From a virus, in IMG/VR virus record IMGVR_UViG_3300029787_000018, positions 1-64,000 of that record: a stretch of DNA of 64,000 bases; one strand, given 5' to 3'. The translations under genes were made by a program, and so were the position numbers. The notes beneath the pieces were generated by a model. It ran no database searches and was not told the DNA's origin. It worked only from the letters and a program-made list of their open reading frames with translations. This document shows, piece by piece, positions 1 through 64,000 of the stretch; positions within the stretch are counted from its first letter, which is position 1, and each line of letters opens with the position of its first letter.

Positions 1-9
1 TTTTTTTTT

Positions 10-477
10 TTACTTAACCCCAAACCTTTTTTTCAAGGCTGCTAATTCTTTTCTAAGCTTTCTGTTTTCAAGCATAGCATTTCTTGCGGCATCTTGTGAA
101 ATAACTCCCTGTGTAGGTTTTTCACTTTGGGTTACCTCTGGTTCTGTTTCTGCAGGATAATCGCTAGCAGTTGTAATACCATCAGCTGCATTTATATTTT
201 TGTCTATGATTTCCTGTTCGGTCTGACCGTCTATGATATCTTCTTTTTTAGTGTCTATCTCCGGTGAACCTAAATCTGGAACATTTGGAGTATCGGTAGA
301 TTTTAAATCACCGCTTTTAATATCTTCCAAAAGTTGGTCATTAGCTTTTTCCGTTGGATCATTTTCTTGAATCGACTGTGACGGATTCGGGTTCTGATTG
401 GCTAAGCTGTTTGAGCTCTTCTGTTCTTCGCTCTCGTTCAGCTTGTTCTCGTTCTCGTTGAAGTTTTTTTCTGACAT
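10..477 (-). CDS. Acidic low-complexity hypothetical protein with short C-terminal coiled coil
   Basis: 155-aa ORF in the minus-strand operon; E/N/Q-rich; ends LENRKLRKELAALKK. Confidence 0.6.
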   Translation of the reverse strand: MSEKNFNENENKLNESEEQKSSNSLANQNPNPSQSIQENDPTEKANDQLLEDIKSGDLKSTDTPNVPDLGSPEIDTKKEDIIDGQTEQEIIDKNINAADGITTASDYPAETEPEVTQSEKPTQGVISQDAARNAMLENRKLRKELAALKKRFGVK

Positions 478-1015
478 GATAAAAAGTGTTTTTGTTTTTT
501 AATTTATTCTCTAATCTACTTAAATTATAATTATTCTTCTTTGATTCTGATTCATCAAGGAACCTGGACTGGTCTGCATCGCTGTATCGCTGTTGCATTT
601 TTTTAATCTTTTCTATATCGATTAAAATTTGAGCCCTTTTCATTACATCGGTAGTATCTTTTAGTTCCGCCAACTTTTCAAGTCGCATAGAACGTATAAT
701 ACTTATTTCTTCCAGATCTTCATTAAACTGCAATTGCTCGTAAACATCGCAAGCTTCCATTATCAGGTCGTTGTTCCAATTGAACTTCTTAACCGTACCA
801 GATACAAGTCGCATAGCAGCTTGTGGTCTTTCCAGCTTTGGATATTTACGCATAGGAGAACCATAGTCCACAGAAAGAGCTATACACGTAAAAGCTTCAA
901 TCCCAAACTTCTCGTTATTGATAACATCGGCAAAAGCTTTTATGGCAAGTACACCATCTTTTACGTTGCTGATATCAACAAGATTGGTTTTGGGATTGAT
1001 CTTTGTTAAATACAT
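359..1015 (-). CDS. Hypothetical phage protein
   Basis: 218-aa ORF abutting the 1016..1378 ORF. Confidence 0.7.
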   Translation of the reverse strand: MYLTKINPKTNLVDISNVKDGVLAIKAFADVINNEKFGIEAFTCIALSVDYGSPMRKYPKLERPQAAMRLVSGTVKKFNWNNDLIMEACDVYEQLQFNEDLEEISIIRSMRLEKLAELKDTTDVMKRAQILIDIEKIKKMQQRYSDADQSRFLDESESKKNNYNLSRLENKLKNKNTFYHVRKKLQREREQAERERRTEELKQLSQSEPESVTVDSRK

Positions 1016-1378
1016 TTAGGAAAGTTTTAGTTCCGGTTTTTTATCGGCTTCTTTTTGAGCTTTCTTTTGACGCTCGGCAATTAGACTATCTAATTCTTTA
1101 GTGATTCTTACACAACTACCCGATAAATGTCTGATTCCTGTTCTATCACGAATCTTTTTGTCCATTGCTTTTTCAATCTCAATGGTAGCTTCGTCAATAT
1201 CCGCAAATGCTTTCGTGCTTTTTTCTACAAGAGGTGCAACTTCTGAATCGGTTAATATATTCTGCTGAACATGGTAAGCGATTTTTTCTTGCGTTCTACT
1301 TAGAACAGCTAATGTCTGCTCTAAAAATGACAGTGTTATCCATAACTCCGTCATTGTCATATTTTCGTATTTTTTCAT
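1016..1378 (-). CDS. Hypothetical helical protein
   Basis: 120-aa ORF, start overlaps the stop of the upstream KTSC gene. Confidence 0.65.
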   Translation of the reverse strand: MKKYENMTMTELWITLSFLEQTLAVLSRTQEKIAYHVQQNILTDSEVAPLVEKSTKAFADIDEATIEIEKAMDKKIRDRTGIRHLSGSCVRITKELDSLIAERQKKAQKEADKKPELKLS

Positions 1379-1587
1379 ACTTTGGTATAGTTATAATTTT
1401 TCTGAATGTTCTGTGCAAAGTACTTCCCTTGAGATGGAGCATTCATTAAATTTTCTTTGATAATTTCAGGAACTTTTGTGTAGCAATAGGTATCACCGCT
1501 CCTAACAAATGTAATATAAAGTTTTTTATTCTTTTTATCGTATTGTCCTGAGTCTAGGTTAGATGAATTAAAAAATAGTTCTTCCAT
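1375..1587 (-). CDS. KTSC domain protein
   Basis: SSNL..GQYD..K.LYITF.RSG.TYCY..VP....NLMNAPSQGKYFAQNI matches the KTSC consensus. Confidence 0.85.
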   Translation of the reverse strand: MEELFFNSSNLDSGQYDKKNKKLYITFVRSGDTYCYTKVPEIIKENLMNAPSQGKYFAQNIQKNYNYTKV

Positions 1588-1593
1588 GATATA

Positions 1594-3276
1594 TTATTCT
1601 TCTGATTTTCCTACGAATCCTGTTATAGATGTTCTGGTTGACATTAATGTTGAAGCTACCGATATAGCACTCTTTAAAGAGTTTACGGTAATCTTTTTAG
1701 GGTCGAATATTTTAGCATCGAAAATATTTACAACTTCTTCCGTACGAACGTTGTACATTTCTTTGAAATTTGTTGTCAAAAGTTTGTTCCTGTAAGCTTC
1801 TACGCTCTTACCTGAGTTTTCGATAATCTTTTCAAATGGAGCAAAGCATGATGCTAGAATAGTATCATAGCCTTTTATGTAATCCGCATCTTTCTGCAGA
1901 TGGTCAACATCTTTTTGCTTTAATGCATCAAGCTTGTAACAGCTTTCGTATAAAGCTACACCACCACCTTTGACAACACCTTCTGCCAATGCTCCTTTTA
2001 CGGCATTAACGGCATCATCTACACGTGCATGTATTTCCTCTGCTTCCACGGGTGTTTCGGCACCTACGAATATAATGGAAATACTTCCCATTAACTTTGC
2101 TTTACGCTGCATAAGTTTGTCTTGCATGTAACCGCTTTCCTCTTCCTCTATAAGCTCGTCAAGGTAATTGATTCTCTGTTGAAGCTTGTCCTTGTCGTAC
2201 TGACCGTTAATAATGGAATATTGATCACGCTTGATATGCATTTCCGCTCGGCCAAGGATTTCATCTGGATCAAGTGTGTTCGCATCTTGCAATTCTTGGA
2301 ACTCACTTTTTAGGACTGCTCTACCACCTGTGTAGATAGCCATTTCATTGGCTACGTAGCTTGCCTGTACTCCAAATTCCGGTAGCTTCAATGCTATAAT
2401 CTGCATACGCTTGCCGTTTTCGTCCACTAGCTTGGCCATATTCTCGAACATCAAATGCAAAGCTTTTACATTAATGTCCGGAGCAATGATAATAAGCGGG
2501 TATCTCGTTTCTTCGTTTTTGAAACTGTTCCATACATGGGTCATTACGGAACTGATTTCGGATAATGAATTTATCTCGTGATCGGTAATGAACAGCTTTG
2601 AGTTCTTTAATACGATTTCGTTGGTAACGCCTAAAGCTTCTAAGAAAAAATCGTGGTGCACGCTATTATAGTGAATCATACCTTCCATGTTCTCTACATA
2701 GCATTCGCTACCTCTGGCCTGGTTTATCTTGATAGGGTTTTTGCCCTTGGAATGTTTGAGCGCTTCCAGAACCAAAGACGATATCATTTTATCGTTGTTA
2801 GATGATATGAACGCTACATTCTCCATAATATCCAAACCTATTTCAGTTTCTAGGTCTATTTGAATACTATCGGCTTCCAAGAATTTGGTAATATCGTTCA
2901 GTGCATCTGTCATTCCTTGTTTGGCTTTTGCCCAACTGGTATGCTCTTCAAATTCCAATATCGTTTCCAATATTACTTTAGCCAATAAAGTTGCTGTAGT
3001 AGTTCCGTCACCGGATTGGGATTGCGCTCGGTTCGCCACTTGTTTCAATATCTGCGCTCCCTGATTTCTTATAGGGTTTCCAAGCTTTATATGCCTGGCA
3101 ACAGTAACACCGTCTTTCGTAACCAAAGGATCGTCGTTCGGTCTATCGATAATAACGGTATATCCGCTAGGACCCATTGTATCTACTACAGCTTCAGCAA
3201 GCTCTATAGCTCCCTGAATCATTTGTTTTTGGATATCCCATCCACGTTTTATTTTAGTGTAAGAAACGTTTTCCAT
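1594..3276 (-). CDS. groEL: Phage-encoded group I chaperonin (GroEL-like)
   Basis: TMGPSG, VTKDGVTVA, GDGTTTAT, RVDDAVNA, EGVVKGGG and IFDP motifs; 560 aa. Confidence 0.95.
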   Translation of the reverse strand: MENVSYTKIKRGWDIQKQMIQGAIELAEAVVDTMGPSGYTVIIDRPNDDPLVTKDGVTVARHIKLGNPIRNQGAQILKQVANRAQSQSGDGTTTATLLAKVILETILEFEEHTSWAKAKQGMTDALNDITKFLEADSIQIDLETEIGLDIMENVAFISSNNDKMISSLVLEALKHSKGKNPIKINQARGSECYVENMEGMIHYNSVHHDFFLEALGVTNEIVLKNSKLFITDHEINSLSEISSVMTHVWNSFKNEETRYPLIIIAPDINVKALHLMFENMAKLVDENGKRMQIIALKLPEFGVQASYVANEMAIYTGGRAVLKSEFQELQDANTLDPDEILGRAEMHIKRDQYSIINGQYDKDKLQQRINYLDELIEEEESGYMQDKLMQRKAKLMGSISIIFVGAETPVEAEEIHARVDDAVNAVKGALAEGVVKGGGVALYESCYKLDALKQKDVDHLQKDADYIKGYDTILASCFAPFEKIIENSGKSVEAYRNKLLTTNFKEMYNVRTEEVVNIFDAKIFDPKKITVNSLKSAISVASTLMSTRTSITGFVGKSEE

Positions 3277-3638
3277 TAAAATATTTGTTTGTCTGTTATT
3301 ATTACTATGTCGCTAGGTACCACCAAAACAGCAGCTTTGGCTTCTACCGTTTTTTCCTTTCCATTTTCAAATCTAGGTCTGAAAGGATGAAAAATATGTG
3401 GTCCGTGTTGCTTATAGTGGCACCATTTGCCAACAGCACCCGCATATCCGGCACTAGCTTTTACTATAACTCCCGTACAAAAATCGGCTTCGTGACCTTC
3501 TTCTTCAAATTTCATTTGTTGTATAGGATTGTCATAGGACACATCCGGAATAACAATAAAACCTTCTTTGGTCATTTGTTGGTTCTCCCACCATACAGGG
3601 GTAAGCTCCACAGGAACTTTATTATAATCTTTTTCCAT
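3276..3638 (-). CDS. Divergent GroES/gp31-like co-chaperonin
   Basis: Immediately upstream of groEL with 1-nt overlap; FIVIPD...TGVIVKAS...VGKWCHY...VLVVPSDIV follows the cpn10 strand pattern. Confidence 0.55.
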   Translation of the reverse strand: MEKDYNKVPVELTPVWWENQQMTKEGFIVIPDVSYDNPIQQMKFEEEGHEADFCTGVIVKASAGYAGAVGKWCHYKQHGPHIFHPFRPRFENGKEKTVEAKAAVLVVPSDIVIITDKQIF

Positions 3639-3861
3639 TTCTTAAATTATTTACTTCATCAAAACAATCTCTACCGTTTTCGTCTAAACCCGATTCATCT
3701 ATAACACCGCTCCACATATGCCTAAAATATTCGACACCGTTCATTTCTCTTGGGTCTTTGGATTCTACCCAAATACCGTTATGGTACTCCATAGGTACGG
3801 ATATCTTATCCCATTTGGCAGAAAAAAACATACCTGTATGCTTTTTGAATATTACGCTCAA
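3622..3861 (-). CDS. Hypothetical protein
   Basis: 79-aa ORF overlapping its neighbours in the operon. Confidence 0.55.
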   Translation of the reverse strand: MSVIFKKHTGMFFSAKWDKISVPMEYHNGIWVESKDPREMNGVEYFRHMWSGVIDESGLDENGRDCFDEVNNLRNGKRL

Positions 3862-4328
3862 AGCATATTTTTTAAACGACTTAACACATCTTGCGGAGTA
3901 TGTCCGTCAAATTCGTATTTGGCTTTTATTACTGCAGGAACTTTAAATTTTTTCCAATCCTTTGCCTTGTAATGATTCGTTACCTGGCCATCAGGTGTTA
4001 TAGCAACTACAATAAACCACGTGTGCTTGCTTTCTGAAAAACATTTTTCTCCGTCATGATGCCGCCACGATTTATGTACATCGTATACACCTTGCTTTGC
4101 CCATTCATTAAACAACAACGCCTGTAGAACCAATCGGAACTCATAAAGCTCTTCAAAGGTATGGTACCCATCACTGATTTTGTTCTCTTCAAAATCATCA
4201 TGGTTTTTCTTGCCATGGTCAATGATGCTTTGAACCCACTCTAAATGCTCTTTTCCATTATACCCCATATCGGTTCTTCTTTCAAAAACAGTTTCTACGG
4301 TTTTTTTTAATTTACTTAGACTTAACAT
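3858..4328 (-). CDS. Conserved phage protein, WDGH-type domain
   Basis: DGYHTFEELY..R, KSWRHHDGEKCF, WFIV, GQVTNHY and FDGHT motifs. Confidence 0.75.
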   Translation of the reverse strand: MLSLSKLKKTVETVFERRTDMGYNGKEHLEWVQSIIDHGKKNHDDFEENKISDGYHTFEELYEFRLVLQALLFNEWAKQGVYDVHKSWRHHDGEKCFSESKHTWFIVVAITPDGQVTNHYKAKDWKKFKVPAVIKAKYEFDGHTPQDVLSRLKNML

Positions 4329-4509
4329 TTTTTATAACAAATTTAATTCTGTGACCTATATCCGAATAAGAATAGTATGTTGTTTTATGGGTTTTTCTCA
4401 ATTGCCTAAAAACCAAATAAGGTTTCGCTATCTCAACAACTCTTCTCCACTTTGTACCAAGTAAAACAAAATCTCCTTTTTCTATTTTATTAAAATGAGC
4501 TTTTAACAT
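4312..4509 (-). CDS. Small basic hypothetical protein
   Basis: 65-aa ORF preceded by a TAATTTTG box at 4514-4521 on the minus strand. Confidence 0.5.
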   Translation of the reverse strand: MLKAHFNKIEKGDFVLLGTKWRRVVEIAKPYLVFRQLRKTHKTTYYSYSDIGHRIKFVIKNVKSK

Positions 4510-4554
4510 TTCACAAAATTAAAAAAGCCTCGGGGGAAACGGCTTTTGTTAATA

Positions 4555-5190
4555 CTACATTTTCAATCCGTCAGCAGTCGGAGCTATTTTATTGTTCTCA
4601 GGCTTATAGCTATCTGGATAAGGATTAGGCTCATTCAATCTTTTTAAATCCATACCTAACCACATGATACTTTCTTGAAGCTTAGTAGTTGCTAATGAAC
4701 GCTCTCTTGAACGACCTAGCTTTTTAAGATTCTGCAATTCTTTATCCAATGACACACGAAGCAATTTGTCACATCTTACATCGTGGTTTACCAAGGAATT
4801 ATCATCCTCCATAGAGATTTTGAACTCGAACGGGTCTACTTTTGGCAACATTGCCGTACAAATAGCAACGAACAGTTCGTCCTTTACCTTCTGGAACTCC
4901 GGAAGTTCATCGAAAGAAACGATACAAGGATGCGTTTTAGCCTCGGCATCCTTTACCTCTCCATAAATCCAACCGTCATTAACTTTGTCTTCCATCCAGG
5001 CATTGTGCTGTGCATCTTTTCCAGCATAAGGATTGGCAAATCTGAACTTAACACCATTGATAGCACTTTCCCTTTGCCATGACTCGGCTTCGTCCCAAGG
5101 CTTTTGTGAATCGTCTCCGTTAATAATGCACCATTGTCTGTTGGCTTCATGACAAGCCATTGCAATAAAAATGAAATTTTCATTTTCCAT
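4555..5190 (-). CDS. RyR-domain protein fused to an Acb2/Tad1-like hairpin domain (candidate nucleotide-signal sponge)
   Basis: N-half: IA.ACHEANR, QHNAWM.DK..DGW.YG.VKD...KTHPCIV.FDELP..QK.KD (RyR). C-half: SRERSLATTKLQESIMWL (Acb2/Tad1-type helix). Confidence 0.7.
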   Translation of the reverse strand: MENENFIFIAMACHEANRQWCIINGDDSQKPWDEAESWQRESAINGVKFRFANPYAGKDAQHNAWMEDKVNDGWIYGEVKDAEAKTHPCIVSFDELPEFQKVKDELFVAICTAMLPKVDPFEFKISMEDDNSLVNHDVRCDKLLRVSLDKELQNLKKLGRSRERSLATTKLQESIMWLGMDLKRLNEPNPYPDSYKPENNKIAPTADGLKM

Positions 5191-5260
5191 AATCTAATCT
5201 GTTTTGCGGTTATAATAATAATCTGCAGTAAATATACATATACTTTTAAACTATCCAAAT

Positions 5261-5294
5261 AAAAAAAGCTACAGGAACTCCCCGTAGCTTTTTT
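5261..5294. terminator. Bidirectional intrinsic terminator-like hairpin
   Basis: AAAAAAAGCTAC-AGGAACTCCCC-GTAGCTTTTTT. Confidence 0.6.
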
Positions 5295-5328
5295 CCAAAA
5301 ATAAAATCGTTCCTGCAAAACGTCGTCT

Positions 5329-5336
5329 CAAATATA
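5329..5336 (-). promoter_or_regulatory. Bacteroidota housekeeping-sigma -7 box (TATATTTG)
   Basis: Matches TAnnTTTG in an intergenic position; similar boxes at 4514-4521, 7978-7985 and 59130-59137. Confidence 0.4.
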
Positions 5337-5373
5337 ATCAGTTTTTTTTAATTGCTGGTTTTGTCGCATCTTT

Positions 5374-5637
5374 TCAGCAAGTGCTTCCTCTTCCGAATGG
5401 GCCCCCCCATAAATCACTAAAACTCTTTCCAATACTAACCTCGCCACCGGTACCAAAAATTAGCGTAAGGTTTCTTAATGGCTCTGAAACAGTTATTGCA
5501 TTCATAGCCTTTTTTAATTCAAGAAACTGCAAAGCCTCGTTCTCAAACTCAACCCGACTACAAGGATATCCCCGTAAATCAAAATACTTTTTTGCCATCC
5601 GGATTCTCTTTATTACAAAATACACACCTATTACCAT
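5374..5637 (-). CDS. Hypothetical protein
   Basis: 87-aa ORF co-oriented with the operon; start uncertain. Confidence 0.4.
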   Translation of the reverse strand: MVIGVYFVIKRIRMAKKYFDLRGYPCSRVEFENEALQFLELKKAMNAITVSEPLRNLTLIFGTGGEVSIGKSFSDLWGGPFGRGSTC

Positions 5638-6018
5638 TCAACAACCTATCGTAATCATCGTAAACATGACCAAACATAAAACATAATGCCCTAACCAAAA
5701 AAGGTGCTTTCTTATACCCACTCTTGTTATCCATACCTCTCTATATATTTAATTCTCCATCCCATTTTCCTAACGAAATTAAAACAAGATTGGACGTTCA
5801 TAAACCATTACGAGAATAAAGATATGCAATCCAAAAACATATGCAAACAAAAAAGTCCTTGCCAACTACAACAAGGACTCACATACAACTTAAATCAAAC
5901 TATTTCGTACAACACCATAAATGTAATAAAAAAAGCTATTCAGTACAACCGTGACTTTAATTGTACCAAATAGCCATAATTAACCAACTAATAGCAACAA
6001 CGAAGATAATCATTTTTC

Positions 6019-6222
6019 TTAAACAACATTAAACTCCTTTAACACCAAAAACAACTCTTCCTCACTATAAATATTATTCATAAATCGAGTTAACATATTA
6101 CTAGGATTCAAATTATCATAATCCACAAACTCAAACATATTAGACAAATTATCTCGAACCAAAACATGAACGTAGTCAGAACTATACAAATAATCATCAC
6201 TTATAACTACCTCTTTATCCAA
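6019..6222 (-). CDS. Hypothetical protein
   Basis: 67-aa ORF overlapping the upstream ORF. Confidence 0.5.
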   Translation of the reverse strand: MDKEVVISDDYLYSSDYVHVLVRDNLSNMFEFVDYDNLNPSNMLTRFMNNIYSEEELFLVLKEFNVV

Positions 6223-6413
6223 ACCTTAAATTCCTTAGATTCAGACATATTGCCAACAACATTCTCATAAATGAATAACGTTGAATTCATCTCTATCAAA
6301 AGACGTATCTCATCACCAATACCATTAGTAACAATATCACCAACCACAAACCAATTCTCACTAAAACCTATCTCACCATTACCAATATACAATATACTAA
6401 CACGCTTCTCCAT
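6207..6413 (-). CDS. Hypothetical protein (first gene of leftward operon)
   Basis: 68-aa ORF next to the strand-divergence point. Confidence 0.5.
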   Translation of the reverse strand: MEKRVSILYIGNGEIGFSENWFVVGDIVTNGIGDEIRLLIEMNSTLFIYENVVGNMSESKEFKVWIKR

Positions 6414-6591
6414 GCTAACGAAACTAGCACAATCAACCTTTATTCCCTAACCATACCAAAAAAAATTTTCAAAAATTTTTAGAAACAGTGCTGTGAAACG
6501 GCTATACGCTAAAACTCCCCCGTGCCTCCTCCGTTTTCGGAACCCCCGGGGGGCCTTTTACAAATAAAGAAAAGAGAGTCCTTTAGGGCTA

Positions 6592-6996
6592 TTGTCTAAT
6601 CCATTAAAACATATACACATGGAAAGTTTACACATTACCGAGAGTAAAAGAGAATTATCAACTACTCAAACTAGAGTTAGTAAGCTCATTGGAGCCATTG
6701 GCTTTGGATCGTTGACTATTGGCGCTGCTTCGCACGCCATGACCCTTACTACAGTAATAGCAGGTAAGACTGCTGCTGTTGGAGCTATCAAGACTGCAAC
6801 TGTTATGACCAGTGCTGGACCTGTTGTTTTATCTGTTGTCAAGGCAGGTATATTCTCAAAGATAGTATCGTTCACCTTTGGTGTAGTCTTGGCAGGTTTG
6901 GCAGGCTATTCGTTGTACTGTTTGGCTGAGGCTTGCTTCGACAAGTGGAATCACCGTGACAAAAAAGTAATCTCTAACGCTATTAAATCTCTATAA
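6592..6996 (+). CDS. Early membrane protein (probable start at ATG 6619)
   Basis: Several hydrophobic G/A/V-rich segments; first rightward gene. Confidence 0.6.
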   Translation: MSNPLKHIHMESLHITESKRELSTTQTRVSKLIGAIGFGSLTIGAASHAMTLTTVIAGKTAAVGAIKTATVMTSAGPVVLSVVKAGIFSKIVSFTFGVVLAGLAGYSLYCLAEACFDKWNHRDKKVISNAIKSL

Positions 6997-6998
6997 TT

Positions 6999-7253
6999 AT
7001 GAACAACGCACCAGATTACGATTACGACGGCATCATAGAGGATGCGCAAGCACAAATGCGTAGGGATGCTTTAGCATACCATCAGGAAATGCAGGCTCAA
7101 TACGAGCGTGAAATGCTTCTTAACGAAATTTCAGAGGACATCGTTGGATGTCCTTTTCATATCATAGATGACATTCTTGATGATGAGGTTGCAGCTCATT
7201 ACATCAAGCTTGTCAATAACACTTACGAACAGTTACTAACTTTTAAATCATAA
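6999..7253 (+). CDS. Early hypothetical protein
   Basis: 84-aa ORF tightly spaced with its neighbours. Confidence 0.6.
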   Translation: MNNAPDYDYDGIIEDAQAQMRRDALAYHQEMQAQYEREMLLNEISEDIVGCPFHIIDDILDDEVAAHYIKLVNNTYEQLLTFKS

Positions 7254-7257
7254 CATC

Positions 7258-7473
7258 ATGTCTACAAGAAAACGTATTCCCGTATCTATCAACATCAAGT
7301 CCGCTGAAGCTATTCACGACTACGAACTCGAACGTCGCATAGAACGCCACCGCAAGGCTCTTGGTCTTGTGGCGGCATCGAAGTCCGAACGTTCCAAGCA
7401 ACGTAAGCACGACGCTAAGTGGCTACAGATCAAGAACGCTGTCAAGAGAGCTGGTCTAAATACTTCTGATTAG
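7258..7473 (+). CDS. Early basic hypothetical protein
   Basis: 71-aa K/R-rich ORF. Confidence 0.55.
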   Translation: MSTRKRIPVSINIKSAEAIHDYELERRIERHRKALGLVAASKSERSKQRKHDAKWLQIKNAVKRAGLNTSD

Positions 7474-7879
7474 AGTCCTCTAAACTGTCGCCGTACATCT
7501 TTGAACGTAGCTTGCTAAGTTCTCTGGAATACTCTTCCAGACCACTATCAGAAACAGTTGGATTGAACTCTGGATTCAATACACACTTGTGGGTCTTCCC
7601 GATACGTTTCAACACACCTAGTTCAACTAGCTTGTTGTAATGCTTCGGGAAAGTCCTACTGTACCAACTGCCTTTTATGATGTAAACCAAGCCAGGATGC
7701 TTGCGACGCTGAACAGGATACTTTATCATGTTCTGTAGTATCATGGTTGATACAAAGCCATTCTGCAATGTATTCAACCTATCTTGCTTGTTCTCAAGCG
7801 CTATCCAAGTTTCCTTGGTAGTATATTTATTAGATACTTCTGTTAATTCTAACAGTATTTCATATATTTGCTCTGTCAT
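7442..7879 (-). CDS. RepL-like winged-helix replication/regulatory protein
   Basis: C-terminal YNKLVELGVLKRIG...CVLNPEF resembles the RepL wHTH wing; lone counter-oriented gene with TATATTTG upstream. Confidence 0.5.
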   Translation of the reverse strand: MTEQIYEILLELTEVSNKYTTKETWIALENKQDRLNTLQNGFVSTMILQNMIKYPVQRRKHPGLVYIIKGSWYSRTFPKHYNKLVELGVLKRIGKTHKCVLNPEFNPTVSDSGLEEYSRELSKLRSKMYGDSLEDSNQKYLDQLS

Positions 7880-7911
7880 AACTTTGGTGGTTATACAATT
7901 AATTATTCTTC

Positions 7912-7938
7912 AAGCCTTGTTCACGCAAGGCTTTTTTT
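7912..7938 (+). terminator. Intrinsic terminator
   Basis: AAGCCTTG-TTCACG-CAAGGCTT followed by a T tract. Confidence 0.65.
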
Positions 7939-8031
7939 GTGCCGTTATATATCGACCAAGGTATTTAATCGATAGCACAAATATAGAAACTTATCCGATA
8001 AATTGACTAATGCAAGAAAATAAATCTTTCA

Positions 8032-8207
8032 AAAGTATACACCCCGTAGTAGTATACTCGTACTTTTTTAATGAAAAAACACCAAAAACTTATGTGACTG
8101 ATAATCAGATACATATCCGTTTGTAAACGTTTTTTTATTTTAAAAAGTATACACCCCGTGGTAGTAAACTCTGAAAATCAAAGTATACACCCCGGGGTAG
8201 CATACTC
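8032..8207. repeat. Three 28-bp imperfect direct repeats (iteron/operator-like)
   Basis: AAAGTATACACCCCGTAGTAGTATACTC (8032-8059), AAAGTATACACCCCGTGGTAGTAAACTC (8144-8171), AAAGTATACACCCCGGGGTAGCATACTC (8180-8207). Confidence 0.9.
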
Positions 8208-8532
8208 TCGTGCGCGAAAAGAAGCCTTTCCAGAAAACTTCGTGCCTCAGCTTTCTTCCAAGTCTCCCTCCGGGTGCTCCGCATCTTTTGAAAAGAGAGC
8301 GTGGCTCCCTCGGTCCTCGTCACCTCGCTCTAAAACGGCACACCTCTCGGGCGCCGTTTGTCGAGCTCGTTGTCTTCGGACCTATGGGATTAAGGTTGAT
8401 TACTTCGTAATTAGTTGCTGGGCGGTCTTAAGGTTATAGTAGTTACATAGTAACGTATTAATTAAACGTTGAGTGTCTCGCGTACGCGTGCGAGGCAAAT
8501 AAAAAAAATAGAAACTTTTAAATTATATAATT

Positions 8533-8898
8533 ATGAAACATTCTAAGTATTATTTGGGTGCGGCTGTGATGCTGTTCTTAATTTTTTTCAGTGGAGTAAT
8601 AGCCACTTATGTGATTAGTGGCTTGTTGTTGTTTGCAGGTCTTGTGGCTTTATGTGAGAGTGTAAAGCCGATCAAGTGGTTGTTGAGTAAGACTGGCAAT
8701 ATTCTTGACATTCTGATATTTGGTTTTAGCATTTATGCTATGAGCAGTATGGGCGTTACTGTTGCGATTGGTCTTGGAGTAGCTGGGTTGTTGTTCAGTG
8801 TGTACTACAAGCCTATTTTGTTGCGTAAGAATAAGCCTAGTAAATCTAGTGCTGATAAATCGTCGATGGAAAGTAGAAAGCAGTTATGGGAGCAGTAG
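8533..8898 (+). CDS. Early multi-pass membrane protein
   Basis: 3-4 hydrophobic helices and a basic tail. Confidence 0.7.
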   Translation: MKHSKYYLGAAVMLFLIFFSGVIATYVISGLLLFAGLVALCESVKPIKWLLSKTGNILDILIFGFSIYAMSSMGVTVAIGLGVAGLLFSVYYKPILLRKNKPSKSSADKSSMESRKQLWEQ

Positions 8899-9266
8899 AT
8901 AGAATCAAAGCTATTAAGTTCATAGAACTTGTTAAGCAAGCTTATGTCAATCATAGACCTCATGGTTCTGGTTTGTGTAAGCACGCTTATGATGTGTATT
9001 GGGATAATAAATATTCAACGATGATTGATTATTTGGAAGAGTATGATTATTTCAAAGCGATGTTGAGAATCGATTCAGCCTTTTGTGGTGTTATGTATCA
9101 ATATTCTCACAATTTAGGTTTCGGAACAGGTGTGAGGTCTGTTGATGTTAAGTCTATGCATCCCATGTACAGAAACTACTATCATTGGCATCCTGAAGAT
9201 ATTCAATCACGTCTTACATTCTTGGACGATATTGTAAATCACTTATCAGATACGGATAAATCATAG
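8886..9266 (+). CDS. Early hypothetical protein
   Basis: 126-aa ORF overlapping the upstream stop. Confidence 0.65.
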   Translation: MGAVDRIKAIKFIELVKQAYVNHRPHGSGLCKHAYDVYWDNKYSTMIDYLEEYDYFKAMLRIDSAFCGVMYQYSHNLGFGTGVRSVDVKSMHPMYRNYYHWHPEDIQSRLTFLDDIVNHLSDTDKS

Positions 9267-9372
9267 TCAAATACGTAAAATTAGGTAGGTAGGATCAACG
9301 TTCTACCTCTCGTAAGTATATTATATCATCTTAAACATTAAACGTCTCGGAAACGAGCTTAAAATCATTTAT

Positions 9373-9858
9373 ATGAAAAAAGAGCATCAAATTTACATTA
9401 ATGAAAATAGGTTAAAAGAATCTATGTTAACAATGGCAAGTTCAATGGGAATACCTTACAATCGTGTTAGAAACTACATGATAAAAAAAGGATTACAGCT
9501 TGAAATCAAAACAAAAAAGAAAAAAACAGCTTCTATAATTTCTGGTGGTTCATTTTATAACAACTTAAACTGTAATGATTTGGGTTGTGTACAAGAATTA
9601 ATAGTTTCAGTTGACTTACTAACAAAAGGCTATAATGTTTATAGAGCTCATTCACCATCTGCGCCATTTGATATAATGGCTTACAAAGAAGATGGTAATG
9701 TACAATATAACATTGAAGTAAGAACAGGTATGAAAACCGTTAACGGGAGTTTGTATTGGGGCAAAACTAAACATGAAAATCATTTTGATATTTATGCTAT
9801 AGTTTTTGGACCAGATATATATTATTACAACAAAGAAAAAGAATTAATAATTATTTAA
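9373..9858 (+). CDS. HTH + PD-(D/E)XK endonuclease (group I intron-associated type, free-standing)
   Basis: GCVQELIVSVDLL.KGYNVY...PFDIMA...IEVRT; N-terminal HTH-like segment. Confidence 0.7.
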   Translation: MKKEHQIYINENRLKESMLTMASSMGIPYNRVRNYMIKKGLQLEIKTKKKKTASIISGGSFYNNLNCNDLGCVQELIVSVDLLTKGYNVYRAHSPSAPFDIMAYKEDGNVQYNIEVRTGMKTVNGSLYWGKTKHENHFDIYAIVFGPDIYYYNKEKELIII

Positions 9859-10054
9859 ATTAAATCAATATGTTATCAGGATCAGGAAGAGGTCGTTCAT
9901 CCTCTAAATCATTTTTCATGAACGAGTATATTATGCTTGCCGTTGCATTCTTTGGAATGGCATTGGTGCTCATTGGTTGGTTATTGTACAACCAAGGCTA
10001 CATAGCAGGTGCCGAGATGTGTAAGGAAATAATCGATAACTGTAAATAAACATT

Positions 10055-10318
10055 ATGAAAGACTGGACACTTATCAGAACATTGTTGCTAATGTTCTTAG
10101 CAGGTTATATATCCTACGTTGTAGGTTATAACCAAGCTATGGAACAGAGCGGTCAGGACACAGGAAGAATAGATGCCAAAGTCGCCGAGGTACGACGTAT
10201 GATCGAAGGCAGGTATCTTACATTGGTGAATAATCCCCAAAGCCTACAGGAACAGATTATACTTGATTGTGTAGTCTATGGTGATTGTGCCAAAGCAACA
10301 CATTTAATTAACGAATAA
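10055..10318 (+). CDS. Hypothetical protein with N-terminal TM helix
   Basis: 87-aa ORF. Confidence 0.55.
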   Translation: MKDWTLIRTLLLMFLAGYISYVVGYNQAMEQSGQDTGRIDAKVAEVRRMIEGRYLTLVNNPQSLQEQIILDCVVYGDCAKATHLINE

Positions 10319-10442
10319 ATAAAATAGTACGATTATGTCATTTGTGTAGATATGGACATTAACTAAAATTACGATGGGATGAATTTTGAAGAAAGGCTTT
10401 TGAGACGACCCATTCAAAAAAACCTGAAAACGCCAATAAAAA

Positions 10443-10460
10443 GTATAGGTGCACCTATAC
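10443..10460. repeat. Perfect 18-bp palindrome upstream of an early gene
   Basis: GTATAGGTGCACCTATAC. Confidence 0.85.
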
Positions 10461-10500
10461 ACAAATAAATAAAATAGTAATCTTTTAAATTAAATATATC

Positions 10501-10860
10501 ATGAAAAAGTTCGCACAAGAATTCGCAAAGCCAGTAGCAATTTCTGGATTAAAGACTATCAAGGTTGTAAGTATCGGAACACTTGGACTAGCATCCACTA
10601 TTCTAGGAACGGCATCCAATTGCATTGCTGCAGGATGCAATACCGGTATCAAAAAGCTGAAAGGCAAAAAGACCACGTTCAACGAACAGCTTGTGGATAT
10701 CCATGACTACCAACATTTGGCAAATAAGATAATGGACGGTAGAGTATCTATTGTAGAAGCCTACGACTCCGTTGTTCCGGAGAAGTGGAAGATAGTAATG
10801 GAATATCTAAGCCAGCCATACAGAAAAGCTGCCATGGATATCAACCAAGGAAGATTGTAA
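10501..10860 (+). CDS. Early hypothetical protein
   Basis: 119-aa ORF. Confidence 0.65.
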   Translation: MKKFAQEFAKPVAISGLKTIKVVSIGTLGLASTILGTASNCIAAGCNTGIKKLKGKKTTFNEQLVDIHDYQHLANKIMDGRVSIVEAYDSVVPEKWKIVMEYLSQPYRKAAMDINQGRL

Positions 10861-10890
10861 CTAGGATTAACATTTAAAACTATATAGCAC

Positions 10891-11157
10891 ATGTTGACAT
10901 TACCAACACGCGCCAAGTTTGTGGAAACACAGCTTGGCGCTTCTATTTATGGGTCTAAAATGATATTCGAAATGCATGAAGCTATGCTTAGAGCTACCAA
11001 TGCCGGTAGGTCTAGCGTACTATATCATTTCGATAAATCTTATTTGAACGATCCTAAAGCCAAGCTTCTTAATAAATTGTTTATCGAGTATCTAAAGTCA
11101 AAGAAATATAAGATTGACAAGGAAACCGATCAAAACTTTCTAATACATATCAAATAA
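10891..11157 (+). CDS. Early hypothetical protein
   Basis: 88-aa ORF. Confidence 0.6.
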   Translation: MLTLPTRAKFVETQLGASIYGSKMIFEMHEAMLRATNAGRSSVLYHFDKSYLNDPKAKLLNKLFIEYLKSKKYKIDKETDQNFLIHIK

Positions 11158-11211
11158 AAAAAGGGAGCGCGAACTCCCCAAGATTTACTAACTGTTTAAA
11201 TACTTTTTAAA

Positions 11212-11598
11212 ATGAATACAATTGTTGACAGCACAAAGTTAAAGAAAAAAATTCCATACTACCAAATAGTAGACATTGAGAATGAAATAGATAACGTTCC
11301 CGTAACCCCTCAAACGGGTAAGGAGAACTGGACCAGGGACGCAGAAATATTGGTATACGATTCATCGGAATCAAAACCTAAAAGTCCTTTATCAATAGTA
11401 TTGGCACTCATGTACAAAGAGTCTAACAAATACTATAGAAAGGCTGAAAAGACTACAGCTAAACTCTTAGGTCGTTCAAGTGACAAAGATCTGGTTAAAA
11501 TCTATAGACGCTCGCAAATGTCTATGTTCTGGTACTCATTGGATATGATGATGTACGAAGTACAGAATACTATGATGCATATTGCATTAAACAAATAA
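11212..11598 (+). CDS. Early hypothetical protein
   Basis: 128-aa ORF. Confidence 0.6.
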   Translation: MNTIVDSTKLKKKIPYYQIVDIENEIDNVPVTPQTGKENWTRDAEILVYDSSESKPKSPLSIVLALMYKESNKYYRKAEKTTAKLLGRSSDKDLVKIYRRSQMSMFWYSLDMMMYEVQNTMMHIALNK

Positions 11599-11631
11599 AT
11601 TAATTAATCAATTTCTAATACACATTTTATT

Positions 11632-12210
11632 ATGACACAAGTAACAAGTACACCAAGTATCTCAAACATTAAGGAACTTCCAACAGGAGTATTGACAAGC
11701 CCTAAAACCATTGTCAAGCTAAAGTTCCTATCGCTTAACATGGCAACACGTGATGCTGTTATACGAATTCAGTATAAAGGCATCAAAGGAAAAGAATTTA
11801 TAACGCTTATCTCTTCGGCCAAGCTAACGGTATATGCCATGAAGTACCTAACAAGCAAGAGAGGCGTTAAAGATGAAGACGGTAACCTTACCGGTGAGTA
11901 TCTGACAAACTTTGAAAGATACCTGAAGAAAAGAGAATTGCCTATTGATACACCATTGGGCGATATGGAGTTTGAATCGGAAAACCATAGCGAGCAATAT
12001 GTGCTTAATCCATTCTCGGTAAGGTTCAACAAGAAGTTTGAGTATGCCACCATTGAATTGGTAAACATGCCGTTCAAAAGACCTATTGTCAAACACAATC
12101 CGATGAACGGTAAAGAGGAAGTAGTGAAATACGTTTACCCTATGCACCGTACGGAGCGTAGAGTATTGAACGTAGGTAAAGCTTATTATAAACGAGTAAT
12201 TGTAAGATAA
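11632..12210 (+). CDS. Early hypothetical protein
   Basis: 192-aa ORF. Confidence 0.7.
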   Translation: MTQVTSTPSISNIKELPTGVLTSPKTIVKLKFLSLNMATRDAVIRIQYKGIKGKEFITLISSAKLTVYAMKYLTSKRGVKDEDGNLTGEYLTNFERYLKKRELPIDTPLGDMEFESENHSEQYVLNPFSVRFNKKFEYATIELVNMPFKRPIVKHNPMNGKEEVVKYVYPMHRTERRVLNVGKAYYKRVIVR

Positions 12211-12211
12211 T

Positions 12212-12415
12212 ATGAGCAAAGTAACAGAGCTTAAAAACCATTGGGTTATCTATGACGATAACGGTATCATACATAGCGGTACCGAGGCGGACATGAAATA
12301 TGCGTTCGAGGTCATGATAGAACCAATGGCTTATTCTAAGCAAGAAAGAAAATCATTTTATGTAGATTGGAAAGGCGACTTATGCCTTTCCAATACTACT
12401 CATATTTACAAATAA
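12212..12415 (+). CDS. Hypothetical protein
   Basis: 67-aa ORF 1 nt after the upstream stop. Confidence 0.55.
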   Translation: MSKVTELKNHWVIYDDNGIIHSGTEADMKYAFEVMIEPMAYSKQERKSFYVDWKGDLCLSNTTHIYK

Positions 12416-12527
12416 ATGAAAAAGTCCTTTAGAACAAGGGCACTATTGAAAATGAGTTACGAAGCGTTTGCCATATACATATTCTGGCGAGCGCTTATTT
12501 ATTTATTAACCGAGTTAATTATATTTT

Positions 12528-12908
12528 ATGGGAGCAACAGGTGAAATCTATCACGAATGTAGACACAATGATTTTGATGCTAGTAGAGCTAGCGATTTTA
12601 TGAGGTCTAATATAGAACGTGAAATAAAACCGAACAAAATGATTGCAGGTCATTTGGTTCCTGGTCTACAGACAAATAAATATACCATACCGCACGAGCT
12701 ATACATATTATGCGAGAAGCCTAGTGGTATCAGATTCGCTATAGTAGTAACGATTACTATAGAGCACAGTGAAATAATCTGGCGCAACGAATCTGAATTT
12801 GAAGGACCGGTTTATTCCAAATGTCCTAAGTTTATTATTAATCAGTTAAGTCCAACCAAGCAAGAATATAGCATTGCTTGGCGTAACCGTTGTAAAGAAA
12901 ATTATTAA
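12528..12908 (+). CDS. DUF6927-like protein
   Basis: ESEFEGPVYSKCP..II..LSPT..EYS.AWR.RC motif. Confidence 0.55.
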   Translation: MGATGEIYHECRHNDFDASRASDFMRSNIEREIKPNKMIAGHLVPGLQTNKYTIPHELYILCEKPSGIRFAIVVTITIEHSEIIWRNESEFEGPVYSKCPKFIINQLSPTKQEYSIAWRNRCKENY

Positions 12909-13141
12909 TGGCAAAATTAAGCGATAAAGAACAAGAGTTGTTGAACGATAAATACTGTAAGGACAACAACATAAATCCAGATCAACGAGCTATGTTGGTC
13001 GCAACATGGATTCACTGTGACGAAGAAGATAAATCAACTGAGTATATGTTTGCACTTATGTCGGACATGGGAGATTTAAGCTATGACGACACAGTTGAAT
13101 TTGTAATGAACTATAAAAGAACTTCTAAAGATTTTAAATAA
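12908..13141 (+). CDS. Hypothetical protein
   Basis: 77-aa ORF with TAATG coupling. Confidence 0.6.
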   Translation: MAKLSDKEQELLNDKYCKDNNINPDQRAMLVATWIHCDEEDKSTEYMFALMSDMGDLSYDDTVEFVMNYKRTSKDFK

Positions 13142-13143
13142 TT

Positions 13144-14214
13144 ATGAGATCAAAACATCAAATATTACAGGAAAAATTAGACGGATTATTGAACAACAAC
13201 CAACACATCATGGATGTTGTGGAGAAAATAGACCACGACGTTAACAAGATGGAGGACGCAATAGTTCCTTTCGGTCCAATGTCAAAAATGAGATTCTACT
13301 CTAATGGAGAATTCAATGTAATGATGGGTGGAGAAAAATATGAACTCCATAGCAATGCATTGAATCAACTATCTTACCAATTCGGTATTCCGGCATCATA
13401 TAGCAAAAAGCTTATGCAAACCAAATGGGGCAGAGATTTATTGCAGGACGTATTCACGCAGCACAACGACAACTCTTCAAGAACTAAGATGTTGGTGCGA
13501 AGCGTTGACAACGAGATACGAGGTATTGTATCGGATAAATATAGACGCTTGGACAGTCGTATCATTTATGAAAGGTTTCTTAGTGTTGCTAAACAAAACG
13601 GAGCTGTGCCTATACAAGCCCACTATACCAAAGTGAAACAGTACATGACCGTAGTGTTTCCTAGGGTCTTTGAAATAAATACGGAGAACAATGGAACCGT
13701 ATATACCGCATTTGGTGCACGTATTGTAAACGGTGATTACGGTAACAGTGCATTGCACCTTAATTCATTTATGATGCAATGTGTATGTACGAATGGATTG
13801 GTAGGTACAAGCGCATTGAATGTAAAGCATTTAGGTAAACGTCTTTCACCTGATCTAAAGCTTAGTCAACGTACATATGACCTTGACACAAAGACAATGG
13901 CAAGTTCTGTGTACGATATTACAAAGAGCTTGTTATCTGAAGAGGTTATGCTCAAGAATGTAGCGAAAATGAAATCTGCTAGTAACGAAATAATAGACAT
14001 GGATATGGCTATTAAAAAGTTACCAAAGGAAATCCATAAAGAAGAGATTAAAGGTATTCAGACTATTCTGCAGAATGGTGATGAAGAACGTGGCATCTAT
14101 GGTAAGCCTACCAAATGGAAACTATCACAAGCCATAACAGCAATGGCTAATGATGTAGGTGGTTCTCGTAAGCAAGAGCTTGACGAGATAGCTGGGAAAT
14201 TCTTAAAAATGTAA
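13144..14214 (+). CDS. DUF932-family protein
   Basis: RGIVSDKYRRLD, NGDYGNSAL and QCVCTNGLV motifs. Confidence 0.75.
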   Translation: MRSKHQILQEKLDGLLNNNQHIMDVVEKIDHDVNKMEDAIVPFGPMSKMRFYSNGEFNVMMGGEKYELHSNALNQLSYQFGIPASYSKKLMQTKWGRDLLQDVFTQHNDNSSRTKMLVRSVDNEIRGIVSDKYRRLDSRIIYERFLSVAKQNGAVPIQAHYTKVKQYMTVVFPRVFEINTENNGTVYTAFGARIVNGDYGNSALHLNSFMMQCVCTNGLVGTSALNVKHLGKRLSPDLKLSQRTYDLDTKTMASSVYDITKSLLSEEVMLKNVAKMKSASNEIIDMDMAIKKLPKEIHKEEIKGIQTILQNGDEERGIYGKPTKWKLSQAITAMANDVGGSRKQELDEIAGKFLKM

Positions 14215-14215
14215 T

Positions 14216-14485
14216 ATGAAAATTCTATTTGTAATAAAGAAAGAAAACTTGAATAGTTTTAAGCCTTGTACAATGACACAAGCCGTTACCGAAGTCAAAA
14301 ATATAGACGAGGTAAACGAGATTATGGATTCGTTTGAAAAACAAGGATTAAAAGTAACAGGAACCTATCCAGAGGATAAAGAAACTTGGAGAGAATGGCA
14401 AAAGAAATCAAAGTTGAAAACAAAGACTTCTACCAACACCATGGTAAATACTCATCAAGGACAAAAAGAAGACTTTACCAATTAA
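14216..14485 (+). CDS. Hypothetical protein
   Basis: 89-aa ORF 1 nt after the upstream stop. Confidence 0.5.
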   Translation: MKILFVIKKENLNSFKPCTMTQAVTEVKNIDEVNEIMDSFEKQGLKVTGTYPEDKETWREWQKKSKLKTKTSTNTMVNTHQGQKEDFTN

Positions 14486-14946
14486 AAGAGATGGGCTTTA
14501 CCGAAGTAGGCAATGCTGAATTTGGTATAGAATCTGTATTCTCCGGACTTTACATAGAAAAAGTCTGGGATTACTCCAATAAATATTGGAACGATTATAT
14601 CAAGTTTATAAACGATTGTAAAATGAGCAAAGTAAAGTTCAAAGATTGGGATTGTAAAGTAGAACTAGGTCAATATGCAAATGGTAGAACAGCCATAACT
14701 TTGGTTTCATCAAGAATACATGATGAAGACCCTGACATGATGGTTCTTGAAGGAGAGCCTATAGCTACGGCAACCATTAATGTTCCAAAAGCCGATATAT
14801 CGGATAATGAAGTTATCATTAAAGATTGGTCGGAGAACAAAGGTATATTGGAATGCTTGATGAAAGCTTTTATTGTTGCCGAACCACATGGCATAATACA
14901 TACGCCTGGCGCAGATGCATCACTTTGCAAATTGCTCATTAAATAA
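14386..14946 (+). CDS. Protein with C-terminal DUF4313-like domain (possible internal start at MSKVKF)
   Basis: YANGRTAITL...EPIATATINVP...IIKDWSENKGIL. Confidence 0.55.
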   Translation: MERMAKEIKVENKDFYQHHGKYSSRTKRRLYQLKEMGFTEVGNAEFGIESVFSGLYIEKVWDYSNKYWNDYIKFINDCKMSKVKFKDWDCKVELGQYANGRTAITLVSSRIHDEDPDMMVLEGEPIATATINVPKADISDNEVIIKDWSENKGILECLMKAFIVAEPHGIIHTPGADASLCKLLIK

Positions 14947-15014
14947 TAGTTTAATGCTCGGTAATAGATATTTGTTAACTTAGTCCTGTTATAACACATT
15001 AAAAATATATTTAT

Positions 15015-15443
15015 ATGGGACCAAAATTTTCAGATCTTGAAGCACAGAATCAAGAGATTCAAGCTTCTGGTGTAGCTGACGTTATCGCAATGTCAAATGC
15101 ACCTTTTGATGCTTTCATAGCACAGACTTACAGTGATTACAGAGCGCAGATAATCAAAGACAGAACCGAAGTTGTCGTAGGTGATAAAGCCTATGCCGGT
15201 AATGTTGAGGGAATAGTTACAGCAATTACCGACGATGGTGAAGTAGCACCAGAGGACACAATAATTGAAGTAACCTACAGAACTCCGTATATGCAATCGC
15301 CCAATGCAGATTCAGTAGAAAATAGAGTCGTAGAATACAACATCATAGATAATGATGATGCTGATTCGGACGGTACAAACAAAGTTACCGCACCTAACGA
15401 ACTATCTGGTGATGGAGTAGTTTTTTTTAGAATTATAGAATAA
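15015..15443 (+). CDS. Acidic hypothetical protein
   Basis: 142-aa ORF followed by its own terminator. Confidence 0.7.
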   Translation: MGPKFSDLEAQNQEIQASGVADVIAMSNAPFDAFIAQTYSDYRAQIIKDRTEVVVGDKAYAGNVEGIVTAITDDGEVAPEDTIIEVTYRTPYMQSPNADSVENRVVEYNIIDNDDADSDGTNKVTAPNELSGDGVVFFRIIE

Positions 15444-15471
15444 TATCATGTATCATTGCTATTAAATTTAG

Positions 15472-15503
15472 AAAAGCCTGTTTATAATAAACAGGCTTTT
15501 TTA
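15472..15503 (+). terminator. Intrinsic terminator
   Basis: AAAAGCCTGTTTAT-A-ATAAACAGGCTTTT followed by Ts. Confidence 0.75.
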
Positions 15504-15542
15504 TTAACCTACTTTTTTTATTAACTTTTTAAAACAGATAAA

Positions 15543-16334
15543 ATGAAAAGATTATTATTAGTGTTTAGCACATTTATTTTATTATCTAGTTGTAGTAAAG
15601 ATGAAATTAAATTAACCGAACAACGTTATGGTTATTTAAAATTCAATACTAATTATGCAGATGTAACAACATCTAAAACACCTGTTCCTGAGTGTTCCGA
15701 AGAAACTCCTATATCCATACATTATAAAATGGTAAATTCAGAAGGTGTGGACTATTCTAAAACTTTGGGAATTGAAGTTTTTGGAAATAAGTTTAATATA
15801 GACCCTTTTATATTAGATGAAGGAGAGTATTTAGTTACCGATATTACATTATTAGACTCTAATGGAGAAGTTACACATGTTGTACCGGATGAAGTGGACC
15901 CTAGATTTCCATTTTCACAATTAGTATCTAAAAGTGTACCATTCGATATTAGTATTACAGCAGGTGAAACAACTAATGAAGCAATAGAGGTTATTTGCTA
16001 TACTGAACAAGAATTCGTAAGTTTTAATGGAGAACTTGGATTTGACGGAGATGCTTCAAAGTTTATTTCAATAGGAATTTACGTAGGTATAACATCCGTA
16101 GAATGCGTATCCACTATAGGAATATCTACGTTTAATGGTAGGTCTGAAGTAATATTACCTATACAATCTGATTCACCTATGATATTTCCTATACCAGCTT
16201 GGAAAAGTTTCAGCATTAGAGCATATGATGCAGATGGAAATGTAGTTTGGGAAAGATTAGATGAACCCGGAAAAGAACCAGACTTTTTACTAACTGCTGG
16301 GGAATTTTATTATATAAGTCCAAATTGTAACTAA
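15543..16334 (+). CDS. Lipoprotein
   Basis: MKR-hydrophobic-LSSC lipobox followed by SKDE, typical of Bacteroidota surface lipoproteins. Confidence 0.75.
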   Translation: MKRLLLVFSTFILLSSCSKDEIKLTEQRYGYLKFNTNYADVTTSKTPVPECSEETPISIHYKMVNSEGVDYSKTLGIEVFGNKFNIDPFILDEGEYLVTDITLLDSNGEVTHVVPDEVDPRFPFSQLVSKSVPFDISITAGETTNEAIEVICYTEQEFVSFNGELGFDGDASKFISIGIYVGITSVECVSTIGISTFNGRSEVILPIQSDSPMIFPIPAWKSFSIRAYDADGNVVWERLDEPGKEPDFLLTAGEFYYISPNCN

Positions 16335-16340
16335 TAAAAT

Positions 16341-18863
16341 ATGCAAGAAACGATTGATTGGGGTAGCGACATAGCTATCCAAAGAAATCCTGTTTCTGTA
16401 GATTTACCTATTTTACAACCTGGCCAAGTTCATAATGTAGAAATGATCGAGGCTAGGTTTGAAATAGGTAAAGGTCGTATGATTACCGACGGAACAGGAA
16501 CCGGAAAAACGTATACGGGTTTAGGTGTAGCTAAAAGATTTTCTTTGTTGGGCAAAAATAAACAGCTCATAGTTACGCCTACGGACGATAAATGTAAAGA
16601 TTGGATATTAGAAGGAAACCGCGTCAATCTTTTTATAACACAATTAAAAGATAGCAATGACATGGGTAGAGGCATTAGAACCACTACCTATGCAAACTTT
16701 TATCAAAATCAAGCATTACTACGTGAAGAATTCGATTTGATTATATATGATGAAAGTCATTATATAATGCAAAACGCAGCAGGAAAAGAAACATCATGTT
16801 TCGATCAACATAAATTGATATGTTCCCTTCCTTCTGTATTTGAAAAGCGTGGTGCTTATTTTATAGGTAGAAGACCTTTTACTATCAATAGCCCTAGTGA
16901 GGCAACACCAGAAAAAATCCAAGCGAATAAGATTTGGCAAAAGCGCTGTTACGACAAAGGCCTGGAGCTTTATCACAAGACCAAGGTTTTGTTTATGAGT
17001 GCTACTCCTTTTGCATATGTCAAGAACATTAAATATTGTGATGGACTAATGTGGGATATAGAGGAACGCCTAAACGAGGAACTTCATCCTCATGTTGGTT
17101 ACGGTCAACCTACTAGGTGGGAGAAATTTTTGATTGATAATTTCGGCTATCAAATGAAGAACGGTAAGCTTCAAAAACCTGACGTAGAAGTGGACACTTC
17201 TATATTGGAACGTGATTTCTTTGAAAGAGCCAAAGAGAAAAATCTAATGTCAACAAGAGTTCTCGAACTTGATGTTGATTACTCTAGGCACTTTATTAAA
17301 GTAGATACGGAACTAGGATTGAAAATCGATGAATTCTTTAGCTTGCTATGGAATATCAACGATGTTAAAATGTCCGAGATAAGGTTTATATTCAAAAGAC
17401 ATTTCAACCATATCTTTACTTCTAAGATGGTTGAATCGGCTAAAGCAGAGAACCTTTTTGACCGTATCGACACACATTTGATGCTAGGTAGGAAAATAGT
17501 TATTTTTCATGGATATAATAACATAGATATTACGCATCCATTTAGAATAGATAACTGCAGAAAGTATCTTGACAAAGATGAACGTTGGCGTGAACATAGT
17601 CTGAATAGATTATTGGAACAGTTCTATGAAGCATACCCTGAGTATGCAAATTATGATGTAAGTCATTTAAGAAGTGTACCGGAAATAATCAAGGGCAGGT
17701 ATAAAAAACGTTGTGTTCTTTATAACGGAACTATAGGAAAACCTAAGCGTAGAAGAGATAAAGACACTTTTATGGACGATGATAGCGATGTAGATATAAT
17801 CGTTATTCAGTCACAAGCGGGTCAAGCTGGAATATCCTTGCACGACCTTACAGGTTTCAGACCGCGGGTGTCAATAGATATGTCGTTACCTACCAGGCCA
17901 CCGGAAGCTATTCAGAAAGAAGGTAGGACTTATAGATGGGGAAGTTTATCTAATGCCATTTATGAGTACCCTACACTGCAAACGGCTATGGAGCGTATGG
18001 TATTTGCATATACTATTGCCGAGCGCACAAGAACCGTGGAGAATTTAGCGATGGGTAATCTTGCTAGAGATTTAGAGTCCGCCTTTAAGAACGGATACGA
18101 AAATTTCGAGGAAGGATTGCCCAATATTGGACAAGGCAGATTAGGTAAAGCAGAAGATAAAAAACTGACGGCACCTATATCTCCTTTCCAAAAATCCATT
18201 ACTTACTACTATCAAAAGCAAAAGGCAAATAAAAAAAGGAACAAAGCTTTACATACCGATTTCTTTGCTACTCCCGAGCCTATTGCGTTTAAGATGGTGG
18301 AATGGGCTAATGACAATGAAAATATGGTATGGCTTGACCCTAGTTGTGGTGATGGTGCCATTGCCAGATTTTTCCCCGATAACACAAAACGAATCGCTAT
18401 TGATGTAGATGCAAAGCTTTTGTCGTTATGTAAACTTAAAGCCAATGTAGATGCCAAACACATGGATTTTATAGAATATAAAATCAATAACAAGGCTGAT
18501 AGGATAATCATGAATCCACCTTTTGGCTATGGTGGTAAAACAGCTATAGAGCATTTGCTGAAAGCATTGATACATTTACGTAAAGATAAAGGCAACGCTA
18601 AACTTTATTGTATCATACCTAGAGGTTCTAGTTGTGAAAAACATTTTGAAAGAATGTCGGAGAGCGCAAATATGAAGTTCTTCAACTATACCGGTGAAAT
18701 ACTTTTACCGAAGTGTACTTTTAATAGGGCTGCAACTTCTGTAGCTACTAGAATCGTAAGATTTGAAGGAACGCACATAGCACAACATTTCCGTTCCATT
18801 GACTTAACCTATGTAGAGAACAACAAACAGTTGTTTGAAGTGTTTGAACATTTAGAATTTTAG
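16341..18863 (+). CDS. SF2 helicase (strawberry-notch-like) fused to an N6-adenine DNA methyltransferase
   Basis: DGTGTGKT, DESH, SATP, AGQAGISLHD, QKEGRTYR; C-terminal DFFATPE, DPSCGDG, NPPF. Confidence 0.85.
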   Translation: MQETIDWGSDIAIQRNPVSVDLPILQPGQVHNVEMIEARFEIGKGRMITDGTGTGKTYTGLGVAKRFSLLGKNKQLIVTPTDDKCKDWILEGNRVNLFITQLKDSNDMGRGIRTTTYANFYQNQALLREEFDLIIYDESHYIMQNAAGKETSCFDQHKLICSLPSVFEKRGAYFIGRRPFTINSPSEATPEKIQANKIWQKRCYDKGLELYHKTKVLFMSATPFAYVKNIKYCDGLMWDIEERLNEELHPHVGYGQPTRWEKFLIDNFGYQMKNGKLQKPDVEVDTSILERDFFERAKEKNLMSTRVLELDVDYSRHFIKVDTELGLKIDEFFSLLWNINDVKMSEIRFIFKRHFNHIFTSKMVESAKAENLFDRIDTHLMLGRKIVIFHGYNNIDITHPFRIDNCRKYLDKDERWREHSLNRLLEQFYEAYPEYANYDVSHLRSVPEIIKGRYKKRCVLYNGTIGKPKRRRDKDTFMDDDSDVDIIVIQSQAGQAGISLHDLTGFRPRVSIDMSLPTRPPEAIQKEGRTYRWGSLSNAIYEYPTLQTAMERMVFAYTIAERTRTVENLAMGNLARDLESAFKNGYENFEEGLPNIGQGRLGKAEDKKLTAPISPFQKSITYYYQKQKANKKRNKALHTDFFATPEPIAFKMVEWANDNENMVWLDPSCGDGAIARFFPDNTKRIAIDVDAKLLSLCKLKANVDAKHMDFIEYKINNKADRIIMNPPFGYGGKTAIEHLLKALIHLRKDKGNAKLYCIIPRGSSCEKHFERMSESANMKFFNYTGEILLPKCTFNRAATSVATRIVRFEGTHIAQHFRSIDLTYVENNKQLFEVFEHLEF

Positions 18864-19030
18864 ATTATGGTAAGAATATCAAGTACAACTATTTTTGATT
18901 CTATTAAAGAAGTTAAAAAACATGTTGAAAAACAAAATATAGATGATGATAGATATATTTTAGTTTCGTGTAATTATGGTGATGTAATGTTTGAAAAAAG
19001 AAAAGGAAAAATTAAAAGAGTTTTTATTTA

Positions 19031-19984
19031 ATGCAGACCATAGACGCTAGTAGAGGTCAGTGGGAGAAGATTTACAATAAGTTGGATTTCCCCCCTATGA
19101 CCTATAATAGCCATTACAAAGGTCCTTGTCCTATTTGTGGTAAACATAACCACTTTAGGATTGACGACCGTTCTAGTGATGGCGATTGGATATGTACTTG
19201 TGGTAGCGGTAAAGGTATAAGCCTTATACAAGAGGTATTGCAATTGGACTTTGCCGATGCATGTAAGGTTGTTGATGAAATAATAGGAAACAACCAGAAC
19301 ATCAATATCAATAGTCCAGGATTCAAGTCCAAGGAAGATTTAGAAAACGAAAAATATTTAGGTTATTCATATCTTCAAAATACCGATGCGGAGAAGTATT
19401 TAAAGAACCGTGGAATACATATATTCCCGAATAACGATTCTTTAAGGTATTCGCACAACTATGAGTACGATCACACCAAAGGTTTGTATTTCCCTAGTAT
19501 GGTAGCTAAAGTCCTATCGCATGCAGGCACTTACTCTTATACTCACATGACCTTTATTTTCAAGGGTGAAAAGATAGGTCTTGATCCAGCTAGGAAAATA
19601 TATTCCATTGGTAGCGGTTCAAAAGGAGCCGCTATACGCTTGTTCAATTACAAAAAAGTCTTGGGCGTTGCAGAAGGTATCGAATCGGCTATGAGCGCAT
19701 CACAGACATACGACATTCCAGTATGGTCAACATTAAATACACAGTTGATGAAAAAGTTCGTGTGTCCTAAAGGTGTAAAACACTTTATCATATTTGCCGA
19801 CAACGACAAGAACCTTTCCGGACAAGCCGCGGCATTTGAATGCGCAAGGCGAAATATGCTCGTTAAAAATGACATAGAATATATCACGATTATTTTTCCT
19901 AAAATGATCGGGTATGATTTTAACGATTGCATTATGCAGAACAATTACGAAATAATTAAACAAAAATTTAGAAAAAATGACTGA
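19031..19984 (+). CDS. DNA primase (P4-alpha-type Zn ribbon + TOPRIM)
   Basis: HYKGPCPICG...FRIDD...WICTCGSG; AEGIESA; FADND; DFND. Confidence 0.85.
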   Translation: MQTIDASRGQWEKIYNKLDFPPMTYNSHYKGPCPICGKHNHFRIDDRSSDGDWICTCGSGKGISLIQEVLQLDFADACKVVDEIIGNNQNININSPGFKSKEDLENEKYLGYSYLQNTDAEKYLKNRGIHIFPNNDSLRYSHNYEYDHTKGLYFPSMVAKVLSHAGTYSYTHMTFIFKGEKIGLDPARKIYSIGSGSKGAAIRLFNYKKVLGVAEGIESAMSASQTYDIPVWSTLNTQLMKKFVCPKGVKHFIIFADNDKNLSGQAAAFECARRNMLVKNDIEYITIIFPKMIGYDFNDCIMQNNYEIIKQKFRKND

Positions 19985-21419
19985 GTTTCAAATTAACGTA
20001 TTAAAGACAAATGGATGGAACCCTAATACTGTGGTTCCAATACCCGACTCTATTGTTAAGAAAGCCCAAACAAAAACAAAATGGCAATCAACAGTAGTGG
20101 AAATAGATGTACCCGCTATCAAGGAGGCTTTCCCTGATTGTACGCACATAGCTCATATGCCTTGGCTTAAAGTCAATGGTCTATGGGTAGACTATGAAAA
20201 GTTTGCAGTAAGCGAACCAGAGCAAGATATGAAGTTTGACGACAGGCTTAACAAAGCCAAGGAAATAGCTGGTAGCGGTGTAGAAGATAAAGCACCGACA
20301 ACAGCGCCTAAAGTTCCTACGGTTCCTTCTGTTTCAAAAGCAGAGGAAGCCAAGCCTAAAGAAGAGGAGAAAAAAGAACCGGCACGTTTCAAAAGATATG
20401 TTGAACGTTTGGATTACCTTAAAGAAAAAGGACTGGTTCACGATACATTGGTAAAAGGTTATGTCAACGAAGCTAAAGACAGATTTGTAGACGCAAACGT
20501 TGTCAAGAATTTCGATGCTCCGGAAGATGTTATTGACCAGGAATTTATAAAGTTCATTGATCAACGTCTTAAAATAGAATTCGAGCATCCCGACAATAAA
20601 AAGATTGAAGACTTCATGGATAGTCCTACAGAAGTTCCAGATGTTACGGAAGGACTTAATAATCTTGAAAAAGTTATTCAGAAATGTGACGACAAAATGA
20701 GCGAAGTTCCTAAAAGCTTAACTCTTGCAGAAGAAGAAAAGATTATCAAGGAACGCGTACAATTTTTAGAAGCTCGTGGTTTTGTTCAGAACAAGCAAAC
20801 ATATGTGTTCCAACATGAAAACTTTAACGACGTTAGCTATATGCGTGCCGTTAAGGATGTTTCTCCAAAAGGTCAAATTGTATGGGATGCATTGGCAGAG
20901 GATATAGCTAAGTCTATAGAAGTAGACAAAGCTAAGTTTCCTGAAGCTGAAACATCAATGGATATGATTAAGCCTTCAACTGAAAAAGAAGAAGATGGTG
21001 AAATAGGTGTCGGCAAAAACGAAGTCGGTCCTGATTCTGCAGAAATGGAATGGGCCAAGAAAACAGAAGAAACAAAAGAAGTGGATAGCGTTTCTACAGA
21101 AGATTTAGAAGCTGCTGCAGAAAAGTTCGACAATCTTGTTGCTGAACAGGATAACGCAGAACCACCATTTGTTGAAAATGAAGATGAAGAAGATGATTTA
21201 ATAGGTGCCGTTGCTGATTACCGAAAAAATCATCCTGAAAAAGATTCTTTAGACCGTCATTTTGAAAAAGAATTGGAATTTACAAACAGATTAGCCAATC
21301 TTTTTACAAATCATTCAGAAGCAATCGTTGCTTTAAGTTCTATTAAGAATAGTTTGAATTCCAATGGTTCTGATAAAGAAAAATTGGAAGTTATTCAAGA
21401 AGTAATCAATAATTTATAA
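19977..21419 (+). CDS. Acidic hypothetical protein with a duplicated domain (ERxxxLxxxGxV)
   Basis: 480 aa; ERLDYLKEKGLV and ERVQFLEARGFV repeats; PKVPTVPSV linker. Confidence 0.7.
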   Translation: MTEFQINVLKTNGWNPNTVVPIPDSIVKKAQTKTKWQSTVVEIDVPAIKEAFPDCTHIAHMPWLKVNGLWVDYEKFAVSEPEQDMKFDDRLNKAKEIAGSGVEDKAPTTAPKVPTVPSVSKAEEAKPKEEEKKEPARFKRYVERLDYLKEKGLVHDTLVKGYVNEAKDRFVDANVVKNFDAPEDVIDQEFIKFIDQRLKIEFEHPDNKKIEDFMDSPTEVPDVTEGLNNLEKVIQKCDDKMSEVPKSLTLAEEEKIIKERVQFLEARGFVQNKQTYVFQHENFNDVSYMRAVKDVSPKGQIVWDALAEDIAKSIEVDKAKFPEAETSMDMIKPSTEKEEDGEIGVGKNEVGPDSAEMEWAKKTEETKEVDSVSTEDLEAAAEKFDNLVAEQDNAEPPFVENEDEEDDLIGAVADYRKNHPEKDSLDRHFEKELEFTNRLANLFTNHSEAIVALSSIKNSLNSNGSDKEKLEVIQEVINNL

Positions 21420-21429
21420 ATCTACAACT

Positions 21430-21855
21430 ATGTCTAAGTCTACCGGTTTATTTAAAAACAGGATTAAAAGGGAACTCGATCAACGGGCTTCCGATAATCC
21501 ATTATTCAAAGAGAAGTACGATAATCCAGAAAAGAATCTGGACGATTGTATTCAGTACATATTCAGTGAAGTAAAAAATAGTGGTTGCAATGGTTTTGAG
21601 GATGAAGAAATATTCTCTATGGCTATTCATTACTATTCAGAAGCAGACATAAAAGCTTCTGGTAAGAAACTTAGTCCTACCGTTGTTATCAACGAAGAGG
21701 TAAAGCTTACTGCAGAAGAAATAGCAACTGCAAAGCAACAAGCTAAGGACAAGGTTATTGCCGAGGAAATGAATCGTATACGCAACGTTGGCAAAGTAAA
21801 TAAAAAGCCTAACGATAAATCAAAGAAACCAGACGAACCTTTAAGCTTGTTTTAA
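21430..21855 (+). CDS. PcfK-like protein (family containing the Cas9 inhibitor AcrIIA9)
   Basis: FK..IK..LDQRA....F...Y..PEKNLDDCIQYI..EVK.SGCNGF.DEEIFSMAIHYY.E. Confidence 0.85.
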   Translation: MSKSTGLFKNRIKRELDQRASDNPLFKEKYDNPEKNLDDCIQYIFSEVKNSGCNGFEDEEIFSMAIHYYSEADIKASGKKLSPTVVINEEVKLTAEEIATAKQQAKDKVIAEEMNRIRNVGKVNKKPNDKSKKPDEPLSLF

Positions 21856-21856
21856 T

Positions 21857-23218
21857 ATGAAAGCTAGAACTAAAAATCAAAAATGTGTTGTCCAACTTAA
21901 CAAAAGAATAAAGCCTCTAGGTGTACGAATTAAAAATTGGGCGAAAGATAGTATTCTTCAAAAAAGAGGTGTCAGATATAAGTCTGGCACCCTTAACTGT
22001 TTTGAATGCGGTCATAGGTGGAAAAGTGAGAGCAATGAAGCTTGGCACGATACTATCATGGAATACATATGTCCATGTTGTAAAAAAGAACTTGCCATTG
22101 AAGCTACCAATAAAAGAACTAAAAATGATAATGCATATTTTACTCATGTTACTACTATTGCCGAATACCAACTTATAAGAACTTTTAAAATAGATGTTAA
22201 ATATAAAGTTGGTAAAAAACCTAATTATGAAATTTATGAATGCTTTAGAGTATTTATAAATGAAAAAGGTCAAGGCGAAGTAGTAGGTTCTCTTAGAGGT
22301 GGTATGTTTTATTCTTACTTAGGTTTTTGGAATGGTCCAATGATATTAAGAGGTAAAAATACTATATATAGCAAATACACTGAACAAGGTACTTTATATC
22401 CTAAGTGGAAGCTTCAAGACTTTGTTATTAAAAGAGGTTTTTATTATTCTAAGTATCAAGAATCGGAATATATAGTCAGTCATGTTCTTATTGAATTGCT
22501 GAAAAACCATAAAGCTGAAACAATCTGGAAAGACGATAGGGTAATGTTATTCGACTATTGCATTTATGCAAAAAATAAAATAGAAAAGTACTGGCCAACG
22601 ATTAAAATATGTATTCGTAAAGGTTATGATATGCCTAGTATATCTTCTTATTTCGATATGCTGAACGCTCTGGAATATTTTGGAAAGGATTTACGTAACC
22701 CAAGATTTGTATGTCCGGATAACTTTTTTGAAGCGCATGATTATTGGATCAATAAAAAAGCTAAACGTGAAAAGATTTTAGAAGATAAGCTAAAACATGA
22801 AGAACGTATAGCCAAACTGAAAGCCAATAAAAAAGCTGGTAAGATTTACAACAAAAGAATGGAAGTATATAAAGACCTTTCTTTTGTTACTGATGATATT
22901 AAGATAGTACCATTGCTAAAAATTGCTGATGTGGCACTTGCAGGTGATCTTATGCATCACTGTATCTATAAAACCGATAGCTATTGGAAGGAAAAAGACA
23001 ATGTTCTATTTGGTACTTTTAAAGATAAAAAGCTTATAGAAACCACTCAGTTTTCATTAAAGGAAGGTAGATGCAAACATTCCTATGGTGTTAACAATAA
23101 AGAATCAAAACACCATAAAGAAATCGTAGGTATACTTAATAATGCCAAGGATACTATCAAGCGCTTATCAAGACCTAAAAGAAAGCCCAAGCCTAAAAAA
23201 GAATTGGTAGCGGCATAA
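21857..23218 (+). CDS. PcfJ-like protein
   Basis: N-terminal CxxC/CPCC Zn sites; YFDML..L..FGKDLRNP..VCP.NF..AHD; GD.MHHC. Confidence 0.85.
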   Translation: MKARTKNQKCVVQLNKRIKPLGVRIKNWAKDSILQKRGVRYKSGTLNCFECGHRWKSESNEAWHDTIMEYICPCCKKELAIEATNKRTKNDNAYFTHVTTIAEYQLIRTFKIDVKYKVGKKPNYEIYECFRVFINEKGQGEVVGSLRGGMFYSYLGFWNGPMILRGKNTIYSKYTEQGTLYPKWKLQDFVIKRGFYYSKYQESEYIVSHVLIELLKNHKAETIWKDDRVMLFDYCIYAKNKIEKYWPTIKICIRKGYDMPSISSYFDMLNALEYFGKDLRNPRFVCPDNFFEAHDYWINKKAKREKILEDKLKHEERIAKLKANKKAGKIYNKRMEVYKDLSFVTDDIKIVPLLKIADVALAGDLMHHCIYKTDSYWKEKDNVLFGTFKDKKLIETTQFSLKEGRCKHSYGVNNKESKHHKEIVGILNNAKDTIKRLSRPKRKPKPKKELVAA

Positions 23219-23276
23219 ATAAACCTTGTTTAGTTCTATATAATTATATAGTTTAGCAGTCTTAAACATATAGATT

Positions 23277-23615
23277 ATGGCTGAAGCTAGAATAGACGTT
23301 GCGCGACGTATCAATGAAAAACTTGGCATTCGCGATTTGGAAATGGTAGAAATGGTTATACAAGAATTAGGACCTGTTATTACAGACATCCTAATGGAAG
23401 GCGGCGAAGTACATATTCGTAGTCTTGGGCGTTTCTTCGCTAAATATAAGGAGAATATGCGTGATCCCAGAAACCCAGATCCAACAGTAAAACTACCCCC
23501 GATGTTCCTTGCTAAATTCGTAATGGCAAACACCATTAAGAACAAGGTTAAAACAAAAAAAGCAGATTACTTCATCAACGAAAAGAAAAAAGAAGATGAG
23601 ATCAAGGACTCTTGA
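23277..23615 (+). CDS. HU/IHF-family DNA-binding protein
   Basis: L.EGGEVHIRSLGRF...RDPRNP...VKLP...KF. Confidence 0.8.
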   Translation: MAEARIDVARRINEKLGIRDLEMVEMVIQELGPVITDILMEGGEVHIRSLGRFFAKYKENMRDPRNPDPTVKLPPMFLAKFVMANTIKNKVKTKKADYFINEKKKEDEIKDS

Positions 23616-23832
23616 ACTCATTGATTTTTTTGAACATAATTTTTCGTTTGACGAACAACAGTTGTCTGTTATTAAACAAATTTCTTTAGAAACAGGTATT
23701 GACGAAAATATAGTCAAACAGGTTCTAACACACTTATTGAAAGTAGCATACAAAGAGTTGTTGCTTTCATATGAAGACGAAGTTACTATTCGTTTTCCAA
23801 CATTTAATTTATCTAATATTAAAATCGATTAA
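23596..23832 (+). CDS. Small HU-like hypothetical protein
   Basis: VIKQISLETGIDENIVKQVL...VTIRFPTF. Confidence 0.45.
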   Translation: MRSRTLELIDFFEHNFSFDEQQLSVIKQISLETGIDENIVKQVLTHLLKVAYKELLLSYEDEVTIRFPTFNLSNIKID

Positions 23833-23833
23833 A

Positions 23834-24874
23834 ATGCAAAATTCAAACAATCCTCAGAACCCAGCAACTACCAACCTAGTAATGACAGCTCCGGAGTCTA
23901 CTTCTGATTTTGAAAGAAAAGACAAAACGGATATTGTGAAAATACAACCTGGCAACCATTTGGGTAGACTTTATGGTATCGTTGACTTAGGTACACAACA
24001 TAATATTAAATTTAGTAAAGACAACCATAGAATAGCTTTGTTGTTCGAGTTTCCACATTTGATGCAAGATTTTTACAAGCGTAAAGAAGGAGAACAAGCA
24101 GAACTTAGACCTACGATGATCAAAATGGAAGAAACATTTTCCATGCATCCAAAATCTAATTTCAGAAAGCTTATCGAATCCGCTGTTGGTAGAAAGCTTA
24201 ACGACGATGAAGCCAAGAGCTTTAATGTTTTTGAGCTATTAGGAAAATGGTTCTTATGTAACGTTATGCATGACCCAGATAAAAACAACCCTCAAAACGT
24301 ATACGAGCGTATCAACTTTTTACAGCCGTATGATGCACGTTTTATGGTTGAAGGTGTAAACTATAATGGTCATAACGATCTTATGGCTTACCATTTAGGA
24401 ACACACAAGTTTGCCGGCCCTAACTGGCAAGGACTTTGGACTAAGTTCAGAACACAGATACAAGGTTCAAGAGAAGGTCAGGAATGGGCTGCAAAAGGTG
24501 GTACTTTTGAGGAAGTCAAATATAATAATAACGACGACGGACAAGGTTCCGCTCAACAGAACAACACTTACGCTGGACCACAAGGTGCACCGCAAGGAAA
24601 CCCAATGCAAGGTCAACCTATGCAACAAGCTCCACAAGGAGCACCACAACAAGCGCCTAACAACGCTATGCAACAACCGCAGTCTCAACCCGCACAACCT
24701 ATGCAACAAGCACCGGCTACAACGCCACCTGCTGCAGCACCTCAACAAGCACCGCAAAAGAAGTTTGTAATTAAGCAAGCACCTTTTGATATGGCGTCTT
24801 GGACTAAGGAGGGATGGACGGAAGCTATGATGATCGAGCATGGATATGCAGAATACGTAGAAGGAGCTCTGTAA
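23834..24874 (+). CDS. SSB-like/replication protein (NGO0469-type) with Q/P-rich linker
   Basis: PG.HLGRLYGIVDLGTQ, TFSMHPKSNFRK, FELLGK; C-terminal GWTE..MIEHGY; start moved to ATG 23834. Confidence 0.65.
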   Translation: MQNSNNPQNPATTNLVMTAPESTSDFERKDKTDIVKIQPGNHLGRLYGIVDLGTQHNIKFSKDNHRIALLFEFPHLMQDFYKRKEGEQAELRPTMIKMEETFSMHPKSNFRKLIESAVGRKLNDDEAKSFNVFELLGKWFLCNVMHDPDKNNPQNVYERINFLQPYDARFMVEGVNYNGHNDLMAYHLGTHKFAGPNWQGLWTKFRTQIQGSREGQEWAAKGGTFEEVKYNNNDDGQGSAQQNNTYAGPQGAPQGNPMQGQPMQQAPQGAPQQAPNNAMQQPQSQPAQPMQQAPATTPPAAAPQQAPQKKFVIKQAPFDMASWTKEGWTEAMMIEHGYAEYVEGAL

Positions 24875-25315
24875 ATGGATTTTAAAGCAAAGTTCAACAA
24901 AGACGGAAGCTTACAGTTCGCTACAAAAAGCATGGAAAGAATATGGAATCGGTTAAGGAACTTTCATAGTTCTACCGATTCCTATTTCTCTTTTACCATT
25001 GATACTGATAACTCCAAAAATATTACGGAGAAACAGATTAAGCTTTTTAAAAGACTTTGTGTAATGGTTTCCAAAGATTCGGGAAGTTCTTACCACGAAG
25101 TAGAAACAGAACTATTAAAGCTTACGCCTTGTACTACAAAAGAATCGTTGTTCGGAAATATCAAAGAACGGCATCTTAGATTAGAAGAATTAAATAGTGA
25201 ACAGTTTCAGGAATTTTTATCGGAAGCACTAATATTTTGCAATGACATAATGAATAGCAAAATTGTAATGAAGTCCGATAAAAACTTTGGAACTATACTA
25301 ACAATAGAATTATGA
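24875..25315 (+). CDS. NinB/Orf-like recombination accessory protein
   Basis: TEKQ..LF......SKDSG.SYHEV...L...LEELNSEQFQEFL pattern. Confidence 0.5.
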   Translation: MDFKAKFNKDGSLQFATKSMERIWNRLRNFHSSTDSYFSFTIDTDNSKNITEKQIKLFKRLCVMVSKDSGSSYHEVETELLKLTPCTTKESLFGNIKERHLRLEELNSEQFQEFLSEALIFCNDIMNSKIVMKSDKNFGTILTIEL

Positions 25316-25459
25316 ACGTATGGCCGTTTTTTATTGCAGTAGGTAGATTGGGAGTTATATGGATAGCTGATTATCATAAGAGGAAAATATTTCTTACGAT
25401 AGTAACTATGGCATTTATGATGTACCATTTCCACATAGAAATGGATAAACTCAAAAAGT

Positions 25460-26824
25460 ATGAGCGAATCGAAAATTAAATTGAATGAAGGACAGCTTGA
25501 AGGCGCTCATAAAATACATAAATTTATGAGAAGCCCCGAGCGAATATTTATTCTCTCTGGACGTGCGGGAACAGGTAAGACAACTCTGTTAGGTCACGTA
25601 TTCAAATCAGAAATCAAGTCCGACGAAGAAAAAATAAATTTTGTAAAGGACGATAATAAAAAGACTTATTCCATTGTAGGGATTGCGATGGCACATAAAG
25701 CCAAGAACAATCTTAGGGAGAAAGGTGGTATTCCATACGTGAATACATTTGCATCCGCTTATGGCCATAAAGAAGTTTACAATAACCGTACAGGTGAAAA
25801 GGACTTTGTACCGGACAGGGATAAAATAAAGTTCGCTGATTGTAAAAAAGCTTTCAAAGTATTCATTATAGATGAAGTATCGATGTTTAACAGAAAAATG
25901 CTTCAATTGGTTCTTAAAGAAACCAATATGTACGCTAAGATTATTTTTCTAGGAGACAGAGGACAATTGCCCCAGATACTAGAAAAGAACGAAGTGGATA
26001 GAGGTCAGGACAGTCCTGTATGGGATTTGGAACTACCGGATTACTGTAGACATGAACTAACCCAAAGGGTAAGACAGACGGAAGGTAATCCTATCGTTGA
26101 AATGAGCGACGTTATCTATGAGGAAATATTCAAGGAACGACCCGACGTAAACAGAGTTGTTCAATATTTGAAACACGATAGGCTGTTATCTAATGGTCAA
26201 GGAATATTGAATATGCATGAGAACGATGCTTATTTTATGTTCAAGAACAATAGCGAAGATTATTTAGATACTAAGATTATAGCATATACCAATAAAACGG
26301 TAAATAAGTTCAATACCGAAATGCGTAATTATATTCATGGTAATCCAGAGGAACAGTTTATTCAAAACGAGATAATCTACATGAACAATAGCTATTATGG
26401 TGAAGATACCTACGGTAATAGATTTGCTTTCTATAACAGTTCGGAATACCTTATCAGAAATATAGATTATGGTGAAATAGAAGGTATTCAGGTTATTTAC
26501 TCGGAGCTTGAAGATTCAAAATGGATGCCTATTGTAAAAGGTGGTAAAGGTCATTGGAACCATAACATCTATGAAGATAGGTTGCTAGAAATGAAGAACA
26601 ACAAAAAGTGGAAGGACTTTTGGGCTTTTGTAGCCTTGTTCGGTGATTTCAGTTATGGATATACGCTTACCGCTTATAAGTCGCAAGGTTCAACATACAG
26701 AAACATATATATCTGTTTAGCGGACATAATGGGGCTTACAAGACTTAGTGATAAGCGAAAGCTTCAAACGCTTTATACAGCCGTTACTAGGTCTTCTCAC
26801 AATGTAAACATCTTAAACAGTTAA
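25460..26824 (+). CDS. Dda/RecD-like SF1B DNA helicase
   Basis: GRAGTGKTT, IIDEVSM, GDRGQLP, VRQ, YTLTAYKSQGSTY, LYTAVTRS. Confidence 0.9.
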   Translation: MSESKIKLNEGQLEGAHKIHKFMRSPERIFILSGRAGTGKTTLLGHVFKSEIKSDEEKINFVKDDNKKTYSIVGIAMAHKAKNNLREKGGIPYVNTFASAYGHKEVYNNRTGEKDFVPDRDKIKFADCKKAFKVFIIDEVSMFNRKMLQLVLKETNMYAKIIFLGDRGQLPQILEKNEVDRGQDSPVWDLELPDYCRHELTQRVRQTEGNPIVEMSDVIYEEIFKERPDVNRVVQYLKHDRLLSNGQGILNMHENDAYFMFKNNSEDYLDTKIIAYTNKTVNKFNTEMRNYIHGNPEEQFIQNEIIYMNNSYYGEDTYGNRFAFYNSSEYLIRNIDYGEIEGIQVIYSELEDSKWMPIVKGGKGHWNHNIYEDRLLEMKNNKKWKDFWAFVALFGDFSYGYTLTAYKSQGSTYRNIYICLADIMGLTRLSDKRKLQTLYTAVTRSSHNVNILNS

Positions 26825-26825
26825 T

Positions 26826-27032
26826 ATGAAAAGAAAGACTAGTAATGATTTTAAAATAAATTTTAAAGACGGTTCGGATTACTTTTCAAGTGGTTCTTCT
26901 TCTGGTCCAAAAATTAATATTGCACAAGATTTTAAATTTATCAGTATAATGATATTATCCGCTATCAATGATTGTGGTCAGTCTATAGACAATGTTGATT
27001 CTATAGAGGTTAATCTTAAAATAGAAAAGTAA
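26826..27032 (+). CDS. Hypothetical protein
   Basis: 68-aa ORF coupled on both sides. Confidence 0.5.
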   Translation: MKRKTSNDFKINFKDGSDYFSSGSSSGPKINIAQDFKFISIMILSAINDCGQSIDNVDSIEVNLKIEK

Positions 27033-27880
27033 TGGAACAGAAGCTAGTAATGACAGCTCCGAATACACCTACGACGAACATAAAGTCTACGTTTAAAAGG
27101 GTTGGGCTTATAGATGCTGATTTTATAAAGTATCTTGTCTGTAGCGATATATCCAATTACATAAAACGTAACGGGCACCATCCTAATGAAAAGTATGGTG
27201 TCAGTTATTTGGATGTTTTTGTTAACGACCAAATGAAAAAGCAATTTCACGATAGATTCGATTCTAAAGGAAACATATATTTTTTTAGTGGTAGTTCATC
27301 CGAAACCTTTAGAGCCAAGTTAGCTATTACCAAAGAGTACAAAGGCAATAGAGGTTTATCGGAACCGGACTACGACGGGTTCTATAGTGACCTTGCTAGT
27401 GTGATCAGTATAATTTCTAAAGAACATACTGTTTACATACACCCTAACTACGAAGCGGACGACCTTGTATCTATACTGCAGAACGAAAATACTTTTATCT
27501 ACAGTAGGGATAAAGATTTAAAACAAGTGCCAGGACACCATTACAACATTTCAAAGAACAGTCTTGAATACATTGAAGAAAAAGATGCACATTATAGTTT
27601 ATGGATGCAATTGCTTCAAGGAGATTCCACGGACAATATCGTTGGTGTTGAGAATGTAGGCGAAAAAACCGCCAAAAAACTATTGGAACAAATATCCACT
27701 AACAACCTTCATAAAAAAGTCATTGAAGTCTATACTAACAAATATGGTATTATAGAGGGGCTTGATAGGTTTGCAGAAACATGGATGCTTGTTAAAATGA
27801 GAATAAGTAGAGGTGGTTACGAAGCTGATAAGCTGAAAGCCGCATTTTATTTAAGAGATACATTAATTAATTCAAAATAG
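27032..27880 (+). CDS. 5'-3' exonuclease/RNase H (T7 gp6-like)
   Basis: LIDADF, YKGNR, EADD, DKDL.QVPG, GDSTDNI.G...VGEKTA. Confidence 0.9.
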   Translation: MEQKLVMTAPNTPTTNIKSTFKRVGLIDADFIKYLVCSDISNYIKRNGHHPNEKYGVSYLDVFVNDQMKKQFHDRFDSKGNIYFFSGSSSETFRAKLAITKEYKGNRGLSEPDYDGFYSDLASVISIISKEHTVYIHPNYEADDLVSILQNENTFIYSRDKDLKQVPGHHYNISKNSLEYIEEKDAHYSLWMQLLQGDSTDNIVGVENVGEKTAKKLLEQISTNNLHKKVIEVYTNKYGIIEGLDRFAETWMLVKMRISRGGYEADKLKAAFYLRDTLINSK

Positions 27881-27887
27881 ATTAGAT

Positions 27888-28952
27888 ATGTCAGACAAAA
27901 AAGAAGAGATTATCAATAAGACAATGAACTTATCGGTAATGGACAAAGAAGCGAACGAAGCGCTGGAACTGCTTACAAGTAAACTTACCGTTAAGGAAAT
28001 GGATACTTTAAAGCCAATTGTAGCCGCTACGAACGATTTACAAAAAGTTATGGAAATCAAGTACGTTGAAGGCGATGCTGATTCCATACAAGCCTACAAG
28101 GATGGAAAGCGCACATATGGTTCTTTCAATTCTAGTTTAGCGGAAGCCAAAAGAGATTTAAAGGCACCTTATACGGAAATGACCAAAGCTATTGATACCA
28201 TTTTTAAAAAGTTCTCCGAGCTCTATAAAATGACCAAGGATCAATTAGCGGAAGAGTTTAAGCCTTATACGGACGAACAACAGCGTTTGAAAGAAGAAAG
28301 ATTGGCTAAGAAGAACGCTGCCAGAGAAGCTGAAATGAAAAAGCTTCAGGACGATAATGCCGAAATGGTTCAAAAAAACGAGAACATAAGAATCTTCAAC
28401 GCTATTCATTATGAGGTTATCCTTGGTTTAAAGAACAGCGCTATAGAGAATCTGAATTCTTTAAATTCAAGTGCTATCGAAAAAAAGATAGAGAGCGTTC
28501 AGAACATGGCTTTAGCTACGGCTATCTATGAAAGTGATGTAAAAGTTGTTCCTTCTGAATTCAATGTACTTTCCGATAATCAAAAATCGGAGCTTACAGA
28601 GACTTTTACGAAAACGAAGTCCTCTATTGTGGAATCTTATAGAAGCCGCTTAAATGAGGTAGTACAATTGGAACAGGCTAAGCTTAGGCAACAACAAAAG
28701 CAAGAAGAAGTTGTTCCACCTGTTGTTCCTACCGTAGAGCAAAAAGAAACTGTTCCTGCTCCACCAGATGAATTTGATATAAATTCGTTTATTGCCGTAA
28801 AGACAAGTGAGCTTGAAGGAATTAAAAATGAATGTGATTTCTTTTACGAAGTGAACAAAGAACATCAAGACGCTCCGTTAGCAAAAAACATAGCTGTTAT
28901 GCTTTCAAAAGCATTAGAGTATGTTTACAAAGTACAATCTCAAAAACAATAA
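27888..28952 (+). CDS. Coiled-coil phage protein (DUF1351-like)
   Basis: AEAKRDLKAPY....KAID pattern; long heptad regions. Confidence 0.6.
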   Translation: MSDKKEEIINKTMNLSVMDKEANEALELLTSKLTVKEMDTLKPIVAATNDLQKVMEIKYVEGDADSIQAYKDGKRTYGSFNSSLAEAKRDLKAPYTEMTKAIDTIFKKFSELYKMTKDQLAEEFKPYTDEQQRLKEERLAKKNAAREAEMKKLQDDNAEMVQKNENIRIFNAIHYEVILGLKNSAIENLNSLNSSAIEKKIESVQNMALATAIYESDVKVVPSEFNVLSDNQKSELTETFTKTKSSIVESYRSRLNEVVQLEQAKLRQQQKQEEVVPPVVPTVEQKETVPAPPDEFDINSFIAVKTSELEGIKNECDFFYEVNKEHQDAPLAKNIAVMLSKALEYVYKVQSQKQ

Positions 28953-28955
28953 TAT

Positions 28956-29597
28956 ATGCTATCATTAAAATTTCCACCTTTGGAAAAACTATTGGACAAA
29001 AACACCGGTGAACTTGAAGAGTTTGACCCAAAAAGAGGAATTTGCATTTTTAACGGTAATGCCGTTGTTGTAAACGAACAGTCGGTTCTGTTCTTTGACC
29101 TTGAAAGCTATTTTGTCAATACCAATAATTATGTAGACGATCAATCTTTAAACAACTTAAAGAGTATACTTGATTTTATGGAAGGCAAAATGTTCTCCGC
29201 TATTTTCTGGAAAGAACTTACAAGCTTGAACATCGTTAGTGTATCTAGCGAGGGGCTTATGCTTAACGGTTCTATTGAGAAGAATGTTTTCTATAAGGAA
29301 AAGACATTCGACGAAACGGAGATAAAGCTATTGGCTAAAGGGTTGTCCGATAAAGAGGATTACAAAAAAGCCATTAACGCTATGTACATGGAACCGTTGT
29401 ATAATATATTCACGGCATTGAAACCGATGATAAAAATGGATTCTATAATCTTGCGTACCATAGGCGAGAACACGCAAATACAGTTTACGTTCAACGATAA
29501 CCATTGGATAACAGGATTCATTGTTAACGATGGTGCCACGGCAAGTAAGAACTTTTTGTTCGACCCATTAAATGAATATTTAAAAGATATTCTATAA
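28956..29597 (+). CDS. Hypothetical protein (possible sliding-clamp-like fold)
   Basis: 213-aa alpha/beta ORF in the replication module; fold suggestion is weak. Confidence 0.55.
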   Translation: MLSLKFPPLEKLLDKNTGELEEFDPKRGICIFNGNAVVVNEQSVLFFDLESYFVNTNNYVDDQSLNNLKSILDFMEGKMFSAIFWKELTSLNIVSVSSEGLMLNGSIEKNVFYKEKTFDETEIKLLAKGLSDKEDYKKAINAMYMEPLYNIFTALKPMIKMDSIILRTIGENTQIQFTFNDNHWITGFIVNDGATASKNFLFDPLNEYLKDIL

Positions 29598-30316
29598 TGG
29601 CTACAGAAAGAAACGACTTAGAAAAATATTTCGAGTGGTGGCTTAATGAGCTTCTAGAGCATGGTTATATAAGGGGTTACGATAGGGAAGCTGAAAAGTT
29701 TCCCTTGTTCCCCAACTATAAAGCATTAAGATTGAAATTCTTTAAGACCCGTGAACCGGAAGAAGAAGAATTCAATTTTATGCATCAACGCTTTTACAAC
29801 TATGATTACAATATCAAGTGGACTGAAAAATCAAGAAATATATTTTTTCAAGAAGCCGACTTTAGTGATCCTGGTAAAAAGCAATTGCTTGTTCATAAAG
29901 GAGTTTATTTTGTAGCTCATTGGAACGAATCTGAAAGATGCCATATCAGCTATGTGGACGTAAAGCCACCTGCTGCAGGTAACCAGAACGTACAGAATAC
30001 TTCATACCATACGTTTCCTTTGAAACAGCAAATATTGTTATGGTTGCAAGGTATATACATCAATAAGGTAATTCCTTTTCCTATAGCTGGAACAGGAAAG
30101 ACCATATCGTTGTTTCCTAATACGTTTACACCTCAACGGTATACTATTACCGATGGTGGTACACGAACGCGTAAAATACGTTTTAACATAATGTTCTTGA
30201 ACCAATATGTAGAAAAGCGTAAAAAAGCGATAAAGGAAATTCAAGACAACTTATCGAAGCTATCCAAAAAATCAAGACCTGAAGGCGAGTCCGGTCAAAA
30301 AGAACTGTTATTATGA
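29597..30316 (+). CDS. PD-(D/E)XK nuclease (DUF1064/resolvase-like)
   Basis: LE.YF..WL.EL...GYI, YNYDY, YVDVKP, FPLKQ. Confidence 0.65.
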   Translation: MATERNDLEKYFEWWLNELLEHGYIRGYDREAEKFPLFPNYKALRLKFFKTREPEEEEFNFMHQRFYNYDYNIKWTEKSRNIFFQEADFSDPGKKQLLVHKGVYFVAHWNESERCHISYVDVKPPAAGNQNVQNTSYHTFPLKQQILLWLQGIYINKVIPFPIAGTGKTISLFPNTFTPQRYTITDGGTRTRKIRFNIMFLNQYVEKRKKAIKEIQDNLSKLSKKSRPEGESGQKELLL

Positions 30317-30555
30317 GCGATAGACTTAATACTGCCAAAGATTTATTAGCTAAGCATAAACGTAAATCTGAAATTACTTTTACGCCACTTGCCGAAAAGA
30401 TATTTGACGTAGGCTTTTATATAGGAATGTTGGCGTATACGGAGTTTATGGAAGAAACAATTGATTTACCAAAAGATATAAGTGTTGATCAATTAAAATT
30501 AATGAACGATGAAATCGATTCGTTCTTTGATAATTTACTAGATGATAAAAATTAG
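30313..30555 (+). CDS. Hypothetical protein
   Basis: 80-aa ORF with ATGA overlap. Confidence 0.55.
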   Translation: MSDRLNTAKDLLAKHKRKSEITFTPLAEKIFDVGFYIGMLAYTEFMEETIDLPKDISVDQLKLMNDEIDSFFDNLLDDKN

Positions 30556-30910
30556 GAAAGACACTACGGAATATCAGCTAAACGCCCAAAAGTATTGTAT
30601 TGATAATAAAATAGATGTCGATACTACAAATGATCAAACGGGTTGGGCGATATGGATAACTTTTCCTGACGGTACCGATGAAGTATATGCTTGTTTTCTT
30701 TTGGAAGATGAAATGACAAAGCAGTATTGGAACGCTATTACATATGCAGCGGGATTATGGTGGGATAGGCAAAAAGCTTCTACCACCGTAAAAACGCCAC
30801 CGGCTGTTCCAAAAGTGCCTTCGGTACCCAAAATTCCTAAAGTTCCAAAGGTTCCATCTGTACCTCAGATACCTAGAGTTCCAAAAGTTCCTCAAATTCC
30901 CAAAAATTAA
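30542..30910 (+). CDS. Protein with (Px[VI])n tail
   Basis: C-terminal PAVPKVPSVPKIPKVPKVPSVPQIPRVPKVPQIP. Confidence 0.65.
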   Translation: MIKIRKDTTEYQLNAQKYCIDNKIDVDTTNDQTGWAIWITFPDGTDEVYACFLLEDEMTKQYWNAITYAAGLWWDRQKASTTVKTPPAVPKVPSVPKIPKVPKVPSVPQIPRVPKVPQIPKN

Positions 30911-30925
30911 TACTAACTTTATAGT

Positions 30926-31390
30926 ATGTTTAGAATTGTAAACACAAAGCGTTCAAATGAAAAAGGTCAAGAATACTTGCTTAGTAGTAAACACATAATT
31001 CCGACTACTTTCTTTAAGTATTTAGACCACCTTATCATTAATGTTATTGAAATGGATCTTAATAATAAAAAGAATATTAAGATTTTTGTAAAACAAGGTG
31101 TATCGGAAGAAGAAGCCGTTAACAGGGTTTCCGATATGATGTTGATATTTATGGATAATCATTACATACAAAATGACCCGATATCAGGACCTTATTTTAT
31201 AGAGAAAGTAAAAGAAGAGGTTTACCCTATGCCCAATGTAAATAGGAAAAAATCAAAATCTGAAATCAAGGAGGAAATAAGTAACCTTGAAACCAGAATG
31301 AACAATGCCGTTAGCAGAGAGAATTACGAAGAAGCTGCTAAGCTTAGAGATCAAATAGAGAAACTTAATGGCAAAGAAACGTCCATATAA
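30926..31390 (+). CDS. UvrB/UvrC (UVR) motif protein
   Basis: LETRMNNAVSRENYEEAAKLRDQI. Confidence 0.75.
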   Translation: MFRIVNTKRSNEKGQEYLLSSKHIIPTTFFKYLDHLIINVIEMDLNNKKNIKIFVKQGVSEEEAVNRVSDMMLIFMDNHYIQNDPISGPYFIEKVKEEVYPMPNVNRKKSKSEIKEEISNLETRMNNAVSRENYEEAAKLRDQIEKLNGKETSI

Positions 31391-31547
31391 AAGACGTTTT
31401 TTAAGAGGTCGTAAATACGACTTTATGGCTAAGTATGCTTACTCTCTAGGTTTTGATAATGTTACCGATGCGATAAACTTTATGGGTTCTGGAAGAATAT
31501 TCAGAAACTCTTTTAATGAATGGTGCAAATACAAACGTTTAAAATAA
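31368..31547 (+). CDS. Small basic protein (not in ORF track)
   Basis: Manual translation MAKKRPYKRRFLRG...WCKYKRLK*, 59 aa. Confidence 0.45.
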   Translation: MAKKRPYKRRFLRGRKYDFMAKYAYSLGFDNVTDAINFMGSGRIFRNSFNEWCKYKRLK

Positions 31548-31690
31548 ATTTATGGAAGAAGAAACATTTCAATGGATAATTATAGCTGGATTGATCATAG
31601 CTGTTGTAGTTCTGTTCTACAGAACACCTAAAAAAGAACAGGTAGATACTTTGGAAAATAAGACCAGGTATCTTTCTGAAAACGATTAGT

Positions 31691-31724
31691 AAAATGTCCA
31701 GTTTATTAATAAACTGGACATTTT
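31691..31724. terminator. Perfect 34-bp palindrome/terminator at the head of the cassette array
   Basis: AAAATGTCCAGTTTATTAATAAACTGGACATTTT. Confidence 0.8.
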
Positions 31725-31853
31725 TATTTATTTAAACCAATAGATATAACGTACTAGGAAATATGACCTATGTGCGTTTTTCTACATACGTAAAACTTAT
31801 GGCAAATAATAAATATGACGACTTTGATAAAAGTAGGATATTAAGATTGTTTC

Positions 31854-32078
31854 ATGGACTTACAAAAAATGTTTGAAGTGGTCGAAAACACAGACCGTAA
31901 AAGATGGGAATTTACCCCAAATGAAGGCGTGAACGAAACAAGTTACACAGTAGCCTTTTATGAATGTGATAATGAACCTGATGCGTGGATAGCTTTATAT
32001 TTAGCAATATCCAAAAAAAACCAAAAGACAGCAAGTAAGCGAGGTTTAAGCATTTTTTATATGCATTGTTATCAATAG
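31854..32078 (+). CDS. Hypothetical protein reading into the left end of cassette A
   Basis: 74-aa ORF whose stop lies inside GTTATCAATAG. Confidence 0.5.
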   Translation: MDLQKMFEVVENTDRKRWEFTPNEGVNETSYTVAFYECDNEPDAWIALYLAISKKNQKTASKRGLSIFYMHCYQ

Positions 32079-32388
32079 TTAATGATTAATCACAAACCAC
32101 AATAGATATGCCAGATTATAAATTTTTTCCAATGAATGAGCTACCTGAAAAAAGCGTAGACGACCCAAGTTTTAGCAAGACAGTACTTGTCTATGATAAA
32201 ACCGATAATAACCACATATTCGAGAACCTTGGCTACTACGATTTTGAAGATAGTGAATGGACTCATTTTGGTGATGAAAGTATGAATTTAATATGTTGGT
32301 GTTATGTACCTGACCCGAAAAAATTTATAAGCTCGAACGATTTAGAAATTGCCTTACATAGAGGTTACCGACCTTAATTATTGGTAAC
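32068..32388 (+). mobile_element. Cassette A
   Basis: GTTATCAATAGTTAA (32068-32082) / TTAATTATTGGTAAC (32374-32388), 13/15 complementary. Confidence 0.8.
32108..32377 (+). CDS. Cassette A gene, DUF551-like hypothetical protein
   Basis: ELPE...SKTVLVY...LGYYDF...W...ICWCYVP. Confidence 0.65.
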   Translation: MPDYKFFPMNELPEKSVDDPSFSKTVLVYDKTDNNHIFENLGYYDFEDSEWTHFGDESMNLICWCYVPDPKKFISSNDLEIALHRGYRP

Positions 32389-32498
32389 GTTAAAATGTAT
32401 GGTGCGTTTTGCACGAACTTAATTAAATATTAAACAACTTTTGAATTATGGAAAATACAACGCAGAAAATCAACGATAAATGCACTATACATAGTGTT
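32386..32498 (+). repeat. Junction hairpin J1 (attC-like)
   Basis: AAC..ATGTATGGTGCGTTT (32395-32409) / AAATGCACTATACAT (32478-32492)..GTT. Confidence 0.85.
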
Positions 32499-32753
32499 CT
32501 TAATAGTGCCGTTGTTTGGGATACTCTCGAAAACTTTGATGCAAGCACTACACTTGCTCAACACGCTTTTGTAAGTGTTCAAAGAGGTAAATATTATGAA
32601 GATAAGTATGACGGAAACAAGTCTTTATGCGGAAAGATTGGGGCACACGATGGCGACAAATTCATTGCTTTAAAAGACTTTAACCCTGAAGTATTGAACG
32701 AAGAAAAAGCGTGTAAGACCTGCCTTAAAATATATAAAAAAGGTATTATTTAG
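32448..32753 (+). CDS. Cassette B gene, putative Zn-binding protein; start codon lies in the J1 loop
   Basis: H..SLCG...ACKTCLK; N-terminal MENTTQKINDKCTIHS is encoded by the junction. Confidence 0.65.
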   Translation: MENTTQKINDKCTIHSVLNSAVVWDTLENFDASTTLAQHAFVSVQRGKYYEDKYDGNKSLCGKIGAHDGDKFIALKDFNPEVLNEEKACKTCLKIYKKGII

Positions 32754-32756
32754 AAC
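32496..32756 (+). mobile_element. Cassette B
   Basis: GTTCTTAATAGTGCC / GGTATTATTTAGAAC, 12/15 complementary. Confidence 0.8.
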
Positions 32757-32798
32757 GTTGAGTATAAACCCTCGTTTTAATGGGGTTTATACATTGTT
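32754..32798 (+). repeat. Junction hairpin J2 (minimal, 45 bp)
   Basis: AACGTTGA-GTATAAACCC-TCGTTTTAATG-GGGTTTATAC-ATT-GTT. Confidence 0.9.
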
Positions 32799-33284
32799 AC
32801 CCTTAGTACGGGTTTGAAGAAATAAATTAACTTAAAAACAGAAATAAAATGAAAATTGAATTAACAGTAAAAAAGGAATTTGAAGTAAAGACATTATTAG
32901 TTGAAGCCAATGTAAGATATTGGGAAGATGCAACTGTAAATGGTGTTGAAGACGAAAACGGTGATTTAATACCTTGTAAATTAGGCGACACTTGGAAGCC
33001 GATTATTGATTTAGAAACTGGATTAATAACTAATTGGGAAAAAGGAAAGGAAGCGGATATACATTACAAAGTATGTGATGCAGGTGAATATTGGTTGCAA
33101 GATGAAAACGGTGAAAAGATTGTAAAGGCAAAAGGATATTATGTACCTGACTTTTTAGCAATTGACGATAGTGGATTGGGCGACTACATTATTATGAAAG
33201 TTGACAAAGATGGTAAAATCAACAATTGGCGATTTGATAGCGAACCATTTACTAACGAAGACGAAGATTAGTATTAAGGGTAAC
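32796..33284 (+). mobile_element. Cassette C
   Basis: GTTACCCTTAGTAC / GTATTAAGGGTAAC, 13/14 complementary. Confidence 0.85.
32849..33271 (+). CDS. Cassette C gene, phage hypothetical protein
   Basis: VRYWEDATVNG...W.PIIDLETG.I.NW...HYKVCDAG.Y...GYYVP...GDYI. Confidence 0.8.
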   Translation: MKIELTVKKEFEVKTLLVEANVRYWEDATVNGVEDENGDLIPCKLGDTWKPIIDLETGLITNWEKGKEADIHYKVCDAGEYWLQDENGEKIVKAKGYYVPDFLAIDDSGLGDYIIMKVDKDGKINNWRFDSEPFTNEDED

Positions 33285-33468
33285 GATTAATCTATGATTA
33301 GTCGCAGTCTTAAACCTAAACACAATAAATATGGAATATAAAAAAATATTAACCGTTGCCGATTTAAGGGATGTTAACGATTCTTATGAGAAGGGTGAAA
33401 TATTATACTCAAAAATGGTAGAACTTCTAAACAAGCGCATATCTGAGCGATTAATTATAGATGTTGTT
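33282..33468 (+). repeat. Junction hairpin J3 with an ORF in its loop
   Basis: ATCTATGATTAGTCGC (33290-33305) / GCGATTAATTATAGAT (33447-33462). Confidence 0.85.
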
Positions 33469-33495
33469 ACCTACTGTGGCGATTTAATAAACTAA
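33331..33495 (+). CDS. 54-aa ORF starting in the J3 loop and ending in cassette D (not in ORF track)
   Basis: Manual translation MEYKKILTVADLRDVNDSYEKGEILYSKMVELLNKRISERLIIDVVTYCGDLIN*; A-rich leader. Confidence 0.55.
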   Translation: MEYKKILTVADLRDVNDSYEKGEILYSKMVELLNKRISERLIIDVVTYCGDLIN

Positions 33496-33760
33496 AATTT
33501 TGATAAATGACTGAAACTAAAAATACATACGAGCCAAATGGCACAGAAGAAGAAGTAAAACTTGGTATTTTGCATAATGTAAACGGCTACTGGGTAAGCA
33601 ACGAGGGAACTAGACAGCAACCAAACTACCACGTATGGATACCAAGTGTAACGCACTCGGTTTGCGACAGTGCCTATGCAGAAATAGACCTTGCCGTTTG
33701 TAGATGTAATTATTTGGCGAAAAATAAGATTGAGGCACATTACCAGCCATTGTAGGTAAC
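33466..33760 (+). mobile_element. Cassette D
   Basis: GTTACCTACTGTGGC / GCCATTGTAGGTAAC, 13/15 complementary. Confidence 0.85.
33507..33755 (+). CDS. Cassette D gene, hypothetical protein
   Basis: 82-aa ORF; stop lies inside the right-hand repeat. Confidence 0.65.
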   Translation: MTETKNTYEPNGTEEEVKLGILHNVNGYWVSNEGTRQQPNYHVWIPSVTHSVCDSAYAEIDLAVCRCNYLAKNKIEAHYQPL

Positions 33761-33882
33761 GGCAAAGTATAAGATTTCGGTTGCGTTTAGGCGACTGGCT
33801 TAATTAAATGTGCGTTACTCTGATGGTGTAGAAATACCTCACAGACAATGACAAACTAAGCAACTGAATTTTATACATTGTT
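33758..33882 (+). repeat. Junction hairpin J4
   Basis: GTATAAGATTTCGGTTGC (33767-33784) / GCAACTGAATTTTATAC (33860-33876), one extrahelical base. Confidence 0.85.
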
Positions 33883-34668
33883 ACCCACTTTTTAAAAAGC
33901 CGTGCGTGAGGTACGAGGGCAAACACATACAGATTATGAAATACACAGGAAGTAAAAATAGAATTTCAAAATACATATTACCAGTAATGCTTGAAGGTAG
34001 AACCAATGAAACTTGGGTTGAGCCTTTTGTTGGTGGTGCAAATATGATTGATAAAGTTGAAGGAAAAAGAATTGGTTTTGATAATAATGAATATTTAATA
34101 GAGCTATACCATTATTTACAAAATGGAGGTTTAATAGTTAATAGGTTTATAACAAAAGAACAATGGCACAATGTAAAAGAAAATATTGAAAATTACCCAA
34201 AATGGTATGTTGGTTTAGTAGGCGTTTTAGGTTCTTATAATGGTAATTGGTTTAGTGCTTATGGTGGTGGAAGTAAAACTAAAGAAGGTAATTATAGAAA
34301 CTACTTTGATGAAGGTATAAGAGGATTATTAAAACAAGATTTATCTAATATTCAATTTGTATTTTCTGATTATAAAAATATTAAAATACCAAATAATAGT
34401 ATTATTTATTGCGACCCGCCATACCAACTAAAAAACAAAAGATATAAAGAGCATTTTGATAGTGAAGTGTTTTTTGATTGGTTTAGAAATAAAGCAAAAG
34501 AAGGACATAAAGTTTTTGTTTCTGAATATAATGCACCAAAGGATTTTAAATGTATTTGGCAAAAAGAAATAAGTAAAACTAACCCAAAGCAAAAAGTAAA
34601 CAAAATAGAAAAATTATTTACGATTGAGTAAGCCGTAAAGATTGGCGGCTTTTTACATTGTGGGTAAC
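33880..34668 (+). mobile_element. Cassette E
   Basis: GTTACCCACTTTTTAAAAAGCCG / CGGCTTTTTACATTGTGGGTAAC, 20/23 complementary. Confidence 0.85.
33936..34631 (+). CDS. Cassette E gene, D12-class (Dam-like) N6-adenine DNA methyltransferase
   Basis: MKY.GSK, VEPFVGGAN, IYCDPPY, VFVSEY; start moved to ATG 33936. Confidence 0.9.
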   Translation: MKYTGSKNRISKYILPVMLEGRTNETWVEPFVGGANMIDKVEGKRIGFDNNEYLIELYHYLQNGGLIVNRFITKEQWHNVKENIENYPKWYVGLVGVLGSYNGNWFSAYGGGSKTKEGNYRNYFDEGIRGLLKQDLSNIQFVFSDYKNIKIPNNSIIYCDPPYQLKNKRYKEHFDSEVFFDWFRNKAKEGHKVFVSEYNAPKDFKCIWQKEISKTNPKQKVNKIEKLFTIE

Positions 34669-34718
34669 AATTCGCTATGAGTACTACAGCATCACATAAC
34701 TAACTAAAAATCAATAGT

Positions 34719-34931
34719 ATGCGTGTAAATGTAAAATTTGAAGCGGTATGGCAAATAAAGGGTAATACAGACTATAAAGTTACTAAACGCAAAATGGTAA
34801 TTAATTCTAAAACAGAAAAACTATTAACCTATAACAGAAGAGGTTATTTTATAATGGGTAAATATTTAAAGAAAAAAGATTTAAACCATTATTTAGAAAA
34901 GATACCTGAAGAAAATAATTTGCCATTTTAA
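34719..34931 (+). CDS. Small basic beta-rich protein at the distal end of the array
   Basis: 70 aa; WQIK...YKVT....INSKT.KLL...RGYFI.GKY, loosely NUMOD4-like. Confidence 0.65.
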   Translation: MRVNVKFEAVWQIKGNTDYKVTKRKMVINSKTEKLLTYNRRGYFIMGKYLKKKDLNHYLEKIPEENNLPF

Positions 34932-34938
34932 TAAATAA

Positions 34939-35012
34939 ACCAACTGACAAATAATCTTTGACAGTTGGTGTAATTAAGTATTTCAACTACTCGAAAATAT
35001 AGAGTAGTTCTT
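34939..35012. terminator. Two hairpins at the convergence of the rightward and leftward blocks
   Basis: ACCAACTG..CAGTTGGT and AACTACTC..GAGTAGTT. Confidence 0.55.
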
Positions 35013-35013
35013 T

Positions 35014-38000
35014 TTAAAAAATAGACTCTACCATTGATTTAGTTGTTCTTACTGCAGAAGGTATAAGCTTGTATTCGATCTTATCCAAATCCATGTAGTA
35101 ATTGGCATCCCAATAAGCACTCTCTGCAAACCTATTATCGGTGCTCAATGCAAATCCCCCAATAAGTCCTGACATTGCCAGACCTTTTAGCCCACTATCA
35201 AGTCGTTTGGCTAGCTCAGGACTTTCTTTTTGAAGCTTTTTACGATATTCTATATAATCTTTCGGATTCATGCTTTGAACCTCTGAAACCGTCTTAAAAA
35301 GCATTCTTAGCGAACCGATATGTTCGTTACCATAAATATCTATATCCTGTTTCGCGAATCTATCGTTTACAACAGTAGGTAAGAATCTTGAAAACTGCAA
35401 CATCATTCTACCTAAGCTATATTGCTGAATCAATCTTTGATCAGTAGCTTGATACCCTTTCCCTTGTGATTTCTTCACCTCGTTCTCCAACATGATCAAC
35501 CTTTGTTGATCAATAGGCTCTTCCATAGGTTTATACTCCCCGTTCTCGTCAAACTTGTTCCATTCGGCTTCGGTAAGCATACCCGCCATCTGAACACCTT
35601 GAATCCATTTCTCGCTCCACGTCATTGGCATAAGTGCCAAATCGCCCAAGAAATTATCAAGTCTCCCTTTTGAGGACATAGATACGTTATCGTATACATT
35701 GATATCCATAAAGTTCAACGTCTTTAGAATCTTCTGTGTTCTTTTCATTCGTTTTACAATATCAAATGGATTGGTCGTACTGGTATCCATACCCCAAAAA
35801 CGGCTTTCTCCTTTTGCCCATTCTTTTACAGAACCGTTTTTAATGTTATGGTACTTACCAGAGGCTACGTTACCCATGAAATAACTAGCGTTAAAACCTA
35901 ACTGCCAAAATAGGTTCATCTTAGTCAATAGGTCTACAACCTTATCTCCTTTTTCACCTAATAGGTTTTGTCGCTTGCCTTTTAAGTAGTAATCTTTCCA
36001 GTTCATTTTTACGTACTTACCGGCATTCTTTAAACCTTTGTCCTGGTTCAATGCAAGGACACCATCTACAACAGCTTGCATGCTCTTGAATCCTGCAAAG
36101 TTTTCATTACCGTTAACGAACAACGTAGAATGAACATAGCTGTTAAGCGCATGGTTTAAATCCATAGAAGGCATTTCGGTAGCTTTATTACTACGTGTAT
36201 TGGCAAATCGGTTCATAATACCGAAAGACAATGCAGAATCCATTTCAAAATCGGAAACTTCAATATCCGAACCGTCTTCATTTTTGCCGCTTTTTAAGAG
36301 CTTCTTAGCCTTGTTCTTTAAAAGAATGTAGTCTTTAATCTGCTTGGCATTATTCTTAGTGCTGGCCGACATAGCAGAGTATATGTTATCGATATCCTTA
36401 AAGCTAACAAGCTCTTTTTTGCCAGTGTCCGGATTATCGATATATAGCATTACTTCGTTTAAGGCGTCATCGCTATTTTTCGTAGATTGGAGCAACCCGA
36501 GAAGTCCTCTATTTGAAAAAGATTCAAATGTGCCCATAGAGGTGTGAGGTATATAGCCTCTCCTGACTCTTTTACCGTCTGAGGTAGAAGAAGGGGCAAG
36601 TTCTCCGGTAATGTCAGTGAAAGTTTTGTAGAAGTTGTATTCGGCTTCGGATAATCTGCCTTGCTCTTTAAGTTTGTTGATTTCTTCATTGCTTTTTAGT
36701 TTGAATTCTTTAATGACCTTACCCTCGGAAACAATCTCGTTCTCTTCTACAAGATTACCGTAAAGTATGTTGTAAAGGTCTTTTCTGTTGTGAATATAAC
36801 TATAATAGAAACGTTTTAAAATATCTATAGGGTTACCGCTATCGAACATGAAACCGAACTTCTCTTTGTAAAGTGCGTTCGTAGTTTCGTTGATCCTGGT
36901 AACGTATTTTTTCTTTTCGTTCTGAAACTGTTTCTCCATAGCTGTCATATTCCTTACCATACCTTGTATCTCTGGATGATTGGAAGGAATATTGTTAGCC
37001 ATTAACCAAGTTTGTACAGGACCAAGGTCTTCATTGGTTTTTGTACGTCCTGTCAACTTTGTTTGTTGAGCGGATATCTTTGCCGCCAACGCCTTTACTA
37101 TAGGTGTGGTAATATTGGCATACGCATAGGCATTTTTGGAACCGTACGTTCTATATAGTTCCATAAGCTTTTCGGGGCTGAACTGATTAAAGTCCTTACC
37201 CCTGAAGCTTTTGTTATATATTTCGTTGGCTCTCTTTTTTTCCTTTACGTATTCCTGATAAGCCTGGTTCTTGGATTCCTCTGTTTGAAACTTGTTGAAC
37301 TCCATGGCATCGTTGAACGTCTGCTTGTCCATAAAGTCCTGTGACTTGTAATCCCAGAACTCTTCACGAGCTTCCATGCCTATCGGCTCAGCTTTTTTTT
37401 TAACACGTGGAACAGGATTGTTGGAACTAGAAGTAATGGTAACTAAATCTATATCCAATTGGTTGTTCGTGCGTCTAGGAACTTTTTTTATCATTTTTGT
37501 AGCGTTCTTGGCTAAATGATTAAGTCTGTTCAACGTGTTTGAAATAGGCTTGTTGAATACTTCGGACTTGTTTCCTATAAACTTGTAAAGGTTCATATTG
37601 CCCTTGGCATCCCTTGACTTGAAGTAGAACTGTGTATTGTTCTCCAACGCTGCTCTGAACTGTGGGTTCTTTTGCATTTCTATCATAGCCTTTTCAGGTG
37701 ATAGCCCTTTAATGTCAAAGAAAGGAATATTGTTACGTACACCATTGATATCTTTAAGCATCAATATTTCTTCCAATTCCCTAAGCTCTGGACGCGTATA
37801 GGTTTTATCGTTTTTCTCCTTGAAATCTTGGTTAAGGTTCTCTACCAACATTTTGTTCGTGAACGAGTCGGTAATAGGCAACATGGACAAAGGACTTCCC
37901 CAACCGTTTTTGGTAAGGTCATAATAAACAAGTTTATATTGCAAGTCTGCAGGAAGTTCCGAAAACTCTTTGTTCATTCTACGTACCTCTTGGGTAGTAA

Positions 38001-41000
38001 GGCTTTCATCAAAGAAACTACTGTTCATAGAAATATAAGGCTTGTTTCCATCGAACTTCATATTAAGCCCTTGCGTAAGCAATAGATTGTTTTCAAGATT
38101 GCCTTCCATCTTAAGCCCGGCTATATATTCCGATAAATCTGCAAATACGCTGTTTTCATTTTTAGGATCAACTATTTCGGCCAACTCTTCTTTGGACATA
38201 TTGTTATATCCCGAAATATTGGAATGTAGGAACTTTGAAATACTTCTGGTATACTTCTTAATCTGGTTGTCGTTCAACAGTTCCATGCCTTGCTTAACGG
38301 CCAAGCCTTGTAGCAACTTGGTAATAGCGGGTCTATAAACCAAATCTATTTGTTTGGTATGTTCCAATGTAGCTTCTGCAGTATTCAAATACCTTTTTAA
38401 ATCTGGATTACTAGCCATTTCTGCAGGTATGTTCATCGTAGAATCCTCATTGTTCATAATACGCTTGAACTCTCCTATCTGCTTTTCCAACAAATATGGG
38501 TTGGTTTCAATACCGTTATGACCAGCCATAATCTTACTGACCTTTTGAATGTCGGCATTGACTTCATCCATTTTCATTATTAGGTTAATAATGTTGGACT
38601 GGTTTTTCTGGCTATAGAACTCTTTGTTATTGGTATTGGTAACTACGCCACCTGTAGAATTGGAATCATATTTTACGGTACCGTTATTACCATTGGAAAC
38701 AGACCTTTTAGCTAATTCTGTCAACATTTGCTTTCTAGGGGTGTAACCGTGGAACGCAGAATTGTTTTCGTTCATTATCGAAACATATTCTTTTACCATT
38801 GGAGCGTTCATCATAACGGCTACATCTTCAATAGGAATGTTGAGGTTGACCATTAAGGTAAAAGCCGATACCGTATGTTCGTTTATATTCAATGCATCCG
38901 CTGCATTTTCGTTAAGGTTGTCCAGAATAAGGTTGGCTACCAATGCAGATTTATGGTTACGGCTTTGATCACCTTCTCCCATATCCTCGAATATCTGGTA
39001 ATTGGTATTGTTTACCATTATACCTTCTTTCATATTGGCTCTGTACGCGGCAAGCGTATTGGCAATTCTATGCAAGTTGAAAACGGTACCGATATTCCTT
39101 TTGGCGATCATGGAATCCTCATAGGACTTTCTTCTGTACGATGGAGAAAATGCCAATGGCTGTTCTTTTACATAGTTAGGGAACTGCTCTTTGATATGTT
39201 CCTTTAACTTTTTACCTTCTCCGGAAGTGTCCATTGCCGTTTGAATGAACGGTGCCATTTTTTCACTAAGCCATAGCTTTTCCATACGGTCTATGACTTC
39301 GTTCATTTTTTTGTTTTTTCCTTTATGTTGGATGAACAAGGCATCACCATCTAAATCCGCACCTATTGTCTTACTGAAAGAAGTAGGTACCTGTACTTGG
39401 TTTCCTTTACCAACGGCAAACTCAACAGCTTCGAATATACCTGTAAAGTTTGGTCCGTTTGAAGGAACACGAGTGGCTATTACCGTTTCCCCAGGAACAT
39501 AATAACCGATTACCTTACCGTCTTTAAGAACGGTCTGTGTTTCAAGTTTTGGCGTTGTTTTATCCCTATTTTTATTAAGGTGTGCTACAAACTTGTCCGC
39601 AGCTTCTTTTAAACGCATAAGGTCGTTTTCTTGCGGTGTTTTGGTCTTGTCAAGATAACCGTTCGTATCAGTGGCTTTGATAGCCATTTCGCCTAATTTA
39701 CTATCAGGTGTATAGTATTTTCTGGCTCTTACCTTTCCATTTAAATGTTGGGGCAATACAATCTCCGCCCTATTAAGTCCTGTAGAAGCTTGCGTATAAC
39801 CGTTAAGCTCATTACTTCCTTTTATTTCTCCATCAACAGGCAATTCCCATCCATAACTAGACTTCTGGTGCGCATACGTACCAGCTATTCTTAACTTGTT
39901 ACCTTTTGACTTTAAAGTGTTCGCTAATTGATTGGAAACGATCTCTATTGCTCTAGGGTGTAGTATACCATATTTTTCGATAACGAACCTTTGGACTTGA
40001 TCCATGTCCTCTTTGTTCATTTCCTTGGTAACTATTTTATTATATGTAGCAACATCTTTCTTTTTAAGTTCATTGGTAACCTCGTTAAGGTTTTCGGACA
40101 TCATATCCGATATCAGTTCTTGTATCGCTTCGGCTTCTTCAAGATGCCCAAGATTTAAAGAATGAACTAATAGCGAGTTCATTTGCTGTACAGGTAACGT
40201 TACTTCATCGGTAACTTTATCCATTACTTGTTGTGGTCCAAAGTTGTAACCACTGATACCCATAAAACCACCTTTGGAATCATACATGATGTTGTCTTGG
40301 AACTCACCCGCTTTGGTAACTCCCTCTTCGTTCATAAGCTCGTTTAAGTATGGTGCATTCTCCATACCCTTGCCTTTTTGAATTCCCGTTTTCTCAGAAG
40401 AAAAAGGAATTGCTATCGGAAAGTAGTTCTCTAGACCATCGGTAAAGTTATCACTAGGCATTGCACCATTGTTCTTTTTAGCGTATGCATCGAACATTTT
40501 AGCACGTCTGGCTTTCATATGTTCGTATAATCCTTTGAACTTGTAGTTCTGATCAACAAAATCTTGGTCGATTATAGTAGTATATCCTTTAAGCAATACG
40601 GTGTTACCTCTAAAGTTCGGGTTGTCTTTTTCTACAGAGTAGTTAAGGAACTTGAAACCTTCATTCAAATCAAATACACCTTTACCAACATTAGCCCAGC
40701 GCTCAGCATCTTCTCTAAGTATGAACATACCACCATCGGTAGAAGCTTCATTATCTTTAGGGTCTTTAAAGAATATAGGCTCAAACTTTAAGTTCTTGTT
40801 TACGGATATAACAGGACTACCGGCATTCTTTAAACGCTTGGCAATACTTGATATCTTAATGTTAGGAGATACTACCTCAGCCATGAACAGACCGTTCATA
40901 ATTTGATTGTATACATATCCTTTTACAATTTTTTCTCCTTTAGGATTAAGCTTTCCGTTTTTATCGAACATAGATTTTAAAGAATCTATCTTCATAAGTT

Positions 41001-44000
41001 CCTTGCCGTTTTTATTAAAGAAATCAACTTCTTTTTCTCCTTCTTTAATCAACGATAAGTTAAACTGACGTTTACTTATATTTTCCTCAGATATATTTCT
41101 GTAAATATTATAAGCCGCAGTAGTAGTATCGTTGGACATATCAAGCCTTTTAGTAGGCATGTAATACTTTCTAGGACTATCACCGAAAACACCGACGTTC
41201 GCCAAATATGTTTTTTTGTTAAGTCCGGAAGCGTACATCATAAAGTCCTCAAAGGACTGTTCGTATGAAGTACTGTCCTCAAATGCATTGGCATTGTTGC
41301 TTACGCTATCATCGATACCGGTATAGTAAACAAGGTCTGGTTTGTTTCCAGCTACTACACTATCATAGAAATTGTCCAAAAATTGATTAGGAACGGGTTT
41401 GCTGTACGCTTTTGAACGAGTGATATGAGAATACCTTTTTATAAAATCGGCTTTAGGAATCACGTCACCGTCCTTATTAGGGCGTAATGAATCGTACATC
41501 TGGTCAAGCTCTTTGGTCATGTGGTTGTTCATCATACGAACAGGAACCATATTTCCTTTGGCATTCTCTACAACACTATCTTGGGTAAACTCCCTATTAG
41601 TAGCCATAATAGCATTGGCAATAGGTCTAAAGTTATAAGGGTACATATACCTGTTACCGTTCTTGGCGGGTTTACCTAAATGCTTGTCGTTATCGATAAA
41701 GCTTTTAAGAACTGTTACAGGGCTATAGTAAGTACCTTTTACGTTGATAAAACCATTTTCCAATATATCCATCATTTTTACGTCAGGAGGTGCCATAAAT
41801 CGATATGCCTTTACGTAATCTTCATTAGTAGCAGTATCGTCTTTTATTCTAGCTACGATACCCTCGAACTCCGACCATTGATCACCTAATAAATGACCGC
41901 TCTTTTTAAGCATGTAATCTCTGGCTTTAGCCATATTGTCCATCATGTCTTGTGCTTGGCTCTGCTCTCTTTTAGATAAAGATTCTTCAATAGAGTGGTT
42001 TATTTTGCCATCGTTCTCCGACATAACGGACTTAACGGCATTTACCATTCTATAGTTGGAGAACAGCGTCCATGTAGAATTCAAAAGAACGGTTTTGGCT
42101 TCCGGTGCACGTAGTTCCAAAAATTTGTTGAATGCTTGGATATCCGCATGAGGACTGTTTTCAAGTGCGTCTATAAAATCAACGGAGTTGTTTGTATTGG
42201 CAGCCAATTGGAACATCTTGTACCTAAACTCTTTCTTATCGAATAAAGGACCTTGCTTGCCCCATATGCTTTTTCTAAGCCTAATGGCACGATTGTACTC
42301 TTTTACAAAGTTGTTGATTATTTTGGTAGCCTTAGCTGTTCTGGTCATAAAGCTTTTTTCCGCTATACTGATAACGTTATCGGCATCCTCTTGGTTGTCC
42401 GCAACCTCATCTAGTATCTGGTCTAAAGCATCCTCTTTTCTAGTGAACAAGTTCTTGTTCTCTTCCGGGTCAAAATTGGCAACTTCTTCTTCAAGCCTGC
42501 TCTTGACCTTTACCCTACGTTGCATGATGTTTGCATCGTAAGCTGTGGAGCGAGATTCAAAACCTATTTCGGTAGCTTCTATTCTAGGTACTTCTTTAAG
42601 GAACTCCATAACGATGTAATCCCTCATATTATCAATTGAAAGATCTTGGCCGTCGTTAAGCTTTTGAATAAGCTCTTGGCTTTCCTGTAAGTAAGTAGGT
42701 TCAGATTTAGCCTTGGTATCTATCATCTTCCACCACTTACGGGTAGTATTGGTTCTTTTAGCTTCTGTACTAAGACCAAAGAAATTATTGTACTTTTTAG
42801 AAAGAGGACCTTGCATAGTAGCTACAAAGGCTTCTTCCAGAATGTATTTCTGCTCGGCCAAAGGTAAAATAGATGCTCCGTACTCAACTAGGTCTTCCTC
42901 GGTAGGTTTACCTGAGAACGTTCCTACTTCTTTACTTTCACCAACACCAAAATTATATAGAACATAATCTGGATATCTTTCAGCTATTTCATTTACAAGC
43001 TTTTTGTTTGCCATGACCTGTTCCAGGACCGCTTTGGTTTCTGGTCTGTCCTTTGCGAATCTGTAGAAGATGTGTGTCATTTCGTGCATGAACACTTCGC
43101 CTTGGTTCCATTCATCGCTACGAACGAATACTGCTGCAGAAACAGCAAGTCCGGTACCTCGTATACCCAACGCTTTTACAAGGTCGTCAAGTATGTATGC
43201 ATTTACCCTACTATCAGCTTTAGGGAACATAAAGTTCAAACGCTGATTAATGGCAACCATTTTATCAAGGTCGCTAGGACTGTTACGTATACGTCCTATA
43301 ATAGGAGCTTCGGCTCTGTTCTCTTCAAGAGGTTCGTTGTTCTCCTCAAAGGTTACGAACTCGTCGGCTTCATTTTGTTCAGATAACTCTGAATTTGATT
43401 CAGCTAATTCATCGCCTCTTGATTCCATAAAAGGACCAACTCCTTTTTTATAAGCATCTATAGCACTACTAAGTTTCTTTTTGATCTTAGTAGCCTGGCT
43501 TTTGATTTGCTTCTTTGTTTTGTTAACCTGCTTTGGCTCGGCTTGCTTGTTAACAAAGTTCTGGAACTGCTTGGATTTATCCTTGGCGGTTTCTTTTACC
43601 TTGTCAAAAGTATCGTTGAATTTGTCTACTATTTCCTGCTCTTTGGGAGTCAACGATTTTTGACCTTTTATTTTAGCTACGATATCATCGTACGTCTTTT
43701 TTGCTAAACCTTTAGGTAATGCTTTATTAGCTTTAGCCTTAGCTTTTTCTGCTAGTTCTGAAATACGTTTCTTAACCTCTTTGGCACGTTGCTCTCTTTT
43801 AGAAGCATCTTCCTTAGATTCTTTTTTCTTGGGCTTACTAAGTGTTTCGGACTCTTCTTCCAAATCACTAAGCTCATTTAATTCATCCTCTGTAATATCA
43901 TCTGAAACCTCACCCGTTACATCATCTGATTCTACACTATCGTTTTCCCCATTTTCTTCTCCCTGAACGTCTCCGGCAGTAGCACCATCGATTTCATTAT

Positions 44001-46284
44001 CGCCATCTGTTCCTTGTCCAGTAGGTGACGTAGGTGGTACACCTTCGCCATCTTCTCGTTGGGATTCAGTTTCTTCGGTGGTTGCAACTTCCTCGGTGGT
44101 TTCTGATTCTTCTGATACATCATCTTTGTTTTTATTAAATAGATTGTCGAAAAGGCTTTTAGCTTTATTTCCTAGTTCCGATATTTTGCCAATGGCTTTC
44201 TTGCCTATATTGGCACCGTCGTACTCCGCATTATCTTTAAGGACTTCTGCTTGGTTGTTCTTTTTAAGAATATCCTCGTTCGATTTTTGTACAAAGTATT
44301 TGTAGTCGGCTTTGGCAAGTCCCGTAGCTATAATATCCTGACCTCTTTCGTTTTTAACCTGTATAGGTTCTACAACGTTCTCAACAGCCTTACCTAGAAT
44401 AAGGTTGGCTTTGTTCGCTTGCGCTTGGGCTATACCATAAGTAAGACCCTGAATCGTTTTATCTGTTTCAGCAGTACGCTCATTGATTTCCGATTCTATT
44501 TGTTGTTCTGTAAGATTACTATTTACTAATATTTCAATAACATTTTCAAGTTTTGATTTTTCTACCTCAACCTGTTCTTGAAAGAACATTTCGGCACTAT
44601 GGTTCAAGAACAACGCATGCTTACCTCTAATGTTAAGCTGTTCGGCTTGGTTATCGAGTACCATGTAATCATCGATATCTTCTTGCATTTTTTGAGCTTC
44701 TTCCTCAGTAATAATACCTTCTTTGATAAGGTTCTGTGAATAGCTCTCGAACATTTCCGTTTTGTCCTGTAGCACCATATCCGATATGGTTTCACGCATA
44801 TGGAACTTCTGCATTTCATTGCCTTTTTCATCGGCACTATCAAAAATAGTTTTAAGGTTCTCCGTTCGGTTGTATAATTGTCTTGAACGCTCGGCATCCT
44901 TATTGATGCCCGATACTATACCAGATACACCGCCACCAAGGGCACCTAATGCAAATGCAATGGTTTTCGTTCCTTCGTTCTCTTCACTGTTATAGAACTC
45001 CATGAAACTACCGTATTCTGGTTCTGTACCCATTACGTCGCTTTCAGCCATCATAGCCGCCCAGCTTTCATAAGTCTCTTGGAAAGTTTCTTCGTAACCT
45101 TCCTGTAAAGCTTTACCCGATGCACTTACCAATTTTCTTAAAGTAGGTGAAGTCTTTGCCGTAAAAGCCTTGGATATATTTTTAAAATTCTTGCTTGAAT
45201 CAAAAGCCTGTTTACCTTTCTTGATAAGATTGGACTGCTTTAATATCTTTCCGGCATTACCGTAGGTCATACCCCATGAAAGAATATCAACAGCCATATA
45301 CTTTAGGTTGTTACTAAATGTTTTCGCTGCAATATCGGATAGTTCATCATTGGTAAACAAAGGGTTTCCGTTTTCGTCGGTAAGTTCTTTTCTTGAATTG
45401 TATGCTTCTGCAGAATTCAATAGACCGGAGATAACGTTACTTGCCATACCACCTGCAATATTCTCAACAGCGGCTCCTGCAGTATTGGTAAGTTTCCCTA
45501 AATCGGTAACAGCTTTTCCTATACCTTTTCCCGTACCAGCAACTTCCATTACTTCGTCAGCTCCACTAGCAAGTTTCTTGGAACCGTTTTTAAGTGTTCC
45601 CTTGGCATTTTTGATAAGACCTTTTTTAAGGGCTTTTCCAGCTAATGCATTACTACCTCTTTTTGCCAATGCTCCCGCACCTTTAGAAAGGAATATAAAC
45701 TCTGCTAATTGTGGAATATACTCGGCACCATGTTTAGACCAGAATTGAGGGTCGGCCAAGGTTTTGATAGAGAACTCGGGGTTTTTAAGTTCCTCTGGCA
45801 TGTACACTTGGTTGTTCTCTGAAATGCCTTCTCCTTTTTCCTGTAGGAATCTTGAAATTACGTTACCGTCGAACATATCTATACCCGGAACGGCAGAACC
45901 TACTACTTGTGCTACGTCGCCAAATCCACCGATAACGTGATCACCTATACCACGCATAAAGGAAACTCCCGCTTCGGTAACCCAATCCCTACCACTTACA
46001 TCGGCACCAACGGAATTTTCTCCCGCTTCTGGTTCGTACTGTTGCTTTGCACCTAACGGGTCGTTCTTGGATTGAACGGCACTACCTATAGACGCTTGTC
46101 TTTCTTGGGCGTTTGGAAATACGGCTTTCGGCTGTTCAGGTTCTTTAGCAGTTGGTTGTTTCGGATCGGTATTCTCTTGACCTTTCTCGGTTTGGTAATC
46201 AGGGTTGTTCTCTTCCGCTTGGGTACCCTCTTCTTCAACTCCTTGCTTTTGTAAGGAGCTGATGTAATTTTTAAAATTTGGCAT
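35014..46284 (-). CDS. Giant virion-packaged RNA polymerase polyprotein (crAss-like), with zincin-like HExxH motif
   Basis: 3756 aa; IATRVPSNG and GADLDGDALF (DxDGD two-barrel RNAP catalytic loop, about 39340); HEMTH (about 43080); cargo-like N-terminus; position after the muzzle and ejection genes. Confidence 0.85.
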   Translation of the reverse strand: MPNFKNYISSLQKQGVEEEGTQAEENNPDYQTEKGQENTDPKQPTAKEPEQPKAVFPNAQERQASIGSAVQSKNDPLGAKQQYEPEAGENSVGADVSGRDWVTEAGVSFMRGIGDHVIGGFGDVAQVVGSAVPGIDMFDGNVISRFLQEKGEGISENNQVYMPEELKNPEFSIKTLADPQFWSKHGAEYIPQLAEFIFLSKGAGALAKRGSNALAGKALKKGLIKNAKGTLKNGSKKLASGADEVMEVAGTGKGIGKAVTDLGKLTNTAGAAVENIAGGMASNVISGLLNSAEAYNSRKELTDENGNPLFTNDELSDIAAKTFSNNLKYMAVDILSWGMTYGNAGKILKQSNLIKKGKQAFDSSKNFKNISKAFTAKTSPTLRKLVSASGKALQEGYEETFQETYESWAAMMAESDVMGTEPEYGSFMEFYNSEENEGTKTIAFALGALGGGVSGIVSGINKDAERSRQLYNRTENLKTIFDSADEKGNEMQKFHMRETISDMVLQDKTEMFESYSQNLIKEGIITEEEAQKMQEDIDDYMVLDNQAEQLNIRGKHALFLNHSAEMFFQEQVEVEKSKLENVIEILVNSNLTEQQIESEINERTAETDKTIQGLTYGIAQAQANKANLILGKAVENVVEPIQVKNERGQDIIATGLAKADYKYFVQKSNEDILKKNNQAEVLKDNAEYDGANIGKKAIGKISELGNKAKSLFDNLFNKNKDDVSEESETTEEVATTEETESQREDGEGVPPTSPTGQGTDGDNEIDGATAGDVQGEENGENDSVESDDVTGEVSDDITEDELNELSDLEEESETLSKPKKKESKEDASKREQRAKEVKKRISELAEKAKAKANKALPKGLAKKTYDDIVAKIKGQKSLTPKEQEIVDKFNDTFDKVKETAKDKSKQFQNFVNKQAEPKQVNKTKKQIKSQATKIKKKLSSAIDAYKKGVGPFMESRGDELAESNSELSEQNEADEFVTFEENNEPLEENRAEAPIIGRIRNSPSDLDKMVAINQRLNFMFPKADSRVNAYILDDLVKALGIRGTGLAVSAAVFVRSDEWNQGEVFMHEMTHIFYRFAKDRPETKAVLEQVMANKKLVNEIAERYPDYVLYNFGVGESKEVGTFSGKPTEEDLVEYGASILPLAEQKYILEEAFVATMQGPLSKKYNNFFGLSTEAKRTNTTRKWWKMIDTKAKSEPTYLQESQELIQKLNDGQDLSIDNMRDYIVMEFLKEVPRIEATEIGFESRSTAYDANIMQRRVKVKSRLEEEVANFDPEENKNLFTRKEDALDQILDEVADNQEDADNVISIAEKSFMTRTAKATKIINNFVKEYNRAIRLRKSIWGKQGPLFDKKEFRYKMFQLAANTNNSVDFIDALENSPHADIQAFNKFLELRAPEAKTVLLNSTWTLFSNYRMVNAVKSVMSENDGKINHSIEESLSKREQSQAQDMMDNMAKARDYMLKKSGHLLGDQWSEFEGIVARIKDDTATNEDYVKAYRFMAPPDVKMMDILENGFINVKGTYYSPVTVLKSFIDNDKHLGKPAKNGNRYMYPYNFRPIANAIMATNREFTQDSVVENAKGNMVPVRMMNNHMTKELDQMYDSLRPNKDGDVIPKADFIKRYSHITRSKAYSKPVPNQFLDNFYDSVVAGNKPDLVYYTGIDDSVSNNANAFEDSTSYEQSFEDFMMYASGLNKKTYLANVGVFGDSPRKYYMPTKRLDMSNDTTTAAYNIYRNISEENISKRQFNLSLIKEGEKEVDFFNKNGKELMKIDSLKSMFDKNGKLNPKGEKIVKGYVYNQIMNGLFMAEVVSPNIKISSIAKRLKNAGSPVISVNKNLKFEPIFFKDPKDNEASTDGGMFILREDAERWANVGKGVFDLNEGFKFLNYSVEKDNPNFRGNTVLLKGYTTIIDQDFVDQNYKFKGLYEHMKARRAKMFDAYAKKNNGAMPSDNFTDGLENYFPIAIPFSSEKTGIQKGKGMENAPYLNELMNEEGVTKAGEFQDNIMYDSKGGFMGISGYNFGPQQVMDKVTDEVTLPVQQMNSLLVHSLNLGHLEEAEAIQELISDMMSENLNEVTNELKKKDVATYNKIVTKEMNKEDMDQVQRFVIEKYGILHPRAIEIVSNQLANTLKSKGNKLRIAGTYAHQKSSYGWELPVDGEIKGSNELNGYTQASTGLNRAEIVLPQHLNGKVRARKYYTPDSKLGEMAIKATDTNGYLDKTKTPQENDLMRLKEAADKFVAHLNKNRDKTTPKLETQTVLKDGKVIGYYVPGETVIATRVPSNGPNFTGIFEAVEFAVGKGNQVQVPTSFSKTIGADLDGDALFIQHKGKNKKMNEVIDRMEKLWLSEKMAPFIQTAMDTSGEGKKLKEHIKEQFPNYVKEQPLAFSPSYRRKSYEDSMIAKRNIGTVFNLHRIANTLAAYRANMKEGIMVNNTNYQIFEDMGEGDQSRNHKSALVANLILDNLNENAADALNINEHTVSAFTLMVNLNIPIEDVAVMMNAPMVKEYVSIMNENNSAFHGYTPRKQMLTELAKRSVSNGNNGTVKYDSNSTGGVVTNTNNKEFYSQKNQSNIINLIMKMDEVNADIQKVSKIMAGHNGIETNPYLLEKQIGEFKRIMNNEDSTMNIPAEMASNPDLKRYLNTAEATLEHTKQIDLVYRPAITKLLQGLAVKQGMELLNDNQIKKYTRSISKFLHSNISGYNNMSKEELAEIVDPKNENSVFADLSEYIAGLKMEGNLENNLLLTQGLNMKFDGNKPYISMNSSFFDESLTTQEVRRMNKEFSELPADLQYKLVYYDLTKNGWGSPLSMLPITDSFTNKMLVENLNQDFKEKNDKTYTRPELRELEEILMLKDINGVRNNIPFFDIKGLSPEKAMIEMQKNPQFRAALENNTQFYFKSRDAKGNMNLYKFIGNKSEVFNKPISNTLNRLNHLAKNATKMIKKVPRRTNNQLDIDLVTITSSSNNPVPRVKKKAEPIGMEAREEFWDYKSQDFMDKQTFNDAMEFNKFQTEESKNQAYQEYVKEKKRANEIYNKSFRGKDFNQFSPEKLMELYRTYGSKNAYAYANITTPIVKALAAKISAQQTKLTGRTKTNEDLGPVQTWLMANNIPSNHPEIQGMVRNMTAMEKQFQNEKKKYVTRINETTNALYKEKFGFMFDSGNPIDILKRFYYSYIHNRKDLYNILYGNLVEENEIVSEGKVIKEFKLKSNEEINKLKEQGRLSEAEYNFYKTFTDITGELAPSSTSDGKRVRRGYIPHTSMGTFESFSNRGLLGLLQSTKNSDDALNEVMLYIDNPDTGKKELVSFKDIDNIYSAMSASTKNNAKQIKDYILLKNKAKKLLKSGKNEDGSDIEVSDFEMDSALSFGIMNRFANTRSNKATEMPSMDLNHALNSYVHSTLFVNGNENFAGFKSMQAVVDGVLALNQDKGLKNAGKYVKMNWKDYYLKGKRQNLLGEKGDKVVDLLTKMNLFWQLGFNASYFMGNVASGKYHNIKNGSVKEWAKGESRFWGMDTSTTNPFDIVKRMKRTQKILKTLNFMDINVYDNVSMSSKGRLDNFLGDLALMPMTWSEKWIQGVQMAGMLTEAEWNKFDENGEYKPMEEPIDQQRLIMLENEVKKSQGKGYQATDQRLIQQYSLGRMMLQFSRFLPTVVNDRFAKQDIDIYGNEHIGSLRMLFKTVSEVQSMNPKDYIEYRKKLQKESPELAKRLDSGLKGLAMSGLIGGFALSTDNRFAESAYWDANYYMDLDKIEYKLIPSAVRTTKSMVESIF

Positions 46285-46286
46285 AA

Positions 46287-48236
46287 TTACTCTTTGTTAA
46301 TTTGCAAATATCTATTGTAAGTACTTTTCCATAAATCTCCGGTTTCCTTATTGTCGGCAATGTCTTGCTCACTAGCACCTTGATTCATTTCGCTTACTAA
46401 GATATCAATAAGTTCTTCATCCGAAGTATCGTGTCCAAAAGTTCTCATAAGTTTTGCCGTTTGTGGTACGGTTTCCATAAACTTGTGGAACTCTTGACTA
46501 TTTGGTTTAGCACCCGTAATAGCGTAAAAAGACTTCATTATACTAGACCTGTTAACGCTAGGTTCATCAGGCTTGGAATACATCTGTGCTTCGTTTAAAA
46601 AGTTCGGATCGTTTTCCACTTGTGAATCTATCGTCAACAATACATTATCGAAGTTCTGTTCCGCTTGTGCCGTTGATGCTTCCGCTTGCTGAAATTCGCT
46701 ATCAAGTCTTTGTGAAGCTTCATTCTGCTTTTTAAGGTCGTCGGCACTACCCAACAATACGGAAAGTCCTCTACGTGCCGCGCTGTCCTCTACATTCACA
46801 CGCTTATAGTATATTCTTTCGTTATCACTGTTTTTAAGAGCAAGGAAATAACTCATTTTAACCTCTGAACCGTCAAGGGCTTCAACATGGTCTTTTTGCT
46901 CTTTGGCTTTAATCTCCCCATCATCGTCCATGATATTCATAACGATTTGGTTGTTGCCGTTTTTATCTTTTGCCAATAATCCGGTGATAACACCTAAGTT
47001 TTCATATTCGGTGTCGTACTCGCCTTTTTCAAACTTGTTCCTGCCCGTCATTTCTATACCTTGGCTACTATATATTTCATCTATATCGGCAGGGTCGAAT
47101 CTATACTGACCTCTTTCGTTAGGTTCTCGGTTCAAGAAATATTCTGCCCACGTGTCCTTATGTGGTCCAGCTACTTCTTTAGCTTCTGCAGGTTTCCATC
47201 TGTCTCCCCAAAGTCTGCTAATGTTCCTTGAAGTCCTATCGTCGGTATGGATTTTAAAACCGTCTTTCTTTTCGGTTACGGAATATGAATCATGCTTCCA
47301 ATCGCTTTGTACGTTGTCCGAAACAAAAGTATCTCCGGATTTCTGTAGCTTGTCCATAATCTTTTTAGGTTGGAAAGAACCTGTTTTGGTTTCAAACAGA
47401 TCGTTTACCGTAGTTCCTTTTTTGATTACATGGCTCTGCATAGCCAAAAGATTGGTCGTATGTAATTGTGGCCTGGTATCTGGTTTTACCTTAACATCTT
47501 TTGTTGCTTGCAATGCTTTTTCTTGTGCAAGCTTTTGTTTTAATCTTAATGTTTCACGGTTACTTCCTTTTTTACCGTAACCCATTAAAGACATAAAGCC
47601 TAACAACTTTTCAGTAGTAGGCTGTTGGTCTTCTGGAAAGTTGGTCATATAGTTACCAAGGACTTTCATGTAATTGTCTTCGTTAAACAAAATATCGGTC
47701 ATAGGAATATCTTTCCCTAGATCGTAATTATTGTCGTTGGGCATTTCTATTTCGGACATTAAACCAGAATAGGTAATATTGCCTTCTCCTGTTTGTTCGT
47801 AATGTTCCAATGCTTTCTTATCCCTCATAGAAATACGATGTCCAAAACCTTTCTCCATAGCATCTTTAATCTTTACGGAGTTTTCCTTATTGGTAATATA
47901 AGTCTGGAACTCTGGTGTACTCTTAATATCCTCTGTAAAGTTTTCCATAATGGAACGACCACCATTTTTAAGAAACTCGGCTCTATTGCCACCGTACATA
48001 GCAACCTTGTTTCTTATACTGTTGTGCATCTTACTGACCATCTTATCAAAGCGCTCTCTGTCCGGACCAAGCATTTTATCAGCTTCAGCGTTCAACCGCT
48101 CGTAATAGGCGGCTTCTTGCGCAGAAGCTTGTTCTTTTCTAGCGTTCTCTTGATCAACAAAAGTATTTAACGCTAAATGAGATTGTAAGTTTGATTGCGC
48201 TCCGTTAGAACGTTGCATTGATTGTCTTGGATCCAT
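46287..48236 (-). CDS. Virion ejection/cargo protein
   Basis: 649-aa helical protein in the cargo gene cluster. Confidence 0.6.
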   Translation of the reverse strand: MDPRQSMQRSNGAQSNLQSHLALNTFVDQENARKEQASAQEAAYYERLNAEADKMLGPDRERFDKMVSKMHNSIRNKVAMYGGNRAEFLKNGGRSIMENFTEDIKSTPEFQTYITNKENSVKIKDAMEKGFGHRISMRDKKALEHYEQTGEGNITYSGLMSEIEMPNDNNYDLGKDIPMTDILFNEDNYMKVLGNYMTNFPEDQQPTTEKLLGFMSLMGYGKKGSNRETLRLKQKLAQEKALQATKDVKVKPDTRPQLHTTNLLAMQSHVIKKGTTVNDLFETKTGSFQPKKIMDKLQKSGDTFVSDNVQSDWKHDSYSVTEKKDGFKIHTDDRTSRNISRLWGDRWKPAEAKEVAGPHKDTWAEYFLNREPNERGQYRFDPADIDEIYSSQGIEMTGRNKFEKGEYDTEYENLGVITGLLAKDKNGNNQIVMNIMDDDGEIKAKEQKDHVEALDGSEVKMSYFLALKNSDNERIYYKRVNVEDSAARRGLSVLLGSADDLKKQNEASQRLDSEFQQAEASTAQAEQNFDNVLLTIDSQVENDPNFLNEAQMYSKPDEPSVNRSSIMKSFYAITGAKPNSQEFHKFMETVPQTAKLMRTFGHDTSDEELIDILVSEMNQGASEQDIADNKETGDLWKSTYNRYLQINKE

Positions 48237-50513
48237 TTAAGAAATATTTATATTGTCGTAATTAACGGTTTCTTTTTGAGATAAAAACTGTTTGTCGTCA
48301 ATATCTTTATACAACATTGATTTATAATCGCCTGTTTCAATAGCCGATTCCATTAAAGGTTGGCTTACATTTGAGAAATCGGTATTCTTAGCAAAGTCAA
48401 CAGCTTTTACAAGACTGTCTATATCACCGGTCTTTGATGCAGCCAAATTTAAAAACTTATTTCCTTCTTGACTTAAAGTAGGAACCGTTTCTTTTAAGTA
48501 ATCGACTTTGGTATTGTTCTGCTTGATAGGATTGATAACATTGTTCATGTACCATGACCTAGTACCTTTTTTGGTACCTTTACCATCGTCTTTCATATCT
48601 GGGTCATAGCCAAATGCTTTTTGGCGTATCTGTGACATTAGCATATGTGATGCGGTACCAGGTGCGTTTTGTGCCGCATCGGCAAGTGCATCTGACATAG
48701 CCCCAAAACCTGCAAATGCTAGGTCGGTACCGTCTTGACGTGTTTGTAAATCCATTGCTTGCTTGGTCTTGGTATTGTCTATATCCCTACGAGAATCGAA
48801 ATCGTTGATATAGCTCATTACCTCGCCGTACTTATCAAGTGCCGCTTGCTTTTCTTGAAAGTCAGCAATGGCAATATCGTTATTCGCTTTTAGTCTATTA
48901 TAATCCAATTGTCCTTGGTTACCCAATACAAGGTTTCTATTACCACCGGAAGCTTCTACGATATTGTTCATCATGGATGAATACGCACTTGCGGCATCGT
49001 CTTTAAGCTTTGCCTCTATTTCTGGTGGCAATCCCATTTGAGCTACTTTTTGAAGCTTGGCCGCATAATCAAGTACCCCTTGCGATATCTGCTCTGTACG
49101 CATAGGTACATCTGCATTGGCTCTTTCCATACCCGCAATACCTACCATAGCGTTTCCTATAGCTTCAAAAGGTATACTAGGCTCAAAGTCCTTTTTATCG
49201 TATACCATATCTTGCGGTTCTTCAAGATACTCCCTATCCAAGTAGCTCATTAATTGAGCTCGTTTTTCGGCATTAGCATCCTCAACGGAACTTACTTCTA
49301 TCGGAACAGCGTTACCGTCTTTAGCTACAGTTGTTGTAGTAGCAACTTCTGTTTTCTTAGGTTGTTCGTTCTTTAGGTTTTTTTCCTTTGGAACAACATC
49401 CGTATTAGCGATACTGAAATCGGCTATATTAGAATTGTCAACGCTAAAATCCAAGTCTATGAACTCGTCGTTCTTATTATCGAAAAGGTCTATTTTATTA
49501 AACGGTCCAAAACCTGTAGGTATAGAAATACCGTATTTTTTATCATCGATCAATTCTTTTAAGCTACCGAACTCTTTACCACTGAACTTCTGAGCGTTGT
49601 CCATGATGTACTTACTTACACCGTTACCGCTTTTGGTAAGTCCTAAAGAAGTTGTGTACTTACCGTTATTGGTCTTATGGAAAGCTTTGGCAAACTCTGG
49701 ATTGTTCTTGCTGATTTCATCAACAAGTTTTCTTCCCTTTTCGGTTTCAATACTTAAATGGTGGTATGGTCTACCACCAGAAGCTTTAGCCTTAATGTTT
49801 CCTTTGATTTCTTTATAGAACTCTTGGAACAAGGCTTTTTCGGTTTCAAAATTGTTTATCTTCTTTCCTAGTTCGGCATTGATAATGTCTGAATAACCTT
49901 TGTTGTAGAACTCTTGTTTGAGTTCCTTCATCCTAAGCTTTTTACCGCCATCGGTATACTCGTCGTTATTCTGAATTTTCTCCATCCTAGAAATGTATTC
50001 GTTTACATTTTTAGTCTGTTCTTCTTTAGGTATAAGCGTACTTTCCTGTACGGGCTGGGCTTCAAATTCAAGAAGTCCTTTTTTACCTTTTTCAAGGTAT
50101 CTTTCCACACCCATGTTATTACCTCCCGGTTCAAACTTACCACCTTGGATATATGTCAATGCAGCTTTAGGACTCATGTGATATAGCTGTCCTATTTCGT
50201 CCAAGTCTAAATTCCTTTTGTTCTTAGACGCATTGTTCTTTACGAAAGAGTACATTTTAGGCATATACTCCTTTTCAAAAAACTCATCTTGAAGTTCTGC
50301 GGATTTTTTAAAATCCTCTTCATTGATATCCCCGTAACCCGCTTTTTTGGCAAACTTCTTTATCGGTTCCCACCAATACTTAGGATGGAACTGATACTTA
50401 CCTATTGCTTTGGTATCCTTGTTCACCGCTGCAATATCACCACCGTTCGTTTCTGAATAGTATAATCTAGCCCTTACGGCTGCCGTTAATTGTTTTAGTC
50501 CTGGGTTATCCAT
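48237..50513 (-). CDS. Virion cargo protein with N-terminal lysozyme/transglycosylase-like domain
   Basis: SETNGGD.AAVN..T.AIGKYQF...W...QDE; start moved to ATG 50513. Confidence 0.65.
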   Translation of the reverse strand: MDNPGLKQLTAAVRARLYYSETNGGDIAAVNKDTKAIGKYQFHPKYWWEPIKKFAKKAGYGDINEEDFKKSAELQDEFFEKEYMPKMYSFVKNNASKNKRNLDLDEIGQLYHMSPKAALTYIQGGKFEPGGNNMGVERYLEKGKKGLLEFEAQPVQESTLIPKEEQTKNVNEYISRMEKIQNNDEYTDGGKKLRMKELKQEFYNKGYSDIINAELGKKINNFETEKALFQEFYKEIKGNIKAKASGGRPYHHLSIETEKGRKLVDEISKNNPEFAKAFHKTNNGKYTTSLGLTKSGNGVSKYIMDNAQKFSGKEFGSLKELIDDKKYGISIPTGFGPFNKIDLFDNKNDEFIDLDFSVDNSNIADFSIANTDVVPKEKNLKNEQPKKTEVATTTTVAKDGNAVPIEVSSVEDANAEKRAQLMSYLDREYLEEPQDMVYDKKDFEPSIPFEAIGNAMVGIAGMERANADVPMRTEQISQGVLDYAAKLQKVAQMGLPPEIEAKLKDDAASAYSSMMNNIVEASGGNRNLVLGNQGQLDYNRLKANNDIAIADFQEKQAALDKYGEVMSYINDFDSRRDIDNTKTKQAMDLQTRQDGTDLAFAGFGAMSDALADAAQNAPGTASHMLMSQIRQKAFGYDPDMKDDGKGTKKGTRSWYMNNVINPIKQNNTKVDYLKETVPTLSQEGNKFLNLAASKTGDIDSLVKAVDFAKNTDFSNVSQPLMESAIETGDYKSMLYKDIDDKQFLSQKETVNYDNINIS

Positions 50514-51066
50514 AATTCGGGTTGTAAGTTTTTTGTTGTTTGCCGTAAACATTGCTCTGTGCTTGTGATACTTGACGTCCTTGCATCAAATAATAGGAAC
50601 GTTTTCTTTCATCTTTTGTAGATGCCAACATATCCTCGTACTCCTTATTTTCTTTTTCAAGACGTATCTTTTTATCTTTATTGGAATCGATTATACCAGC
50701 GCCTAAACCTAATGCCCCTCCTATAGCCGCACCCCATGGACCACCTACTTTCATACCCAATGAAGCACCTTTTAAAGTAGAACCCATTGTTTGTGCCTTG
50801 CTTTCTGCAGTACTGCTGGATACGCTTTGAAAATTAGCATATTGCTCTGCGCCAAAATTCATGATATCCCCTGCAGACGCTAATGCGTTCGCTCCTATAT
50901 CCATTTTAGGTTTGGCACCAACGGAATTTGGCGTAGGAATATCAACACCATTTTCTAGTATAGGTGCGTTTATATCTATTTTTTCAAGCTTTACCGGGTT
51001 AACAGGCATTGTAGGCATGTATTGATTTACCGGTAAAGGTTCTCCTGTATATGGGTTTATTTTCAT
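50506..51066 (-). CDS. Ejection/pilot protein with glycine-zipper TM segment
   Basis: GASLGMKVGGPWGAAIGGALGLGAGII followed by a coiled coil. Confidence 0.65.
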   Translation of the reverse strand: MKINPYTGEPLPVNQYMPTMPVNPVKLEKIDINAPILENGVDIPTPNSVGAKPKMDIGANALASAGDIMNFGAEQYANFQSVSSSTAESKAQTMGSTLKGASLGMKVGGPWGAAIGGALGLGAGIIDSNKDKKIRLEKENKEYEDMLASTKDERKRSYYLMQGRQVSQAQSNVYGKQQKTYNPNYG

Positions 51067-54000
51067 TATTGATAGCTTAGACGTATGTAATTTACAACAC
51101 GATTTAGTTTTCTCAAAGTTCCTTCGTTATATGGGAACACAAATTCAAACAGCGCCCACTCCGACCTAACATCTTTTTTCTCGTCGGAATCGGCATCACT
51201 GTTGGCGTAGTTCAATGTAGGTATAGTATGCTTTCCTTCTCTTTTTTTATAGCGTTTATGCGTTGGTAAAAGTTGTCTTACATGACCTTCTTTTGTGGTT
51301 ATCGTAATACTTTCAAAATCAGTAAAGTCGTTCATTACCCAAGCCAAATGAGGGAATATAAATGTTTCGTCCGCATCTGGGGAGCAAATGAAACTTATTT
51401 TCATTTTAAGTTCTTTTTCAAGAACGTTCAAATATAATCCTTTGTTCAGTTCATGTAATGACTGTGAGTTAGGTCTTTCGATATCGTTTACGGTAACGAT
51501 TGTTTCTCTAGGTATATATATTTTTCCGTCAAAAGGCATATATATACTTGAATTCATTTCTCTCCAACCACTGAACAACCCTAAAGGTTCATTGTACATT
51601 ATCATAGAATTACCGGTATCGGTAACAATATTCAAACAGGTTTCTTTGAACTCTTCGTCAAAAAATCCGTTTACATCTATAATATTTTCGGTATTCAGTT
51701 TATTGTAAAAATCATGATGGTACTGATTCTTTAATGTAATCTCTTCAAAATTCTTTATGATTACTTTTTTAGTATCATCTATGAACATAAAACCAAAATC
51801 CGGATGCTTTGATAGAGAGCGTCTAATGGACGTTCCATAGCTTGATACTACTTCGTATCCTGAAATAGATTTGCCGCTACTCTGTGCAACATTTATAGTC
51901 TGTCCTTGCTCGGAAGGAATCATTATGTTACGGTCAACGTACAATAACGATGTTTGATGTTCCTGTACAGCGAATAGATCGTTTTTAATTTTGGCGGCAT
52001 TGAGAACAGCGCCTTTGTTCTTATCAAGTTCTTGGAACTCGTTGACCGGAAACGAAGACCAGGCATCATAATATTCTCCCGATAATTTTGTTTCGGATGC
52101 AGATACAATATTATCCATATTTGGATCGTCCTGATACCTATAAGGTTTTACTATATATTTTTTGTAATTGTTTTTATGAAGATAGGCTGAATTGATTACC
52201 TCGTTTTTAGTAATTGCAAAATCTATAGCCGTAGTTTCTCTATAAAACTCATACTCATAGTTAAGCTTAGGTTCTACCATTGTCTCTACGACAAATGCAT
52301 AGCACCAAGCACCGTTTAGTTTTTTTACATCTTCTAAATCACCTCTAGCACTAGCGTCTTTGGTTCTACCATTATTAAGGTTTCTGTCTATACGTTCCTG
52401 AGCTTCGTCTCCATGGCTGTTTTTAGTACGTGCCCATAATGTTACATAAGTGTCTCCCTCAATATTGAATACTTGTGCGCCATTAGTGTTTTTTTCTATA
52501 GGCTTTGTTTCCGATAAAGGAATAAAGGTATTGTTGCTGAACGCTTGACTGCTTCTACCGCCATATATAGAATCTTCGTTATCGCGTTCTATATTGATAA
52601 GGGCATAGCTATCGTACCAATTAAAACTACTTTCACCTCTACGTATCTGTGTAGGAAAGGTAGTAGGATTGGCACTACCTAAGAAAGAATCTGTAAATAA
52701 ATTATCCTCGGACTTTATGAACAAGGTCTTTTCGCCTATAGAAAGACTACCACCTCTAGGTAATGCTTCAAATCCATATTGGTCTCTTTCAAATCTGATT
52801 TTTCTAACTTCATTAGAATACCACCAAGGCATAGATGGTAAACAAAAAGCGTTATTGGATATTTCAAAATTAGTACCTAGGTCAGAACCGGGAACGACTT
52901 CACCTCGGCCAAGTGAAATTCCTTCTTTTATATCATGTTCTTGGTCCATCAGTGTATAATTTGAAAATACCGATACATTTACAAAATGCGTTTGCCAAGT
53001 ACTGTTGTTTGTAATTCTATCATCACCTACAAGCTTAGGTAAATCGGATATTATAGAAGGAGTGTTAAGCTCTTCCCTTAATATTTTTCTTGAAAATTTA
53101 GGAAAAGTCTCCAATGGAAATGCACCGAAGCTTTCACCAGAAGTCATTAATGCATTTTTAGAGTGATCGGTATTCAACCTACCTACTACGTGTAGTTTTG
53201 AATTGAGCACAAGACTATCGCTTACTTCTCCATATACAAGGTCTGGACAATCGAAATAAAATAATTTCCTATTGTTTATTACACGCTGTTCATATTCGTA
53301 GTTAGGATTATCATAATCTTCACCGTTATCATCATATTGATCAAAACCCTCTTTATCGAATAATGGTCCACCGTGGTATGGTAATATCCATTTTCTTTGT
53401 AGTTTTTCATCTAAGCCATAACCTGCAAAATTAACAGGGTCTTGCAATCTCATTAATGGTGCTGATATACCTTGGCATATTACACCTCTATTGTTTTCGT
53501 CTCGTTCTACGAACAATATTTGGTAAGAATCAAATTGCTTGCTGAAATTACAATCGAATCTTGTTTCGATATGCATTTCTACACGTACACCATAAAGACT
53601 GTTATTGACAACCTTTTGGTTAACGTATTGTTTAGAAGTGATTACAGCGTTACCAGAATCGTTTATGTAAGAATATGAAGTTCCAAGCTTAGGGATGTGT
53701 ACATCACCCATAGGAATAGCGAATATCGGTTCTCCATTCTGATATAACTGTATGGCCAATCTGTAGATTTCATTTTTCATGAAACCTTTTTTTAGAGTTG
53801 GTTCCGGCATATCAAGAACACTGCCATTGCCATTATACCTAGAAGTAGCTTTGTTCAAAAGCTTATCTTCTTCTAGCCTATAGCTTATACGAATACCGGT
53901 ACCTGAATTGAATCCTGCAGAAAGAGCGCCGTGAACCATTTGTTCACTGGAAAGGTTATCGGTAAAGAATACATTTTCGTCTTCTGTTTCATAAAGTACC

Positions 54001-55724
54001 TGTTCATTGGAAAACGACAAAATTATATTTGTCATATCCGTTTTAAGGTTATCGTTTACAGAATTCAACAGTATTACGTTGTCAATATATTTTATTATGA
54101 CATTAGGAAACTTATTTCCAAATTCTACATTTTGATCACTTTCGTTTTGCAATAATAACCCAATTTCTTCTGTTACGTTTTTATAGACATTGGCTTCATT
54201 TTCTATAACGTATTCATACTGTTCAGATGTTAGGGTGTTTACAAGTCTTACCGTAGTACTTCCAAAACTCCTTATTTCAGAGAATACTCTTTTCTTTGCA
54301 TAGAAAAGTTCTTCTTTGTAATTGGGTGGTATAAGGTTGTATGTTTTTGGTGACGGATTTAAAAAGCTTGAATGTGTATTACCGGCACTGTTCCATCCAT
54401 GTAAAGCGAACAAAGTCTTTAGACTATTATATTCGTTTGTAATAGGGTTGTTACGTAAACCAAAAGCAAAAAGCTTATTGTTCTTTGTTTCAAGGTCGCT
54501 GCAGTATTTCCAATTAAGTTCGTTCTGTAACGTATCGGCAAATGTAATTTCTGTAGATAAATCGGATTCATTGCCAAAATGGTCAAATTCTACAACACTT
54601 GAAACAGCTTTGATACCCAAAGACTTTACACCTGTAGGAATACCAGAAGCTTCAAATTCCAATGCTATACATTCTATTTCTGAAAATCCTGTAGGGTTTA
54701 CTATGTTGCAAGTAATTTTTACGGCTTTATTAGTAACCTCTTCCGGTTCTCCACCTTGTACCGCAACGCTGTTTTCTGGATAGATGTAATGTACTTTTGA
54801 ATAAGGGCTAAGGTTTGTTACCTGGCCATTGTCCGTAATAAGTCTATACAGATATTGAACAGCCATTGATTTAAGCTGACCATTGGTGTTTACTTCTTTG
54901 ATTCTAGGTTCTAATAACGTAGAGCTTTGAAAGTTCTCTAGTTCTTTAGGAGATCTTGTTTTTAAATCTGGGTCGTATACATTTATAGACTTAAAAGTGG
55001 TAGTAAAATCGGTATACTTTACTCTTCTGTAATTAGAGTTTTCATCCACGCCCAATGCAACAATCTTTGCATCAAGTGCCCAATTTTGATAACCTGCCCA
55101 AAGTACTTTATTTGTGAAGTTTCCGTTATCGTCTTTTGTAATTGACAATATGCAATCCGAATACAATTCATTGTTGGGCGGTATGGAACCCTCTTGAAGT
55201 TGACAAGCCGCAAAATCGTTTACGTTTACGTTTAATCTATAATAAGAGTCGTAATCTATTTCATCGTTCTCTGTTCCACTAGGGTCATAGTTATCTTCAA
55301 TGACCACTTCTGAATCAGGTGCTTTGGATGCTATCTGTTCCGTATAGGTAACAACGTTTGAGTTATCGGATATTTCATCCGTTAATGCAAAAGCCCCGCT
55401 ATTAAGTTCTACTTCAAAATCTGAAATATTGGGAACGGTTCTGTTTACACTTTCATAAATAACACCACCGATATTTATATCTATACCGGAAGCTTTTACA
55501 AACACAACAAGTTGATCATTGAAAGATGCGGCACCTAGATATTTTACTATCCTGGTATCGTTCATGATTTCTTCTGTTCCTTTTACGGAAACAAATGAAA
55601 GCATTCCATCTTTTGCGGATAAACGCCCGTTTTCACCAAATATAAAACTGTTCTTAGTTTTTAAATGGTTGTCAAGGTCGGATTTCATACCGCCATCAAA
55701 AGTATGTGTTTGTTTATTTGTCAT
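51066..55724 (-). CDS. Tail muzzle/stabilization protein (crAss-type)
   Basis: 1552 aa; N-terminal HTFDGGMKSDLD, SIYGG, GDTY, C-terminal KKREGK..RSEW; position before the cargo genes. Confidence 0.75.
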   Translation of the reverse strand: MTNKQTHTFDGGMKSDLDNHLKTKNSFIFGENGRLSAKDGMLSFVSVKGTEEIMNDTRIVKYLGAASFNDQLVVFVKASGIDINIGGVIYESVNRTVPNISDFEVELNSGAFALTDEISDNSNVVTYTEQIASKAPDSEVVIEDNYDPSGTENDEIDYDSYYRLNVNVNDFAACQLQEGSIPPNNELYSDCILSITKDDNGNFTNKVLWAGYQNWALDAKIVALGVDENSNYRRVKYTDFTTTFKSINVYDPDLKTRSPKELENFQSSTLLEPRIKEVNTNGQLKSMAVQYLYRLITDNGQVTNLSPYSKVHYIYPENSVAVQGGEPEEVTNKAVKITCNIVNPTGFSEIECIALEFEASGIPTGVKSLGIKAVSSVVEFDHFGNESDLSTEITFADTLQNELNWKYCSDLETKNNKLFAFGLRNNPITNEYNSLKTLFALHGWNSAGNTHSSFLNPSPKTYNLIPPNYKEELFYAKKRVFSEIRSFGSTTVRLVNTLTSEQYEYVIENEANVYKNVTEEIGLLLQNESDQNVEFGNKFPNVIIKYIDNVILLNSVNDNLKTDMTNIILSFSNEQVLYETEDENVFFTDNLSSEQMVHGALSAGFNSGTGIRISYRLEEDKLLNKATSRYNGNGSVLDMPEPTLKKGFMKNEIYRLAIQLYQNGEPIFAIPMGDVHIPKLGTSYSYINDSGNAVITSKQYVNQKVVNNSLYGVRVEMHIETRFDCNFSKQFDSYQILFVERDENNRGVICQGISAPLMRLQDPVNFAGYGLDEKLQRKWILPYHGGPLFDKEGFDQYDDNGEDYDNPNYEYEQRVINNRKLFYFDCPDLVYGEVSDSLVLNSKLHVVGRLNTDHSKNALMTSGESFGAFPLETFPKFSRKILREELNTPSIISDLPKLVGDDRITNNSTWQTHFVNVSVFSNYTLMDQEHDIKEGISLGRGEVVPGSDLGTNFEISNNAFCLPSMPWWYSNEVRKIRFERDQYGFEALPRGGSLSIGEKTLFIKSEDNLFTDSFLGSANPTTFPTQIRRGESSFNWYDSYALINIERDNEDSIYGGRSSQAFSNNTFIPLSETKPIEKNTNGAQVFNIEGDTYVTLWARTKNSHGDEAQERIDRNLNNGRTKDASARGDLEDVKKLNGAWCYAFVVETMVEPKLNYEYEFYRETTAIDFAITKNEVINSAYLHKNNYKKYIVKPYRYQDDPNMDNIVSASETKLSGEYYDAWSSFPVNEFQELDKNKGAVLNAAKIKNDLFAVQEHQTSLLYVDRNIMIPSEQGQTINVAQSSGKSISGYEVVSSYGTSIRRSLSKHPDFGFMFIDDTKKVIIKNFEEITLKNQYHHDFYNKLNTENIIDVNGFFDEEFKETCLNIVTDTGNSMIMYNEPLGLFSGWREMNSSIYMPFDGKIYIPRETIVTVNDIERPNSQSLHELNKGLYLNVLEKELKMKISFICSPDADETFIFPHLAWVMNDFTDFESITITTKEGHVRQLLPTHKRYKKREGKHTIPTLNYANSDADSDEKKDVRSEWALFEFVFPYNEGTLRKLNRVVNYIRLSYQ

Positions 55725-55730
55725 GAAATA

Positions 55731-56012
55731 TTAGTTTCCTTTGAAAAATCCAGCAGTTACAAAAGCATCGAATACTTCCAATATAGTTGAATTTTCAGTT
55801 AACGTTAAAGCTGTAAGTGTTGCTGAAGATAAATTTTTTGCACTTATAAAAAGCATATTAAGTTCTTTGTTACAAGGAAAAACTATTTTTTCAATACTAT
55901 CACTAGCTTTGTAATTTTCATTAAAGTTCACTGCTATTTTTCTAACGGAATTACCTTGTTCTACTGTAATTACCGTAGTGTTCGATTGAACTGCAATTGT
56001 TATTTCATCCAT
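55731..56012 (-). CDS. Small structural/hypothetical protein
   Basis: 93-aa ORF in the tail operon. Confidence 0.6.
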   Translation of the reverse strand: MDEITIAVQSNTTVITVEQGNSVRKIAVNFNENYKASDSIEKIVFPCNKELNMLFISAKNLSSATLTALTLTENSTILEVFDAFVTAGFFKGN

Positions 56013-56014
56013 AA

Positions 56015-56941
56015 TTAAAAGTTTATTGTTGATGTATATGTATTGGTTACAGAAACATTCGATGCTTCTCCGTCAACTTCATCTATGGTTAATTGAACCG
56101 TTGATGTAGCACTTGTACCAAAATTACTGTAATTGTGTTCTATTTCAATATCGGATGTTCCAAAAATATCCAAAGGAACATTTATCTGCTGACTTCCATT
56201 AGCTGAAATAATAGTTTCAAAAGTACCGTAAGTAATTCTTATTTCACTGGTTGCTCCGTTAGCAAACATATTCCCTGATACATTGACCGTTATCAAAGCT
56301 GTTTTACCGGATAATCCGTTTTCTATTAAAACATTGTCATAAACAGGGTTGTCGCCATCTACACCGCTTGAAGATATTTCGGCTAAAGAAGATATATTGA
56401 ATATTGTTTGATACACTGTAGCTTCATTAAATCCTATATGGTTTCCGCAATGATAGGATATCGTTCCATAAGGAAGTCCGGCACCGTTGTCCGTAGCAAA
56501 TACCAATAATGATAATTGATAGTTATAAATTATATCTCCTACAAAAACAGGGTCACCGTTCAAAGTCAATGTTCCATAACCTTCGATTGCCTCTATTCTT
56601 ATTCTATCCGTAGAATTATTTATAGCTATTCCCGAAAAATCATAATTCGCATTTTTAGAAGCTGTAACGATTAATTCTGCTGATTCTGGTGTATTTATAC
56701 CTACAAGTTCTTTTATGGCAACTGTGGAAGGATTTGACCACTGACTTTCGTTCTCGGAGACTTCTATTTGCATAGAATCCAAAAACTCGTTTTTAAACCC
56801 TGTTTGGTTGTCATAAGTAATTTCGTTTTGCTCGGCCAAAGGATATGATTGATTCAGCGTAATGGCTACACCGTTTTTTAAGCATGTTACACGCTCTGGC
56901 AATTTTGATATTCTAAAATGAGTTATAGCCATTATATACAA
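56015..56941 (-). CDS. Beta-rich (Ig-like) tail-associated protein
   Basis: 308 aa, T/N/S/I-rich; GTLTLNG..V..G..I pattern. Confidence 0.55.
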   Translation of the reverse strand: MYIMAITHFRISKLPERVTCLKNGVAITLNQSYPLAEQNEITYDNQTGFKNEFLDSMQIEVSENESQWSNPSTVAIKELVGINTPESAELIVTASKNANYDFSGIAINNSTDRIRIEAIEGYGTLTLNGDPVFVGDIIYNYQLSLLVFATDNGAGLPYGTISYHCGNHIGFNEATVYQTIFNISSLAEISSSGVDGDNPVYDNVLIENGLSGKTALITVNVSGNMFANGATSEIRITYGTFETIISANGSQQINVPLDIFGTSDIEIEHNYSNFGTSATSTVQLTIDEVDGEASNVSVTNTYTSTINF

Positions 56942-57363
56942 GGTGGATTGTCATAGAAATTACTATGTGCTTGGGTTCGTTTAAAACTTATTGTTCTGGT
57001 GTTGCTCTCACCTACGATACCAACGGTAAGCTGATATTCCGATTCAAGGTTCTGTACTTCGCTGTTGGCAAGCTTTACCGTGTAAGGTGTCGTACCTGCA
57101 GAAAAGTTTTTTGAACCTATGAACATAGAAACACCATTCGGTGCGGGATTGTTTCCTCCTGCATTTCCAGCTATCATTTCACCAAAAGCATCTCCGGTAT
57201 ATCCATCGGGTATAATAATAATTCCTTGGAAAACACTCTCGCATGCATTTGAGGTAACAGTAGGATTGGAAACTTTGAACTTTACTTCACCGTTTCCACC
57301 TGTACCGCCATCTGAAACAATAACAGTAGATTTTCTAAGAATATTTTTTAAAAAATTTTTCAT
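56932..57363 (-). CDS. Tail-associated hypothetical protein
   Basis: 143-aa beta-rich ORF. Confidence 0.55.
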   Translation of the reverse strand: MKNFLKNILRKSTVIVSDGGTGGNGEVKFKVSNPTVTSNACESVFQGIIIIPDGYTGDAFGEMIAGNAGGNNPAPNGVSMFIGSKNFSAGTTPYTVKLANSEVQNLESEYQLTVGIVGESNTRTISFKRTQAHSNFYDNPPCI

Positions 57364-59114
57364 TATAAATCTTTTAGGTCGCCTGACAATAAATATTCAT
57401 TAGTAAGACTTGCGTTGACTACAGAAGTAGAATTGGTAAATTCATTGTTACACATTAAATAAGCTGAGTAATATTGACCTAATAGCTTAGTTGATTTGTC
57501 TGCCGGTTTTCTAATGGTTACACCACTAGAAGAAGCGATTATAGTTATTTCATTTACATCGGACGCACTTTGTACAAGGCCACATTCAAAACCTATAGGC
57601 AATAATGGAACTATAAGGTTATTGTTACCATTGCTTTCTATGTGCAAAATAAGACCGTTATCCTCTTCTTTAATAGTATACGGCAATGTAACCGTTTTCT
57701 TTAAAGAAAGTACTTCCTCATATATTTTGGTCACCATACAATAGGCTTCTTTTTCATTGACACCTTCGTAGTAGTAATATTCATTAAAAGCAATAGTAGG
57801 AGTTGCTAAAGGAAAATTGGTTCCAGCATTACTCCACAATCTAAAAGCCCAATAATTAGAGTTAAGGTTTTGAAGAGCTATTTTTCTGGAAAGTATTTTT
57901 ATATAAGCCAATTTTTGCATTGACTTTGTAGTATTATCCTTGTACTTAAAAAAAGACAATCCAAGAACATCGTTAGGCTTATTGAAAATTCTTTTACCTA
58001 CGGATATATCTTTTTTGACAAGCAAATAGATTCTTGATTCATATTTACACATTACAAAATCTATTCCTGCAGGATAAGGAAACCCTGGAAAACTTGTAGA
58101 ATTATAATTTGTAGTAAGATCGGCAGTATAGAATCCTTTTTCCATAAAACCGTTAATAGATTTTGAAACGAACAAATTTTCATATATGTCCGAACTCTGA
58201 ACAGGCTTGAAGCTTTCTTTGCTCAATTGACCATCAGCATTCAGTATTCCTGAAAAATCTTCTGTAATAGTAGAATTATCGGTAAACAAAAATGTAACGA
58301 TTCCTGTTTCTTCATCTAATGTTATATCCGCAATAGTAGCTACATTACCTCCAAAAATATTATCTAAATCTGTATTGTAAATAAGTTGGTTACCTTTTGT
58401 AAATACTAAATTGGTACCTAATATTTCAACATTGTACGGAGAAGGTTTTACAACATGAACGAATACTTTTTGAATATTGTAATCGGTAAGTAAATCCCAA
58501 TCGCTTTTTTCTATAATATCGAGAATTCTATAATTTCCATAAGTATTCTCGGTAATAGTAAAATGACCTAAATAAGTATTGTTGGTTCCGTTGACCATTT
58601 TTATTTCAGCGCCTACGTTTTCATTTGCCAACATTTGAAAACCGGACTGTGAAACAAAATTATTAGATACCAATGCTACGTTTTGAACACCGGTTCCTAT
58701 ATTCAGCGTACCAAAGTACATTGCCTGTGTAGGATTGGTTTCTTCTTTTATTTCGATGTTTACGGATGGTTCTGTGTAGAATAAGGATTTTACTATGCCA
58801 GAGCTTTGAGAACTGTCAAGAACAAAATTGAATATCCTTTCACTATAGTCTTTTCCCTTTACTATTGTATTGGGCGGATATACAAAGCTTGGTGTTATTA
58901 AACCATTTGAACCAAAAGTTACTTCTTCCCATCTATATGTTTCGTTGGTTTCCACACAATAGGAAATCATTCCCTCGTAATAAGTAAAAGCTTTTGAATT
59001 GGCTTCTCCAAGGTCTTTCATTTCGTCCAAGGTTTCAAACAAGGACTTAGCATCTAAAGGAAACATCGATGCGACTCTTAGGGATTTTGAGATATCGGAA
59101 ACACTATCGCTCAT
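57363..59114 (-). CDS. Tail fibre/spike-associated protein
   Basis: N-terminal PLDAK...YYEGM..YCVE...TY.W; C-terminal phage-fibre-type domain ending EYLLSGDL. Confidence 0.65.
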   Translation of the reverse strand: MSDSVSDISKSLRVASMFPLDAKSLFETLDEMKDLGEANSKAFTYYEGMISYCVETNETYRWEEVTFGSNGLITPSFVYPPNTIVKGKDYSERIFNFVLDSSQSSGIVKSLFYTEPSVNIEIKEETNPTQAMYFGTLNIGTGVQNVALVSNNFVSQSGFQMLANENVGAEIKMVNGTNNTYLGHFTITENTYGNYRILDIIEKSDWDLLTDYNIQKVFVHVVKPSPYNVEILGTNLVFTKGNQLIYNTDLDNIFGGNVATIADITLDEETGIVTFLFTDNSTITEDFSGILNADGQLSKESFKPVQSSDIYENLFVSKSINGFMEKGFYTADLTTNYNSTSFPGFPYPAGIDFVMCKYESRIYLLVKKDISVGKRIFNKPNDVLGLSFFKYKDNTTKSMQKLAYIKILSRKIALQNLNSNYWAFRLWSNAGTNFPLATPTIAFNEYYYYEGVNEKEAYCMVTKIYEEVLSLKKTVTLPYTIKEEDNGLILHIESNGNNNLIVPLLPIGFECGLVQSASDVNEITIIASSSGVTIRKPADKSTKLLGQYYSAYLMCNNEFTNSTSVVNASLTNEYLLSGDLKDL

Positions 59115-59129
59115 GGTTTAATCTTTTTT

Positions 59130-59137
59130 CAAATATA
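59130..59137 (-). promoter_or_regulatory. Bacteroidota -7 promoter box TATATTTG
   Basis: 16 nt upstream of the 59114 start, intergenic. Confidence 0.5.
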
Positions 59138-59169
59138 AAGATTAAATGAAGATGAACAATCAGAGCGTT

Positions 59170-59628
59170 TTAGCTTCTTGTCACAAAAGCCTTTCCTATA
59201 AAGGCAATAGCACCGAAAAAGCCCAATGCACATACGGAGTAAAAACCATATTTTGAAAGTATCTTCACTTTCTCTAAATCTATTTCAGCTTCCTTAAAGG
59301 ACATTTCCATTTTGTACTTAGCCTGTAGTTCCGCTAACCGTTCTTCTTCCGTCTGTGGGCATAGTATAGTTTCTGAAGCTACCCTACCCTCGCTATCGTA
59401 TACGCGGGTTGCCGTTGCTCCATTGGTTCCTTTATAGATTATGGTGGTATCTCTATGTATGGGTTCCTTTGGAGCTGGCAGTATCACTATCTGATCACCT
59501 GGCCTTGTTATTCTTTCGTAAAAACTTTCGTTTACTTCGAATTCCTCTTCCAGATTTACCTTGGTTACGTCTTTTAAAGGGTTGCAACCAAAAAACAAAA
59601 AAACTAGAATAATAAATATTTTTTTCAT
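59170..59628 (-). CDS. Putative unimolecular spanin
   Basis: N-terminal lipobox (FFGC) and C-terminal TM helix; directly downstream of the endolysin. Confidence 0.65.
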   Translation of the reverse strand: MKKIFIILVFLFFGCNPLKDVTKVNLEEEFEVNESFYERITRPGDQIVILPAPKEPIHRDTTIIYKGTNGATATRVYDSEGRVASETILCPQTEEERLAELQAKYKMEMSFKEAEIDLEKVKILSKYGFYSVCALGFFGAIAFIGKAFVTRS

Positions 59629-60065
59629 TAAGCTGCTCTTTTAATTGGGTATTGTCTTACCCATGCCGAATTATAAACAAAGGCATCGTTCTGAGCGTTT
59701 TTATAATCCCCGTGTATAAACCCGTTATAAATCGCTAAACGTGTGTACCTAGTAACAGCAATTAAAGCTTCAAGTAATATTCCTTGATTCTCTTTAAAGT
59801 TATCACAAGTAATATCACAAGCACCCAAAAAATTATAGGTATGTTCTGAATAACCGCTACGACCTTTTGATTTTTCCCAAGCAGTATTTCTGTAAGAGCT
59901 TTTAAGGGATACGTAGAGTTTGATGTCACAATTATATTTTTCATTGATGTAGTTTTCTGCATCTACTAACGGAGCCATATGAGCAACATAAGCAACGGTC
60001 TCCACTTTAGAAGGAAGACCGTCACCTCTAATATCATAATTTTTTATATCACGAATAGGATACAT
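59628..60065 (-). CDS. Endolysin, peptidase M15A-like
   Basis: SSYR, SEH, ACDI and FIHGD Zn-peptidase motifs. Confidence 0.75.
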   Translation of the reverse strand: MYPIRDIKNYDIRGDGLPSKVETVAYVAHMAPLVDAENYINEKYNCDIKLYVSLKSSYRNTAWEKSKGRSGYSEHTYNFLGACDITCDNFKENQGILLEALIAVTRYTRLAIYNGFIHGDYKNAQNDAFVYNSAWVRQYPIKRAA

Positions 60066-60430
60066 TACAATGTAGTGTTAGTTTTAGTTATTTCTCTATA
60101 CAACTGATTCAGAAATACCGAACCTAGACCGCCTAAGAATAATACAATAAAATTACTATCACTTGCAATAGTACCTAAGTAAGCTAATCCTGTAGTGATC
60201 AAAGGAACTGCTATCAATGTTACCGTTCCAGTTACGAAAGGTAATATCTTTTTTACAAGCCACGTAACCCCTAAGGTAATAAGCGGCATAAGCCATGTTA
60301 ATACCGATGCGGCACTACTGAATTCAATGGTTTCTTCTTGCGCCATACCTAATAAAGGCACAAATAATAATAATGCTAATCCAATGTTGGCGAATCCTGC
60401 TTTTTTCCAAAGTAATTTTAATTTGTCCAT
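60065..60430 (-). CDS. Holin-like membrane protein
   Basis: About four TM segments, adjacent to the endolysin. Confidence 0.55.
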   Translation of the reverse strand: MDKLKLLWKKAGFANIGLALLLFVPLLGMAQEETIEFSSAASVLTWLMPLITLGVTWLVKKILPFVTGTVTLIAVPLITTGLAYLGTIASDSNFIVLFLGGLGSVFLNQLYREITKTNTTL

Positions 60431-60469
60431 TTCTAAATGTTTAGTTATTAATGAATAAAGTTAATGATA

Positions 60470-61177
60470 TTAATTAATTGAGCGCAAAGAGTCTTTCTCT
60501 ATATCCAATATTTTCTCGGTGTCTTCATATACTTCTATACTCTGTATCACTCCATCTTGATCCATTACCATTTTAAAATTAATTATAGGTATCGATATCC
60601 CGTACACTAAAGAATCCAATCCATCAAGACCAGGGAACTTATGGCTATATACCGGAATGGTCACCGAATCGTTTATTTTAGAAAATTCCAATGTGTCCAC
60701 GGGTGCCCACCTCGCCAGAACCAAACTATCCGTCGTTGTCCAACCTTTACCTATAGCTCCTGGTGCAATTTCCTCATTGCTTTTACCTAATAAAGAAAAC
60801 CTATCACAATTGTAATAGATTTCATATCCTTTGTTCATTCCGTTTATCCGGAATACCCACCTGTCTTTCATTTTCATCTTACGATACCAAGGAACATCTA
60901 AGTTGTTCATGGTCGTAGTAGTACTGTTCATAGCTTCTTTTAAAACGACTATTTCAGTTTCCTGTTCGGTAACCTTATTTTTTAACTCTTCGTTTTCATA
61001 ACGGACTATATGTAAATTGAACAGTGCAATTACACCAGTTCCCCATGCGGTCATTTTTTGATGTTTCTTTATCCATACAAAAAATCGCTTAAGATGTAAA
61101 AAGACAACTGCTCTGTTGACTTTTGAAATTACATACCTTTTAAACTTCAAAAATCTTAGAAGCAAAACAGTTATCAT
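60470..61177 (-). CDS. TM + coiled coil + PAS-like domain protein in the lysis cassette
   Basis: LDVPWYRK...MNKGYE.Y......LLGKSNEEIAP..IG..W...DSLVL...HKFP pattern resembles a PAS_4 fold. Confidence 0.5.
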   Translation of the reverse strand: MITVLLLRFLKFKRYVISKVNRAVVFLHLKRFFVWIKKHQKMTAWGTGVIALFNLHIVRYENEELKNKVTEQETEIVVLKEAMNSTTTTMNNLDVPWYRKMKMKDRWVFRINGMNKGYEIYYNCDRFSLLGKSNEEIAPGAIGKGWTTTDSLVLARWAPVDTLEFSKINDSVTIPVYSHKFPGLDGLDSLVYGISIPIINFKMVMDQDGVIQSIEVYEDTEKILDIEKDSLRSIN

Positions 61178-61270
61178 TCGTTCGGGGGAATTTGTTTTAA
61201 TCGCTTACTAAGATCGATATAAAATCGAGAAAGATCATTACTATAAAAATTATGGTAGCTAACATAGTTT

Positions 61271-61729
61271 TTAAATTAAAGGTTTGTTAGGGTCTACACC
61301 AGTTTTTTTTATAAAATCCTGTGTGATTTTTTTATCTCTAGCTTGTTTAAGCTGGTCGAGCATTTCACGTTTTTTAGGTCCGTATGCCATACTTGCCAAT
61401 GAATAGCCGATAGTAAAGAAAGAAGCTTCTTCTTTTACCGCTATACCAAAATCTAACAAAGTATCCGTAATACCCGTAGGAACTAAAATAGTTACTGCAG
61501 AAAGTATTACGGTAGCAGCAGTATGCCATATCCAAAATGGAGAATTATCCTTTATAAACGTCCAAGTGTTTAATTGTGATCTGATAACCCATACTTTTAT
61601 TACAATATACAGTAAAAGGGCAAGAAACGAAAATCCTACGTTAATACCGAAGTCGATATAGGTTTCTGGGTCTTGTAACAAGTACTTGTACTGTTCAACT
61701 GTTTCCGATAAGATTTCTGTTTCTTGCAT
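61271..61729 (-). CDS. Membrane protein (holin-like)
   Basis: 2-3 TM helices with a basic C-tail. Confidence 0.55.
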   Translation of the reverse strand: MQETEILSETVEQYKYLLQDPETYIDFGINVGFSFLALLLYIVIKVWVIRSQLNTWTFIKDNSPFWIWHTAATVILSAVTILVPTGITDTLLDFGIAVKEEASFFTIGYSLASMAYGPKKREMLDQLKQARDKKITQDFIKKTGVDPNKPLI

Positions 61730-61907
61730 TATCTTCTATTTAAAATTATCCTTATTCTTTTTGTAAATTAACAGATCATAAAGCGATGCCGAACAAACCT
61801 AAAGCCCATACCATTAATAAATCTCCCATAACTACCACTTTATATAAGGCTTGATCCGCATACATATCAGAAATAATACATAGTATGTGAATAGTGCCGT
61901 TGTCATT

Positions 61908-63161
61908 TTAATATGATAACAAAATATACTCTATCTCTCTCCTTATTTTATCGCCCTTCGGTACATTAGGGTTTGTTGGCTCAACGGGGTCTGGTGCTGT
62001 GCCATTACTCTCTGGGTATACATGGCTACCATAATTCTGTGCCCAAGCTAAAGAACCTAGCATAGTAGTTCTAATAGAAAACCAAGAATTGTTAACAGTA
62101 ACTACGCTTTCTAGTCTACTCATAAGTTCTGGATTGTGCGCTGCGGTCATATACCAACCGTAAGACTTATAACCCGCTACTTTAGGATCTACTCCACTTT
62201 CTTTTGAGCTGTACGATCCGTCAATCATAAATCTACCTTCAATAGGAATGTTGTTATTAAACCATTGTAAGTTGTTATAGGTATTACTAAAAGAAACTAA
62301 ATCGGATTTATCCCAAATACCATAACCGTTCTCATAACTTTCTACATAAAATTCTACTACATCACTAGAATGGTCAGTGTCTTGTACAGTATTTTGATCC
62401 CAGTCCCAATACCACGATTGGTTTTCAGAATCCACAAAAAAGAATTGATCAGAAAACCTTGCACCTGGGTATTTGGAATTACTAGGAAACCCGTCGGTTA
62501 CTATATTGTCATATACAGTTTTATATATAGTTTTATCAGTCATTATATGTAAATTCATTGCTATCAATGCCCAATGACTAGTCATGTGAGTAAAAACCCT
62601 GTAGATGTTATTTATGCTTTGACTGTAAAAATAATCCCATACATTATTTTCTGTCCAAGCTAAAATATAATTATATTCATCTTGGTATGTAGTTCCTGCC
62701 CAACCTGATTGTCCATGTGCTGTACTTCTTAAAACAGGACTTTCATACATAACCCTTAAAACATTGGTGATTTCTCTCCAACTATAAGAAACCCATAAAG
62801 GAACTCCATCAGGATAATCATTAGGACTTCTATAACCCGGCCAATTGTAATGTTCACCTGTACTCATTAAAACGGATTTATTCATCATTATATGAGCCAT
62901 TTCCAAGATGTTATTAAGCCATCTTTCTTCACCAGTAACAACCCACATTTTATAAAGACCTTTAACATACCAGCCCCAATAATAAATATCTTGTGAAAAT
63001 CTATTATTTACTGGTCCTTGACTAGCGTCTCCATAAGCTGTTACAGAGTCATATGAAACCCAACGTTCTTCAAATAGTTCAGTATAATCAGGTGTTTGTG
63101 CGTTAACTAAACCTGCAAAACAAAAAGCAAATACTAATAATAGTTTTTTCATCTTAATCAT
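61908..63161 (-). CDS. Signal-peptide protein, putative (alpha/alpha)6 glycan-active enzyme
   Basis: MKKLLLVFAFCFAGLVNAQ signal; W/Y-rich; TGEERWL and DTDH motifs. Confidence 0.5.
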   Translation of the reverse strand: MIKMKKLLLVFAFCFAGLVNAQTPDYTELFEERWVSYDSVTAYGDASQGPVNNRFSQDIYYWGWYVKGLYKMWVVTGEERWLNNILEMAHIMMNKSVLMSTGEHYNWPGYRSPNDYPDGVPLWVSYSWREITNVLRVMYESPVLRSTAHGQSGWAGTTYQDEYNYILAWTENNVWDYFYSQSINNIYRVFTHMTSHWALIAMNLHIMTDKTIYKTVYDNIVTDGFPSNSKYPGARFSDQFFFVDSENQSWYWDWDQNTVQDTDHSSDVVEFYVESYENGYGIWDKSDLVSFSNTYNNLQWFNNNIPIEGRFMIDGSYSSKESGVDPKVAGYKSYGWYMTAAHNPELMSRLESVVTVNNSWFSIRTTMLGSLAWAQNYGSHVYPESNGTAPDPVEPTNPNVPKGDKIRREIEYILLSY

Positions 63162-64000
63162 CTTTAAGTTTCATCGAAGCTTTTACTCTAATTTTAGATG
63201 CAGTTGCTTCATTAGCTACAAAACCATAATTCAATTGCACTTCTGTAGCCTGTGCAGTAAATTCGCCTTCAAATAATTGCCAATCTGTGTTAGTTGCGCC
63301 ATACACTATGTTTTCGACGTCTACGCCATCATATCTAATTAATCTACCATTACCGGGATTCTCCGTAACTTTCATCCAAATTTTGTACTCATAAACTTCA
63401 CCTACAGTAACAGGACTAAGAAAGTGACGCGCTCTTTCGTTTGAGCCAGTGTTATTAGCTGTAACTTCTATTACATAATCATCACCCGTAGGCACAGTGT
63501 CATCAAACACTACGTCAAACGTAGCACCTGTAGATTCTGCAATTTTTTGAAGACCACTTGAAGGCGTTCTAACATTATTAGAACCAGAGCCAATTGTAGA
63601 GGCATAAGTTAAATCAAATAATTCAGGATTAGGATTTACGTAAGCTGAAGTAGTATCAGCAAGAACATAAGAAGGTACTTTAATTTCCCATAGTTTAATG
63701 TTAGCGCTATCCTTTCTATAACGAGCTAATATCATTTCTTTTTGTCCGGTTTTCAAAAAATCTGTTGACTTTAAAACACTATCTTTTACATCAAACCATT
63801 CATCAGCATTTCTAATAAGTCTTAATGAATCCGTGTAATTTTGAATAGGAATCCAAAAGTTTTTAAGTGTTACTCCGGATAGAGAAATAGTATCTTGTGC
63901 AAATATTTCATTAATTACACCTTTAGCTCTTTCAGTCCCATCTACTGTTACATTATTATTATTATAAGTTACTAATGAACCAGTAGTACCACTTTCTAAA
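63154..64000 (-). CDS. Tail fibre C-terminal part with CBM/galactose-binding-like domain (5' truncated by window edge)
   Basis: The frame stays open from 63756 to the window end (manual translation); VTVGEVYEYKIWMK...TDWQLFEGEFTA. Confidence 0.65.
   Translation of the reverse strand, partial: LESGTTGSLVTYNNNNVTVDGTERAKGVINEIFAQDTISLSGVTLKNFWIPIQNYTDSLRLIRNADEWFDVKDSVLKSTDFLKTGQKEMILARYRKDSANIKLWEIKVPSYVLADTTSAYVNPNPELFDLTYASTIGSGSNNVRTPSSGLQKIAESTGATFDVVFDDTVPTGDDYVIEVTANNTGSNERARHFLSPVTVGEVYEYKIWMKVTENPGNGRLIRYDGVDVENIVYGATNTDWQLFEGEFTAQATEVQLNYGFVANEATASKIRVKASMKLKDD

What the first reader, a model, noticed from the sequence alone, without database searches (positions are those of the whole stretch)
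4555..5190. RyR domain fused to an Acb2/Tad1-like domain: candidate dual immune-signal sponge
Seen: a clear RyR-repeat domain followed by a helical domain with SRERSLATTKLQESIMWL. Known: Acb2 and Tad1 sponges share a hairpin with an R.xS(L/I)AxTxL(E/Q)xxxMW-like motif and sequester CBASS/Thoeris signals, and fusion partners of sponges are often anti-defence proteins too. Inference: the RyR domain may bind another signalling nucleotide.
Basis: partly seen in the sequence, partly recalled or inferred. Interest (0 to 1): 0.7.

Follow-up and report, generated by a model that had tools for sequence, protein, structure and literature searches.

The report
Phage RyR–Tad1-hairpin fused signal sponge
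One 211-residue phage protein joins two modules that phages are known to use separately to soak up bacterial immune alarm nucleotides, so it probably blunts Thoeris and CBASS immunity at once; both modules and the habit of fusing sponges are published, and only this pairing appears unreported.

Summary
ORF 4555-5190 (minus strand, 211 aa) has an N-terminal RyR/R12 domain (Pfam E 1.2e-10) and a C-terminal helical hairpin carrying SRERSLATTKLQESIMWL.

The RyR half is 47% identical to RyR Tad (Pectobacterium phage CB1 gp68), a proven 3'cADPR sponge. It keeps all six of that protein's ligand residues. Two 2026 preprints (RyDEP; RyR Tad) show that phage RyR domains sequester or cleave Thoeris cADPR signals.

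The C-terminal half belongs to a large viral family: 3044 stand-alone homologues and 1128 clusters at 50% identity. A profile of this family hits Tad1 at E 7.7e-6. It keeps 7 of the 8 CmTad1 residues that form the hexamer interface, two of which also bind the cyclic trinucleotide. It models as a homotrimer through those residues (0.72 against a best control of 0.01).

It also has a very conserved helix-1 stripe and an NPYP...PTADGLKL tail that are unexplained.

RyR is also found fused to Tad2-like domains, and split RyR/hairpin gene pairs occur.

My reading is a two-module sponge, anti-Thoeris plus probably anti-CBASS, at confidence about 0.55. The ligand of the hairpin half is inferred only.

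The scan found the same fusion earlier in at least three other genomes. It is a new variant of known kinds.

The parts
4555..5190 (-). Whole ORF, 211 aa plus stop: the RyR-hairpin fusion protein (P0001)
   Evidence: About 45 full-length homologues at 43-64% identity, nearly all with PF24729 and PF02026 on record.
4849..5190 (-). RyR / R12-type domain, residues 1-114 (helices 2-23, 37-52, 60-71, 98-114). Ligand residues are H62, W65, K80, H87, K103 and D104.
   Evidence: Pfam E 1.2e-10. PDB RyR repeats E 4e-22. AF2 block pLDDT 89-98. Top Foldseek rows are RyR chains. 47% identity to RyR Tad gp68, E 7e-32. H62, W65, K80 and K103 are invariant in 44 fusion homologues, and H87 and D104 are at least 90% conserved.
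4804..4848 (-). Linker, residues 115-129, variable in length and sequence among homologues
   Evidence: AF2 shows no regular structure here and lower pLDDT. Alignments show gaps and low conservation.
4639..4803 (-). Acb2/Tad1-type helical hairpin, residues 130-184. Tad1-like residues: R162, T169, K170, Q172, E173, M176, W177. Conserved helix-1 stripe: K142, R145, D149, Q153, K156.
   Evidence: PF24729 E 1.4e-4 for this protein, 46 of 46 relatives match. The profile hits CmTad1 at E 7.7e-6. AF2 block pLDDT 93-98. Trimer model 0.72 against a control of 0.01, with its interface on residues 161-164, 166-171 and 173-181.
4558..4638 (-). Conserved C-terminal tail, residues 185-211 (LNEPNPYPDSYKPENNKIAPTADGLKM), disordered in monomer models
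   Evidence: P190, Y191 and P192 are 91-94% conserved, S194 89%, and T205-A206-D207 about 83%, across 150 representatives. The module ends at the protein's C-terminus in 124 of 128. pLDDT falls from 77 to 35 along the tail.
5261..5295 (-). Terminator-like hairpin with a U-run, upstream of the gene. It ends the preceding transcription unit.
   Evidence: Free energy -20.1 kcal/mol, z -5.2, and 0 of 200 shuffles fold as well.
5229..5259 (-). Candidate Bacteroidota-type promoter (TTTG, 19 nt, TATATTTA) between the upstream hairpin and the ATG
   Evidence: Read from the sequence. The consensus TTTG/TAnnTTTG is recalled from memory and was not tested.
4518..4553 (-). Weaker terminator-like hairpin with a U-run, directly after the stop codon
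   Evidence: Free energy -8.1 kcal/mol, z -3.1, and 3 of 200 shuffles fold as well.

Best explanation
The gene encodes a two-module counter-defence 'sponge'.

The N-terminal RyR (R12-type) domain binds the Thoeris alarm molecules 2'cADPR and 3'cADPR in the pocket lined by H62, W65, K80, H87, K103 and D104. It withholds them from the ThsA-type effector. By analogy with solved relatives it probably works as a back-to-back dimer.

The C-terminal Acb2/Tad1-type hairpin assembles the protein around a three-fold axis. As in Tad1 and Acb2, R162 of one chain and T169 of the next would hold the phosphates of a cyclic trinucleotide such as the CBASS signals cA3 or cAAG.

Dimeric heads on trimeric hairpins would give a trimer of dimers. 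This repeats the Tad1 layout (six cADPR sites and two trinucleotide sites), with the RyR domain in place of Tad1's beta-sheet head.

A second pocket, made by the conserved helix-1 stripe (K142, R145, D149, Q153) and the free C-terminal NPYP tail, may hold a further ligand.

Shown here: the domain homologies, the residue conservation, the modelled trimer, and the recurrence of the fusion and of split gene pairs. Shown in the literature for relatives: cADPR binding by RyR domains and trinucleotide binding by the R/T pair. Inferred: every ligand of this protein, the hexamer, and the second pocket.
For: RyR half:
- Pfam and PDB hits.
- Four-helix model at pLDDT 87, whose best Foldseek rows are RyR chains.
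- 47% identity, E 7e-32, to RyR Tad gp68. H129, W132, K147, H154, K170 and D171 of gp68 align with H62, W65, K80, H87, K103 and D104.
- gp68 binds 3'cADPR at KD 43 nM, and its W132A mutant loses anti-Thoeris activity.
- RyDEP H75, W78, H100 and D117 have the same spacing as H62, W65, H87 and D104. Six of eight tested homologues bind 2'/3'cADPR.

Hairpin half:
- 46 of 46 relatives match PF24729.
- The family profile hits CmTad1 at E 7.7e-6.
- R88, T95, K96, Q98, E99, M102 and W103 of CmTad1 align with R162, T169, K170, Q172, E173, M176 and W177. CmTad1 R88 and T95, and PaMx33 Acb2 R67 and T74, bind cA3.
- The homotrimer model scores 0.72 (median of three runs) against a best control of 0.01. 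In the tool's calibration this mark was reached by 20 of 30 proteins solved as pairs and by 1 of 23 solved as single chains; those counts hold only roughly here. The runs agree in at least 83% of contacts, and the partner's pLDDT is at least 65. The interface lies on residues 161-181.

Linkage of the two modules:
- About 45 full-length fusion homologues.
- RyR fused to Tad2-like PF11195 (P0058, P0068) and to a short classical hairpin (P0064, P0089, Sulfitobacter phage phiCB2047-B).
- Split adjacent pairs in L023, L013 and L014, and a hairpin gene next to a Tad2-like gene in 5 loci.
- A published precedent for a sponge-sponge fusion, Acb4-Sequestin.
Against: - No ligand was docked or measured for this protein.
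- This protein's own PF24729 score (22.4 bits) is below Pfam's cut-off.
- R162 and T169 are only 81-82% conserved in the wider family. In Tad1 the equivalent residues also serve hexamer formation, so they do not prove ligand binding.
- The nearest Acb2-type structure by single-sequence search, Acb2_43, keeps the R/T pair. It binds 3'cADPR and did not inhibit the two dinucleotide CBASS systems tested.
- The hairpin module is also fused to methyltransferase, HTH and other non-sponge domains. That would fit a generic oligomerisation role.
- The trimer pass may reflect the model's memory of solved Tad1 and Acb2 hexamers.
- Whether a RyR dimer and a hairpin trimer can coexist across a 15-residue linker was not modelled, because the hexamer exceeds the size limit.
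- The conserved tail has no counterpart in characterised Acb2 or Tad1.
Confidence: 0.55

Rival explanations
1. This is a single-target sponge with a scaffold. Only the RyR domain binds a signal (cADPR isomers). The hairpin merely multimerises it to raise local site density or stability and binds no ligand of its own.
For: The hairpin module sits at the C-terminus of many unrelated N-terminal domains: crAss001_48, WDGH, gp49_66, methyltransferase and HTH. In Tad1 the R/T pair is also needed for hexamer formation. The trimer model explains conservation of the motif without a ligand.
Against: Thousands of stand-alone 78-95-residue versions exist, and they need a function of their own. The most conserved residues, the helix-1 stripe and the tail, lie outside the modelled interface. 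Characterised hairpin proteins (Acb2, Tad1, Acb2_43) all bind ligands.
Confidence: 0.18
2. Both modules target Thoeris. The hairpin half binds 3'cADPR or another ADPR-derived signal, as Acb2_43 does. The fusion then broadens or strengthens anti-Thoeris action rather than adding anti-CBASS action.
For: [quoted passage not shown] RyR is also fused to Tad2-like domains, which are Thoeris sponges too.
Against: The match to Acb2_43 is weak (E 0.55). The family profile prefers Tad1, whose homologous residues bind cyclic trinucleotides. Acb2_43 was not tested against cA3.
Confidence: 0.15
3. The RyR domain is an enzyme. Like mycobacteriophage RyDEP, it is an inverting glycosidase that cleaves 2'/3'cADPR to ADPR rather than sequestering it. 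The hairpin supplies assembly and/or a second, sponge-type site.
For: The RyDEP catalytic dyad H75/D117 is present as H62/D104, with W65 and H87 also conserved.
Against: The same residues are present in the non-catalytic sponges H4 and H7/gp68. Only 1 of 9 tested family members cleaves. This domain is 47% identical to the sponge gp68.
Confidence: 0.1
4. The protein has no counter-defence role. It could be a nucleotide-sensing or regulatory protein of phage metabolism, or a binder of a host protein through the conserved tail.
For: No experiment exists on this protein. The tail is conserved like a peptide-interaction motif. Neighbouring genes in the window (GroEL, KTSC, WDGH) are not known anti-defence genes.
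Against: Every characterised phage member of both families is an immune-signal antagonist. The gene recurs fused or adjacent to Tad2-like genes.
Confidence: 0.04

Closest known systems
RyR Tad (gp68 of Pectobacterium phage vB_PatP_CB1), which matches RyDEP homologue H7; bioRxiv 10.64898/2026.06.04.730250 and PMC13232231
   Same: The RyR/R12 domain is 47% identical (E 7e-32) and all six 3'cADPR-binding residues are conserved. Both are phage-encoded two-domain proteins. gp68 lies in an accessory-gene hotspot; this gene has its own flanking terminator-like hairpins.
   Different: In gp68 the RyR domain is C-terminal, behind a beta-sheet domain of unknown function that had no activity on its own. 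Here it is N-terminal and is followed by an Acb2/Tad1-type hairpin. Neither preprint's text mentions such a fusion.
RyDEP (mycobacteriophage DyoEdafos), an inverting glycosidase for 2'/3'cADPR; PMC13232231
   Same: Same Pfam family. H75, W78, H100 and D117 correspond to H62, W65, H87 and D104 with identical spacing.
   Different: RyDEP is a stand-alone 137-residue enzyme and is more distant in sequence. Catalysis cannot be predicted from these residues, because the sponge homologues keep them.
Tad1 (CmTad1 8KBB-8KBD; CbTad1 7UAV, 8KBE/F)
   Same: The helical hairpin carries the same motif. R88, T95, K96, Q98, E99, M102 and W103 align with R162, T169, K170, Q172, E173, M176 and W177, and the profile E-value is 7.7e-6. 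Both have a ligand-binding N-terminal head on a C-terminal hairpin. Assembly around a three-fold axis is predicted.
   Different: Tad1's N-terminal antiparallel beta-sheet head is absent and replaced by a RyR domain. The Tad1 gcADPR pocket residues F82, N92, R109 and R113 are not kept (the aligned residues are L155, R164, D181 and L185). The NPYP tail has no Tad1 counterpart.
Acb2 (PaMx33 8H2J, T4 Vs.4 7UQ2, Acb2_43 9PTQ)
   Same: The stand-alone relatives of the C-terminal half are the size of Acb2 (78-95 aa). They share the hairpin and the R...T pair at i and i+7, which binds cA3 in PaMx33 Acb2. There is a weak direct hit to Acb2_43 (E 0.55).
   Different: The family profile finds no Acb2 chain in the PDB at E up to 10. 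The Y11/K26 dinucleotide pocket cannot be aligned. The conserved tail is specific to this subfamily.
Acb4-Sequestin fusion (gp59 of Pseudomonas phage Ab09); 10.64898/2026.06.04.730250
   Same: It is a natural fusion of an anti-CBASS sponge and an anti-Thoeris sponge in one phage protein, shown to bind both gcADPR and cGAMP.
   Different: Both of its domain families are unrelated to those found here.

Membership tests
Phage RyR-domain anti-Thoeris proteins (RyDEP / RyR Tad; Pfam PF02026) | PF02026 match above the gathering score | tested here: met
   41.9 bits against a cut-off of 27.4, E 1.2e-10.
Phage RyR-domain anti-Thoeris proteins (RyDEP / RyR Tad; Pfam PF02026) | Four-helix R12 half-repeat fold | tested here: met
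   The AF2 model has helices 2-23, 37-52, 60-71 and 98-114 with block pLDDT 89-98. The top Foldseek rows are RyR chains at probability 1.0, E about 1e-3.
Phage RyR-domain anti-Thoeris proteins (RyDEP / RyR Tad; Pfam PF02026) | Ligand-pocket residues (gp68 H129, W132, K147, H154, K170, D171; RyDEP H75, W78, H100, D117) | tested here: met
   The BLASTP alignment places H62, W65, K80, H87, K103 and D104 opposite them. They are invariant or at least 90% conserved in 44 fusion homologues.
Phage RyR-domain anti-Thoeris proteins (RyDEP / RyR Tad; Pfam PF02026) | Back-to-back homodimer through helices 1 and 4 | not tested
Phage RyR-domain anti-Thoeris proteins (RyDEP / RyR Tad; Pfam PF02026) | Binds or cleaves 2'cADPR/3'cADPR and rescues phage from Thoeris | not testable with these tools
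   This needs EMSA, SPR or TLC, and plaque assays.
Acb2/Tad1 hairpin superfamily (Pfam PF24729) | PF24729 match for this protein alone | tested here: inconclusive
   22.4 bits against a cut-off of 27, E 1.4e-4.
Acb2/Tad1 hairpin superfamily (Pfam PF24729) | Family-level homology to the hairpin of solved sponges | tested here: met
   46 of 46 relatives match PF24729, best E 9e-18. The profile hits CmTad1 at E 7.7e-6.
Acb2/Tad1 hairpin superfamily (Pfam PF24729) | Two long antiparallel helices | tested here: met
   AF2 gives helices 130-156 and 162-184 with block pLDDT 93-98. Fold searches cannot tell this from any other helical hairpin.
Acb2/Tad1 hairpin superfamily (Pfam PF24729) | Arg and Thr seven residues apart on helix 2 (the cyclic-trinucleotide site) | tested here: met
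   R162 and T169 are invariant in the 44 fusion homologues and 81-82% conserved in 150 family representatives.
Acb2/Tad1 hairpin superfamily (Pfam PF24729) | Assembly around a three-fold axis (hexamer in solved members) | tested here: inconclusive
   The three-copy model scores 0.72 against a best control of 0.01. This is a model only, may come from memory of solved hexamers, and the hexamer itself could not be run.
Tad1 in the strict sense | N-terminal antiparallel beta-sheet head joined to the hairpin | tested here: not met
   The head is an all-helical RyR domain.
Tad1 in the strict sense | gcADPR/dinucleotide pocket residues (CbTad1 F82, N92, R109, R113) | tested here: not met
   Extending the HMMER alignment, the equivalent residues are L155, R164, D181 and L185. 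The alignment beyond W177 is uncertain.
Acb2 in the strict sense | Dinucleotide pocket (PaMx33 Y11, K26) | tested here: inconclusive
   No Acb2 chain appears in the profile search. There is only a weak pairing of K142 and R145 with Acb2_43 K16 and K19 (E 0.55).

The most novel reading that the evidence does not exclude
The NPYP-tailed hairpin would be a general C-terminal 'sponge chassis'. It trimerises or hexamerises, carries its own nucleotide pockets, and is joined interchangeably to different ligand-binding heads. With a RyR head it would rebuild the Tad1 design by domain swap: a D3 hexamer with six cADPR sites and two trinucleotide sites. On this reading its other recurrent heads are also undiscovered anti-signalling modules. 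These are WDGH (also a stand-alone gene two positions downstream in this window), crAss001_48 and N4 gp49/Sf6 gp66.
Probability: 0.25. Interest if true: 0.7.

Novelty: new variant of a known kind. Interest (0 to 1): 0.5.

Why it matters
If the reading is right, one small protein neutralises two of the commonest signalling defences of bacteria. It would do so with a layout that mimics Tad1 but has a different head, which would show that phage sponges evolve by swapping modules on a shared hairpin scaffold.

It also points to a very large and apparently untested subfamily of hairpin proteins, with 1128 clusters at 50% identity. Its most conserved features, the helix-1 stripe and the free C-terminal tail, are not explained by what is known of Acb2 or Tad1.

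Finally, it names further candidate anti-defence domains by their fusion partners: WDGH, crAss001_48 and gp49_66.

The practical value is a short list of constructs and mutants for binding and plaque assays. The conceptual gain is modest, because both modules and sponge fusions are already published.

Tried and rejected
- Foldseek and VIA-align searches with the monomeric hairpin model. There was no match at E 0.001 or better. Any helical hairpin (BRAF BRS, seryl-tRNA synthetase arm, designed bundles) reaches Z about 8, and Tad1 chains appear only among weak rows (8kbb_D: rmsd 2.8 A over 43 columns, 40% identity). Fold comparison therefore cannot confirm or refute an Acb2/Tad1 fold.
- A six-chain hexamer job. 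No cA3 or cADPR ligand is offered by the tool.
- Synteny. None of 15 neighbouring window proteins has a homologue in the 80 IMG/VR loci that carry RyR or hairpin genes. The gene therefore does not sit in a conserved hotspot that I could recognise.
- N4-like affiliation. I first took the 3756-residue ORF for an N4-type virion RNA polymerase. PHROGs gives it no family, and it has no tblastn match in 50,697 phage records. The 583-residue ORF has none either. I do not assign the phage to a family or place the gene in the published N4 'anti-signalling hotspot'.
- Other known sponges in the window. Pfam and PHROGs scans of about 30 small ORFs found none.
- Whether the NPYP subfamily was among the 84 homologues tested by Hadary et al. 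The supplementary tables are not held.
- Identity of PDB entry 35tm (a 139-residue RyR-domain protein, E 1.3e-11). It could not be established.

Full report
**Observation.** The window is the first 64 kb of a 77,139-bp single-contig phage genome. An ATG-to-stop ORF of 211 codons occupies exactly 4555-5190 on the minus strand.

- Pfam gives RyR (PF02026) at E 1.2e-10, above its cut-off, over residues 61-104.
- Pfam gives Acb2_Tad1_hairpin (PF24729) at E 1.4e-4 and 22.4 bits, below the cut-off of 27, over residues 157-178.
- phmmer against the PDB returns ryanodine-receptor Repeat12 domains at E down to 4e-22. It also returns a 139-residue 'RyR domain-containing protein', 35tm, at E 1.3e-11.
- AlphaFold2 on an alignment of 44 full-length homologues (pLDDT 87) gives four helices for residues 2-114, a 15-residue linker, a hairpin (130-156 and 162-184) and a low-confidence tail.

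**The RyR half.** Two preprints of mid-2026 establish what phage RyR domains do.

[quoted passage not shown] Six of eight tested homologues bind these Thoeris signals without cleaving them. Two of them (H4 from a Ruegeria phage, H7 from a Pectobacterium phage) are nanomolar sponges that rescue phage from Thoeris (PMC13232231).
- Independently, gp68 of Pectobacterium phage vB_PatP_CB1 ('RyR Tad') was shown to be a dimeric sponge for 3'cADPR with a KD of 43 nM. Its binding residues are H129, W132, K147, H154, K170 and D171 (10.64898/2026.06.04.730250).

I fetched gp68 from the phage record and aligned it. The window protein is 47% identical over residues 8-114 (E 7e-32). H62, W65, K80, H87, K103 and D104 sit opposite all six binding residues. 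The RyDEP residues H75, W78, H100 and D117 have the same spacing. These positions are invariant or at least 90% conserved in the 44 fusion homologues.

The sponges keep the RyDEP catalytic dyad, so sequence cannot tell a sponge from an enzyme. The closer kinship to gp68, and the rarity of catalysis among tested members, favour a sponge.

**The hairpin half.**

- Residues 121-211 alone find 3044 proteins of 50-160 residues. Most are 78-95 residues long and carry PF24729. One is the 95-residue Gundel1_107 of Tenacibaculum phage Gundel_1 (69% identity), whose next gene is a DUF2829/Tad2-family gene.
- An exhaustive profile search counts 1128 clusters at 50% identity.
- All 46 aligned members match PF24729, with a best E of 9e-18.
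- Their profile hits CmTad1 (8kbb) at E 7.7e-6, and CbTad1 more weakly.
- The single sequence gives only weak hits to Tad1 (E 0.1) and to Acb2 homologue 43 (E 0.55).
- The aligned stretch is the functional core of Tad1. In CmTad1, R88 and T95 hold the phosphates of cA3. R88, T95, K96, Q98, E99, M102, W103 and K106 make the hexamer interface (PMC10680739). PaMx33 Acb2 uses R67 and T74 in the same way (PMC10312549).
- Here the equivalents are R162, T169, K170, Q172, E173, M176 and W177, so seven of eight are kept.
- A three-copy model scores 0.72 (median of three runs) against a best control of 0.01. In the tool's calibration this mark was reached by 20 of 30 proteins solved as pairs and by 1 of 23 solved as single chains, and those counts hold only roughly here. 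The runs agree in at least 83% of contacts, and the partner's pLDDT is at least 65. The confident interface lies on residues 161-164, 166-171 and 173-181. This pass may come from memory of solved Tad1 and Acb2 hexamers. It shows likeness, not binding.

**What is not explained by Tad1 or Acb2.** I counted conservation across 150 representatives of different clusters.

- The most conserved positions are a polar stripe on helix 1: K142 96%, R145 99%, D149 99%, Q153 97% and K156 90%. None of them is in the modelled trimer interface.
- The M176-M180 turn and K183 are 94-99% conserved.
- In the tail, P190-Y191-P192 are 91-94% conserved, S194 is 89%, and T205-A206-D207 are about 83%.
- The module ends within two residues of the protein's C-terminus in 124 of 128 representatives.

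In Acb2 and Tad1, the terminal segments and basic residues of helix 1 form the second, 'vertex' pocket. I therefore infer a second pocket here, with an unknown ligand.

**Linkage of the two modules.**

- The fusion recurs. About 45 full-length homologues at 43-64% identity were found, nearly all with both Pfam domains on record, several on 70-82-kb viral contigs.
- RyR is also fused to Tad2-like domains (P0058, P0068). It is fused to a shorter, classical hairpin without the tail in P0064, P0089 and Sulfitobacter phage phiCB2047-B SUFG_00048.
- In IMG/VR loci the two modules also occur as separate adjacent genes in either order (L023, L013, L014). The hairpin gene lies next to a Tad2-like gene in five loci.
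- The hairpin module has other N-terminal partners: crAss001_48, WDGH, N4 gp49/Sf6 gp66, a methyltransferase and HTH domains.
- A fusion of two sponges, Acb4-Sequestin, has been characterised.
- Neither RyR preprint mentions a hairpin fusion in its text or in its homologue table. A four-term full-text search finds no other paper.

**Context.** The gene stands between two terminator-like hairpins. The upstream one folds at -20.1 kcal/mol with z -5.2. The downstream one folds at -8.1 kcal/mol with z -3.1. A possible Bacteroidota-type promoter lies between the upstream hairpin and the ATG. That consensus is recalled from memory and was not tested.

Its neighbours are a phage GroEL, a KTSC-domain ORF, a WDGH-domain ORF and unknowns. 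None of these neighbours recurs beside the gene in other phages, so it behaves as a mobile accessory gene.

The phage has no close cultured relative. I do not assign it to a family.

**Reading.** The best-supported mechanism is a two-module sponge. RyR heads would sequester 2'/3'cADPR. Tad1-type hairpins would assemble the protein about a three-fold axis and would most probably hold a cyclic trinucleotide between R162 and T169. This gives a Tad1-like trimer of dimers with a swapped head. My confidence is about 0.55 for the whole reading, about 0.8 for cADPR binding by the RyR half, and about 0.5-0.6 for a ligand in the hairpin half.

The rivals are:
- the hairpin is a mere scaffold (0.18);
- both halves are anti-Thoeris, as Acb2_43 would suggest (0.15);
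- the RyR half is a RyDEP-type glycosidase (0.10);
- the protein has no defence role (0.04).

**Classification.** The protein is a member of the phage RyR-domain family and of the Acb2/Tad1 hairpin superfamily. It is not a Tad1 in the strict sense, because it lacks the beta-sheet head and the gcADPR pocket residues are not kept. It is not demonstrably an Acb2 in the strict sense either.

**Earlier scan notes.** Earlier notes of this scan report the same fusion in at least three other genomes, and adjacent RyR/hairpin pairs in others, with the same reading. I reached my reading before seeing them, and they are not independent evidence.

**Verdict.** It is a new variant, an unreported pairing, of two known kinds. 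Interest is moderate.

Noticed in passing
window 3858-4328 (-): A 156-residue WDGH-domain protein (PF25311, E 6.7e-35) lies two genes downstream of the fusion. The same domain is fused to the NPYP-type hairpin in other metagenomic proteins (P0288, P0309, P0290). No paper in the library mentions the domain, and it has no PDB relative. It is a candidate further anti-signalling head.
   Followed up: partly
window 1594-3276 (-), 3276-3638 (-) and 1375-1587 (-): A phage-encoded GroEL-type chaperonin (phrog_5725, E 1e-100) is directly preceded by an unannotated 120-residue ORF in the position of a co-chaperonin. Just downstream lies a 70-residue KTSC-domain ORF (PF13619, E 1.6e-19).
   Followed up: no
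window 35014-46284 (-) and 57363-59114 (-): A giant 3756-residue ORF has no PHROG family and no tblastn match in 50,697 phage records. The 583-residue ORF also has none. The phage, a 77,139-bp single contig, has no close cultured relative.
   Followed up: partly
L014:659-1255 (+) and L014:1299-1655 (+); L013 shows the same arrangement; L023:5884-6327 (+) and L023:6417-6728 (+): These are split forms of the fusion. In L014 (and in L013) an N4 gp49/Sf6 gp66-family domain fused to the hairpin is followed by a stand-alone RyR gene. In L023 a RyR gene is followed by a stand-alone hairpin gene.
   Followed up: partly
P0257, P0258, P0266 and others; also 4 of the 87 longer representatives scanned: crAss001_48 (PF21825) is a recurrent N-terminal partner of the NPYP hairpin. 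Hadary et al. excluded sponge homologues carrying this domain from their test set, so these fusions are probably untested.
   Followed up: no
window 33906-34631 (+) and 30926-31390 (+): A D12-class N6-adenine DNA methyltransferase (E 3e-14) lies at the end of the accessory-gene stretch that another note calls integron-like. A 154-residue ORF there carries a UvrB/UvrC motif (E 1.9e-12).
   Followed up: no

Follow-up and report, generated by a model that had tools for sequence, protein, structure and literature searches.

The prevailing view is that integrons scarcely occur in Bacteroidetes and that phages carry them only rarely, as passengers. The pdif sites of Acinetobacter plasmids are 28-bp duplexes with 6-bp centres that need no hairpin, and the central regions of Xer sites measure 6 to 8 bp. 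Promoter-early stem-loops (PeSLs) each hold a promoter, are arranged as direct repeats, and operate through homology; as regulatory cassettes of T4-type phages they were reportedly described by Arbiol et al. in 2010. Surveys with IntegronFinder found Bacteroidetes to be essentially without integrons (PMC9024848). In Polaribacter phage P12002L, Qi et al. (2023) reported clustered attC sites with no accompanying integrase, and one of these, P12002L_attC2, recombined with attI1 under IntI1 through the bottom strand only (PMC9892861). That site is the array-terminal one and is not of the GTATA type described below, the J-like attC1 gave no verified junction, and neither of the two attC calls is the GTATA-type junction flanking the Dam gene of P12002L (PMC9892861). 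Besides, P12002L_attC2 is none of the sites analyzed here, and IntI1 is not the native enzyme. Our comparison with integrons and CALINs takes as its reference a 2023 article (Front Microbiol 14:1091391).

The present locus is a stretch of about 3 kb in the 77-kb genome of a marine crAss-like phage. It lies in a window of 64,000 nucleotides (positions 1 to 64,000 of IMG/VR record IMGVR_UViG_3300029787_000018), and all coordinates are those of the window and refer to its plus strand. A T-run comes after a perfect hairpin of 17+17 (31691 to 31724), and this element, terminator-like in form, closes the upstream operon immediately before the array. As in integrons and CALINs, single-gene cassettes follow one another in tandem, and between each and the next stands an imperfect palindrome that has outer (AAC/GTT) and inner boxes. 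A preliminary description of the locus had claimed five cassette-specific inverted repeats, each beginning with GTT and ending with AAC, and had named shuffled sequence as a control. We scanned positions 31701 to 34750 for GTT...AAC pairs spaced 150 to 900 nt apart, using 300 dinucleotide-preserving shuffles. Complementarity of at least 12/15 was found for pairs A to E and no others (five pairs versus a shuffle mean of 0.9, P ~0.007), and of at least 13/15 for three pairs (shuffle mean 0.05; 0/300 shuffles). All five repeats were thus confirmed, and the shuffles did not match them. Every unit has inverted ends with GTT first and AAC last, as small transposons with terminal inverted repeats would have, or as repeats might by chance, and we regard this reading as extremely improbable. 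Chance is excluded by permutation and shuffle counts; no target-site duplications were seen (a unit has ATT on one flank and G at the opposite one), no transposase was found among the proteins examined, and the ends vary between units and covary within a unit.

Pair A consists of GTTATCAATAGTTAA (32068 to 32082) and TTAATTATTGGTAAC (32374 to 32388), complementary at 13/15 positions with both mismatches G.T. It belongs to gA, an 89-aa ORF (32108 to 32377), and its left arm holds the stop codon of g0, a 74-aa ORF (31854 to 32078); neither ORF falls in a known family. Pair B (32496 to 32510, and GGTATTATTTAGAAC at 32742 to 32756; 12/15) goes with gB, a 101-aa ORF of no known family (32448 to 32753) that starts in the loop of junction J1 and reads through the site, an arrangement shared by gp034 of phage phi18:3. 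Pair C, formed by GTTACCCTTAGTAC (32796 to 32809) and GTATTAAGGGTAAC (33271 to 33284), is complementary at 13/14 positions, the mismatch being G.T, and goes with gC, a 140-aa ORF again of no known family (32849 to 33271). In pair D (13/15), GTTACCTACTGTGGC (33466 to 33480) and GCCATTGTAGGTAAC (33746 to 33760) flank gD, an 82-aa ORF of phrog_20712 (function unknown; 33507 to 33755). The longest pair, E (26 nt, 88%), joins (ATT)GTTACCCACTTTTTAAAAAGCCG (33877 to 33902) and CGGCTTTTTACATTGTGGGTAAC(AAT) (34646 to 34671) around gE (33936 to 34631), which encodes a D12-class N6-adenine DNA methyltransferase (Dam-like); a conserved leader runs from the left arm to the ATG at 33936. The phage accessory genes that form the cargo are thus a single Dam methylase and several small ORFs, and accessory cargo is likewise typical of integrons and CALINs.

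Stop codons lie within or touch the right arm in 4/5 genes, as had been noted. The further claim that each gene is bracketed by its own repeat stood only in part: the pairs are real, but the bracketing is not clean for every gene, because the B left arm lies within gB and the D left arm within the 54-codon gX (33331 to 33495), which starts in the loop of J3 and ends 27 nt beyond that junction. The motifs GGTAAC and GTTACC are clustered across the region in alternating orientation. Unlike integron cores, none of the window 7-mers (0/10) fits RYYYAAC/GTTRRRY, in agreement with the preliminary description; the R'' 7-mers are TGGTAAC, TTAGAAC, GGGTAAC, AGGTAAC, and GGGTAAC, and the R' 7-mers are GTTATCA, GTTCTTA, GTTACCC, GTTACCT, and GTTACCC. 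The array also differs in the extent of its end complementarity, which is 14 to 26 nt versus 7 in integrons.

Junctions J1 to J4 keep the frame AAC-N-TAT...ATA-N-GTT with the longer spacer on the 5' side, as originally proposed, and they share with integron and CALIN sites the R''-L''-loop-L'-R' architecture of attC, unequal spacers, and a variable loop. J2 (32754 to 32798), which reads AACGTTGA-GTATAAACCC-loop-GGGGTTTATAC-ATT-GTT, is the canonical hairpin, the sole compact one among the four, and the sole one scoring with the family model (54.8 bits, E 2e-13; fold z -3.0); other matches of the covariance model of compact junctions in the window were noise (E >2). J1, J3, and J4 are long-loop variants that keep an inner stem of 9 to 10 bp and fold no better than shuffles. 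In J1 (32386 to 32498), whose loop contains the gB start codon, TGTATGGTGC (32396 to 32405) pairs with GCACTATACA (32482 to 32491) over 10 bp with one G.T, and in J3 (33282 to 33468), ATCTATGAT (33290 to 33298) pairs with ATTATAGAT (33454 to 33462) over 9 bp, again with one G.T; the end-to-end stem of J3 is absent from its minimum-energy fold. In J4 (33758 to 33882), GTATAAGATT (33767 to 33776) pairs with AATTTTATAC (33867 to 33876), and the plus strand folds at -13.4 kcal/mol versus -8.2 for its complement. A compact J4 occurs in another metagenome, with 77 nt of the loop missing (joint 33783->33861).

The junction family, AAC-G-N4-GTATA..stem/loop..TATAC-ATT-GTT, is present in ~30 viral contigs, five cultured Flavobacteriia phages, and many Bacteroidota genomes. 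Its AAC, GTT, and GTATA/TATAC boxes vary little or not at all, and its spacers are 5 and 3 nt. The stem covaries across 38 aligned junctions, with compensatory changes (UA 20/AU 17; AU 17/GC 8/CG 5; GC 13/UA 10/AU 10/CG 3) and one pair that is mostly G.U (23/38), and nearly all mismatches within it are G.T on one strand. Arm-to-arm mismatches were G.T in 12 to 22 cases versus A.C in 0 to 1. The G.T bias and the compensatory changes together indicate that one specific strand has been selected to fold, and folding favours one strand in integrons and CALINs as well. A looser search pattern (GGTAAC..ACATTGTTACC) matched mainly by chance, within coding regions, and was dropped for a tighter one. 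Exact copies of ATTGTTACC at 51621 and 57621 were likewise rejected as junctions and taken as chance, since both fall within structural genes and neither has a hairpin.

We think it probable that the locus is an attC-like cassette array whose cassettes leave as circles, served in trans by a short Xer/IntI-like enzyme. Each junction would be an attC-like site composed of right arm-AAC, a G-N4 spacer, the GTATA stem, a loop, TATAC, ATT, and GTT-left arm, and the folding strand would be the strand as written, that is, the gene strand in the phage. Recombination at the conserved AAC/GTT triplets would excise a cassette as a circle, in which the right and left arms of that one cassette would pair and complete the outer stem. 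Such pairing would account for the agreement of the bases after GTT with the far end of their own cassette and not with the neighbour. Indeed, cassette starts in integrons and CALINs also pair with their own end rather than with the neighbouring site.

Own-end pairing extends beyond the window. The stretch that best complements a left arm, in viral as in bacterial loci, nearly always directly precedes the next junction. In a permutation test with right sites set by motif alone and at least 9/13 matches counted as success, own pairs succeeded in 33% of viral cases versus 2.2% when permuted, and in 38% of bacterial cases versus 0.4%. The triplet adjoining GTT covaries with the triplet before AAC (ACC/GGT, GTA/TAC, AGC/GCT, and ATG/CAT). 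Cargo and folding strand coincide in phages (same 29, opposite 0) and oppose each other in bacteria (same 1, opposite 27). Bacterial arrays, like integrons, have an ORF followed by its site and an adjoining IntI-related tyrosine recombinase, whereas in phages the cargo points the other way with respect to the site. The phage counts would also suit a pairing in RNA, in which the 5' and 3' ends of a cistron would join in a stem that serves processing or stability and the intergenic hairpins would be processing sites: the sense strand is the one that folds, the mismatches are G.U-compatible, and the arms occupy untranslated ends with stop codons in the right arm. We nevertheless judge this very improbable, as the folding strand is antisense in bacterial arrays, an Rfam search of six loci gave no matching family, the sites are associated with a DNA recombinase, and the B left arm lies within a coding region.

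Comparison with other phages and metagenomes bears on whether the cassettes move as units. Breakpoints at GTT/AAC, which the preliminary description had led us to look for, are seen between phages: the homology of cassette D with another viral locus (L128) spans GTT to AAC exactly, with ~85% identity from GTTACC to GGTAACGG, the same arms, and unrelated flanks. For cassette E, the gene, leader, and both arms are held in common with gp54 of P12002L (80% nucleotide identity with gE), and the differences are compensatory. The suggestion that the system was possibly undescribed therefore needs amendment, since the attC cluster of P12002L, a phage with a cassette E homologue, is already published (PMC9892861); the rest of that suggestion stands. 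Matching blocks in contigs of four other metagenomes stop at cassette borders, the resolution of such borders being limited to the conserved boxes, and g0 and gA move together in other metagenomes (31854 to 32390). Cassettes of integrons and CALINs, too, recur in different contexts with borders at core sites. Our comparison was one of assembled contigs, and a search with two anchor proteins found no close relatives of the phage in which gain and loss could be compared. Own-end pairing, hairpin sites conserved in structure, and cassettes found elsewhere with GTT/AAC breakpoints thus support the integron logic that had been invoked, and we infer an acquisition and shuffling system for phage accessory genes.

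Some of this mosaicism can be read differently. Identical arms and leader flank unrelated ORFs: the C left arm and 5' leader stand ahead of an unrelated ORF in one locus (L155), and the E left arm and leader stand before different ORFs in other metagenomes. Moreover, the hairpin core in phages is linked to neither adjoining cassette, which is unlike integrons and is not predicted by the single-crossover integron model. The junctions might accordingly be conserved regulatory hairpins (terminators or leaders), comparable to PeSLs and exchanged by homologous or microhomology recombination through phage recombinases with no dedicated enzyme. Core, arms with leader, and ORF assort independently, so that any shared stretch could serve as a crossover; the leader is conserved as far as the ATG, which suggests a function in expression; and tyrosine recombinases are absent from most carrier phages. 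What PeSLs share with the array is that, in plastic phage regions, small accessory ORFs have short conserved stem-loop modules on their flanks, and that these modules coincide with ORF swaps between related phages.

We consider this reading unlikely. The ends of the array are inverted and cassette specific, whereas PeSLs are direct repeats, and direct repeats with an early promoter were not found. Sigma-70-type promoter-like sites in the region were no commoner than in shuffles, in a scan that does not cover Bacteroidota promoters. The promoter consensus of Bacteroidota is TTTG...TAnnTTTG, and by eye it gave no convincing fit in junctions and leaders. The junction hairpins were not among the terminator-like sites found in the region. 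Besides, the one-strand G.T bias and the compensatory changes point to a folded single strand, and in host chromosomes the same sites lie reversed relative to the genes and beside a dedicated IntI-like recombinase. Because they flank opposite-strand genes in bacteria, the sites are not one kind of transcript signal.

Returning to the attC-like array, the most likely enzyme would be a tyrosine recombinase of ~270 residues, Xer/IntI-like, that adjoins such arrays in Bacteroidota chromosomes and in a few phages. The bacterial sites lie 1.5 to 4 kb from it in four genomes, among them a 5.5-Mb genome in which this holds for 2/4 model matches; no junction-model match was found near seven XerC/D-like controls. 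Homologues with 39 to 55% identity occur in 5/5 junction-bearing bacterial genomes tested, and at one locus (L184) the last cassette is separated from the recombinase gene by a GTATAAACACAAGTATAC element. Against the integron integrase model TIGR02249, the 267- and 273-aa recombinases scored 172 to 206 bits (cut-off 265), matching in two stretches with model positions ~194 to 255 skipped. Among proteins of solved structure, VchIntIA (2a3v, E 5e-40) is their best match, again aligned in two stretches. Judged from these alignments, the recombinase lacks the integron-specific insert and in this differs from IntI. A tyrosine recombinase occurs in 2/26 junction-bearing viral records. The 77-kb genome gave no match to PF00589; this phage is thus without the IntI integrase of a complete integron and its array is an orphan, for which the recombinase would be supplied in trans by the host or a co-infecting phage if the array is active at present. 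A 428-aa tyrosine recombinase at the array end in phi18:3 was considered for the short family and rejected (weak XerD match); it may be that phage's own integrase.

The absence of the insert, which in IntI reads extrahelical bases, also suits a double-stranded system like pdif, in which the half-junctions would be separate, alternating Xer-type sites and any segment between sites, gene or loop, could be exchanged. In pdif modules, too, inverted recombinase sites that alternate in orientation enclose the genes and the enzyme is Xer-type, and the hairpin loops of the array behave as independent modules that hold gX and the gB start. We find this quite unlikely, however. The array has extended one-strand pairing and covariation unlike pdif, arms of such length together with covarying inner stems far exceed a binding site, a one-strand G.T mismatch bias is not required of a duplex site, and spacers of 3 and 5 nt contrast with the 6- to 8-bp centres of Xer sites. 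A single-stranded substrate, as in the attC-like reading, would fit these features.

The site family appears to be a Bacteroidota-wide variant that standard integron surveys would miss. Whether Bacteroidota and their phages run a distinct integron analogue, with a short recombinase, long cassette-specific outer stems, and a phage pool of 'inverted' cassettes, appears to us evenly balanced. If so, the 'inverted' phage cassettes would carry site and leader upstream of the ORF, crAss-like phages, siphoviruses, and Pachyviridae could swap anti-defence and other accessory genes, and the analogue would be largely invisible to standard integron tools. A working system would be a gene-capture platform in a major phylum and many viruses, missed by current surveys, and a concrete route for exchange of methylase and counter-defence genes among unrelated phages. 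It would also bear on how attC-type hairpins are recognized by an enzyme without the domain with which classical integrases read extrahelical bases.

The two ends of the array deserve mention. Upstream of g0, positions 31748 to 31850 (AAC-G-TACT...TATG..TGCGTTT) probably form the first junction, J0, a weak candidate recognized by eye; to the eye it looks like the start of J1 and like a P12002L junction. The GTT at 31848 sits 6 nt ahead of the point where contigs from other metagenomes begin to match. At the other end, the terminal junction (AAC-AAT..., 34669 to 34718) is without the GTATA hairpin, and the same type is found in P12002L (attC2 of Qi et al.), phi18:3, and a further locus (L118). 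It is followed by gF, a 70-aa ORF (34719 to 34931) with weak similarity (25 to 34%) to the small ORF after the array in phi18:3 and P12002L.

The cassette array at about 31745-34700 is real: it is an orphan array that belongs to an integron-like system. The preliminary description had named five inverted pairs, each with a left arm beginning with GTT and a right arm ending with AAC around one cassette (A to E), and we found all of them where it had placed them. A scan for GTT...AAC pairs spaced by 150 to 900 nt returned exactly these five at a complementarity of at least 12/15, against a mean of 0.9 pairs in 300 dinucleotide shuffles used as the control, and three pairs reached at least 13/15 (shuffle mean, 0.05). 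Besides, GGTAAC/GTTACC was clustered in the array region in alternating orientation. The genes of the region, all on the plus strand, are the small genes g0 (31854-32078), gA (32108-32377), gB (32448-32753), gC (32849-33271), gX (33331-33495), and gD (33507-33755), the Dam methylase gene gE of cassette E (33936-34631), and gF (34719-34931), a small ORF that follows the terminal site of the array. Gene gB includes the left arm of B, and gX includes that of D. Among the hairpin junctions between successive cassettes (J1 to J4), only J2 is compact; the starts of gB and gX are inside the loops of J1 and J3, respectively.

The block is bordered by a strong terminator hairpin (31691-31724) and by a convergent 3756-codon gene (35014-46284, minus strand). 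This ORF had no PHROG match, and two large proteins near it (649 and 771 aa) had no family match. A gene at 30926-31390 (plus strand), immediately upstream of the array, has a 154-aa product with a UvrB/UvrC motif (PF02151). The label "crAss-like" given to the carrier fits the matches of its 1552-aa virion protein, which were to crAss-like phages only, at 22 to 27% identity. The window also encodes a GroEL-type chaperonin of 560 aa (1594-3276, minus strand; phrog_5725, E 1e-100) and an 840-aa protein (16341-18863, plus strand) with helicase- and methyltransferase-like parts, which aligns with the central part of very large phage proteins (phrog_10691, E 1e-221).

Cassette E shares 80% DNA identity with gp54 of the unrelated Polaribacter siphovirus P12002L, in which the methylase gene and the adjoining Mom-like gene are each placed between arms of the same kind, with a hairpin of the same type linking the two. 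In exact-pattern scans, IMG/VR contigs had about 30 true junctions, and further junctions came from prokaryote genomes (Saprospiraceae, Crocinitomicaceae, Flavobacteriaceae, Chitinophagaceae, Balneolaceae, and others), and a BLAST search located junctions in Polaribacter phages P12002L and P12002S and Cellulophaga phages phi12:1, phi12:3, and phi18:3. On the phage gene strand, the consensus reads right arm-AAC-G-N4-GTATA(T/A)G-stem-loop-stem-(T)TATAC-ATT-GTT-left arm. The stem showed compensatory changes in an alignment of 38 junctions, with one pair being G.U in 23 of them, and the covariance model built from this alignment scored J2 at 54.8 bits. J1, J3, and J4 kept the 9- to 10-bp inner stem, with G.T at the same position, around loops of 75 to 155 nt; the compact form of J4 was present in another metagenome.

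The loop motifs TGACGATAGGAA, GAGGYACGAA, and CGTTTTAAT were recurrent in junctions and leaders; TGACGATAGGAA and GAGG(T/C/A)ACGA(A/G) were seen in many junction loops and in small hairpins of cassette leaders (window, 33903-33925; P12002L locus L001, 2538-2556). In another phage locus (L145, reverse strand), a module of about 130 bp consisting of two palindromes, GGGTAGTCAGATATG...CATATCTGACTACCC and AAATGAATGTCACAGACATTCATTT, separates the right arm from the junction in three or more consecutive cassettes next to the short recombinase of that phage (about 6160-6290, 6700-6840, and 7280-7415). Junctions in L197, L214, L271 (Spongiimicrobium salis), and G029 (a Crocinitomicaceae genome with 37 model hits) were located at the ends of contigs or spread over many small ones, which suggests long arrays breaking short-read assemblies.

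The two ends of a cassette covary. Within 3 kb of a true left arm, the best complementary 16-mer ending in AAC was nearly always followed directly by the next junction, and the triplet after GTT paired with the triplet before that AAC (ACC/GGT, GTA/TAC, GTG/CAC, AGC/GCT, and ATG/CAT). When only the motif was used to define right sites, 33% of viral own pairs reached at least 9/13, versus 2.2% of permuted pairs, and the corresponding values in bacteria were 38% and 0.4%. Mismatches between arms were G.T (12-22) and T.T, and almost never A.C; therefore, one particular strand is under selection to fold. Genes adjoining junctions lie on this folding strand (AAC...GTATA...TATAC...GTT) in viral loci, 29 to 0, whereas in bacteria they lie opposite to it, 27 to 1, which argues against a common mRNA role. 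Bacterial arrays are like integrons in that the ORF is followed by the site. In these arrays the type of hairpin is tied to the gene on the GTT side, and the longer spacer is after AAC on the non-coding strand, as on the bottom strand of integrons.

A 109-kb viral contig (L128) contains cassette D again: the two copies share about 85% identity from GTTACC through GGTAACGG, with unrelated flanks on both sides. Contigs of four other marine metagenomes show blockwise matches to the window (31854-32390, 32787-33285, 33281-33776, 33768-33875, and 34666-34975), and the block borders coincide with cassette borders. Identical ends were also found with unrelated ORFs: in locus L155, an unrelated ORF is flanked by the cassette C arms and 5' leader, and other samples have different ORFs downstream of the arm and leader of cassette E. 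The phage hairpin core was linked to neither adjacent cassette. Together with the gene starts in the J1 and J3 loops and the recurrent loop motifs, these identical ends and the unlinked core fit poorly to a simple single-crossover integron model, and the same observations keep alive both homology-driven exchange of cassettes and recombinase activity on duplex half-sites as rival explanations.

No tyrosine recombinase was found in the whole 77-kb phage genome, and only 2 of 26 junction-carrying viral records had one. One of the two encodes, on the same strand as a junction and 1.5 kb downstream of it, a 267-aa protein. In a Saprospiraceae genome, a 273-aa homologue of this protein is encoded 0.3 kb from the last cassette, a GmrSD gene between GTTACCTGC...GCAGGTAAC. 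Integron-integrase models matched both proteins under the cut-off, in two stretches between which the part with the integron-specific insert was skipped, and the best solved relative of both proteins is VchIntIA. Homologues at 39 to 55% identity, distinct from weaker XerC/D-like matches, were present in all five junction-bearing bacterial genomes tested. Covariance-model hits lay 1.5 to 4 kb from close homologues in four genomes, including two of the four hits of a 5.5-Mb genome, and none lay near seven XerC/D-like control loci. Thousands of proteins of about 275 aa belong to this short recombinase family; depending on the pipeline, they are named XerD, tyrosine recombinase, or "tyrosine recombinase/integron integrase". 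In the bacterial locus L184, two copies of a GC-rich repeat of 60 to 70 nt, AACTAGGGGCTTGTCCCCGACTCTGTTCGAGTCGATCCGACCG.AGGGAGGATGGACT (4980-5042 and 6950-7021), precede a junction and the GTATAAACACAAGTATAC element that lies ahead of the recombinase gene, and may be part of a docking site.

The principle of this system is already known and was partly reported for one phage. IntegronFinder surveys describe Bacteroidetes as essentially without integrons (PMC9024848). P12002L was reported to carry clustered attC sites with no accompanying integrase, among them attC2, which IntI1 recombined with attI1 on the bottom strand only, and attC1, which gave no verified junction (Qi et al. 2023, PMC9892861). 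The primer sequences identify attC2 as the terminal site of the array, which follows the Mom-like cassette. The attC1 site, at a distance of 7 kb, is a hairpin resembling the junctions. The terminal junction of the window shares the ATTGTGGGTAAC-AA start with attC2 and has loose similarity beyond. The system is a variant in enzyme, site details, and phage polarity; our literature search found no description of it and no paper on the short recombinase together with these sites.

At the downstream end of the phi18:3 array (L164), gp037 (8236-9522) is a 428-aa tyrosine recombinase; we rejected it as a member of the short family, and it matched XerD weakly. The small ORF after the terminal site is weakly conserved (25 to 34%) among three unrelated phages (gF; L164, 7981-8217; L001, 4192-4440). 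A Pfam search with it gave no match; on visual inspection, the pattern of this ORF, K.G...Y.V...G.I.N.KT...L..N..GY, is reminiscent of the NUMOD4 motif found in homing endonucleases.

Follow-up and report, generated by a model that had tools for sequence, protein, structure and literature searches.

Imperfect hairpins resembling integron attC sites, some of them enclosing a predicted translation start, in a lytic phage and in Bacteroidota chromosomes

A classical integron attC site has R boxes with AAC and GTT, L boxes, a central spacer that stays unpaired and a terminal loop that varies; of its strands the bottom one folds better and recombines, and R′ reads GTTRRRY. Classical cassettes have their own inverted core repeats, often with the stop codon in or at R″, and are assembled into arrays of small unrelated genes. 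Integron-type sites are usually viewed as non-coding tails behind promoterless bacterial genes. In class 1 integrons, attI1 with the 5′ conserved segment supplies starts and short ORFs (ORF-11; the N-terminal variants of aac(6′)-Ib). In T4-type phages, the stem-loop and leader of promoter-early stem-loop (PeSL) cassettes have been proposed as hot spots for homologous recombination. Rickettsia palindromic elements are one common sequence inserted at many unrelated sites.

The gene array analysed here lies in a 64,000-nt stretch of DNA from a marine phage, the whole of which we call the window. Its hairpins, and the family to which they probably belong, share R and L boxes, a variable loop and a strand preference with classical attC sites; cassette repeats, a stop near R″ and arrays of small genes are shared with classical integrons. 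They differ from the classical systems in that the phage genes are on the folding strand and the hairpin lies ahead of the gene with which it moves (in the family of gene B, below), R′ is GTTACC rather than GTTRRRY, private repeats reach 12–26 nt, breakpoints are on both arms, the host recombinase is Xer-like and below the IntI cut-off, and starts occur inside the site. As with attI1, a start or N-terminus comes from the site to a cassette without its own, but the attI1 donor is a single site that heads the array, while the donor here is a repeated attC-like hairpin between genes. PeSLs are alike in the conserved intergenic stem-loop and leader, the small accessory genes, the mosaic breakpoints and the lytic phage carriers, and unlike in that they are not in host chromosomes, lack AAC/GTT boxes and strand asymmetry and have no link to a recombinase. 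Like Rickettsia palindromic elements, the hairpins are palindromic repeats in coding sequence that add an in-frame peptide; unlike them, they have only the boxes in common and always sit at a gene boundary.

That one phage-borne member of the family is an attC candidate is prior knowledge from a 2023 paper (Front Microbiol; PMC9892861): P12002L_attC1, a primer sequence predicted there as an attC site, has the architecture of this family, and its box layout and loop are the same as those of hairpin J2 of the window. That paper reports two sites for phage P12002L, and the working one, attC2, is of a different sequence type; P12002L_attC1, the sole family member assayed, gave no recombinants with IntI1 (PMC9892861). 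In the part of the paper covered here we found no mention of a Bacteroidota-wide family, of an orientation flip, of long and short forms or of loop-started ORFs. P12002L, a Polaribacter phage with a CALIN, is like the window phage lytic and without an integrase. It carries five hairpins of this family and has a long form at L129:3138–3292; one of its methylases is ∼80% identical at the DNA level to the window's, and its second methylase is followed by the same half-site, GTGGGTAACAAT.

All features of the array are on the + strand. Gene A (32108..32377, 89 aa, no family) has its stop 6 nt 5′ of the left arm of the first hairpin, J1, which is followed by ORF B (32448..32753, 101 aa), the short-form hairpin J2 (32754..32801), gene C (32849..33271, 140 aa), J3 (33279..33471) with the 54-aa orf54 (33331..33495), gene D (33507..33755, 82 aa), the long-form hairpin J4 (33755..33885) and a predicted Dam-type (D12 class) adenine methyltransferase gene (33936..34631). 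Gene C has its own flanking inverted repeat, GTTACCCTTAGTAC ... GTATTAAGGGTAAC, and the leader and terminator of the methylase likewise form an inverted repeat around the gene. The array closes with the half-site mentioned above (34660..34671), complementary to the J4 right arm plus 3 nt and lacking a downstream partner arm. Taking a CALIN to be at least two attC-like sites in a few kb, between co-oriented ORFs and without an integrase, the locus is one: four hairpins and a half-site in 2.3 kb, five co-oriented genes and no integrase. Pfam and PHROGs searches yielded no function for A, B, C, orf54 and a 70-aa ORF; gene D had phrog_20712 as its sole match, with no annotated function, and occurs in >115 metagenomic clusters. 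Since all ORFs share one strand, we rejected a shufflon or an invertase system, in which inverted sites would alternate.

The predicted start of ORF B lies inside J1. The left arm (32383..32405) holds R″ GGTAAC(G) at 32383–32389 and then L″ ATGTATGGTGC at 32395–32405; the loop (32406..32481) contains a small hairpin, a TTAATTAA box (32419–32426), an AT-rich leader, the ATG of B at 32448 and codons 1–11; the right arm (32482..32501), made of L′ GCACTATACAT, a spacer and R′ GTTCTT, is read as codons 12–18. Codons 12–20 encode KCTIHSVLN, with GTT at 32496–32498 as Val17. Thus the original prediction that B starts in the loop and reads through the right arm holds, as does its remark that the cassette has no ATG of its own: the start Met is the only Met of the protein, so an alternative start is implausible. 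The B protein has four Cys, belongs to no known family and has a conserved core from about residue 22 (VVW). In seven B-carrying contigs the J1-type stem shows compensatory change in 9 of 16 pairs, with 92% of cells paired, a level of covariation reached by none of 500 shuffles; the non-coding left arm covaries with codons of B. In the window itself the R box of J1 pairs poorly (GGTAAC versus GTTCTT), and R′ of B pairs better with the R″ located after the stop of B. Two positions of the stem are invariant G·U pairs in the B family; such sense-strand G·U pairs fit an RNA role in the phage equally well.

J2, which the original prediction called a minimal hairpin, is indeed one, AACG-TTGA-GTATAAACCC / GGGTTTATAC-ATT-GTTACC, scoring 58.9 bits (E 1e−13) with our model R1 and a fold z of −3.3; a contig (L060) has this hairpin too, its stem changes being compensated. 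The arms of J3 (33279–33305 and 33447–33471), which form a 17-bp L stem with two G·T pairs and are paired in the predicted fold centroid, enclose most of orf54. This ORF, as predicted, runs through the right arm: the GTT of R′ (33466–33468) is Val46, in frame and in the same codon phase as Val17 of B, and the stop (33493–33495) falls in the leader of gene D, 24 nt beyond GTTACC and 12 nt 5′ of the D ATG (33507). A J3-like hairpin with altered yet complementary boxes surrounds the same protein domain in another contig (L135). The stop TAG of gene D overlaps the left arm of J4, whose 77-nt loop spans 33784–33860. One run (X4) has the J4 stems around a 7-nt loop, with the joint from 33783 to 33861.

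J1–J4 are real hairpins, with structure beyond chance, and we regard them, as part of the explanation that we hold to be the probable one as a whole, as members of an extensive family of imperfect, attC-like hairpins in Bacteroidota chromosomes and Flavobacteriia phages. In the family pattern, xTAACG-N4-5-GTATA...TATAC-N3-GTTAxx, the R box (xTAAC / GTTAxx) is followed by an internal loop that is asymmetric, with 5 nt versus 3 nt, by an L box with a private stem (GTATA... / ...TATAC) and by a variable loop, which ranges from 7 to ∼140 nt between conserved boxes. Short forms have a loop of ∼7–20 nt and are 56–72 nt overall, long forms a loop of ∼70–80 nt and ∼130–137 nt overall; in hosts the long form is fixed at ∼135 nt. 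All 15 of the aligned short forms keep AAC and GTT unchanged, and J1–J4 have both as well. The short form covaries, with L boxes changing from GTATA/TATAC to GCTAA/TTAGC, while the 5 × 3 nt internal loop is constant; bulged bases are seen in the hand-paired host consensus. Besides their pairing, the R and L box sequences themselves are conserved over distant Bacteroidota families. The family was found in >120 Bacteroidota genomes and in many Flavobacteriia phage contigs; about 25 of the 114 matches of a plain 14-mer scan are true elements, the remainder being mostly chance, which gives ∼25 true relatives among viral contigs. Model R1 had 48 matches at 35 loci. Within the window only J2 is a confident match to it; J1, J3 and J4 score 10–17 bits, and the long forms are therefore backed by comparison instead.

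Because of G·T pairs one strand folds better than the other: the + strand does so in 121 of 127 host elements and in all 14 phage elements. A minus-strand gene ends beside R′ in 92 of 124 host elements, while in phages a same-strand gene ends beside R″ (10 of 14 elements). The better-folding strand is thus antisense to the genes in hosts, as the bottom strand of an attC site is relative to its cassette genes, and in phages the orientation is inverted: the folding strand is the sense strand, so that the hairpin belongs to the 5′ leader of the next gene and does not trail a gene. It may then be asked if the hairpins are chiefly RNA devices (terminators, processing sites, stabilising 5′ stem-loops or start-codon control), with breakpoints that are merely hot spots of homologous recombination. 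The phage orientation itself fits such a role, as do the two invariant G·U positions in the J1 stem, the start codon in the loop with the 3′ arm inside codons 12–18, the lack of a recombinase in the phage, the breakpoints on both arms and a conserved leader after R′ ahead of different genes. The antisense folding in hosts makes a shared RNA role unlikely; conservation of the boxes beyond pairing and the Xer/IntI-like recombinases adjoining host clusters also speak against it, and Rfam 15 gave no relevant covariance-model match for positions 31000–35200 of the window at E ≤ 1. On balance we find this reading rather unlikely, while giving it real weight.

Starts within the loop are not peculiar to J1. 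An ATG at +60 to +68, with an N-terminal part of 20–24 aa encoded by the hairpin, is found in seven distinct elements, ahead of mutually unrelated bodies. In two contigs (L066 and L074b) the stems are identical and the N-parts similar, with divergence a few bases after GTTACC; one hairpin type thus stands in front of two unrelated genes. These N-parts are short, low-complexity and rich in Lys, Asn, Gln and Glu, and do not look like domains. The proposal that junctions supply starts or N-terminal domains is supported for starts and not supported for domains. We take these N-terminal pieces to be, most likely, leader peptides that are tolerated, and probably not a regulated combinatorial device.

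The strongest form of the original prediction was a programmed array, in which rearrangement within a population would put junctions with a start or N-domain before start-less cassettes, switching genes or fusing them. B without a start of its own and one hairpin heading two bodies are what such an array would give. The common codon phase of GTT in J1 and J3, in both of which it encodes Val as predicted, has the same bearing, since exchange at R′ would then keep the frame. For orf54, a real family of small proteins with an N-domain of ∼40 aa, similarity stops near the arm-encoded I-x-G-V-V and relatives have differing tails past the arm, again in line with this reading; set against it, the tail in the window is merely eight residues translated from the D leader. 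If B were assembled in this way, its homology should begin at the GTT-encoded Val behind unrelated N-termini. We found the contrary: in 7 of 7 contexts B is inherited together with the hairpin, the ATG and a homologous N-terminus (M-E/D-N-T...K-Q-C-D/T-I-H-G/S-V). Homology extends from TAACG of the left arm as far as the following TAACG instead of beginning at GTT, the neighbouring genes are all different, and the J1-loop layout with the TTAATTAA box and ATG recurs in the six other B contigs. In favour of the prediction, distant B homologues without a hairpin start 3–10 residues ahead of the conserved core. For most B homologues and for the orf54 homologues, breakpoints were assessed at the protein level alone; single-protein scans of viral contigs with B and orf54 returned no relatives. 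We also looked for fused, longer versions of B and found none, a weak negative. Nor does GTT keep a single register, as had been supposed: it is a codon in 4–5 families, and in six the frame is TTG|TTA. The low complexity of the N-parts is a further argument against programming. Finally, contigs of the runs that hold the phage contain no joints among the window's own junctions, a weak negative because these runs were searched as contigs only. No switching within the phage population was seen and no functional fusion was demonstrated, and we consider the programmed array very improbable.

What the relatives do show is an apparent reshuffling of hairpins and genes among phages. Near-identical contigs from four studies depart from the window at hairpin arms: after AACG (32389/90, 33281 and 33286), at GTT (32795/98 and 33465) and, in four runs, at the L′ border (33869). 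In runs X3 and X4, contigs match gene A to 32389/32390 and diverge thereafter, and in runs X3 and X8 gene C is kept from 32772/32787 to 33261/33285. A conserved leader 3′ of R′ stands before different genes (loose ends at 33934 and 33941). Repeats are common end points of Logan contigs, and assembly may thus account for some of the contig ends located in arms; loose ends inside contigs are immune to this caveat. In the families of D and of the methylase homology is confined to the R′–R″ interval, with hairpin interiors differing on both sides, and this, together with the breaks at arms, upholds the suggestion that junctions are a second kind of exchangeable module. Breakpoints on both arms do not fit a single integron-type cleavage site.

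Another way to bring such palindromes between and into genes would be for them to be selfish miniature elements, of the MITE or Rickettsia palindromic element type, adding in-frame peptide segments. One hairpin occurring with loops of 7 nt and 77 nt, the fixed ∼135 nt of the host long form and arms within coding sequence could be so understood. Yet the polymorphism of short and long forms is in the loop only, each copy has a private covarying stem and no common interior beyond the boxes, copies sit at gene boundaries in a single orientation per genome type, and neither target-site duplications nor a transposase were seen; private inverted repeats flanking genes match the logic of cassettes. 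Such an origin appears highly unlikely to us. IS200/IS605 and REP/RAYT readings of the hairpins were considered and not adopted.

Counting against the explanation that we favour below, no PF00589 match, i.e. no tyrosine recombinase, was found across the 77-kb phage genome. In all three host genomes examined, hairpin clusters lie 2.4–3.8 kb from a tyrosine recombinase whose top NCBIfam matches are integron integrase or XerA; the minus-strand ORF at L262:15400–16209 is an example. These enzymes score 197–214 bits against a TIGR02249 cut-off of 265, and the match comes in two stretches, seemingly skipping the IntI-specific insert; one of them passes the XerA/integron-integrase model NF040815. A complete integron, with an IntI bearing the IntI-specific additional domain beside the array, was not found.

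The explanation that we favour, with moderate confidence as a whole, is the attC-like hairpin family with exchange at the arms and loop-borne starts. The loop of a long form would hold an AT-rich leader (often with TTAATTAA) and the start codon of a gene whose first ∼20 codons come from the loop and the 3′ arm, B being such a case. When related or co-infecting phages exchange DNA at one or the other arm, gene bodies and hairpin interiors may then be reassorted, whether through a host Xer/IntI-like recombinase acting on folded single strands, through homologous exchange at the conserved arms, or through both. Some exchanges would give a new body or tail to a start or N-domain carried by a hairpin, as suggested by L066 versus L074b and by orf54 running into the D leader. 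A more specific reading is tentative, and we put it forward as a possibility short of an expectation: Bacteroidota may have their own integron-like cassette system, made of these hairpins and an Xer-like recombinase without the IntI insert, with the sites inverted in lytic phages of Flavobacteriia and with portable 5′ modules (leader and start codon, with roughly 20 initial codons) shuffled and giving occasional N- or C-terminal fusions. The modules would be of two interleaved classes, gene bodies and start-bearing hairpin interiors.

Under the favoured explanation a folded integron-type site would be common to a whole phylum and its lytic phages, turned round in the phages so that it heads genes and can enclose a translation start. 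Recombination, if confirmed, would explain how unrelated marine phages trade small accessory genes, anti-restriction methylases among them. It would also mean that our searches with Rfam and the NCBIfam integron-integrase model do not recognise a Bacteroidota cassette system and that a recombination site can double as a portable translation start. In practice, AACG-N4-5-GTATA...TATAC-N3-GTTA can serve as a marker of accessory-gene islands in viromes.

Two smaller points concern the arms. A Bacteroidetes-type promoter (TTG / TAnnTTTG) in the right arm and leader was considered and dropped, its spacing being wrong by eye. A three-frame stop in the left arm is merely a tendency: most copies block one or two frames.

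The window comes from a marine metagenome and is part of a virus record that is complete at 77 kb. Its rightward gene block closes at 32.1–34.9 kb, where five small genes share one orientation: A, B, C, D and the gene of a Dam-type methylase. Four imperfect inverted repeats (J1–J4) separate the five genes, and a half-site lies 3′ of the methylase. The junctions share the layout xTAACG, 4–5 nt, GTATA with a private stem, loop, the stem partner with TATAC, 3–5 nt and GTTACC; we denote the boxes of the left (5′) arm R″ and L″ and those of the right (3′) arm L′ and R′. The coordinates of the original prediction were all correct on recheck. The ATG of B (32448–32753, plus strand, 101 aa) lies at 32448 inside the J1 loop and encodes the only Met of the protein; the right arm of J1 makes codons 12–18 of B, with GTT as Val17. 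The 54-aa orf54 (33331–33495, plus strand) lies within J3 and has GTT as Val46, in the codon phase that B uses; it stops in the D leader. J2 is a hairpin of 48 nt.

The J1–J4 hairpins are genuine structures, and both structure and conservation were observed directly. A search of viral contigs with the right-arm 14-mer gave about 25 true relatives. In an alignment of 15 short forms AAC and GTT are invariant and the stem covaries, with both sides changed in 24 cells, a level reached in none of 500 shuffles. A model built from these 15 short forms (R1) found 48 copies at 35 loci; by this model the cultured lytic Polaribacter phage P12002L has five copies, and its methylase shares ∼80% DNA identity with that of the window. 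One viral locus (L060) carries J2 apart from stem changes, which are compensated, and another (L135) has a J3-like hairpin around the same protein domain, its boxes different but still complementary. A sharper test than the short-form comparison is the covariation of J1 with the codons of B. Cassette B has 14 homologues, metagenomic, and the seven B contigs for which DNA is available show covariation of the non-coding left arm with B codons: the 16-bp stem has compensatory change in nine pairs, 92% of cells are paired and two G.U pairs are invariant.

A gapped-pattern search revealed the same element in >120 genomes, nearly all Bacteroidota, including Flavobacteriales, Saprospiraceae, Cyclobacteriaceae and Chitinophagales; host elements have a short form of 56–72 nt and a long form of 134–136 nt. 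Strand asymmetry and orientation were likewise observed. The preferred folding strand holds for 121 of 127 host copies and all 14 phage copies (mean fold energy of the better versus the worse strand, −22.8 versus −16.9 kcal/mol in hosts and −18.3 versus −11.3 kcal/mol in phages), and nearly all G.T pairs have G in the 5′ arm. Host genes run opposite to the folding strand, a minus-strand gene ending at R′ in 92 of 124 elements; phage genes lie on the folding strand, with a gene end beside R″ in 10 of 14 copies and a gene start after R′ in 12 of 14. That the phage hairpins work as RNA, as a 5′ stem-loop, terminator or processing site, is a serious competing explanation or may be an additional function, but the antisense position of the host elements relative to their genes speaks against RNA as the shared basis. 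Most likely the family consists of integron-like folded-DNA recombination sites, the phage orientation putting a site at the head of each gene. In all three host genomes examined the element cluster lies 2.4–3.8 kb from a tyrosine recombinase, a putative enzyme for these sites; its best NCBIfam matches are integron integrase and XerA/integron integrase, with a score below the IntI cut-off and a match split in two stretches. We found no tyrosine recombinase in the 77-kb phage genome itself. In Tenacibaculum, Polaribacter and Fluviicola chromosomes (L262, at G002:C1:3344000-3362000, L263 and L264) hairpins of this family are interspersed in arrays of co-oriented genes, each array headed by an Xer/IntI-like tyrosine recombinase in the direction of the genes.

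Such phage sites were already known in outline, since attC sites without integrase were described in 2023 from lytic phages including P12002L (PMC9892861). The P12002L attC1 primer sequence in that report is a member of the J1–J4 family, with its loop as in J2. There attC1 failed to recombine with IntI1, while attC2, another sequence, recombined; family size, the host counterpart and the inverted phage use appear to be undescribed in the available part of the report.

Exchange at the arms would reassort gene bodies and hairpin interiors, at times making new heads or tails. In the D and methylase families homology is confined to the R′–R″ interval, hairpin interiors differing on both sides; R′ and R″ are each gene's own inverted repeat and covary between phages. 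Breakpoints were directly observed: near-identical contigs from four independent studies diverge from the window at three kinds of site, just past AACG (32389/90, 33281 and 33286), at GTT (32795/98 and 33465) and at the L′ border (33869, four of four runs). One run retains J3, orf54 and D as a unit with a different upstream gene. In the long form the leader and start codon lie in the loop, with translation putatively starting at the loop ATG. Start-codon positions were observed in seven distinct long forms (ATG at +60 to +68), in which an N-part of 20–24 aa from loop and arm precedes mutually unrelated bodies; loci L066 and L074b share the same stem exactly, resemble each other in the N-part and diverge completely a few bases past GTTACC. 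The orf54 family is real, with a conserved N-domain of ∼40 aa, an arm-like I-x-G-V-V and then unrelated tails (in the window, eight residues read from the D leader). The J4 loop holds TTAATTAA followed by an ATG whose frame closes after seven codons; in run X4 this 77-nt loop (33784–33860) is swapped for 7 nt (TTTTTCA), the stems unaltered. Together with the constant 134–136 nt of host long forms, this suggests that the loop insert may form a separate module.

Further observations concern the surroundings of J4, first of all the stretches 33869–33941 and 34646–34671. The 55-nt leader that follows the J4 right arm and extends to the methylase ATG precedes different genes in other runs. In a contig of run X8, position 33941 is followed by other sequence and then by 34646, so that the leader on one side and the terminator/half-site on the other enclose a different insert. 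The TAG stop of D overlaps the J4 left arm (33753–33761); at this position several D homologues (P0017, P0019, P0021 and P0033) carry a sense codon, CAG or another, and their frame continues across GTAACG as Q-V-T and further.

Cassette B had been expected to show homology starting exactly at the GTT-encoded Val, with unrelated N-termini. Its homology block instead runs from TAACG of the J1 left arm to TAACG after the B stop, in seven contexts with wholly different neighbours, and the N-termini vary in length with recognisable homology (M-E/D-N-T ... K-Q-C-D/T-I-H-G/S-V); thus hairpin, ATG and N-terminus move together with B. The B-family breakpoints fall at the left arm, where an integron-type AA|C cut on the folding strand would be expected. 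Remoter homologues lack the hairpin and start 3–10 residues ahead of the conserved core, so the first ∼20 residues of B are a hairpin-derived extension outside the domain. A search for longer fused B forms, a weak one, found none. The observation behind the original prediction is confirmed. Its interpretation has partial support, in that hairpins do carry starts and N-termini, which are now and then combined with other bodies; B itself fails the proposed homology test, and neither gene switching nor functional fusion by rearrangement is in evidence. In run X4 a fragment (32424–32457) comprising the J1 loop leader, ATG and about three codons has different sequence on both sides; it may be a shared promoter/initiation module or a tiny exchanged piece.

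The reading frame of GTT is not uniform. B, the orf54/L135 family, L119a and L074c read GTT as a codon, and six other families have its G as a third base (TTG|TTA, translated Y-T-L-L-P). The remaining phase was not seen among the 11 families, which are too few and too interdependent for a claim on frame bias. In 10 of 14 phage copies no frame of the right arm contains a stop; one or two frames are usually blocked by the left arm, which often provides the upstream stop.

Beyond the array, a 3,756-aa minus-strand ORF (35014–46284) with an H-E-x-x-H motif and no PHROG match converges on the array end. A repeat search detected 9-nt repeats (family D1, 30806–30913) coding P-x-V/I-P-K units at the end of the gene at 30542–30910. 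Upstream of the array, a perfect 34-nt palindrome without spacer (31691–31724) lies in the intergenic space that separates two small ORFs.
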